The notes: generated from the sequence alone by a model not told the origin. Shown: positions 1 through 32,000, counted from the first letter of the stretch. The stretch is DNA of 32,000 bases from Planctomycetales bacterium (GCA_022646745.1 CP060262.1:1380001-1412000); one strand, 5' to 3'. Program-made: numbers and translations.

Positions 1-53
1 AGCAGGGCCAGTGCGGCGATGGATATCAGTTTCAGGTAATCAAGGGTGCGCAT
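1..53 (-). CDS. 5' end of a CDS that runs out of the window; hydrophobic N-terminus, probable signal or TM segment
   Basis: The reverse complement of 1..53 reads ATG CGC ACC CTT GAT TAC CTG AAA CTG ATA TCC ATC GCC GCA CTG GCC CTG = MRTLDYLKLISIAALAL. A CATAAT hexamer (rc of 62..67) lies 8 nt upstream of the ATG, the same geometry as other starts here. Too short to name. Confidence 0.3.
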   Translation of the reverse strand, partial: MRTLDYLKLISIAALAL

Positions 54-81
54 TACCGGATATTATGACGCAGAGTCAGGA

Positions 82-495
82 TCAGCGGTTACCGGACTGT
101 TCCTGCTGTTCCCCCGCCGGAGGCAGTTTTGCGGCGGGCCTGGGTTTGATTGCGAAGTGGATGTAAATCGCCCCGAGCCCGATCATGCCGGGTACGAAGG
201 CGAAGCCGAGCATGCGCGCCGGGCCGGGGAAGGCCGCGGCCGCCGCGATGCCGAGGAACAGCCCAAGCGTGCTGGCCAGCAGGATGATGCCCGCCTTCAG
301 GTTGCCCTGTGGGTCGCCCTCGCGGTCATCAAGCTGGAAGTTGATCTCACGCGGGTCCAGGCCCTGGGCCATCGCCTTCTCGTAGAGGTCGGCCAGCCGC
401 TCGGTGCGCCGGGCCTTGAGCCGCATGCCGTAGATCATGATCGCCATCGAGATGACGAAGATGATCAGGAATAACATTGCTGCGCCGTTGTCCAT
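82..495 (-). CDS. small integral membrane protein (about 3 hydrophobic segments with a charged loop), function unknown
   Basis: 137-aa ORF with clear hydrophobic helices (LFLIIFVISMAIMIYG, AGIILLASTLGLFLGIAAAAAF, GFAFVPGMIGLGAIYIHF). The overlapping + strand ORF 46..474 is Arg/Asp-rich antisense-type sequence. Divergent from the ECF sigma gene. Confidence 0.6.
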   Translation of the reverse strand: MDNGAAMLFLIIFVISMAIMIYGMRLKARRTERLADLYEKAMAQGLDPREINFQLDDREGDPQGNLKAGIILLASTLGLFLGIAAAAAFPGPARMLGFAFVPGMIGLGAIYIHFAIKPRPAAKLPPAGEQQEQSGNR

Positions 496-871
496 GTATG
501 TCTGCCTCAGCGAATGGGAGTGCCGCGGGGCCGTCTGGGTTTCATTCTACAGCGGGAAGCTGGAAGAAGTCTGGATAGTTTTGATAGTAGGAATAGTGGG
601 GGAAGTCAGGAATCTGGGAACAGGGACCGGGGACCTGTAGCGGCTGCTTCCAGCAGCCGGAGCAGGTTGGAGTTTGGCGTGGCGAGTTTGGATAGGGACC
701 AGTAGCAGCGGCGCCCCCGCCGCTGAAATTGGAGGTGCGCAACTTGCTTGCGCACAATGAAACGCCTGAACAGTCTGAATAGTTGGGAAGTGCGAATAGT
801 GGAATCCTCCACGCCTGAGGCGTGCTGCGCGGCCTCCGGCCTTGCCTGGATGAATGCTTGCCTGCCGGTCC

Positions 872-945
872 GGGATGAGATGTAAGGGAAGCGGGATGCA
901 AGGGATGCGGGATGAGGGATGAGAAACGAGGGACGAGGGATGAGG
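872..945 (+). repeat. degenerate tandem heptanucleotide array (GAYGAGG/GGGATGN-like, about 10 units)
   Basis: Read directly: gggatga gatgtaa gggaagc gggatgc aagggat gcgggat gagggat gagaaac gagggac gagggat gagg. Confidence 0.8.
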
Positions 946-961
946 CATTCAGGTTGAAGTA

Positions 962-1005
962 GGGATGGGGTAATACCCCATCCCGGCGGCGGTATTACCG
1001 CCGCC
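962..1005. repeat. two adjacent perfect palindromes (23 nt and 21 nt) sharing a GGTAWTACC core
   Basis: 962..984 is gggatggggtaataccccatccc (11-nt arms). 985..1005 is ggcggcggtattaccgccgcc (10-nt arms). The flanking gtaggg (959..964) and ccctac (1004..1009) are also complementary. Confidence 0.85.
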
Positions 1006-1207
1006 CTACGTCTCGCAGACTGATGGACGGCCTTAGCGGCATGCCCTTCTGAGTGTCAGGCTGGACCCCCGTTTGTTCTCCAGAGCCTGCGCAGCTTCGG
1101 CTTCGCCTCGCAACGCGGCTCCGATGGCACAGCCCTGCAGCGCCTCCGCTCACTCCAACCTCCACACTGCAACCTGTCCCCTTCTTGTCAGATTCTCATC
1201 TGACCTC

Positions 1208-1270
1208 CCTGCACCCTGCACCCTGCAACCTGCAACCGAAAACCCGAAACCGGAAACCCGAAACCTGAAG
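1208..1270 (+). repeat. tandem heptanucleotide array, 9 units, ending about 77 nt upstream of the ECF sigma start
   Basis: Read directly: cctgcac cctgcac cctgcaa cctgcaa ccgaaaa cccgaaa ccggaaa cccgaaa cctgaag. Confidence 0.85.
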
Positions 1271-1346
1271 ATCCCATGCAACTTTCCCCCCACTGAGCCA
1301 CTCCCACATCACAAGCGGCGATGGCCGCGGGGCATGAAGGAGTAAA

Positions 1347-1955
1347 ATGATGACGATCAGAGGTCTTTTACTGGGAGGATCAGCGCAGGCGGTGAGTCAG
1401 GCAAACGAGGAACTCGCGCTCTGTCAGCGGATCGCCCGTGGTGAACGGCATCTCTTCGGCGAGATCATCGACCGCTACAGCGGGCTGGTGGCCGGCAGCA
1501 TCGCCGGCCAGGGGGTCAGCCCCTCCGATGTGGAGGACCTGGCCCAGCTCACCTTCATCAATGTCTTCAAGGGCATCCATGGATTCCGCGGCGATGCCAA
1601 GTTGTCGAGCTGGATCTACCGCATCGCGGTGAACATCGCCCGCCAGCATCTCAAGAAGCAGTCCAGCCGCCCGGCGACCGACAGCATGGAGCAGCAGCTT
1701 GAGATCGGCCGCCAGCCCGCGGATGGACGCGAGGCCGGCGAGGACAGCATGCTGCGCCAGCGCGCACTCGACAGTGCAATGGCCCAGCTGCCGGAGAACC
1801 AGCGCACCGCCCTTTCGCTGTATTACTTCGAGGAGCTCAGCTACGAGGAGATCAGCGAGGCGATGCAGCAGAATATCAACACCGTGCGGACGCATATCCG
1901 CCGTGGCAAGCAGAAGCTGGCCACGATGATCGACGAGGGTGTGCTCGGGCCCTGA
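1347..1955 (+). CDS. ECF-type RNA polymerase sigma-70 family factor
   Basis: Region 2-like DVEDLAQLTFINVFKGIHGFRGDAKLSSWIYRIAVN. Region 4 LPENQRTALSLYYFEELSYEEISEAMQQNINTVRTHIRRGKQKL. AAGGAG Shine-Dalgarno 5 nt upstream of the ATG. Confidence 0.9.
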   Translation: MMTIRGLLLGGSAQAVSQANEELALCQRIARGERHLFGEIIDRYSGLVAGSIAGQGVSPSDVEDLAQLTFINVFKGIHGFRGDAKLSSWIYRIAVNIARQHLKKQSSRPATDSMEQQLEIGRQPADGREAGEDSMLRQRALDSAMAQLPENQRTALSLYYFEELSYEEISEAMQQNINTVRTHIRRGKQKLATMIDEGVLGP

Positions 1956-2001
1956 GGGGGCACCACTGCAACATCCAACGCTGCTTAGGGGTAATATTGA
2001 A

Positions 2002-2430
2002 ATGATGAACGAGAACAGGGATCGCAGGCTTGAGGGAGTGGAGCGCCTGCTGCGTGAGCAGGGGCCGGTGGAACTCGGCTCGAGTTTCCGCAGCGAGATC
2101 CTCAGCGCGATCGACAAGCTGCCCGACCCGGAACTGCTGCCGCCCCCGGCGCTGCAGCGTGACTGGCGCTGGTTCATTTCACTGATCGGCACCGGCGAGC
2201 GCGTGGCCATCGGCCTGGCACTGCTTGCCCTGGTGCTGGCCTTCACCCCGCAGTTCCAGGCCTGGCTGGCCGTGATGAACTGGAACTGGGGCGACCTGAC
2301 GCTCAGCATGAACCTCGGGGACGTGGCGCTCAGCGCCAGCCTCGGCACCCTGCTGGCCACCGGCCTCGGCGCACTTTTGATGGCCGGCGTGGGAATCTAC
2401 AGCTCCCGTAACCACCTGATCGGCACCTAG
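2002..2430 (+). CDS. putative membrane-bound anti-sigma factor (cytoplasmic N-terminus, C-terminal TM helices)
   Basis: Lies immediately downstream of the ECF sigma gene. Hydrophobic segments VAIGLALLALVLAF and LLATGLGALLMAGVGIY. Start chosen at the MMNENRD methionines (2002 or 2005) rather than ORF-track 1939, which overlaps the sigma gene. Function is inferred from position only. Confidence 0.5.
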   Translation: MMNENRDRRLEGVERLLREQGPVELGSSFRSEILSAIDKLPDPELLPPPALQRDWRWFISLIGTGERVAIGLALLALVLAFTPQFQAWLAVMNWNWGDLTLSMNLGDVALSASLGTLLATGLGALLMAGVGIYSSRNHLIGT

Positions 2431-2482
2431 CTCAATCCTCCCGACTGAAACTACCGCCCGCCCATACGGCATCATATAGCGC

Positions 2483-3679
2483 ATGCGTGGAATCCCCCGC
2501 TGGCTGAGCATCTCCGTCGTGCTGTTCGCGGCCTACCTGCTTGCGCTCGGCGTGTTCGTCTCGCGCCAGCTGAGCGTGCAGTCCCGCCACATTGTCTGGA
2601 CCAAGCAGCTCGCCAGCTGGAACTTCGGCAAGACGAGGCTGCTGTCGGATGGGCGCCTGCTGGTGCAGGACTACAGCGGAATGCAGCTGGTGTTCAGCCC
2701 GGCCGGTGAGAAGCTGTACGAGGTGCAGGGTCCGAGCTATGGCAATGCCGAATCCGAAGGCCTGTACCGCGAGCTGCCGAACGGCGAAGCCTACATCGTG
2801 ACGGAAGGGCCGCTGAACCAGCAGCATACCGGTGGCGGAATGGCGAATGTCGTGATAACAAGCAGCGGCACGCCGGAGATCACGCGCATCGATGCTGATG
2901 GCAGGGAACTGGCCCGCATCAAGCCCGGCTTCGTGTTTGACAGCAACACCGGGCTATTGCCGATCGAGGGCCAGATCGTGCTGTCCGATGCCAGCCGCCA
3001 GATCCAGGCCGTGGATGAATCCGGCAACACCGCCTGGCAATGCACCACCACCGTCGGGCAGTTGCTGCTGCCCGGACCGGACAGCGGGATGCTCAGTGCG
3101 GATGTGAACTCGATCAGCCAGACGGCTGAGCTGGCGCTGATTGACAAGGCCGGCCAGCAGCTCTGGCTCAAGCCGCTGCCGGGGGACTTCGGCAGCAGCC
3201 TGCTGTGTGACGGTGAACGGATCTACTACGTTGACAACTCAGGCGACATCCGCTGCCTGGATGCGGATGGCAATGAACTGTGGCAGTTTGCCGGCAATGG
3301 CAGCGTGTTCGCGCATGACGGGCCATTCTCACTGTCTTCGCGCGGACCCTGGATGGACAATGCTGAAGTGCTGCAGCTGACTGCTGACGGCAGGCTGGCG
3401 GCCATGGATGAAGAGGGCGGCCTGCACCTGCTGGACTGCCGCAGTGGCGCGGACAGCGTCGTCAACCTGCCCTACAACTACTCCCGCAAGCTGGCGGTGG
3501 ACACCCAGCGCGGGAGGATCGTGAGCATCAGCGACGAGGGGCTGGAGGTGTTTGACATGCAGGGCCGGCGCCTGAGCAACAACTCCTTCATCCGGGGCCG
3601 GGGCAGGCCCGTGCTGGACACGGAGCGCAGCCAGGGCTACGTATATGACAACGGACGGCTGAGCTGCTTCAGCTACTGA
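2483..3679 (+). CDS. membrane-anchored PQQ-like/BamB-like beta-propeller repeat protein, paralog 1
   Basis: N-terminal signal-anchor WLSISVVLFAAYLLALGVFV. Repeated motifs of the type IDADGRELARI, AVDESGNTAWQ, LIDKAGQQLWL and CLDADGNELWQF are typical of PQQ-like propeller blades. Confidence 0.75.
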   Translation: MRGIPRWLSISVVLFAAYLLALGVFVSRQLSVQSRHIVWTKQLASWNFGKTRLLSDGRLLVQDYSGMQLVFSPAGEKLYEVQGPSYGNAESEGLYRELPNGEAYIVTEGPLNQQHTGGGMANVVITSSGTPEITRIDADGRELARIKPGFVFDSNTGLLPIEGQIVLSDASRQIQAVDESGNTAWQCTTTVGQLLLPGPDSGMLSADVNSISQTAELALIDKAGQQLWLKPLPGDFGSSLLCDGERIYYVDNSGDIRCLDADGNELWQFAGNGSVFAHDGPFSLSSRGPWMDNAEVLQLTADGRLAAMDEEGGLHLLDCRSGADSVVNLPYNYSRKLAVDTQRGRIVSISDEGLEVFDMQGRRLSNNSFIRGRGRPVLDTERSQGYVYDNGRLSCFSY

Positions 3680-3704
3680 GGCGGCCCGGCGCTAAACTCT
3701 GACG

Positions 3705-4907
3705 ATGCGTAAAGGGACAGCGAGGTGGATACTTGTGCCGGCAGTGCTGCTGGCGCTTGTTGCCGGACGGCTGTTCCTGCGCCAGGCAACGCCGCCATAC
3801 AATCCACCCGGGCTGCTGTGGCAGGCACCTGTGAGCAAGAACACAAGCTCCATCATTCCCGGCCCGGATGGCAATGTACTGCTGGTTGATGCCACCAGCG
3901 GATACCTCTGCATGTACGGGCCGGATGGCAAACGGCGCTGGAAGCTCAGGCCGGAGGGTGTGCATGGCAGCATGTTCAGGCCCTGGTTCCGCTACTATGA
4001 CATCGGCTTCCTGGCTGACGGAACGCTTGTGGTCCTGCAGATGGGGGATTTCCGTGTGGGAGCGGCGGCTAACACTGTTCCACCTGAGCCACCTATCAGG
4101 CTGATCTCCGCCGATGGCGAAGAACTCAACAGACTCGATCCCGGACAGGGCTACAACTATGTTTCCGGCATGGACCTGATTGGCAACGTTGTACTGACGG
4201 ATGCCAGGGGCAGCAGTGGCTCGACCGCGCAGTGTGTGACAAGCGCATGGGACAGCAGTGGCAAGTTATCCTTTGGATTCCAGCGGACGCAGTTTTCCGG
4301 CCGTCAGCGCGTCCCCGGACCGGAAGGCGGGATCTTGCAGTATGAGGCCTTCAACCCCGTCACGCGCCTGGATGACGACAAGCTGGTACTGCTGGATGTT
4401 ATGGGCAATCTGCGCTGGGAACGCCTGCTGGACCCTGACCGCTACTACCATGTCCGCAGTGCCGGGCAGTTCATCTGGCTCAGTGACGACGGCGGGATGC
4501 TGGAATGCATCGATCCGGCAGGCAATCCGCTCTGGTCACTGGACTGCCGCGAGGAACCGATCAGCTACAAGCCGGCAAAGGAAGCACCGCCGAGCGTGCT
4601 GCAATTCAGGGATGACGGCACAGTGCTGCTGACCGGGTACAGCGGCAAGCTGCAGCTGCTGGACGGCAGAGGCGACATCCTGGCCTCGATCCCGCATCCC
4701 GGCGTGTCGGCGCAGGAGATCTGGCTGGATGCGGACCGGCAGCTGGTGCTGATGCGTCGTGACGACAGGATTGGCTTCTTCGATTACACAGGTGCGCAAA
4801 GCGGGATGCTGATGCTGCCGGACGCTGAATGTGCAGTAGTGTGCGACCCGCTGCATGGACGCTTCTACGTCTGGTCCGGGCGCCGGCTGTACTGCGTGGG
4901 ATACTGA
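3705..4907 (+). CDS. membrane-anchored PQQ-like/BamB-like beta-propeller repeat protein, paralog 2
   Basis: N-terminal anchor WILVPAVLLALVAGRLFL. Blade-like motifs GPDGKRRWKL, ISADGEELNRL, LLDVMGNLRWE and CIDPAGNPLWSL. Shares the C-terminal ending (...YCVGY versus ...SCFSY) with paralog 1. TAAACT hexamer 6 nt upstream of the ATG. Confidence 0.75.
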   Translation: MRKGTARWILVPAVLLALVAGRLFLRQATPPYNPPGLLWQAPVSKNTSSIIPGPDGNVLLVDATSGYLCMYGPDGKRRWKLRPEGVHGSMFRPWFRYYDIGFLADGTLVVLQMGDFRVGAAANTVPPEPPIRLISADGEELNRLDPGQGYNYVSGMDLIGNVVLTDARGSSGSTAQCVTSAWDSSGKLSFGFQRTQFSGRQRVPGPEGGILQYEAFNPVTRLDDDKLVLLDVMGNLRWERLLDPDRYYHVRSAGQFIWLSDDGGMLECIDPAGNPLWSLDCREEPISYKPAKEAPPSVLQFRDDGTVLLTGYSGKLQLLDGRGDILASIPHPGVSAQEIWLDADRQLVLMRRDDRIGFFDYTGAQSGMLMLPDAECAVVCDPLHGRFYVWSGRRLYCVGY

Positions 4908-4940
4908 GCTCATTGAGCAGCCTCCTGCTATGCTCATCGC

Positions 4941-5669
4941 ATGCTGATCGATCTTTCCGGACAGGTTGCCATTGTCACCGGTGCGAGCCGCGGCGTGGGC
5001 CGCGCGACCGCCATCCGGCTGTCACAGCTCGGGGCCAGTGTCGCCCTGCTGGGGCGTAACCAGGCGGCGCTTGAGCGCACGGCGGAGCTGTGCCGCGAAC
5101 ATGCGGAGATCGCCGGGTGCTGGTCGCCGGAGCTGAGCGATACGGAGGAGCTGGCGGCCGCCGTGCATGACATCAGCGAAAGCTGCGGGCGGATCGACAT
5201 CCTCGTGAACAACGCCGGCGTATTTTACCCGGCGCGGCTGGACAGCGCGGACCCGTTTGACATCGACCGCATGCTGGATGTCAACCTGAAGGGCCTGCTG
5301 CATGCGACGCGCATCTGCCTGCCCTACCTGAAGGAAAGCTGCATGGCGCGCGGCCGCGCGGTGGTTGTCAACATCTCCAGCAATGCCGGCCGCTTCGGCA
5401 TCCCCGGCGAGGCTGCCTACTGCGCCAGCAAGCACGGCGTGATGGGCTTCTCCGAGGGCCTGTTCCAGGAGGAGCGCGAGCTGGGGCTGAAGGTCTGCAC
5501 GATCTGCCCGGGCTGGATCGCCACCGAGATGGTGGAGGAAAGCGGGATCGACATGGACCGCGCGATCAAGCCGTCCGAGGTGGCCGAGATGGTGGCGACG
5601 GTGGTGCGCTGGCCGGACAATTCCTGCCCGACTGAAATCAGGCTCTACCCACAGCGCAGCCCGGTCTGA
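4941..5669 (+). CDS. short-chain dehydrogenase/reductase (SDR) family oxidoreductase
   Basis: Cofactor motif VTGASRGVGRA, NNAG motif VNNAGV and catalytic YCASK (YxxxK). Confidence 0.9.
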   Translation: MLIDLSGQVAIVTGASRGVGRATAIRLSQLGASVALLGRNQAALERTAELCREHAEIAGCWSPELSDTEELAAAVHDISESCGRIDILVNNAGVFYPARLDSADPFDIDRMLDVNLKGLLHATRICLPYLKESCMARGRAVVVNISSNAGRFGIPGEAAYCASKHGVMGFSEGLFQEERELGLKVCTICPGWIATEMVEESGIDMDRAIKPSEVAEMVATVVRWPDNSCPTEIRLYPQRSPV

Positions 5670-7361
5670 TCAGTCCGGCGGACGGCTGAGGGATTCCAGC
5701 AGGCGCTGCTCGCGGCCTTCGAGGAAGTTCACTGCCTGCCCGAGCCCAAACAGCCACAGCCCGGCGGCGATCGCCCAGGCCAGCAGCACCCCGCCCAGCA
5801 ATCCGGGCAGCCCGTAGAACACGGTACCGAGCACGATTGCCATGCTGCCCGGCGCCACGAGCAGGTTGCAGAAGTTGAACAGCAGGCCGTAGAGCAGCAG
5901 GTAGCCGCAGCCCTGCTGGGGAAGCACCGGACGGTAGCGGCGGCCGACGCGCGCGAAGGCGAAGGGGTGCGAGATCGAGAGGAAGTTGCCGGCCATGTCC
6001 ACGATCACGATGTTTGCGATGATCATCGCCATCGCGGCCGCCACGTACATCGGGTCGCAGCGCAGGATCACGCCCATTGCCAGCACGAGCAGCAGGTTGA
6101 CGACGCCGAGGTGGCTCAACAGGAAGATGCTCTTGGCCTGCAGCAGGCTGCGGCGGCTGAGCGGGCTGGCCAGCACCGTTGCCAGCGAGCTGCCCTCGTA
6201 GCCGAAGCGGTTGAACATGATCCCGCTTTCGGAGTAGGTCAGGCCGAAGCTCAGCCCGAGCAGCACGTAGTTGACAATCCCGTGGTGGTCCATGCCTGGT
6301 GCGCCTTCCTCCAGCAGCCTCATGCGCAGCACGACCATCACCACACAGGTGTAGATCCCGAAGAACAGGCTCTGGATCAGCAGGCTGCGCAGCACCGGGT
6401 CACGCTTCACATAGCGCTGCTCACGCTGCACCAGCGCCTGCAGCACGCCACCGGGCAGCAGGCCGGCGATCCCCTGGCTGCGATCGGCCCTGCCATGCTC
6501 CTCCGCGAGCCCGCCGCTTTCCAGCTCACCCTCGTAGAAGGCGCGGGAGGTGCGGCCCAGCAGGAAGACTCCCGGTGCCAGCCATACAAGCATCAGGCCC
6601 CAGTCCAGCAGTGCTGCCAAAGGTTGGCCGGTTGACCATGCGGTGGTTGCACGCGTGGCCAGAGTCGGGAAGCTGTAGTCCATCGCCGCCATCACGGGCT
6701 CGATCCAGCGCTGCAGCGGGGAGCTGGCCAGCTGGCCGCTGATGTCATCCACGCCGCCGACCATTGTCAGGTTGACGATCTGCACGCCGATCACGAGCGT
6801 GATGCCGATCCACATGCTCATCTCGGCGAAGCGCCGCGACTGCAGCAGGCGGTTGACAAGCAGGAAGATGGCCTGGGTCCAGGCCAGCAGGATTGCCAGC
6901 AGCAGCACGAAGCTGACGAGCATCGGCACAAGCCCCAGACCGGCGAAGGCCAGCACACCGACGAACAGCAGCATCGCCGGCAGGAGGATCACGCCCAGCG
7001 GTGAAGCCAGCGCGTCCATCATCACCGCCAGCAGGAACTGGCTGCCGGACAGCGGCATCAGGCGCAGGCCGTTCAGGTCCAGGTTGCGCTGGATGTCAAC
7101 CTGCGCGAAGGGCGAGAACAGCCAGATCAGCGAGAGGATCCAGCTGACCCAGACCATGATCCGGCCAGCCTGCTGCAAGACGTCCCCGCCGCTGTTGAAC
7201 AGGAACACGCCGACGGCCGCCGCACCGCTGAGCGCGCCGATGGTCATGCCGATCCAGGCGAAGATGATCGCGATCGTGTTGCCGATGTTCTTCCGGTAGT
7301 GCCGGATCGTCAGCCTGAATTTGAGCCGCGTCAGTTCCCGCAGCATCGTGCCGGTATGCAT
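5670..7361 (-). CDS. large polytopic membrane protein with ABC-2-type exporter-permease-like architecture (two halves); no adjacent ATPase
   Basis: 563 aa and very hydrophobic throughout. N-terminal amphipathic LRELTRLKFRLTIRHYRKN and a mid-protein REQRYVKRDPVLRS each precede clusters of TM helices, as in fused ABC-2 permeases. The family assignment is tentative. Confidence 0.7.
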   Translation of the reverse strand: MHTGTMLRELTRLKFRLTIRHYRKNIGNTIAIIFAWIGMTIGALSGAAAVGVFLFNSGGDVLQQAGRIMVWVSWILSLIWLFSPFAQVDIQRNLDLNGLRLMPLSGSQFLLAVMMDALASPLGVILLPAMLLFVGVLAFAGLGLVPMLVSFVLLLAILLAWTQAIFLLVNRLLQSRRFAEMSMWIGITLVIGVQIVNLTMVGGVDDISGQLASSPLQRWIEPVMAAMDYSFPTLATRATTAWSTGQPLAALLDWGLMLVWLAPGVFLLGRTSRAFYEGELESGGLAEEHGRADRSQGIAGLLPGGVLQALVQREQRYVKRDPVLRSLLIQSLFFGIYTCVVMVVLRMRLLEEGAPGMDHHGIVNYVLLGLSFGLTYSESGIMFNRFGYEGSSLATVLASPLSRRSLLQAKSIFLLSHLGVVNLLLVLAMGVILRCDPMYVAAAMAMIIANIVIVDMAGNFLSISHPFAFARVGRRYRPVLPQQGCGYLLLYGLLFNFCNLLVAPGSMAIVLGTVFYGLPGLLGGVLLAWAIAAGLWLFGLGQAVNFLEGREQRLLESLSRPPD

Positions 7362-7366
7362 GCAGA

Positions 7367-7381
7367 CCTATTATGGCAGGT
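7367..7381 (-). promoter_or_regulatory. conserved 15-mer containing an extended -10 (TGcCATAAT on the minus strand) 8 nt upstream of the ATG at 7361; candidate leaderless promoter
   Basis: The plus strand reads cctattatggcaggt, identical to 14913..14927. The TAA stop of the upstream korB-like gene (7371..7373) lies inside the CATAAT hexamer. Confidence 0.4.
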
Positions 7382-8132
7382 CGCGCCGGAAGAGGATGCC
7401 CGCCAGCGGTGCCTCCGCCGATGCCAGCAGCGCATGGGCCGCGGCGAGGTCGGCCGGGTCATGCCCGCTGTCGTCAATGCGGCTGATGCTGCGGCGCAGT
7501 TCCTTGTAGATCCCCATCCCGCCGCGGAACACCGGGCAGGGGCTGAGGATGTTCACGAAGCTGAAGCCGGGGTACTCGATCGCCTGCTGCATCAGCTGCT
7601 GCATTGCGGGCTGGTCCGCGGCGTAGGCCTGGGCCACGAAGCCACAGCCGAGGCTGAGCATCAGCGAGAGCGGGTCCACGCTGGCATCGCCCACCGGCTG
7701 GGCGGCGGTGCGCATCTGCGTGCCCGGCGGGGTGGTGGGCGACTGCTGGCCCTTGGTCAGGCCATAGACCCCGTTGTCCATCACGAACAAGGTGATCGCC
7801 GGGTTGCGGCGCACGGTGTGCACGAGGTGCGTGGCGCCGATGCTGAAGATGTCGCCATCGCCGGCGGTGACAATCACCGTCAGTTCCGGCCGGGCCAGCT
7901 TCAGGCCGCTGGCAATCGGCAGGGCGCGGCCGTGGATGCTGTTGAAGCCGTGCGACTCCATGTATCCCGGCAGGCGTGAGGAGCAGCCGATGCCGCTGAC
8001 AAGCGCCACATTGCGCGGCTCGCGGCCCATCCCTTCCAGCGCGGCACAGAGGCCGTCCAGTACATGGAAGTCACCGCAGCCGTCGCACCAGACGGGCTCG
8101 GTCGCGTTGCGGAACAATGGGGTGCTGCTCAT
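7371..8132 (-). CDS. korB: 2-oxoacid:ferredoxin (acceptor) oxidoreductase, beta subunit (TPP-binding)
   Basis: N-terminal WCDGCGDFHVL and GIGCSSR. TPP motif VTAGDGDIFSIGATHLVHTVRRNPAITLFVMDNGVYGLTKGQ. 4-nt overlap with the alpha subunit gene. Confidence 0.88.
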   Translation of the reverse strand: MSSTPLFRNATEPVWCDGCGDFHVLDGLCAALEGMGREPRNVALVSGIGCSSRLPGYMESHGFNSIHGRALPIASGLKLARPELTVIVTAGDGDIFSIGATHLVHTVRRNPAITLFVMDNGVYGLTKGQQSPTTPPGTQMRTAAQPVGDASVDPLSLMLSLGCGFVAQAYAADQPAMQQLMQQAIEYPGFSFVNILSPCPVFRGGMGIYKELRRSISRIDDSGHDPADLAAAHALLASAEAPLAGILFRRDLP

Positions 8133-9853
8133 GGCTGCAGCTCCGGGGGGCCAGCTGGCAGCAGTCCGTGCCTGACGAGGAAGTCCTCAACTTCCGCCAG
8201 GCGCCATGGCCGGCCGCCGCTGCGCCGCAGTGACATTGTCAATTCCGGCAGCTGCAGGCGGCTCCTGAGGTAGTCATGCAGTTGGCCGCTGTAGTTCATC
8301 TCGACGATGACAACATGCCTGTATCCGCGCAGCCAGTCACGCAGTTCAGCCTGGTCCAGCGGGGAAAGCATGCGGATGCACATCATCCCGGCAGTGACTC
8401 CACGTGAGCCCGCCAGTTCGATGGCCTCGCGGCAGATGCTGTAGCTGCTACCGAAGCACAACAGTCCCAGCTCCCCCTCTGCGGCCCCTTCGTACAGCGC
8501 TGGAACCCTGCTGAGAGCCCGATTGACACGGGCGTTCCGCAATAGCGAGTTGGCCTGATGCGAGGCTGCATCACTGAGCGGCCTGCCGGAGTCGTCATGT
8601 TCCAGCCCGGTGAGCTGCACCTGCCTGTCCGCGCCGATTGCCGTGTCCGGCCAGCCGGGGACGCTGCCATTCGGTTCCGGGACCAGGTCCCGTGGCACTG
8701 TTGCCAGTCCCTGGGCGATCTGCTGCTCAGACAGCAGGATCACCGGGGCGCTGGCTTCACCGGCCAGCTCGAAGGCCTGCGTTGCCAGGTCGGCACAGTC
8801 CGCCTGGTGCGCGGCCGCCAGCACGATGCGCGGGCTGTCCCCATGCGCGCCATACAGCGCGAGGTTGAGGTCCGCCTGTTCGGTGCGGGTCGGGATGCCG
8901 GTGCTCGGGCCGCAGCGTTGCACGTCGACAACCACCATCGGCAGGCCGGCCATCCCGCTGAGTGCGATGCTTTCACTTTTGAGCGTCATGCCGGGACCGC
9001 TGGTGGCACTCATGCTGCGCACACCGCCCAGTGCCGCTCCGATCGTCAGGCAGGCCGCGGCGATTTCATCCTCGGCCTGTATGCAGGTCCCGCCGAGTTG
9101 CGGCAGCCGGCGTGTCATGTATTCAAGGATCTCGCTGGCCGGGGTGATCGGGTAGCCGGCCATGAAGCGGCAGCCGCTGGCAATTGCTGCGCGTGAGAGC
9201 AGCTCGTTGCCACTGGCCAGCTCCAGGTCCGCATTTCCATTGGAAGTTGGCAATGCTGGTATTCCGCTGCCCTGCCAGCTGGCCACGGCATCGCGCCCGG
9301 CGGCCACGGCGGCGAGGTTATTCTCCCGGCTGCGTTCGTCGTAGCGCTGCATGCGCCGCTCGAGGATCGCCCTGAGCTGCTGCGGGTACCAGTCCAGCAG
9401 GCCGCTGGCCGCGCCGAGCAGCACCATGTTGCGCGCCTGCTTGCTGCGGCCGTGGTCCAGTGCGAGTTGCTTCAGCGGCAGGCTCAGGAGCGGGCCACGA
9501 TGGCCAATGGGCAGGCCACAGGCCTGAGGGTCGCCATCGTCCTCGGAAGAGCAGATCACCAGCGCATCGGGCGCGATGCTCAGCACATCGTGGAAGCGCG
9601 CGAGGTCCGACCACTGCAGCACCAGCAGCACATCCAGCTCATCCGCACTGCGCAGCACCTGCGACTGGCTGATGCGCAGGCTGACGCTGCTTTCCCCGCC
9701 TCGGATCTGCGGGCCGAACACCTTATCCATGTAGCAGTGCAGGCCGGCCAGCACCGCCGAGCGCGCCAGCAGTTCACCGAGCAGCACCACACCGTCGCCG
9801 CCGCTGCCGACGACACCGATGCTCAGCTGGGATGGACTGCCTGAGGGGGACAC
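8129..9853 (-). CDS. korA: 2-oxoacid:ferredoxin (acceptor) oxidoreductase, fused gamma-alpha subunit
   Basis: Gamma-like N-terminus GSGGDGVVLLGELLARSAVLAGLHCYMDKVFGPQIRGGES, followed by an alpha-type GNELLSRAAIASGCRFMAGYPITPASEILEY. GTG start preceded by TACAAT (rc of 9860..9865) with a 6-nt spacer. Confidence 0.88.
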   Translation of the reverse strand: MSPSGSPSQLSIGVVGSGGDGVVLLGELLARSAVLAGLHCYMDKVFGPQIRGGESSVSLRISQSQVLRSADELDVLLVLQWSDLARFHDVLSIAPDALVICSSEDDGDPQACGLPIGHRGPLLSLPLKQLALDHGRSKQARNMVLLGAASGLLDWYPQQLRAILERRMQRYDERSRENNLAAVAAGRDAVASWQGSGIPALPTSNGNADLELASGNELLSRAAIASGCRFMAGYPITPASEILEYMTRRLPQLGGTCIQAEDEIAAACLTIGAALGGVRSMSATSGPGMTLKSESIALSGMAGLPMVVVDVQRCGPSTGIPTRTEQADLNLALYGAHGDSPRIVLAAAHQADCADLATQAFELAGEASAPVILLSEQQIAQGLATVPRDLVPEPNGSVPGWPDTAIGADRQVQLTGLEHDDSGRPLSDAASHQANSLLRNARVNRALSRVPALYEGAAEGELGLLCFGSSYSICREAIELAGSRGVTAGMMCIRMLSPLDQAELRDWLRGYRHVVIVEMNYSGQLHDYLRSRLQLPELTMSLRRSGGRPWRLAEVEDFLVRHGLLPAGPPELQP

Positions 9854-9885
9854 GGGGCTATTGTAACGGGCAGCTGGCGCTAGAC

Positions 9886-10491
9886 CTACGCCGTGCCAAA
9901 GCCCAGCACGGCCGCATGGATGCGTGTATCGCGGCTCAGTTCCGGATGGAAGGTGATCGCGAGGATGTTCCCCTGGCGCACGGCGATGATCTCACCCTCG
10001 TAGCGTGCCACGACATGTGTGTCCGGGCCGGGTCCGAGGATGCGCGGGGCACGGATGAACCATGCCGGCAGCATGGGCTTCGGGTCATCCACACCGAGCA
10101 GCGCCCAGTCGATCTCGACTACGGTTTCGAAGCTGTCCACCTGCCGGCCATAGCTGTTGCGGTCCACCGTGGCATCCAGCAGGCCGAGCGGGTCCACCTT
10201 GCGGCTGCCAGTGTCGCCCTGCAGTTCGCGGGCCAGCAGGATCGTGCCGGCGCAGGTGGCAAGCGTAGGCAGGCCGGCGGCGATTGCGTCATGCAATGGC
10301 GCGCGCAGGCCGGTGCTGTCCAGCAAGAGCGACATCGTGGTGGACTCCCCGCCGGGCAGCACGACCATCGCGAGGCCCGTGAGGTCCTCCGCACTGCGCA
10401 CATAGCGCACGCGCAGGCCAAGCCGCTTGAGGGACTTGCGGTGCTTCTCGTAATCGCCCTGCAGGGCGAGGATGCCGGCGAGGGGCTTCAT
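9886..10491 (-). CDS. pdxT: pyridoxal 5'-phosphate synthase glutaminase subunit PdxT
   Basis: MKPLAGILALQGDYEKH, LPGGESTT, catalytic ATCAGTILLA and TFHPELS. The ORF track extends it to 10932, but that N-terminal extension is Arg/His-rich junk overlapping the divergent gene. The ATG at 10491 has TAGAAT plus an 8-nt spacer upstream. An alternative ATG lies at 10509. Confidence 0.9.
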   Translation of the reverse strand: MKPLAGILALQGDYEKHRKSLKRLGLRVRYVRSAEDLTGLAMVVLPGGESTTMSLLLDSTGLRAPLHDAIAAGLPTLATCAGTILLARELQGDTGSRKVDPLGLLDATVDRNSYGRQVDSFETVVEIDWALLGVDDPKPMLPAWFIRAPRILGPGPDTHVVARYEGEIIAVRQGNILAITFHPELSRDTRIHAAVLGFGTA

Positions 10492-10536
10492 CGGCGCAGA
10501 TTCTAGCATCTTTGAATCACGGTAAAATGAAACGGC
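10492..10536. promoter_or_regulatory. 45-bp divergent intergenic region carrying two back-to-back candidate leaderless promoters
   Basis: Minus strand: TAGAAT (rc of 10500..10505), then ctgcgccg, then ATG at 10491. Plus strand: TAAAAT (10523..10528), then gaaacggc, then ATG at 10537. No Shine-Dalgarno on either side. Confidence 0.5.
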
Positions 10537-11760
10537 ATGTTCCTCGTTCTTTTCATACTGGGGTGGATTCTGGTACACGGGGCAACCAAGGGGCGCTACA
10601 TCCTCAGTTCCCCGCGCAACGTGAAGCAGGAAGTAGCCGGCATCGTGCTGGCGATTTCCATGCTGTGCGGCATGGTCGGCATGTTCGCCGGGGGGGACAT
10701 CTCCTTCCAGGGAGCCGGCATCCTCGCGGCGATCACATGGTTTGGCATCCTCTTGATGCGTACCTCGCTCGTGGACCATGCGGCCCAGCGCAAGGATGAG
10801 GAGAACCTGCAGGCGCAGCTGGAAACCCGGCGCAAGGCCCGGGCGGAGCGCAAGGCCGCCGAGAAGGTGGCCAGTGCCGTCAAGCAGATCCCAGAGCCGC
10901 GCAGCAAAGACGGCCGCATGACCAAGCCACATTCAAGCACGAGCGCGGACTCCGGCATGATGCAGACGCCACCCCCGCCTCCGCCCAAGGTGACAACAGT
11001 GGACCGCAGCTGGGACGGCAGCTTCCGCGTGGCGGACAGCCGCCAGCAGGAGCTGCAGCAGCGCTTCAATTCCGGCGACCCGCTCAGCCCCCGCCAGGAT
11101 GAAGTGATTGCCAATGTGCTGCATGTCGGGCAGCCGGAGCCGGAGGGTGGCTACCACAGCGATGCGGATGAGGTGATGCAGATCGCGCGTGACACGATCG
11201 GCAGCATGTCTAAGGCAAAGCCCACAGTGCAGCCATCGCGGGAAGCGGTGCAGCCCGTGCCTGAAGAGGATCCAGTGCCCGAGGTTGTGGAATCCGCTCC
11301 GGCGCCCGAGCCGGAGTTCGTGCCGCAACAGGGCTGGTCAGCGCCGAAGATCGAGCACACCCGTTATAAACTTGACAACGCCGGTGACAAGCCGGTTTCC
11401 ATCTTCGGCTCAGGCAGCAGCAGTTCCGCCGGGGGCGGGCAGAGCCTGTTCGCTGGCGGGGAGCAGCGTCCGCAGCGGGCCAGGGCCGCGCCGGAGGTTG
11501 ACAAACTGCTGGCGCAGAACAGGCTTGGCAACGATGAGGAACTGACCCGCCCGCAGGCTGTGCTGGCCGGCACGGATACGCCCGGCGCGATTGAGTCCAG
11601 TGCGCCGCAGCCGCCGGATGATGGCAACATCGTGGAGGCGGAAGCCCTGCTGCCGGACAGCGAGCTGACGCAGCCGAAGAATGTGCTGGAGGAAGCGGAG
11701 AAGGGTCAGGGTCCGGGCTTCCACTACAAGCCGACCGAAGGCATCAAGAGCCGGTTCTGA
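10537..11760 (+). CDS. membrane-anchored protein with a long charged, Pro-rich, probably disordered tail; function unknown
   Basis: The N-terminal 90 aa carry 3 hydrophobic segments. A Lys/Arg/Glu-rich stretch follows (RKDEENLQAQLETRRKARAERKAAEK), then PPPPPPK and a low-complexity P/E/Q/S-rich sequence. Codon usage matches its neighbours. Confidence 0.6.
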   Translation: MFLVLFILGWILVHGATKGRYILSSPRNVKQEVAGIVLAISMLCGMVGMFAGGDISFQGAGILAAITWFGILLMRTSLVDHAAQRKDEENLQAQLETRRKARAERKAAEKVASAVKQIPEPRSKDGRMTKPHSSTSADSGMMQTPPPPPPKVTTVDRSWDGSFRVADSRQQELQQRFNSGDPLSPRQDEVIANVLHVGQPEPEGGYHSDADEVMQIARDTIGSMSKAKPTVQPSREAVQPVPEEDPVPEVVESAPAPEPEFVPQQGWSAPKIEHTRYKLDNAGDKPVSIFGSGSSSSAGGGQSLFAGGEQRPQRARAAPEVDKLLAQNRLGNDEELTRPQAVLAGTDTPGAIESSAPQPPDDGNIVEAEALLPDSELTQPKNVLEEAEKGQGPGFHYKPTEGIKSRF

Positions 11761-11906
11761 ATGGATCTGCCGTCTCGCCCAAGTGCTCGACGGTCTGGCG
11801 CTGCGGCTGCGCATTCGCGCATCCGGGTCGCGCTGTAAAACCAACCAAGGCCTCGATGGCTCCAGGGAAGTGAATCAGTTGGGGCTGTAACTTCTAGTGA
11901 GTGGCT

Positions 11907-13340
11907 TTACCACTTCCAGCCGAGGCCGAGCGTGGGCACTGCCTCGTCCGCCAGGTCGTCCACGCCGATCACCACATCCACGCTGTCGCCGATCGGGATA
12001 TGGCCGTAGGTGTTGAACTTCGGGTCGTTCAGGTCGTAGAGCGTGGCCTCCAGCCCGATCCCGGCCGGGTCCCACCAGCTGGCACCGACGCCCAGCTCAC
12101 TGCGGTGGATGCCGGCGCGGAAGCTGAAGCCGCGCAGGTCACCGATGCCGAGCATCAGGTTCAGGTCGTCACCCTCGCCGATGTTGTCAATCCCGACCTG
12201 CACGTAGTTGCTCTCGTTGCCGACGGCGAAGTTGATGTCGCCGACGTACACATCGTCGCCATTCAGCCTGTCATCAGTGTTGAGGTCCACGCCGCGCACG
12301 TCCACGCTGCCGCGGGTCTGGATCCCCTCGCCGATCCCGCCCAGGCCCTTGACCGTGCCGCTGACGTCCTCGATCGCCCAGGTGGCGGTGTTCACCATCC
12401 CGTCCGCGCTCTCGAGCACTTCATTGAGCCGCTCGAGCGTCTCCTGCGCGCCGGCCATCGTGTTCTTCGTCTCCTGCAGCACCTCCGGCATCAGGCGCAC
12501 GCTGTCCTTCAGGTCGGCCTGCACCATCGGGTCGCTCAGCAGGGTGTTGATCTCATTGCTCATGCTGTCGATGTTCTTCGTGGTGGACTCGATGTTCGCC
12601 ATGATCAGCGAGAGCTGTTCCTTGTTCTTCGGGTCGGTGGACAGGTCGCGCACCGCCACGCTGGCCTCCTGCAGGTTCTGGCTGAGCAGCAGGAAGTTGT
12701 CGCTCATCGCCTCGACGTTGGCCATCGACTCCTTGATGTAGCCCTGGTTCTCCATGATGATGCCGTCCACGTTCTCCATGATCCCGTTCACGCGGTCAAG
12801 GCTGTCGGTGATGCCGTCGGCGATCTGGGTCATGCTGTCACGCAGGCTCTGGTCGCTGAGCAGTTCATCGAGTGTTTCCAGCACGTTGTTGGCGCTGGCG
12901 ATCAGCGAGGCCAGGCCGGTGGCGCTGCTGCCTTCGAACACATGGTCCTCGGTCGCCCAGATCGGCTGTTCCGGCAGCTCGTTTGGATATACGAAGGAGA
13001 GGTAGCGCTCACCCAGCAGGCCCTCCTCGCGGATCTCGACCCGGGCGCGTTCGTAGATGCGGATGTCCTCGTCGATGCGCAATGTGGCCACCACATCCTG
13101 GTTCTCATTGGAGAACTGGGTCTCGGCCAGGTAGCCTACATCACTGCCCTTCAGGCGGATCGGCATGCCCTTTGACAGGCCAACGGCCTCACCGGTGAAA
13201 TGGACCTTGACCAGGTAGCCCGTGGCGCCGAAGATGCTCGCAATCCCGCCGCCGCGCACAGTGGCGATCGCCGCCATCACCAGCAGCGCACCGGCAATGG
13301 TGAAGATGCCCACCTTTAGCGCGTTGGAGCCTGTGCCCAT
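11907..13340 (-). CDS. mlaD: MlaD/MCE-domain protein with a long helical region and a beta-rich C-terminal extension
   Basis: N-terminal TM ALKVGIFTIAGALLVMAAIA followed by an MCE-like fold (YLVKVHFTGEAVGLSKGMPIRLKGSDVGYL). Last gene after the mlaE and mlaF homologs. 477 aa is much longer than a minimal MlaD. Ends ...TLGLGWKW. Confidence 0.8.
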   Translation of the reverse strand: MGTGSNALKVGIFTIAGALLVMAAIATVRGGGIASIFGATGYLVKVHFTGEAVGLSKGMPIRLKGSDVGYLAETQFSNENQDVVATLRIDEDIRIYERARVEIREEGLLGERYLSFVYPNELPEQPIWATEDHVFEGSSATGLASLIASANNVLETLDELLSDQSLRDSMTQIADGITDSLDRVNGIMENVDGIIMENQGYIKESMANVEAMSDNFLLLSQNLQEASVAVRDLSTDPKNKEQLSLIMANIESTTKNIDSMSNEINTLLSDPMVQADLKDSVRLMPEVLQETKNTMAGAQETLERLNEVLESADGMVNTATWAIEDVSGTVKGLGGIGEGIQTRGSVDVRGVDLNTDDRLNGDDVYVGDINFAVGNESNYVQVGIDNIGEGDDLNLMLGIGDLRGFSFRAGIHRSELGVGASWWDPAGIGLEATLYDLNDPKFNTYGHIPIGDSVDVVIGVDDLADEAVPTLGLGWKW

Positions 13341-13361
13341 CTACGTTCCGCCTTCCTTCCT

Positions 13362-14147
13362 CTAACGGGCCTCCGGCCCTTCATCCTTCCTTTCTATCTC
13401 CGCGGAGTACTCAATGATATGCCGCCGCCAGCTGGAAGCGAAGCCGATCACCTCGCTGGACTGGCTGCGCAGCAGCTCACTGGGATGCCCCACGACAGTG
13501 GCGCTGCCATCCGCGATCAGCACCACATGGTCAGCGATATCGTACACGGTGGGCAGGTCATGGCTGACCATAATCCCGGTCACCGAGTATTTTTCGTTCA
13601 TTTCAGCGATCAGTTCGACCACCACCTCCGTCATGTATGGGTCCAGTCCGGTGGTGGGCTCGTCGTACAGGAGGATCGTCGGATGGTAGATCAGGCTGCG
13701 GGCCAGTGCCACGCGCCGCCGCATGCCGCCGGACAGTTCAGACGGCAGCTTGTCGGCGCTGTCCGCCAGGCCGAGGTCGGCCAGCAGCTCCATCACCTCC
13801 GCCAGCACCTGCTTCCATGGCTTCTTTTCCACATAGGTGGGATAGAAGCCGACGTTCTCCGCCACGCTCAGGCCGTCGAACAGCGCATTATGCTGGAACA
13901 CCATGCCCATCTTGCGCCGGGCGCGCTGCAGGCGGCGCTCGCTCATCTGGGTGACATCCTCGCCGTCCACGATCACCCGTCCGCTGTCCGGCTTGATCAG
14001 GCCCATGATCAGGCGCAGGATGGTGGACTTGCCGCTGCCGCTCGGACCGAGCACGGCCGTCATCTGCTGGGGCGGCACGTTGAAACTGACATTGCGCAGC
14101 ACCTGGACGCCGTCGAAACTGAGGTTGATGTTCTCGAAGTTGATCAT
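13362..14147 (-). CDS. mlaF: ABC transporter ATP-binding protein, MlaF-like
   Basis: Walker A GPSGSGKST, signature LSGGMRRRVALA and Walker B ILLYDEPTTGLD. The start overlaps the mlaE stop by one base (both genes include position 14147). Confidence 0.92.
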   Translation of the reverse strand: MINFENINLSFDGVQVLRNVSFNVPPQQMTAVLGPSGSGKSTILRLIMGLIKPDSGRVIVDGEDVTQMSERRLQRARRKMGMVFQHNALFDGLSVAENVGFYPTYVEKKPWKQVLAEVMELLADLGLADSADKLPSELSGGMRRRVALARSLIYHPTILLYDEPTTGLDPYMTEVVVELIAEMNEKYSVTGIMVSHDLPTVYDIADHVVLIADGSATVVGHPSELLRSQSSEVIGFASSWRRHIIEYSAEIERKDEGPEAR

Positions 14148-14893
14148 CAGCCCATCACCATCGTTATCAGCAGGTCAAGAAGGAAGATCAGGACGATGTT
14201 CAGCACGACGCCGTTGGTGACGGACTTGCCCACGCCGGCGGCCCCGCCCTTGGCCACGAAGCCGCTGTGGCAGGCCACGAGCACGATGGTGGCGCCGAAG
14301 ATCATGCACTTCACGAAGCACATGCGGAAGTCATGCATGCTCACGAGGCTTTCCACCCCGGAGGCGTACTGCGTGTAGCGCAGGCCGATCTGGTTGTGCG
14401 CCATCGCATAGCCGGCGTACCAGGAGCCATAGCCTGAGAACACGGCCACGATCGGGGTCATCAGGATACCGGCCAGCACACGCGGCACTGTCAGGTACCA
14501 GTCCGGGTCGGTGGACAGGGCGCGCAGCGCATCAAGCTGCTCGCTGATCTTCATGGTGCCGATCTCACTCGTGATCGAAGCGCCGATCTTGCCTGCCAGC
14601 ACGATGCCCGCGAACACCGGGATCAGCTCCTGCAGGAACACCAGCAGCTGCAGGCCGCCCACCAGGCTGGCAGCACCGCGCTTGGCGAGCTGGTCGGACA
14701 GCACGAAGGTGAACACGGCCCCGGCGAAGGACAGCACGATGGTGGCGATCGGGATCGAGTTGACGCCCAGCGAGACCATCTGCTCCAGCAGCAGGCGCGG
14801 GTTGACGCCGCCGCGCAGCATCATCCGCAGCACTCGCAGGCTGAGGATGGTGATGCCGCCGACGGTCTCCAGCGCCCTTGTGATCACTCGCAC
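14147..14893 (-). CDS. mlaE: ABC transporter permease, MlaE family
   Basis: 248-aa polytopic protein with an MlaE-like core (IGASITSEIGTMKISEQLDALRALSTDP). The GTG at 14887 has better spacing from the GGAAAGG Shine-Dalgarno than the GTG at 14893. Confidence 0.88.
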   Translation of the reverse strand: MRVITRALETVGGITILSLRVLRMMLRGGVNPRLLLEQMVSLGVNSIPIATIVLSFAGAVFTFVLSDQLAKRGAASLVGGLQLLVFLQELIPVFAGIVLAGKIGASITSEIGTMKISEQLDALRALSTDPDWYLTVPRVLAGILMTPIVAVFSGYGSWYAGYAMAHNQIGLRYTQYASGVESLVSMHDFRMCFVKCMIFGATIVLVACHSGFVAKGGAAGVGKSVTNGVVLNIVLIFLLDLLITMVMG

Positions 14894-14912
14894 CTTTCCA
14901 CTTCCTTCCGAT

Positions 14913-14927
14913 CCTATTATGGCAGGT
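14913..14927 (-). promoter_or_regulatory. second copy of the conserved 15-mer with an extended -10 (TGcCATAAT), upstream of mlaE
   Basis: The plus strand reads cctattatggcaggt, identical to 7367..7381. It lies about 20-25 nt upstream of the mlaE start, with a GGAAGGAAGTGGAAAGG Shine-Dalgarno-rich leader between them. Confidence 0.45.
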
Positions 14928-14974
14928 GCGCGGAATGGAGACGGGCGGAGCGCATGGCCCCGCCCCGCATTGTC

Positions 14975-17533
14975 CTATCCCTTGACCACGAAGGTGATCA
15001 TCCGGCCGGGCACGAAGATTTCCTTGAGCACTTCCTTGCCCTCCAGCCAGCGCGCCACGTCGTCGTTGTTGCGGGCGGCGGCGATGCACTGTTCCTGCGT
15101 GGCATTGGCGGGCACGCTGATCCGGCCGCGCAGCTTGCCATTGACCTGCACCGGGATCTCCAGCGTGCTTTCAATCAGCATCGAGGGGTCGTGGATCGGC
15201 CACTCGCTGTCGGCGCACAGGCCCGGGCCGCCCAGCATCTCCCACAGCTCCTCCGCCACATGCGGCGCGAAGGGGCTCAGCAGCTGCGCAAAGCTCGTCA
15301 GCGCCACGCGGAAGGCCCCGCTGTGGTCAGTCTCACTGCACTGCTGCCAGAGCTTCTCCAGCTCGTTTAAGTACTCCATCTGCTTGGCGATCGCCGTGTT
15401 GAAGCGCCAGTTGGTCAGGTCCTCGGTCACGCCGGCCACAGCGCGGTGGCGCGCGCGTACGGCGGACTCCGCCGCCTCGGGCAGGCTGTCCGGATTGTTG
15501 TCAGCATTGGCAACCGCATCACCGAGGCGATAGACGCGGCGCAGGAAGCGCAGGCCGCCCTCCACGCCGGAGGTGGTCCACTCCAGGTCCTGGTCCGCCG
15601 GGCCGCCGAACAGGCCGAAGATGCGCGCGGTGTCGGCACCGTATTCATCGGCCAGCTCATCGGAACTGACGACGTTGCCCTTGCTCTTGGACATCTTCGC
15701 GCCGTCCTTGTAGACCATCCCCTGGTTGAACAGGCGGCGGAAGGGCTCGTTGCCAAGTTTCGGCAGCTCGCCGGCGAAGTCAGGACGCGACAGTTCCAGG
15801 TAACCCAGCTTCTGCAATACCATCGTGATGAAGCGGCTGTACAGCAGGTGGCCCACGGCATGCTCCTGGCCGCCGATGTAGTAGTCCACCGGCATCCAGG
15901 CAGCCACTTTTGCCGGGTCGAAGATGCGCTGCTCGTTATGCGGGTCGCAGAAGCGCAGGAAGTACCAGGCGCTGCACATGAAGGTCGTCATCGTGTCGGT
16001 GTCACGCTCGGCCTGGCCACCGCAGGCCGGGCACTTGGCGCGCTTCCAGTCCTCGTCGTTGGCCAGCGGGCTGACGCGGATGTCACTGTAGTCCGCCTCG
16101 CTGGGCAGGCGCACCGGCAGCTCGCTGTCCGGCACCGGCTGCCAGCCGCAGCCCTGGCAATGCACCATCGGGATCGGTGCGCCCCAGAAGCGCTGGCGGC
16201 CCATGTTCCAGTCGCGCAGGCGGTACTGCACCGCGCTGCCGCCCTTGTGGTGCTTCATCAGCCAGTTGTCCATCGCGGCCTTGGCCGTGTGGAAGTCCAT
16301 GTTGTCAAATTCGCCGGAGTTGACGCACACGCCCTTGCCGGTCCAGGCCTCGGCCTGCACGTCGCCACGCTCCGAGCCGTCGTCCGGCACCACCACCTCG
16401 CGGATCGGCAGGCCGAATTCCTTCGCGAAGGCATGGTCCCGAGTGTCATGCGCGGGCACTGCCATCACGGCCCCGGTGCCGAAGTCGCTGACGACGTAGT
16501 TCGTCGCCCAGACCGGGACCTCCTCGCCGTTGAAGGGGTTTACGCAGCTCACGCCCAGCGGGATGCCGCGCTTGGGCTTCTCCTCGGCGACCTTGAAGCG
16601 CACGTCCTCGCTGGCGCATTCCTCCTGGAATGTTGCCAACTGCCCGGTCGAGCCGCCGATGGTCGCCATCGCCTCCGCCAGCGGATGGTCCGGCGCGACA
16701 GCCATGAAGGTGCAGCCGAAGATCGTGTCAACGCGCGTCGTATAGATGCGCAGCACCGGCTCACTGCCATCCGGGCAGCTGTCCTTGATCGCCGGCACGG
16801 CGAAGTCCGCATGCGTGCCCTCGCTGCGCCCGATCCAGTTGGTCTGCAGCTTGACAACGCGCTGGGTCCAGCCCGGCAGGTCATCCAGCCCGTCCAGCAG
16901 CTCCTGCGCGTAGTCGGTGGTGCGCATCAGCCACTGGGCCATCTTCTTCTTGCTGACCTCGCGGTCGCAGCGCCAGCAGGCGCCGTCCTTCACCTCGTCA
17001 TTGGCCAGTACGCCATGCTCCTCGCACCAGTTGACCTCGATCTGCTTGCGGTAGACCAGGCCGTGGCGGTAGAAGGTGGTGAACAGCCACTGCGTCCACC
17101 TGTAGTAGTCGGGTGCAGAGGTGTTGACCTCGCGTGTCCAGTCGAAGCTGAAGCCGTAGCGCTTGAACTGGCGGCGTGCGGTGCTGATGCACTGGTCAAT
17201 CCAGTCCGCGGGCTGGATCTTCCTGTCAATCGCCGCCTGCTCGGCCGGCAGCCCGAAGCTGTCGTAGCCCATCGGGTGCATCACGTTGTAGCCCTTCATG
17301 CGCCAGAATCGGGCGATCGCGTCGCCAATCACGTAGTTGCGCACATGCCCGGCATGCAGGTTGCCGCTGGGGTAGGGGAACATCTGCAGCACGTACATCT
17401 TGGGACGCGGGTCACTGTCCGGCGCGACGAAGGTCCGGCGGTCCTCCCAGATGTCCTGCCACTTCTTCTCGATTGCAATGTGGTTGTAGCGCCCGGCGCG
17501 CTGGCCGCCCCGGGCAGTGTTGTCTGTATCCAT
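14975..17533 (-). CDS. leuS: leucine--tRNA ligase
   Basis: 852 aa. HIGH-type motif PYPSGNLHAGHVRNY, KMSKS motif KMSKSKGN and an N-terminal IEKKWQDIWE. Confidence 0.97.
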   Translation of the reverse strand: MDTDNTARGGQRAGRYNHIAIEKKWQDIWEDRRTFVAPDSDPRPKMYVLQMFPYPSGNLHAGHVRNYVIGDAIARFWRMKGYNVMHPMGYDSFGLPAEQAAIDRKIQPADWIDQCISTARRQFKRYGFSFDWTREVNTSAPDYYRWTQWLFTTFYRHGLVYRKQIEVNWCEEHGVLANDEVKDGACWRCDREVSKKKMAQWLMRTTDYAQELLDGLDDLPGWTQRVVKLQTNWIGRSEGTHADFAVPAIKDSCPDGSEPVLRIYTTRVDTIFGCTFMAVAPDHPLAEAMATIGGSTGQLATFQEECASEDVRFKVAEEKPKRGIPLGVSCVNPFNGEEVPVWATNYVVSDFGTGAVMAVPAHDTRDHAFAKEFGLPIREVVVPDDGSERGDVQAEAWTGKGVCVNSGEFDNMDFHTAKAAMDNWLMKHHKGGSAVQYRLRDWNMGRQRFWGAPIPMVHCQGCGWQPVPDSELPVRLPSEADYSDIRVSPLANDEDWKRAKCPACGGQAERDTDTMTTFMCSAWYFLRFCDPHNEQRIFDPAKVAAWMPVDYYIGGQEHAVGHLLYSRFITMVLQKLGYLELSRPDFAGELPKLGNEPFRRLFNQGMVYKDGAKMSKSKGNVVSSDELADEYGADTARIFGLFGGPADQDLEWTTSGVEGGLRFLRRVYRLGDAVANADNNPDSLPEAAESAVRARHRAVAGVTEDLTNWRFNTAIAKQMEYLNELEKLWQQCSETDHSGAFRVALTSFAQLLSPFAPHVAEELWEMLGGPGLCADSEWPIHDPSMLIESTLEIPVQVNGKLRGRISVPANATQEQCIAAARNNDDVARWLEGKEVLKEIFVPGRMITFVVKG

Positions 17534-17611
17534 CGTATTCTCCGGAAGGGGGCAGGGGATGCCCCGGTTCCAAGCTGCTCCGCATCCCGCGGAGTTCAGA
17601 TCACCGACCGC

Positions 17612-17637
17612 AAAAAATCAGCCCCGCAATGCGGGGC
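17612..17637 (-). terminator. rho-independent terminator for the 17725..18819 gene
   Basis: On the minus strand a gccccgc/gcggggc stem (17621..17627 with 17631..17637, 3-nt loop) is followed by tga and TTTTTT (plus-strand A-run 17612..17617). It lies 88 nt downstream of the stop codon. Confidence 0.75.
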
Positions 17638-17724
17638 CGACTAGAATCCAGTACTTGCTCTGAATGCTCATGATGGTCTGCCCTCTGGCATGGCTGCCAG
17701 CGGGCGAATTATACCCGCAGGAGC

Positions 17725-18819
17725 CTAGCGGGAGTAATGCACGCGCACCATCCAGTTTGTGTCAGCTTCGCTGTTCTCCGCTGACCATTCCTGCATCGCA
17801 CCGGTGATGCCGACGCTGGAGGCCTTGTTGCCGGAAAGGTCAGCGCCCAGCAGGAACTTCACGTCCGCCTCGCTGTGGGGCTGCACGATCACGTAGAAGG
17901 TCTTGGTCACTTCACGGTTGGGCACATCCAGCTTCGCCCAGCTGCCGGCCTCGTTGAAGGCGGTGTAGGGGATGGACATGCGCTTGATGATGTTCAGGCG
18001 GTCGTCCGCGATCACCACGCTGCAGTTGCGGTCAGTGCCGAACCAGTCAGCGCCAAGCTTGGCGTAGAGGTAGATCGCATCCACACTGCGCTTGCTGCTG
18101 TTCTCGAAGCGCACCATTGCACCGCTGCGGGCGAACTCTTCCCAGCCCTCGGCGCTGCCGTCATCGTAGAAGGCAAAGCCGCTGCCCTTCAGGTCATCGC
18201 TCTGGATACCCTGGCCGAGGCCGCTGTCCATCTTCACATCGACGCTGATCATCCAGTCCATCCGGTCGTTGCGGCGCAGCAGGCCGGCATCCGGGTCCTT
18301 CTCAATCTGTTCCTTGGTCATCAGCTTCGCCGTATAGCTTTGGCTCATATCGCCGGCGGAGGGAGCCAGCCCGATGTCCAGGCCGCGCTCGTCGTTGCTG
18401 CGGGTGTAGAGCACGATGCTGAATCCACCCTCGGGCAGCAGCAGCAGGTCGATCGGCACGTGGAACCAGCCGCCGTCCTCCGGGCAGTCCTTCAGGTTGA
18501 ACAGGGAAGTGCTATACACCACTGCGCTGTCGGGGATGTCCTCGATGCGCCGTGTCCTGTCGGTCTGCGGGCCGAACACCACGACTGAGCCGATCAGGTC
18601 GCCGACGTCACCGTAGCGGCGGCAGTAGAAGGACACCCCGTCCGCAAATGCGTAATTCCCGTACATTGACGAGGGGAAGTACGTCTGGTGGCCGTCGATG
18701 GCCATGTGCTCATAACTTGCAACGGGACCGTTCACGAAGCTGAACGTGCCCTCCTGGGCAAAGGCCACCTGCATCGAAAGCAGCAGCACGGTTGCCAGCA
18801 CTGTCAGGAAACGGAACAT
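17725..18819 (-). CDS. secreted protein of unknown function (signal peptide)
   Basis: MFRFLTVLATVLLLSMQVAFAQEG is a signal-peptide-like N-terminus. Start set at the ATG at 18819 because GGGAGGAG lies 7 nt upstream; the track start at 18843 is an upstream GTG. No recognisable domain. Confidence 0.65.
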   Translation of the reverse strand: MFRFLTVLATVLLLSMQVAFAQEGTFSFVNGPVASYEHMAIDGHQTYFPSSMYGNYAFADGVSFYCRRYGDVGDLIGSVVVFGPQTDRTRRIEDIPDSAVVYSTSLFNLKDCPEDGGWFHVPIDLLLLPEGGFSIVLYTRSNDERGLDIGLAPSAGDMSQSYTAKLMTKEQIEKDPDAGLLRRNDRMDWMISVDVKMDSGLGQGIQSDDLKGSGFAFYDDGSAEGWEEFARSGAMVRFENSSKRSVDAIYLYAKLGADWFGTDRNCSVVIADDRLNIIKRMSIPYTAFNEAGSWAKLDVPNREVTKTFYVIVQPHSEADVKFLLGADLSGNKASSVGITGAMQEWSAENSEADTNWMVRVHYSR

Positions 18820-18848
18820 GGACGATCTCCTCCCTACAAACACCGCTC

Positions 18849-18854
18849 ATTATA
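18849..18854 (-). promoter_or_regulatory. consensus TATAAT -10 box for the secreted-protein gene
   Basis: The rc of attata at 18849..18854 is TATAAT, 29 nt upstream of the ATG at 18819, with the Shine-Dalgarno sequence in between. Confidence 0.4.
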
Positions 18855-18886
18855 GCTTTCTGACCTGCACTGGAACAGGCCGGCGT

Positions 18887-19639
18887 TCAGCCGCGGTCCC
18901 AGGGATCAAGCCAGCTGCGGAAGGTCTCCAGGTCCTCGACCTTGTCGAGGTCCGCCGCGAGCTCCGGGCAGTCCACCACCGGTGCATGCACACTGGCACG
19001 GATCGCCCGGCTGAGCCGGCCCTCGGCATAGCTCAGTGAGGCCGTGCCGGTCATCACCCGCAGCAGGAAGTCCAGCCCCAGCAGGCTGGCCAGCGCCAGC
19101 GGGTTCTTGCGGTTGGCGAACAGGCTCTGCAGCCATTCACGGTTGCCCGCCAGCCATTCGCGCCTGATCCTGAAGACGTTTCCGCCGGTTACTGTGACGG
19201 TTTCCATGCGGCGGTATGTTCGCTTTCCGCCGGGGAACATCCGTTCCATGTCCTCGCGGCGCACCACCGGGTAGACCACGTCGGCATTGCGGCCCCCAGC
19301 CGCCTGCAGCATCGTACGGATGGAGTCCGCGCTCAGCAGCGGGATGTCACCGGCACTGAGCAGCACATGTTCGCTTGAGGTGATGGTGTCGAGCTTTTCC
19401 AGCAGGTCGCTGATCGGTCGGCCACTGTAGGGCAGGCGGTTGATCCAGGGGTAGTCCGGCAGCGGAATATCCTCACGCGTGATCACGTGCACCCGGCTGC
19501 ACCCGCCGCCGTCATGCAGCGCGACGGCGATGCGTTCCATGATGGTGATGCCGCCGACCTTCAGCAGCGGAATGAAGTGCACGCCCTGCTCCTGCAGGGC
19601 CGGGGACGCCGCCGCACCGGCAACGATGATCGCTTCCAC
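18887..19639 (-). CDS. MobA-like NTP-transferase family protein
   Basis: N-terminal IIVAGAAAS...IPLLKVGGITIMERI and LLSAGDIPLLSADSIRTML resemble the NTP_transf_3/MobA-like fold. Separated by 1 nt from the upstream HD-GYP-like gene. Confidence 0.6.
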   Translation of the reverse strand: MEAIIVAGAAASPALQEQGVHFIPLLKVGGITIMERIAVALHDGGGCSRVHVITREDIPLPDYPWINRLPYSGRPISDLLEKLDTITSSEHVLLSAGDIPLLSADSIRTMLQAAGGRNADVVYPVVRREDMERMFPGGKRTYRRMETVTVTGGNVFRIRREWLAGNREWLQSLFANRKNPLALASLLGLDFLLRVMTGTASLSYAEGRLSRAIRASVHAPVVDCPELAADLDKVEDLETFRSWLDPWDRG

Positions 19640-19640
19640 G

Positions 19641-20894
19641 CTAGTACTCTAGCACTGAGCCCCTGATGAAGATGCCGCTTTCAGCGGCCAGTTCGGTTTC
19701 CGGCAGAGGCTGGTTCTCGCTGTCCAGCCGGCAGACCACCGGCTTGAACATCGAGCGTTCCACCTGGCGGCGCACCAGCGCCAGCTCGCCGGTGTTCAGC
19801 CTCACGAGGCTGCCGTTCGGGAAGTAGCCGAAACGCCGCAGGAACATGTTCACGGCGGTGCTGCCGTAGGAGGTGCCACTCTGGCGGATCAGGTTGTCAG
19901 CCGCCTCGCGCGGGCTGAGCCGGCGCTGCCCGGGACGGCTGAAGATGCTGCTCGAATAGGCCGTTGCCAGCGCCCAGGTGTGGCTGTCCTCCGGGATCTG
20001 CTCGCCGCTGTAGCCATGCGGCAGGCCCAGCCCGTCGAAGCGCTCGTGCTGCAGCATCACATTCTCCATCACCGTGGAGTCCACATCCGTGCTGCTCTTG
20101 ATCCACTCGCAGTATTCAAGCAGTGTGTCCCGCAGGGTTCGCCTGTCCTGGACCTGCATCTCCAGCATCGGCTGCTGCAGGTTGTCAGGCAGCATGGTGT
20201 ACATGCCCTGCATCATGAACTGGCAACGTACGTGGTCCCGGATGTCGGAGTCCTGCGGGTTGCCGCGGGTCAGGTGGAACAGCTTTGACGACATCACCGT
20301 GCGTGCCGTCAGGTGCTCACCGTATGTGTTGATGTCCTCCATCCGGATGTAGCCGCGTCCGTTGCCAACAAGGTGCTCGCTCAGCTCATCCGCCTGGTGG
20401 TTGATGCGCTCCAGGTCTATCCGGTTGCGCATTGCCGAGCTGATCATGCTCGCCTGCAGCCCCTTGCGCACCTTTGTGTCGACGGAGCTCGGGATCATCT
20501 CCTTGAAGCCGGCCTGCTCGCGGATCTGGGTCTTCTGCGCGGCGAACATCTGTTCCTCAGCCGCACCTGGCTGGTTATGCTCGACGGGACGGGAGAAATG
20601 CTCACTGGACATCCAGCTGACTGATTCTTCGTCACTGAGCTTGCGGAAGTCCGGCGGGGCTATTTCCACTGCGCGTGCTGCGCTTTCCGCCGGCAGCTCA
20701 CTCGCGTTTTCATCCTCCACCACGCTGCGGTGGATCAGCACATACTCCAGGTTCATGCGGCGCAGGCGTTCGATCGCGGCTTCGTTCAGGACGGTGCCCT
20801 CGCGCAGCCAGACCATGCTGCCGGCCATCACGTCCTGGCCAAGCACCTGTCCGGCTTGCAGGTCAGCTGGTGCAATCTGGAGTGCATCCATCAT
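19641..20894 (-). CDS. HD-GYP-related domain protein with a DUF3391-like N-terminus; catalytic motifs degenerate
   Basis: N-terminus IAPADLQAGQVLGQDVMAGSMVWLREGTVLNEAAIERLRRMNLEYVLI. C-terminal QHERFDGLGLPHGYSGEQIP corresponds to HHExxDGxGYPxGLxGxxIP. Confidence 0.7.
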   Translation of the reverse strand: MMDALQIAPADLQAGQVLGQDVMAGSMVWLREGTVLNEAAIERLRRMNLEYVLIHRSVVEDENASELPAESAARAVEIAPPDFRKLSDEESVSWMSSEHFSRPVEHNQPGAAEEQMFAAQKTQIREQAGFKEMIPSSVDTKVRKGLQASMISSAMRNRIDLERINHQADELSEHLVGNGRGYIRMEDINTYGEHLTARTVMSSKLFHLTRGNPQDSDIRDHVRCQFMMQGMYTMLPDNLQQPMLEMQVQDRRTLRDTLLEYCEWIKSSTDVDSTVMENVMLQHERFDGLGLPHGYSGEQIPEDSHTWALATAYSSSIFSRPGQRRLSPREAADNLIRQSGTSYGSTAVNMFLRRFGYFPNGSLVRLNTGELALVRRQVERSMFKPVVCRLDSENQPLPETELAAESGIFIRGSVLEY

Positions 20895-21077
20895 GCATTT
20901 ACCTGCGGACAGTTGTTAAGAGTTTCAAGCATCGCCTTCTTTAGCCCTGGCCGGCATGTGCATGCTTGCGCGCAGCACAAAACCGACCCCTTTATTATCG
21001 GCACTATGTGCGATGCAGTGTCAGCTTTAACCTGAATGAAAACTGACTTTCAGTACAAGAGGCCGGGAACCAGCGGA

Positions 21078-22844
21078 TCAGGTGGTCGCCGCGTGGATCA
21101 TCATCAGCAGCTCTGCATTCGTCGAGGTCTGCAGCAGGCGGGTGATCAGGCGGCTCATGCGCTCGGCCTCATCCATGTCCGCCACCATCTTGCGCAGCTT
21201 CCAGACGATCTCCATCTCGTCGATCTTGTACAGCAGCTCCTCGTGGCGGGTACCGCTCTTCACGACGTCGATGGACGGGAAGATGCGCTTGTCCGCCAGC
21301 TCGCGGCTGAGGTGCAGCTCCATGTTGGCCGTGCCCTTGAACTCCTCGAAGATGATGTCGTCGAGGCGCGAGCCGGTTTCCACCAGCGCGGTGCACAGGA
21401 GCGTCAGTGAACCGCCGTTCTCGATGTTGCGGGCCGCGCCGAGGAAGCGCTTGGGCTTGTACAGCGAGTTGGGGTCGAGGCCGCCGGACAGGGTCTTGCC
21501 ACTCGGGGCGCAGGTCAGGTTGTATGCACGGGCCAGGCGGGTCAGGGAGTCCAAAAGCACCATCACGTCCTTGCCCTGCTCCACGCGGCGCTTGGCATAC
21601 TCGATCACGAGCTCGGCGGTCTGGATGTGGTTCTCGGGCTTCTCATCGAAGGTGGAGGAGATCACCTGGCCCTTGATGTTGCGCTCAAAGTCGGTGACTT
21701 CCTCGGGGCGCTCGTCGATCAGCAGCGCAATCAGCTCCACATCCGGGTGGTTGTGGGCGATGGCATCCGCGATCTTCTTCAGCATGATCGTCTTGCCGGC
21801 CTTCGGGCGGGCGGCGATGATGCCGCGGCTGCCCTTGCCGATCGGGGAGAACAGGTCGATCAGGCGGGTGCTGACCTCCTTCGAGGTGGTCTCCAGCAGC
21901 AGGCGGTGCTTGGGGTAGATCGGGGTCAGCTTGGAGAAGTTGATCCGCTCGCTGTCGGCGTCGAAGGGCTCACCGTTGATGCTCTCGATCTTGACCAGGC
22001 TCTGGTAGCGCTCCTGCTCGCGAGGGGAGCGGGCATAGCCCTCCACCAGGTCGCCGGTGCGCATGTTGAACTTCTTGATCTGGCTCATGGACACGTAGAT
22101 GTCCTGCTCGCCGTAGCCGAACTGCTTCTGGCGGATGAAGCCGTAGTTGGCGTCCTCGATGATCTCGAGGATGCCGGTGGTGATCTCCGCATTCTCCAGG
22201 TCGCGCGAGGCGCTGTTGCTCAGGCCACCCTGGACCTTGTCCCGGCCGCGGCGGCCATCATTGCGCAGCTGGCGGTCCTGCCGGTCCTGCCGGTCGGGAC
22301 GCTCCTGGCGATCCTGGCGGTTGTTGCGGACCTTGCCGCCACGCCCGTCCTGGATGTTGCTGGAGGGGTAGCGGTTGCTGGAGTCGGACTGCTCCCGCAT
22401 CGGGCGGCGGTTGTCGCGCCCGCCGTCACGGCCCTGGTCGCGCTTGTCCCGGCGTACGTCGTTGCGGCCACCGCGCATCGCGTTGCCGGACTGCGCCGGT
22501 GCGAAGCCCGAGGGCTCGTCCTCGATGTAGTCACTCTCATCATTCTGGCGGCTGGGCAGGTCGTAGTCCGTCGAGTTGGCAGCGGACTGTTCACGACGGG
22601 CCGCCGGCTCGGCAAAGGCGGGCTGTGCGCCGTCATCGTTGCCAGATCCGCCACGGTACTCCTGCGGCTCACGCTCAATCGTGGCCTGGCGCGGCGCGGG
22701 GCGGGGGCTCTCGGCGAGGATGAGGTCAACCAGTTCCTGCTTCTTGTACTTTCGCGGGTTCTTGATATCCCGCTCCCTGGCAAGCTCGTAGAGGCGTGAC
22801 AGGGTCATTCCGGACAATACGTCGGAGTTGAAATCGTCAGACAT
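21078..22844 (-). CDS. rho: transcription termination factor Rho with an N-terminal insertion of about 170 aa
   Basis: N-terminal MTLSRLYELARERDIKNPRKYKKQELVDLIL. OB/CSD-like GILEIIEDANYGFIRQ. Walker A GIIAARPKAGKT. LTRLARAYN. GGAGA Shine-Dalgarno 5 nt upstream of the ATG. Confidence 0.95.
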   Translation of the reverse strand: MSDDFNSDVLSGMTLSRLYELARERDIKNPRKYKKQELVDLILAESPRPAPRQATIEREPQEYRGGSGNDDGAQPAFAEPAARREQSAANSTDYDLPSRQNDESDYIEDEPSGFAPAQSGNAMRGGRNDVRRDKRDQGRDGGRDNRRPMREQSDSSNRYPSSNIQDGRGGKVRNNRQDRQERPDRQDRQDRQLRNDGRRGRDKVQGGLSNSASRDLENAEITTGILEIIEDANYGFIRQKQFGYGEQDIYVSMSQIKKFNMRTGDLVEGYARSPREQERYQSLVKIESINGEPFDADSERINFSKLTPIYPKHRLLLETTSKEVSTRLIDLFSPIGKGSRGIIAARPKAGKTIMLKKIADAIAHNHPDVELIALLIDERPEEVTDFERNIKGQVISSTFDEKPENHIQTAELVIEYAKRRVEQGKDVMVLLDSLTRLARAYNLTCAPSGKTLSGGLDPNSLYKPKRFLGAARNIENGGSLTLLCTALVETGSRLDDIIFEEFKGTANMELHLSRELADKRIFPSIDVVKSGTRHEELLYKIDEMEIVWKLRKMVADMDEAERMSRLITRLLQTSTNAELLMMIHAATT

Positions 22845-22989
22845 TGGGTCTCCAAAACGAAATGTGATCCATCATTTGACTCCCCTGGAAATCAAATGCA
22901 GGTGGGAAGGGAAAATCCGCTTGCTACGCAAGAACGTTTGTTGTCTGGGGTAGCATGTGCCGTAGGGGCACACAGACTGAAGCCGGGTG

Positions 22990-22998
22990 ATTATAACA
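22990..22998 (-). promoter_or_regulatory. extended -10 promoter element (TGtTATAAT) for rho, implying a leader of about 140 nt
   Basis: The rc of attataaca at 22990..22998 is TGTTATAAT. It lies about 145 nt upstream of the rho ATG at 22844. Confidence 0.45.
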
Positions 22999-23077
22999 CA
23001 GAGGTGGATAATCCCGGTCCCCGGCCGGTGTTGATCCCGCCGTCATTATGACTGAAGTTCAGCCGGAAAGGTTCTCA

Positions 23078-23097
23078 TTTCCGCGGAAATTCCGGAA
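23078..23097. promoter_or_regulatory. two adjacent perfect palindromes, TTTCCGCGGAAA and TTCCGGAA; candidate operator
   Basis: 23078..23089 tttccgcggaaa and 23090..23097 ttccggaa are each self-complementary. A further CCGGAAA half-site lies at 23063..23069. All lie in the rho / VIT-vWA divergent intergenic region. Confidence 0.35.
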
Positions 23098-23239
23098 AAT
23101 CTCCGCAACGTGCCCCGGTGCACCTGCGAACAGGGAGCAATCCCCCTGCGTCTCACTGGCAGGAATGGAGACGTTGGTGACCCGCCGCATAAGGGAAGAG
23201 CTGCGGGCCAGTCAATAAATCTGGAAACGGGAGTATCTC

Positions 23240-25690
23240 GTGAACAAACCTCATCTGCAGGTCGCAGTGCGCGGCCTGATCGCTTCTGTGCTGGCGGCGC
23301 TGGCCGTCACACAGGCCGGAGCCCAGGACAGCATCGCCCCCCGTGAACCGCTGCCGCCGCACCCGGTGATCCAGCGCGACCTGACACTGACCGACATGGA
23401 CATCGACATTGACATCCGCAACGGCACCGCGCGCACCGTTGTCACCCAGACCCTGCGCAATGACACCGGCCGCGTTGCCGAAGGCAAGTGGATGATGCCG
23501 CTGCCGGAGGGTGCGACGATCACCGACTTCACGCTGATCGACGGTGACAACGCGCTCACGCCGGAGATCCTCGACAGCAATGAGGCGCGCGGCATCTACC
23601 AGGACATCGTGCGCCGCATGAAGGACCCCGGCCTGCTGGAGTACCAGAACAACCGCACGGTCAGCGTGAGCGTATTCCCATTCCAGCCAGGCCAGAGCCG
23701 CCAGGTGAAGATCAGCTTCAGCAACACGCTGAGCGGAACCACGGAGCTGCAGCAGTACATGCTGCCGCTGCGCTGGGCCGGCTGGAGCCGCGTGCTGGAC
23801 ACCAACCTGATGATCCGCTACAAGGTCAGCGCCGACCACGACATCGGCAGCGTTGCCAGCCCGAGCTTCGCCGTCAGCGTCAACCGCGATGGCAACCGCA
23901 AGGTGAGCGGCAGCTATGAGGGCGTGATGTCCAGCTTCAGCTCGGACTTCCTGCTCAACATCGGCCGGCGTACTGACGACTTCGCCGCCAGCCTGCTGTG
24001 CTTCCCCGGTGACAACGGCGAGGATGGCTACTTCACGCTGAGCCTGCTGGCGGCGATGCCCGAGGAGCAGAAGGTGATCCCGAAGGACGTGCTGTTCATC
24101 TTCGACAAGAGCGGTTCGATGGACGGCGAGAAGATCCAGCAGGCGCGCGGAGCGCTGAACTTCGTCGTCGGCAAGCTGCGCGAGCAGGACCGCTTCAACC
24201 TGATCTACTACAGTGACAACGTCGAGACCCTGTTTGACTCGATGCGGCCAGGCACGAACGAGAACATCGAACTGGCCCGCAACCGTGTGACGCAGCTGGA
24301 TGCCAGCGGTGGCACGGACATCAACACGGCGCTGCAGGCCGGTGCCGACATGCTGCGCCCGGACGGCCGCCCGACCTACGTGGTTTTCCTGACGGATGGC
24401 CTGCCGACGGTCGGTGACACGAATGTTGACAACATCCTGAACAATGCGAAGGGCAGCTTCAAGCAGGCCGTCAAGCTGTTCGCCTTCGGCGTGGGTCATG
24501 ACGTGAACACCACCCTGCTGGACAGCCTGAGCTATGACCACCACGGGGCCGCGACCTACGTCGACCCGAGCGAGGACATCGAGGTCAAGGTCAGCCAGTT
24601 CTACTCGAAGATCGCCAGCCCCGCACTGACGGACATCCGCCTCGAGCTCGGCGGGATCAACGAGTACGACGTGATGCCGCGTGAGCTGCCGGACCTGTTC
24701 CACAACAACGAGATCTTCATCACCGGGCGTTACAGCTCGATCAACCTTGCCAATGTGGCGGTCAGCGTGACCGGCAAGTCCGGCGACAAGGAGAAGACCT
24801 ATGCCGCCAACATCCCCGCCAACGTGAGCAGTGGCAACCACCATGTGCCGCGCCTGTGGGCCACGCGCAAGGTGAGTTTCCTCCTGGACCAGATCCGCCT
24901 GAAGGGCGAGAACAAGGAGCTGCTGGACGAGGTTGACAGGCTGGCGGTGCGTTACGGCATCGTCACGCCATACACGAGCTACCTGATCACCGAACCCGAC
25001 ATGTACTTCCGCGAGCAGGACCGTATGGCCAACCTGGCCATGAACATCGAGGAGGCGATGGAGGACGAGAGCGGCGAGGCCGCCGTAGGACGCAGCCGCC
25101 AGAGCATGCAGAACCAGGCAGCTGACAACGCCGCCGCCCCGCAGACCGCAGGTGCCGTGGCCGGCAGCAGCGGCTTCGACAAGAAGGTCTACGGCAAGGA
25201 TGCGGACATCATGCTCGACCAGGCCTACATGAAGTACTCCGAGGGCTGGTTCGGCTACTACGAGGGCCTCGGCAGCGCCACGCCGGGCACCACAGTGAAC
25301 TACGTGCGTGAGCAGACCTTTGTCAACAGCGAGAGCCGCTGGGTCGATTCCCGCTTCCGTGATGATGAGCAGAAGACCGTCAGGCTGCAGACCTACAGCG
25401 ACGAGTACTTCGCGCTGCTGGACGACTATCCGGAGCTGGGCGACTACCTCAGCCAGGGTGAGAACGTGGTGTTCGTTGTCAACGACGACATCGCGCTGGA
25501 GACCGGCGCGGAGCTTGAGAACAGCAGCAAGGCCGAGATTGACGGCCTGCGCCGCGCGCTGGAAGGCGCCAGGCGTGATGCATCCGCGGCCCCGGCTGCC
25601 GGCACTCGCAGGGTGGCAACGGCGCCATACGGCGTGGCGGGCGTGCTGCTGCTGGCCGGCATCGCGGGCTGGAAGCTGGCACGCGGCTGA
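23240..25690 (+). CDS. VIT domain plus von Willebrand factor type A domain protein with a signal peptide and a C-terminal TM anchor
   Basis: Signal-like LIASVLAALAVTQAGAQD. VIT-like N-terminal region. vWA MIDAS motif VLFIFDKSGSMDG with later GGTDI and FLTDGLPT. C-terminal YGVAGVLLLAGIAGWKLARG. GTG start with GGGAG upstream. Confidence 0.88.
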   Translation: MNKPHLQVAVRGLIASVLAALAVTQAGAQDSIAPREPLPPHPVIQRDLTLTDMDIDIDIRNGTARTVVTQTLRNDTGRVAEGKWMMPLPEGATITDFTLIDGDNALTPEILDSNEARGIYQDIVRRMKDPGLLEYQNNRTVSVSVFPFQPGQSRQVKISFSNTLSGTTELQQYMLPLRWAGWSRVLDTNLMIRYKVSADHDIGSVASPSFAVSVNRDGNRKVSGSYEGVMSSFSSDFLLNIGRRTDDFAASLLCFPGDNGEDGYFTLSLLAAMPEEQKVIPKDVLFIFDKSGSMDGEKIQQARGALNFVVGKLREQDRFNLIYYSDNVETLFDSMRPGTNENIELARNRVTQLDASGGTDINTALQAGADMLRPDGRPTYVVFLTDGLPTVGDTNVDNILNNAKGSFKQAVKLFAFGVGHDVNTTLLDSLSYDHHGAATYVDPSEDIEVKVSQFYSKIASPALTDIRLELGGINEYDVMPRELPDLFHNNEIFITGRYSSINLANVAVSVTGKSGDKEKTYAANIPANVSSGNHHVPRLWATRKVSFLLDQIRLKGENKELLDEVDRLAVRYGIVTPYTSYLITEPDMYFREQDRMANLAMNIEEAMEDESGEAAVGRSRQSMQNQAADNAAAPQTAGAVAGSSGFDKKVYGKDADIMLDQAYMKYSEGWFGYYEGLGSATPGTTVNYVREQTFVNSESRWVDSRFRDDEQKTVRLQTYSDEYFALLDDYPELGDYLSQGENVVFVVNDDIALETGAELENSSKAEIDGLRRALEGARRDASAAPAAGTRRVATAPYGVAGVLLLAGIAGWKLARG

Positions 25691-25705
25691 TCTGACATTG
25701 TCAGT

Positions 25706-25739
25706 AAGGGGGCCATGGCAATGCCATGGTCCCCCTTTT
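25706..25739 (+). terminator. rho-independent terminator after the VIT-vWA gene
   Basis: aagggggccatgg (25706..25718) pairs with ccatggtccccctt (25724..25737) with one bulged t. Loop caatg, followed by a T-run (25736..25739). Confidence 0.75.
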
Positions 25740-25743
25740 AGTA

Positions 25744-25882
25744 CTCAGTGGTCAGTGGGCAGTGGTCAGAGAGAATCAGTTTGCAGAAACAGAAGCAGCA
25801 TATCCCAGTTGTCAGTTCCCTGAATCCTGACTTGATTCTCATTCTGATTCTGCTTCTCAAACTGCCCACTGACCACTGCAGT
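25744..25882 (-). repeat. composite heptamer-based hairpin repeat, copy A (inverted relative to copy C)
   Basis: A perfect 18-bp inverted repeat, cagtggtcagtgggcagt (25746..25763) with actgcccactgaccactg (25861..25878). The reverse complement aligns arm for arm with 29458..29623. The 35-nt block agtgggcagtNtgagaagcagaatcagaatgagaa has 1 mismatch. The 60-nt block tgctg..ttctgcaaactgattctc.ctgaccactg... has about 7 mismatches. Confidence 0.85.
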
Positions 25883-25946
25883 TTGGACTTCCGGTCGCTT
25901 CCGCGCTTCTGGTACTGCCTGTCAGTAAATCCCGGTAAAGCCCGGA

Positions 25947-25952
25947 TATAAT
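25947..25952 (+). promoter_or_regulatory. consensus TATAAT -10 box upstream of the small coiled-coil gene
   Basis: gaTATAATc lies about 60 nt upstream of the ATG at 26012. The -35 is weak. Confidence 0.35.
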
Positions 25953-26011
25953 CCCAGCAGGCAGGTCGCCCTGGCGGCGGCACGGGCCCGGTTATCCGGA
26001 GGAGAGACGCA

Positions 26012-26269
26012 ATGAAAAGAGGTTCACCCGCAGAAGTCGACATCAACGAGCTGAACATGTCCGTTGTCAGGATGCGCGACGAGATGGACCTCATGAAGGA
26101 ATTCAGCCTGCAGGTCAGTGAGGGCATGCAGGCTTCCACCAAGCTTTTGGTGGCCCTGCAGGAAATGGTCTGCGTGGTGGAGAGGCGCCTGAGCATCATC
26201 GAGCAGCGCCTCGGGCTGGAACAGGCGGAGAGCCTTGAGCAGGTGGCCGAGCGCGCGCTTGAGGAATAG
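26012..26269 (+). CDS. small (85 aa) soluble, predicted coiled-coil protein of unknown function
   Basis: GGAGGAG Shine-Dalgarno 7 nt upstream of the ATG. Third-position GC bias matches neighbouring genes. Heptad-like distribution of L/V/I/M with E/R/Q. Flanked on both sides by repeat elements. Confidence 0.6.
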   Translation: MKRGSPAEVDINELNMSVVRMRDEMDLMKEFSLQVSEGMQASTKLLVALQEMVCVVERRLSIIEQRLGLEQAESLEQVAERALEE

Positions 26270-26389
26270 CTGGCAGAGAGCAGAAAGCAGGGAGCAGGGG
26301 GCAGACTAGGTTTATCGATACATCCAGTCTGCTGTCTGCTATCAGCTCCCTACTGATTACTGACCACTGATCACTGATACACTCACAGC
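26270..26389 (+). repeat. composite heptamer-based repeat, copy B (shorter, divergent); fills the whole intergenic gap
   Basis: (GCAGRRR)x5 at 26273..26307. 7-bp stem gcagact/agtctgc (26301..26307 with 26326..26332). (YYACTGA)x4 at 26350..26377. The 3' arm resembles the 3' arm of copy C. Its end supplies TACACT 6 nt upstream of the GTG at 26390. Confidence 0.7.
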
Positions 26390-27916
26390 GTGACCGCCAC
26401 GCTGCTGACAGATGCACGCGAGCTCTTTGCGCTGATGCGCGGGCAGGCGCACAACCCGCTTCTGGATCAGTGGCAACTGGCAAGGCGCAGGCGTAGCCTC
26501 AGGCTCGGCTTCCACGGCAGGCTGAAACAGCCGCAGGCAAGCTGGTTGTTGCCATTGTTCATCCCGATCATCATCTGGATGAATCAATCAATTGGCCAGT
26601 CAATGCTCGATCTGCTGCCAATGGTTCTCTCTTGTCTGCTGCTGCTGGCATGGCTGCTTCCGCGATTGAAACTGCTGCTGCGTATCGCCCTGACAATCGC
26701 AGTGGCGACAACTCTGGCAATCATGATTCATGTCGACGGCAACTACCTGTTCTCGTCATTCTGGCCTGATTTCCACAATACCGATGGGAGCGGACAGCTC
26801 ATTCTTTTGCAGTTGCTGGCCGGTATCTACTGCCTGCAGGCCATCGGCCGCGCGATACAGCATGGCATGCTGCTGACCGGTTCGCAGTCCGGCTTCCATC
26901 CGGAGCAGGACGCCTCGGACATCCGCAACTCACTGCTGGATGACCGCGAGATCCTGCAGGCCTTCATCGCATTCCACTTTCCTTCACTGCTTGGAAGCTT
27001 CGCCTGGCTGAGCCTGTTTTCCGGGATGGAGCTGACAGCATACATAGGGGAGATCCACTTAGTTGAAGCGATGCTGGTTTCCTTCGGGCTTGGATTTGTG
27101 ATTCTTCTATTCTCTCTTTGCGCTTGCCTACTTCTGATGATGTTCGTGGTCCAGCTCCGGCCACACCTGCCGGTCCGTCTGGCTGCCATTGGGCTTTGCA
27201 GCCTGATTTTGCTAGGGCAACTCGCCCAGGTGTTCTTATTCCGCTACTTCGCGCTGGACTACCACAGCTATAACATCCGTTTCCTGTTCGATGTCGCAGC
27301 CATCACTCCGCATCATATGCGTACATGGCTGATGATGCTGGCCCTCAGCTGGCTGTTTGCGATCCATCCGGCCCGCCTGTTGGCTAGGCTCAGCGCGCAG
27401 CGAAGGCAAATACTTGCGTCATCTGTGTTGCTGCTGTTCATTGCCTACCTGTTGCTCTTTATGGTTGCAGTTTCAAATGAAGCATTGCTGATTGTCCGCC
27501 CGGCATACGCTGAACTGGAGGAGTATCTTCAGGGGGTCTGCTGGAGCCTGCTGATGATCCTCGGCTGGGTTTCATTACTGCTGGCATCACAGTACAGCCG
27601 TTTCATGCGTCTGGTGGCAATGCTTGCCCCCCTGGCCGGATTGATCCTGCTGTATGGCTTGACATTCAAGTTGGGAAATGCCGGATTCGTGCCTGCTGAA
27701 TTCGTGCTGCTGTTGCTGACAACTTCGGCATTCTCGATTATCGGCAGCGAGCCGGTGTTCAATTTCATGATTGCCTACATCTACCGGGACTACCAGAATG
27801 TTTCACTGATAGTGGCGCATGCTCTGCTCTGTGGTGCCCTCCAGTTTTTCATGCTGTTCCTGATGCACCGCTTGGCACTAATGGCAATCAATCGCTGGCG
27901 GAGGCTTGCTGAATGA
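26390..27916 (+). CDS. polytopic membrane protein, paralog 1 (508 aa, many TM segments; no assignable family)
   Basis: Highly hydrophobic ORF. Shares the N-terminal peptide LLTDARELFALMRGQAHNPLL[D/E]QWQLAR, the mid-protein DIRxSLLxDRE[IV]L..A....H.P.L and the C-terminal ..ALQF....FLM.RLAL with the next gene. GTG start. The stop overlaps the next start (ATGA). Confidence 0.8.
   Translation: MTATLLTDARELFALMRGQAHNPLLDQWQLARRRRSLRLGFHGRLKQPQASWLLPLFIPIIIWMNQSIGQSMLDLLPMVLSCLLLLAWLLPRLKLLLRIALTIAVATTLAIMIHVDGNYLFSSFWPDFHNTDGSGQLILLQLLAGIYCLQAIGRAIQHGMLLTGSQSGFHPEQDASDIRNSLLDDREILQAFIAFHFPSLLGSFAWLSLFSGMELTAYIGEIHLVEAMLVSFGLGFVILLFSLCACLLLMMFVVQLRPHLPVRLAAIGLCSLILLGQLAQVFLFRYFALDYHSYNIRFLFDVAAITPHHMRTWLMMLALSWLFAIHPARLLARLSAQRRQILASSVLLLFIAYLLLFMVAVSNEALLIVRPAYAELEEYLQGVCWSLLMILGWVSLLLASQYSRFMRLVAMLAPLAGLILLYGLTFKLGNAGFVPAEFVLLLLTTSAFSIIGSEPVFNFMIAYIYRDYQNVSLIVAHALLCGALQFFMLFLMHRLALMAINRWRRLAE
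26402..26485 (+). repeat. 84-nt conserved 5' coding module, copy 1
   Basis: 79 of 84 nt identical (hand alignment) to 27970..28053. 4 of the 5 differences are synonymous third positions. Confidence 0.85.
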
Positions 27917-29457
27917 ATGCTGATAAGCATGTTGCTTCTGCCATGCTTGCAGATAGCAGCAATCCGGGGCTGCTGACTGACGCACGCGAGCTCTTCGCGC
28001 TGATGCGCGGGCAGGCGCACAACCCGCTTCTGGAACAGTGGCAACTGGCGAGGCAGCGCAAGTGGCAGCGCAGCGGCTGGTGGGCCCGCTACGGCATCAT
28101 CCTGATCTGCTGGCTGCCCAGCCTGGCGCTCTATTACTTTTTCGCATCCTTCCCATTCAGCAATCCGCCGGATCCTGAGAACTTCGCCGTTCCGCTCATG
28201 CTGGGCGGTGGGCCGCTTGTGCTGCTCATCGGCTTGTTGCTGCCGCTCAGGTTGGCAACGATGCGGACGCTGCTGATGCTCATCGGCGGCCTGCTGGGAT
28301 TTGCCGCCTCCTTCTCAGGCTTCAGGCTGTACAGCACGGATGTCGAGGATGCCATGGTGGCACTCAGTTTCGCCGTGCTGATCCCGCTGTTTTCATATAC
28401 GCTGGCTGGACTGTTTGCGGCGCTTGGGCATGGGCTGGACATCACATCGGAGACGGGCGAGGCGCGCCGGGACCAGTCTGCACAGGACATCCGGCTCTCA
28501 CTGCTTGGCGACCGCGAGGTCCTGCTGGCCTACCTCGCCCTGCACCTGCCGCAGCTCTTCAGGCGCATCGCCTGGCTGGGCTGGGGAGTGATGATGGTGC
28601 TCGTGCTGTCGACAACATCTGATTTCTACAATGCCAATCTGGTGTTGCCACCGGCCATGCTCGGGGCTGCCGTATGGGTCAGTTCACAACTGGCGGCCTG
28701 TGTAATGCTGATGCTGGCAGCGCTCTCAATCCGCCTGCAGGGCAGCAGCGGCCGCTCCCGGCTGTCAGTGCTGCTGCTGTTCATCGGGGCGCAGTACGGC
28801 CTGGCGCTGGCATCCTGCTTCGTGATGTTCGAACCGGGCCGCGAGGCCGACTCCTACTGCAACAACCTCAACCTGGGCGAGAAACTGCTGCTGCTCAGCC
28901 CGCTGCTGTTGTCAGTACCGCTGTCGATTGCCCTGCGCCGGGCCGCGGATTCCGCGGCTGACCTGCTTGCCCTACTTGGCATGCTGCTTTCGGCATCAAT
29001 CGTTCTGGTGGTGCTTCTGCCTGACCTGCAGTACCTTTCCGATGGATATGTTGCCAGCCACCAGCCGGAATTCATGCTGAGCCTGCTGCTGCCTGTGATG
29101 TTGCTGTCGGGCCTGTGGCTGGCACGATACAGGGCCTGGGTGCGTACGATTCTACTGGTCATGCCAGCCCTGCTCGGCGCGCTCAGCCTGGTGATCCTGC
29201 TGGCCTTGATGTTCAGCATGTCAGGCGGCAGCCTGCCGGTGCTCATGCAGGAGCTGGTGCGCAGTGTCGCCGCCTACTCCGTCGGCAGTGTGCTGGCGGT
29301 GCAGTCATCCATCTTCTGGGGGGACTGGAACAGCCTGCATGAGCCGCTGATCGAATGGTGGCGCTGGCCGCTGCATGTTGCGCTGCAGTTCGTTGTCATC
29401 TTCGTGATGTACCGGCTGGCGCTGCAGCAGGTACGCGCCTGGCGGATGAACCAGTGA
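27913..29457 (+). CDS. polytopic membrane protein, paralog 2 (514 aa)
   Basis: Same conserved islands as paralog 1 with an extra 20-aa N-terminal leader. Hydrophobic throughout. GC-rich, like the rest of the window. Confidence 0.8.
   Translation: MNADKHVASAMLADSSNPGLLTDARELFALMRGQAHNPLLEQWQLARQRKWQRSGWWARYGIILICWLPSLALYYFFASFPFSNPPDPENFAVPLMLGGGPLVLLIGLLLPLRLATMRTLLMLIGGLLGFAASFSGFRLYSTDVEDAMVALSFAVLIPLFSYTLAGLFAALGHGLDITSETGEARRDQSAQDIRLSLLGDREVLLAYLALHLPQLFRRIAWLGWGVMMVLVLSTTSDFYNANLVLPPAMLGAAVWVSSQLAACVMLMLAALSIRLQGSSGRSRLSVLLLFIGAQYGLALASCFVMFEPGREADSYCNNLNLGEKLLLLSPLLLSVPLSIALRRAADSAADLLALLGMLLSASIVLVVLLPDLQYLSDGYVASHQPEFMLSLLLPVMLLSGLWLARYRAWVRTILLVMPALLGALSLVILLALMFSMSGGSLPVLMQELVRSVAAYSVGSVLAVQSSIFWGDWNSLHEPLIEWWRWPLHVALQFVVIFVMYRLALQQVRAWRMNQ
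27970..28053 (+). repeat. 84-nt conserved 5' coding module, copy 2
   Basis: See 26402..26485. Confidence 0.85.
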
Positions 29458-29623
29458 AGAGTGGTCAGTAGTCAGTAGTCAGTGGGCAGTATGAGAAGCA
29501 GAATCAGAATGAGAAACAGAATCAGAATGAGAAGCAGGTCAGGAAACCAATTACCTCAATCTGCTGTTTCTGCTTCTGCAAACTGATTCTCCCTGACCAC
29601 TGTCCACTGATTACTGACTACAG
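29458..29623 (+). repeat. composite heptamer-based hairpin repeat, copy C; fills the convergent intergenic gap
   Basis: (AGTRGKC)x4 at 29460..29487. 18-nt unit gagaaRcagaatcagaat x2.5 at 29493..29537. 23-bp basal stem with 2 mismatches (29468..29490 with 29599..29621). Abuts the TGA of paralog 2 and overlaps the stop codon (29618..29620) of the minus-strand gene. Confidence 0.85.
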
Positions 29624-30928
29624 TTTGCTGCCTTTCTCGCTGCTGATGGCAACATCAGCGTTGCCATCTTCAGCCGCTTCAGCGTCCTTGCCATAGTCGC
29701 GCAGCTCGTCCATGTGCAGCTCCGCCAGCTGCTGGCCTTCGATCTCGATCACCAGCACGCCGTCCTTGTCCTCGCTCACATGGATCTTCTCACCGGTGTA
29801 GCTGCTTGACTTGTAGCGCAGCACCGGCATCCCGCTGGCCTCCAGCCGCTTCTCGTTCGTGAAGATCTCCACCAGCGGGGCATTGAGGGTCATGCCGTGC
29901 CCGATGTCCTCCAGCTCCACCTGCCAGGCCTGCATCAGGCCCTCGTCCATCATGAAGTCGAGGTTCAGGGCCGTCAGTTCTATGTCGCGCTCGGGGTCAG
30001 TCACGTTGACCCGGCCACGGGCGCGCACCACATGCGCCTCGAGGTCGATGCTGACACCCGGTGCCGCACTGTCCGGCGCGGGTGGAGCGGACTGGCTGCC
30101 GCCGGGCACCAGCGGGTCAAGCTCCCTGGCAACACTCTGCTCCAGGCTGCCGTCGTCCGGCTGCGGGCTGATCAGCATGTCGATCCCGCTGTACGCCAGC
30201 CGCACCTCACCGGGCACATTGACAATCCCGGTGTTCATGTTGAACACGCAGCCTGAAGTCTGCAGCTGCAGCGGCTCAGCCATTCCCTTCTGCCTGTAAC
30301 TGCCGGAGATGTGACCGGAGGCGGTCACGATACCGGCATTGCTGTCCAGGTGGATCCCGTCCGCACTGAGCCGCGTGCTGCCGTTGGCATCATCCATCGA
30401 GAGGCTGGTGCGTCCACTGCCGGTCCAGGTCTGGCCGCCGTCGGTGCTTTCCACGCTGGCGGTGCTGATCACCACGCCGTGGCCCTCGAAGCGCACGTTG
30501 CCATTCGCCTTCAGCCGGCGCACGCTGTCGGAGCGGAAGCGTGCCTTCGGCAGTTCGAGATCACGCGCGATCTGCCCGAGGTCCTCGCCCTCGGCGCGGT
30601 TCTCCAGTTCCTCCGGCAGGCTCGGGATGCCCTCATCGGGCAGCTCCAGCTTGCCGTCGACCGGCAGCGCCTCGCCGACCAGCGTCAGTTCCAGCGCGTC
30701 GGTGTACAGTACCAGCCCGCGCCCTTCGATGCGAACCCCGCCGGAGAAGCGCATCAGGGTCAGTTCCTCCATCGGCGTGATCGTCAGGCCGTTGGCGTAG
30801 ACCTGGTAGCTGCGCATCATCGGCGCCGGTTCCTGCGGTGCGGGAGCACTGTCCTGGGCCCTTGCCTGCATGAGCGCCGCCGCCAGCAGCAGCACTGCCA
30901 TGCCCATCCTGACTGCCATCATTCTCAA
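29618..30928 (-). CDS. periplasmic protein with repeated LptA/OstA-like beta-jellyroll-type segments (signal peptide)
   Basis: Signal peptide MAVLLLAAALMQARAQD. Recurrent motifs of the type FSGGVRIEGRGLVLYTDALEL, LKANGNVRFEGHGVVISTASV, VTASGHISGSY, VRARGRVNVTDPERDIELTALNLDF and LEASGMPVLRY recall OstA_N/LptA folds. The assignment is tentative. Confidence 0.45.
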   Translation of the reverse strand: MRMMAVRMGMAVLLLAAALMQARAQDSAPAPQEPAPMMRSYQVYANGLTITPMEELTLMRFSGGVRIEGRGLVLYTDALELTLVGEALPVDGKLELPDEGIPSLPEELENRAEGEDLGQIARDLELPKARFRSDSVRRLKANGNVRFEGHGVVISTASVESTDGGQTWTGSGRTSLSMDDANGSTRLSADGIHLDSNAGIVTASGHISGSYRQKGMAEPLQLQTSGCVFNMNTGIVNVPGEVRLAYSGIDMLISPQPDDGSLEQSVARELDPLVPGGSQSAPPAPDSAAPGVSIDLEAHVVRARGRVNVTDPERDIELTALNLDFMMDEGLMQAWQVELEDIGHGMTLNAPLVEIFTNEKRLEASGMPVLRYKSSSYTGEKIHVSEDKDGVLVIEIEGQQLAELHMDELRDYGKDAEAAEDGNADVAISSEKGSKL

Positions 30929-32000
30929 TTCATACCTCCGATGCCCTGCACCGGCCTGATCTGCTTCTTTGTGTCAAGCAGCTCGATTGTCAGCTGCTGC
31001 ACCCGCTCATGGTTGCCACGCTGCTCCTCCTGCTTCATCTCACGCAGCAGCTCGGCCACGCGCCGCTCGAGGAAGATGTTGCAGTGCCGGCGGATCAGCA
31101 TGTCCGCGCTGGACTCCTGTTCCTCCTCCTGCGGCCGGCTGAGCAGCTCAGCGAAGAAGCGCCGCCAGCGGTCGTCATGCACCACCCGGTCCGGCTTCTC
31201 CTGCTCGAGCAGCAGTGCATTGTAGATCTCGCGGTGCAGCCCGTTCACGAACCATTCCGGCTGGGCGATGCGCAGGTAGATGAAGCGGAACTCGTCATCC
31301 GTTGCCAGCCTGCGCAGCACCTCGCGCTCGACGGGCTGGCTGCCCTGCATCGCGGCGCGGTTGCGGGCATCCTCCACCAGCGCGCGGCGGTGCAGCTGCT
31401 CGCTCTCCTCCACGTCCTCGGTCCAGCCGGGACGGATGTTCACGAGCCCCTTGCGCCGCTCCTCGCGCTGCAGCTTGCGGTAGCGGTCCTGTGCCAGGCG
31501 CTGCTTGTCAATCGCGCGCCCCGCCTGCCGCGGCTGGACGTTGCCACTGAGCAGCTGGCTGACGATCTCCGGGCGCAGCAGCAGGTGGTCCGCCAGCTGG
31601 CGGCGAATGTCCTCGCGCAGCAGCTCGTCCGAGATGCCCATGTACAGCGGCCGCAGCTCAGCGATCCAGGCCCGCCTGAGCGGCAGGTCCGCATCCGGGT
31701 GCGCGGCCAGCTGGTGCTCCAGCCAGAACTGCACCACGCCGCGTGACTCGCTCAGCAGGCCCTTCCAGGCTGCGTTGCCACGTTCGCGCACGAAGTCATC
31801 GGGATCCATCCCGCCCGGGATCACCACCACCCGCGCGTCGATCCCCTCGCCGAGGAACAGCTTGCCGGCTTTCCAGGCCGCGCTGCGCCCGGCGTTGTCA
31901 CCGTCGAAGGCGAGGTAGACGCGTTCGGTGTAGCTGCGGATCTGGGCTACATGCTCCGGGGTCAGCGCCGTGCCGCAGGTCGCCACCGCATTGGCAACGC
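30925..32000 (-). CDS. dnaG: DNA primase DnaG, TOPRIM plus C-terminal region (partial; N-terminus lies beyond the window)
   Basis: The frame stays open to position 32000 (...VANAVATCGTALTPEHV). TOPRIM motif LAFDGDNAGRSAAWKA and IPGGMDPDDF. 4-nt overlap with the downstream gene. Confidence 0.88.
   Translation of the reverse strand, partial: VANAVATCGTALTPEHVAQIRSYTERVYLAFDGDNAGRSAAWKAGKLFLGEGIDARVVVIPGGMDPDDFVRERGNAAWKGLLSESRGVVQFWLEHQLAAHPDADLPLRRAWIAELRPLYMGISDELLREDIRRQLADHLLLRPEIVSQLLSGNVQPRQAGRAIDKQRLAQDRYRKLQREERRKGLVNIRPGWTEDVEESEQLHRRALVEDARNRAAMQGSQPVEREVLRRLATDDEFRFIYLRIAQPEWFVNGLHREIYNALLLEQEKPDRVVHDDRWRRFFAELLSRPQEEEQESSADMLIRRHCNIFLERRVAELLREMKQEEQRGNHERVQQLTIELLDTKKQIRPVQGIGGMN

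Follow-up and report, generated by a model that had tools for sequence, protein, structure and literature searches.

Tandem membrane-protein genes form a mosaic consistent with recent recombination at a short conserved head

INTRODUCTION

Two adjacent genes in a 32-kb stretch of a Planctomycetales bacterium genome (here called the window) encode paralogous membrane proteins that begin almost identically and then part ways. Why should 84 nucleotides at their 5' ends be nearly invariant when the gene bodies behind them have diverged so far? The original prediction offered three answers: recent gene conversion of the 5' end, constraint on the nucleotide sequence itself, or very strong selection on a docking or targeting peptide. 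It added that a conserved head on a variable body recalls polymorphic or cassette-type systems. Bacterial paralogs with conserved 5' ends are familiar from partial conversion and concerted evolution, for example babA/babB and other Hop paralogs of Helicobacter pylori and the duplicated tuf genes. Here we compare the two genes with each other, with their orthologs in related species, and with the remainder of a small protein family. At somewhat better than even odds (about 0.55), we read the identity step as a recent recombination that joined a very divergent body to the resident gene at the head, and not as a functional nucleotide element.

RESULTS

All features described here lie on the + strand of the window. 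Paralog 1 (W1; 26390..27916) is an open reading frame (ORF) of 508 aa with a GTG start, and paralog 2 (W2; 27913..29457) is an ORF of 514 aa with an ATG start. The ORF ends bear out the predicted ATGA overlap (27913-27916), and W2 is now translationally coupled behind W1. By sequence reading, a Shine-Dalgarno-like GGAGG motif (27899..27903) stands 9 nt 5' of the ATG at 27913, within the codons of the W1 C-terminal WRR motif, which is conserved across the family. W2 then opens with a 56-nt leader (27913..27968) that encodes MNADKHVASAMLADSSNPG and has no counterpart in orthologs. In other family members, 6 to 9 residues precede the LL of the head, and the leader may be the 5' end of an incoming gene (MLADSSNPG-LL...). 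Besides the ATG at 27913, position 27943 is a possible W2 start. Ahead of W1, the upstream spacer, GTG start, and "MTAT" codons (26270..26400) have their orthologous counterpart in the start region of the related species' single-copy gene (ortholog N-termini VTAT... or VTGPS...), and window positions 25861-26478 align with positions 5438-6089 of contig L001 at 88% identity. The original prediction had W1 as leaderless, with a -10 supplied by a repeat. A TACACT sequence 6 nt 5' of the W1 GTG is kept in orthologs; a sigma-70 scan found no promoter. The W1 ORF is intact in three assemblies, and its product retains each of the 44 columns found invariant among six aligned family members.

The shared 5' segment was recovered by a repeat search as an 86-nt direct repeat (copy 1, 26401..26486; copy 2, 27969..28054) with 94% identity and a spacing of 1,568 nt. 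Within the 32 kb, a 35-nt core of the repeat has exactly two occurrences, against none in dinucleotide shuffles. On a codon alignment, the heads agree at 79/84 nt and 27/28 aa, as originally claimed. All five differences were verified by codon: four are synonymous (ACA/ACT, GAT/GAC, TTT/TTC, and GCA/GCG), and the fifth, GAT/GAA, exchanges D for E. Past the head, the two proteins share 108 of 449 residues (∼24%) and the genes 43% of nucleotides, and a BLASTP alignment of W1 with W2 was restricted to a 40-residue head. The predicted weak similarity downstream was thus confirmed, and comparable identity along the whole genes was not seen (94% versus 43% at the nucleotide level). Where residues are identical, the same codon is used at 21 of 25 head positions (84%) versus 48% in the body (binomial P = 2e-4). 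The head is therefore far more identical than its flanks with synonymous sites included, the pattern of a recent recombination tract.

A second island of similarity had also been predicted, along with similarity at the C terminus, and both are present in the alignment. The island lies at 26918..26989 in W1 (DIRNSLLDDREILQAFIAFHFPSL), carries the family motif DIRxSxLxxRExLxAxLAxHxP, and is 61 to 69% identical in nucleotides to its W2 counterpart at 28486-28557 (28-codon windows). It serves as an internal control for the degree of identity that protein-level constraint maintains without recent exchange.

At the same syntenic site, three related species of candidate phylum UBP7 have a single gene. 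In the loci concerned (L001/L010, L011, and L012), gene order is Rho, a VIT-VWA protein, an 85-aa gene, the family gene, a 435-aa gene, and DnaG, and tblastn detected a single copy of the family gene in L010, L011, and L012. This gene resembles W1 in its upstream region, GTG start, and "MTAT" N terminus, and W2 in its body. W2 is 87% identical in amino acids to the L010 protein (P0002) and 65% identical to the L011 protein (P0003), and window positions 27969-32000 are colinear with L001 at 89%. On these alignments, the W2 body is the resident one, orthologous to the relatives' single-copy gene. Because the ortholog has one head and both window heads align with it, positions 26487..27968 are specific to the window and are flanked by the 86-nt direct repeats. 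This block of 1,482 nt comprises the W1 body and the 56-nt leader, found no match in L001 by blastn, and is absent from the syntenic site in all three related species. Direct repeats around an insert, opposite a single-copy empty site in relatives, are the arrangement expected of insertion at a segment of homology. By the same comparison, W1 looks to be a chimera in which a very divergent family body continues in frame from the resident start and head.

Where do the heads themselves fall? The two copies differ at 5 of 84 positions, versus 11/84 and 14/84 differences to the L010 head. Since either copy has fewer differences from the other than from the L010 head, the event postdates the split from L010. 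At four of the five sites that distinguish the copies, the L001/L010 ortholog carries the copy 2 base (the L010 head reads c2-c2-c2-c2-c1), and copy 2 looks like the ancestral sequence, with four of the five derived substitutions in copy 1. In neighbor-joining trees, the W1 body falls outside a group of W2, L010, L011, and L012 with 100% bootstrap support, and the W1 head falls inside (W2, L010); the tree on which gains and losses were counted was ((W, L010), (L011, L012)). W1 thus shows a phylogenetic conflict between its head and its remainder. This conflict and the difference counts (5 versus 11 and 14) support the first of the original proposals, that the 5' end underwent recent conversion or recombination. 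At the orthologous locus of L008, a distant relative, two copies also stand in tandem, and their heads are identical at only 15/27 aa and 50/81 nt (62%). A tandem arrangement alone therefore does not hold heads identical.

The W1 body is also deviant in composition. It has a GC content of 54.6% and a GC3 of 0.69, the lowest of the window genes measured (W2, 0.81; others, 0.73 to 0.91) in a genome of 63.5% GC, although this argument concerns a single gene from a family that overall lies slightly below its neighbors in GC3. Some relatives are at about 53% GC, and UBP7 lineages of lower GC include those like L008 and L009. Identity also steps sharply at a second place, within W2, where a patch at 28798..28930 is 51 to 72% identical in nucleotides to the closest ortholog and its flanks are 96 to 100% identical; this is the sole coding stretch among the lowest 3% of windows in the window-L010 comparison. 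Interspecies exchange was also considered for near-identical W2, L010, and L011 patches at ∼28761-28905 and was dropped, because a locus-wide sliding-window control found equally high windows in Rho and VIT-VWA.

The proteins belong to a very small orphan family, with about eight sequences that make up six gene lineages. Its best-conserved motif is the head, LLxDARELxxLMRGxxxNPLL[ED]QWxLARxR, which precedes the first membrane helix and was found in W1, W2, P0002, P0003, L012, P0005, L008b, and P0006 with D, R, E, G, NPLL, QW, and R invariant. W1 and W2 share the other family features as well, namely the central motif of the second island, a C-terminal ...LQ...WR(R), a length of ∼500 aa, and an all-helical makeup; W1 lacks the WGD...EWWR submotif near the C terminus. 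AlphaFold2 models of the two paralogs are all-helical and polytopic (pTM 0.72 and 0.62), with moderate confidence for W2 (pLDDT 67.6), weak confidence for W1 (57), and a head pLDDT of about 86 to 87 in both. The models point to a polytopic, all-helical protein with roughly 11 to 13 predicted membrane helices. In them, the head forms two short helices ahead of the first membrane helix, followed by an arginine cluster, and for this reason it is probably cytoplasmic.

Scans of Pfam, NCBIfam, and PADLOC with both paralogs and the 85-aa protein returned nothing significant. Among the neighbors, the 436-aa protein had only a weak BNR-repeat match (E = 0.12), leaving VIT-VWA as the sole recognizable one in these databases. 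The VIT-VWA protein adjoins the family gene in every locus with enough flanking sequence. Foldseek with the W2 model (pLDDT 67.6) found no match in the PDB (best E = 0.66; TM <0.2), and no PDB sequence matched in a profile search at E ≤ 10. In 1.84 billion representative proteins searched exhaustively, phmmer found 5 proteins, and a profile search of 5.8 billion clustered proteins added no family members. Among the 1.84 billion representatives, no further bodies with this head were found; only two bodies carry it. Scanning JGI metagenomes for the head DNA gave 0 hits, and family peptide patterns gave 184 pattern matches there with 0 relatives. Nor was a W1-like body beyond W1 itself detected in either protein collection or in the JGI metagenomes.

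Two candidate identities were considered for the family and rejected. The segment NPLLEQWxLARRR resembles the N termini of ABC-2 permeases; an ABC-2 permease identity has neither a profile hit nor an adjacent ATPase, the ABC ATPase of the window being part of an Mla operon 12 kb away. A sortase- or rhomboid-like enzyme that processes the C-terminally anchored VIT-VWA protein lacked support from a catalytic motif or fold.

DISCUSSION

We favor the following sequence of events. The starting locus would have been upstream spacer, GTG/MTAT, head, and body 2, as still seen in the three UBP7 relatives. Recombination inside the head would then have joined a very divergent family member to this resident locus; no other segment is conserved well enough in the family to permit pairing and an in-frame, register-preserving junction. 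The incoming piece, which probably came from a relative of lower GC content, would have comprised body 1 together with its own 5' leader sequence (56 nt), to give upstream, MTAT, head, body 1, leader, head, and body 2. This topology is what one crossover, or an unequal exchange, in the head would produce, with 86-nt direct repeats around a 1,482-nt insert. Body 1 would have captured the resident start and presumably the promoter too, and the resident body would have ended up downstream, with its head complete, 19 new residues added, and its start coupled through the ATGA. The heads would since have gained their five substitutions; four synonymous changes and one D/E change fit two genes that are both translated and under purifying selection.

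On the best reading, the head was, in one recent recombination event, either duplicated by an insertion or converted. As in babA/babB- and tuf-type conversion, a short near-identical tract, synonymous sites included, stands beside diverged sequence, the tract conflicts phylogenetically with the rest of the gene, and the copies within the genome resemble each other more than either resembles the ortholog. Unlike in those cases, the W1 and W2 bodies (∼24% aa identity) are far beyond typical converting paralogs, and the family is an uncharacterized one of inner-membrane-type polytopic proteins. The resident promoter and start are now on the divergent copy, which argues for a crossover or insertion rather than simple conversion. 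The locus likewise resembles a Campbell-type integration in its direct repeats of the homology segment around the insert, its empty single-copy site, and the deviant composition of the insert. It differs in that no circular intermediate, mobile-element gene, or donor was found and in that the repeats are near-native, not hybrid. An insertion model would call for an identifiable donor or for hybrid donor/recipient repeat copies, and neither was found. If the donor head had been as divergent as its body, a single crossover should have left hybrid heads. Copy 2 is native-like throughout, however, and copy 1 is 94% native, so that either an extra homogenizing step or a donor that already had a native-like head is needed.

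A possible, less probable account is that the genes are ancient tandem paralogs, that a recent conversion overwrote one head, and that the L010 and L011/L012 lineages each lost W1. Loss of W1 by recombination between the heads would leave a W1-type start with a W2-type body: such a pop-out between the 86-nt repeats gives an in-frame MTAT-head-body 2, the layout of L010, L011, and L012. A conversion tract would be confined to the sole segment with enough similarity, and the limits of the tract are indeed those of the family-conserved motif; that the heads are mutually closer than to the ortholog head is expected as well. The tandem pair of L008 at the syntenic locus also fits and leaves room for an ancestral tandem, although the W1 body is no closer to an L008 copy than W2 is and does not stand out as its ortholog. 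Three events (two losses and one conversion) are required versus one, and gain is favored for that reason; recombination between heads is a mechanistically easy way to lose W1 and could have acted twice. The deviant W1 body and leader are unexpected for a gene long resident in a genome of this GC content. In addition, a pop-out hybrid should carry copy 1 bases at its 5' end and copy 2 bases at its 3' end, and the L010 head has its single copy 1 base last.

Could the recombination that we favor be one instance of a dedicated system? The 86-nt head would then be a recombination handle with which co-occurring UBP7 populations stack, swap, and pop out variable bodies, which we regard as doubtful. 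Several observations fit head-anchored cassettes: the displacement-like topology, the replaced patch in W2, tandem pairs in two distant lineages, and a family gene that is the fastest evolving in its neighborhood. If this reading were true, the body should be under diversifying selection, for example for a receptor- or immunity-like function linked to the VIT-VWA surface protein. The original cassette idea keeps circumstantial support from presence or absence among species, the low-GC body, and the displacement-like topology. Against it, no further bodies were found, and there is no recombinase, toxin, or immunity gene near the pair (and no recombinase in the 32-kb window).

The comparison with Rhs/CDI systems is instructive here. 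Orphan rhs-CT fragments retain part of the conserved region, and 522 bp at 95% identity permits recombination with the main gene (PMC3967940). As in Rhs/CDI displacement, a new variable part sits on the resident conserved part, the old part lies directly downstream with a conserved copy, and direct repeats allow later deletion or switching of modules. The conserved part here, however, is 86 nt at the N terminus and not kilobases, and the displaced W2, unlike a silent orphan, keeps its full head, start codon, and ribosome-binding site. W1 and W2 have no toxin domain with an immunity gene and no Rhs or CdiA features (Pfam, NCBIfam, and PADLOC were negative), both ORFs are intact, and public data hold two body types only.

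That the heads stay identical through purifying selection on the docking or targeting peptide by itself is very unlikely. Part of this proposal stands: no motif of the family is better conserved than the head, it is confidently modeled in both paralogs, four of its five differences are synonymous, and its functional importance is plausible. Selection on a peptide does not preserve codons, however, and so fails to explain the synonymous identity. Members as divergent as W1 and W2 share 52 to 61% of head residues, the L008 pair shares 15/27, and the second island, itself under protein constraint, reaches merely 61 to 69% nucleotide identity.

We give still less credence to the proposal that the 86-nt module is selected as DNA or RNA, whether as an RNA structure, a regulatory site, or a recombination site (for example, around TGCGCGGGCAGGCGCA). 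Retention of synonymous sites between the copies and a short palindrome in the middle of the module would suit such a function, but the constraint does not extend to orthologs. Nucleotide identity in head versus body is 87% versus 89% in one ortholog comparison and 77% versus 70% in another, and same-codon use is lower in the head than in the body (71% versus 87% for W2-L010 and 52% versus 59% for W2-L011). The tandem heads of L008 are just 62% identical, the RNA is predicted to fold no better than shuffles (z = -0.05 to about +1.4), an Rfam search of the module gave no hit, and a recombinase gene is lacking from the window. With conservation, fold, and RNA-family match all negative for a structured RNA or cis element, this part of the original prediction is rejected.

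It is scarcely credible that assembly concatenated two co-occurring strain alleles at a shared head: related UBP7 populations do co-occur in the same sample series and contigs L006 and L007 both break inside W2 (window position 28760), but the unique junction of W1 stop, leader, and head recurs at 99.98% identity in two independent metagenome assemblies, both proteins are recorded on one contig of 4.1 Mb as well as under two sets of NCBI accessions, and simple concatenation would not create the 56-nt leader. The sample series is probably the saline activated-sludge time series of PMC8495973, from which three UBP7 MAGs are described.

W1 and W2 are a clear but ordinary gene mosaic. The locus reveals neither a special or new RNA element or targeting signal nor a dedicated system for generating diversity. 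Under the recombination that we favor, a short conserved coding segment would let family members of ∼24% identity recombine in frame, with the chimera capturing the resident start (and presumably the promoter) and the resident gene surviving as a coupled downstream copy. This would be a route to gene-family expansion and allele stacking without mobile-element machinery, and it flags an orphan, very fast-evolving family of membrane proteins in the little-studied candidate phylum UBP7.

RESULTS

Two membrane-protein genes, W1 (26390-27916, + strand; GTG start, 508 aa) and W2 (27913-29457, + strand; ATG start, 514 aa), lie in tandem, and their ORF coordinates confirmed an ATGA overlap. On the same strand, a GGAGG is located 9 nt 5' of the W2 ATG, inside the codons of the conserved C-terminal WRR motif of W1. 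Codon alignment bore out the identity step described in the original prediction: the shared 5' segment ("head") is near-identical (79/84 nt and 27/28 residues, the five differences comprising four synonymous changes and one D/E substitution), and past it the remainders of the genes ("bodies") are only weakly alike (108 of 449 residues; 43% nucleotide identity). The BLASTP alignment of W1 with W2 was confined to the first 40 residues. A repeat search recovered the head as the only long direct repeat there (86 nt at 26401-26486 and 27969-28054, with 94% identity and a spacing of 1,568), with a 35-nt core present exactly twice in the window and absent from shuffles. The tandem arrangement recurs in two independent metagenome contigs at 99.98% identity, and both proteins are on record for a 4.1-Mb contig, which together ruled out an assembly artefact.

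The family has very few members. Querying 5.8 billion clustered proteins with W2 returned four clusters, namely W2 itself, the orthologs P0002 (87% identity) and P0003 (65%), and W1; an exhaustive phmmer search of 1.84 billion representatives, with W1 as query, contributed no more than P0005, P0006, and one fragment. No family match was found in Pfam, NCBIfam, or PADLOC, nor by the family profile among PDB sequences, and Foldseek returned nothing from the PDB (TM below 0.2). In AlphaFold2 models built from a six-sequence alignment, W2 was all-helical and polytopic (pLDDT 67.6, pTM 0.72), the W1 model being weaker (pLDDT 57.3, pTM 0.62); hydropathy suggested roughly 11 to 13 membrane helices. 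Both models placed the head as two confident short helices (pLDDT about 86 to 87) ahead of the first membrane helix, and a conserved central island (W1, 26918-26989; W2, 28486-28557) was likewise confident. Because an arginine cluster lies past the head, the positive-inside rule suggests a cytoplasmic N terminus. The membrane-protein gene outpaced every neighbor in divergence, with amino acid identities of 87% versus 94 to 100% for neighbors relative to the related locus L010, 65% versus 70 to 89% relative to L011, and 26 to 35% versus 44 to 72% relative to L008.

Orthologs were located by GTDB genome scan in MAGs labelled UBP7 (HKST-UBA01, HKST-UBA03) and in isolate AC1.30. The window and three ortholog species have the same gene order: HD-domain protein, Rho, VIT-VWA protein, 85-aa protein, the locus itself, a convergent 435-aa gene, and DnaG. 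Where the window has W1 and W2, these species have a single 499-aa gene, which begins GTG-ACx-GCC-ACG ("MTAT") exactly as W1 does and whose body is the ortholog of W2. DNA alignment matched window 25861-26478 to positions 5438-6089 of the related contig L001 (88%) and window 27969-32000 to 6012-10065 (89%); both window heads thus map to one ortholog head. The intervening 1,482 nt (26487-27968; the W1 body plus a 56-nt leader) have no counterpart in L001. The window locus thus equals the ortholog locus plus a 1,482-nt block between 86-nt direct repeats.

Among the explanations first proposed for the identity step, recent exchange or recombination of the 5' end was upheld, by conflict between head and body trees and by head distances. 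The body tree placed W1 outside the clade of W2, L010, L011, and L012 (100% bootstrap), and the head tree placed it within (W2, L010). Between the two heads there are 5 differences, against 11 and 14 to the L010 head, so the event postdates the split of the window and L010 lineages. Recent recombination within the head is common to both histories weighed below, and we assign it a probability of about 0.9. Relative to the ancestral-like copy 2, three of the five substitutions in copy 1 are third-position changes from G/C to A/T (GAC>GAT, TTC>TTT, GCG>GCA), the same direction as the attached low-GC3 body, though too few to interpret.

The proposal of a strongly selected peptide stood in part. 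The head is the family's most conserved motif (LLxDARELxxLMRGxxxNPLL[ED]QWxLARxR; invariant D, R, E, G, NPLL, QW, and R), but such selection is insufficient alone for near-identity: at the level of divergence seen between W1 and W2, family members have only 52 to 61% of head residues in common, and the heads of the sole other tandem pair, L008a and L008b, are identical at 15/27 residues and 50/81 nt (62%). The central island, at 61 to 69% nucleotide identity between W1 and W2, serves as an internal control for the look of constraint without recent exchange. Nucleotide-level constraint, such as an RNA element or recombination site, was rejected because orthologs are not better conserved in head than body (W2-L010, 87% versus 89% nucleotide identity and 71% versus 87% same-codon use; W2-L011, 77% versus 70% and 52% versus 59%), RNA folds of the head in four genomes resembled shuffles (z, -0.05 to +1.37), and Rfam had no match within the head.

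For the origin of the extra gene, we lean modestly toward insertion with head duplication, that is, a gain by the lineage of the window. The newcomer body has the resident's upstream region and start, and the newcomer's leader is on the resident gene, a topology that points to crossing over or unequal exchange within the head and not to simple conversion. The 56-nt leader, which ends ...MLADSSNPG before the head LL and resembles the N termini of other family members in length, may represent the original 5' end of the incoming gene. The W1 body (GC 54.6%, GC3 0.69) is the lowest among 20 window genes measured (GC3 of the others, 0.73 to 0.91; W2, 0.81), consistent with its having come in fairly recently from a lineage of lower GC; relatives of about 53% GC exist. 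Gain is weakened in that no donor of the W1 body is known and in that hybrid heads would be expected after crossing over with a donor head that was truly divergent, whereas copy 2 is entirely native-looking and copy 1 is 94% native. An ancient tandem followed by recent conversion and losses, which we regard as doubtful, would account for the tandem pair at this locus in the distant relative L008 (about 53% GC; 8001-9521 and 9589-10608, after the VIT-VWA gene, with a 67-nt spacer and the second gene cut by the contig end), and pop-out between heads would restore exactly the single-gene layout. However, given single copies in L010, L011, and L012 on the tree ((W, L010), (L011, L012)), it needs two losses plus conversion where one gain suffices, and the composition of the W1 body also counts against it.

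The family gene adjoins the VIT-VWA gene in each locus with enough flank (the window and near-identical contigs, L001/L010, L011, L012, and L008); these loci, being syntenic relatives, do not count as independent observations, and the short contigs L002-L005 and L009 carry too little flank to tell. The VIT-VWA protein (816 aa; window 23240-25690, L008 5564-7907) has a hydrophobic helix near its end and then WKLARG (in L008, WKLMRS), a conserved C-terminal element that is a putative membrane anchor, or else perhaps a signal for sorting. In L008, on a contig of 2x coverage, its gene is in two pieces, possibly through a frameshift. Downstream of the window copy lies an intrinsic-terminator-like hairpin with a T-tract (25708-25734). 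The 85-aa protein (26012-26269), a predicted coiled coil with no family match, matches its L010 ortholog at 100% identity and those of the L011/L012 group at 86 to 91%, far more conserved than the adjoining membrane protein; tblastn detected no copy in L008.

Three spacers around the 85-aa/W1/W2 operon (25740-25880, 26274-26385, and 29452-29630) consist of 7-nt periodic units, CAGTnnn or ACTGnnn plus GCAGnnn and GAGAAGCAGAATCA units; 17 of 18 unit-pair matches in the window fell inside them, versus 0.8 expected. Two form very long hairpins (-82 kcal/mol, z -8.2; -67 kcal/mol, z -5.3). Similar spacers occur in L010 (7412-7978), L011 (7312-7987 and 9506-9642), and L012 (7328-7987 and 9607-9634) and are absent in L008 and L009. 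The ACTGnnn array abuts the GTG start, with 4 units in the window, 5 in L010, and 8 in both L011 and L012. These arrays could be regulator-binding arrays, terminators, or variable-length spacers.

W2 is 89% identical overall to its L010 ortholog, with a sharply bounded patch (28798-28930) at 51 to 72% nucleotide identity between flanks of 96 to 100%. There L010 is like L011, and the patch corresponds to a low-confidence loop (residues 305-321). No other coding stretch falls among the bottom 3% of window-L010 comparison windows, which suggests a second short replacement in W2. L006 and L007, the independent contigs carrying the tandem pair, both end at window 28760, directly before an approximately 70-nt stretch near-identical in the co-occurring L010 and L011, and before the patch; these ends are probably an assembly-graph break from sequence that species have in common.

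DISCUSSION

The W1/W2 mosaic belongs to an established type of event, in which paralogs recombine with, or partly convert, each other at a 5' segment that is conserved. In architecture it comes nearest to the displacement of orphan modules in Rhs/CDI systems, in which the resident conserved part acquires a new variable part, the old one comes to lie downstream, and the displaced module keeps a conserved stretch that allows further recombination (PMC3967940). Class membership nevertheless fails: the W1/W2 locus has no toxin or immunity gene, two bodies and no more are known, and the displaced W2 is complete and translationally coupled, in contrast to a silent orphan. A small residual chance is left for a head-anchored cassette dynamic. 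The identity step is genuine and has a good explanation, and W1/W2 make up a tidy mosaic within an orphan family from a candidate phylum.
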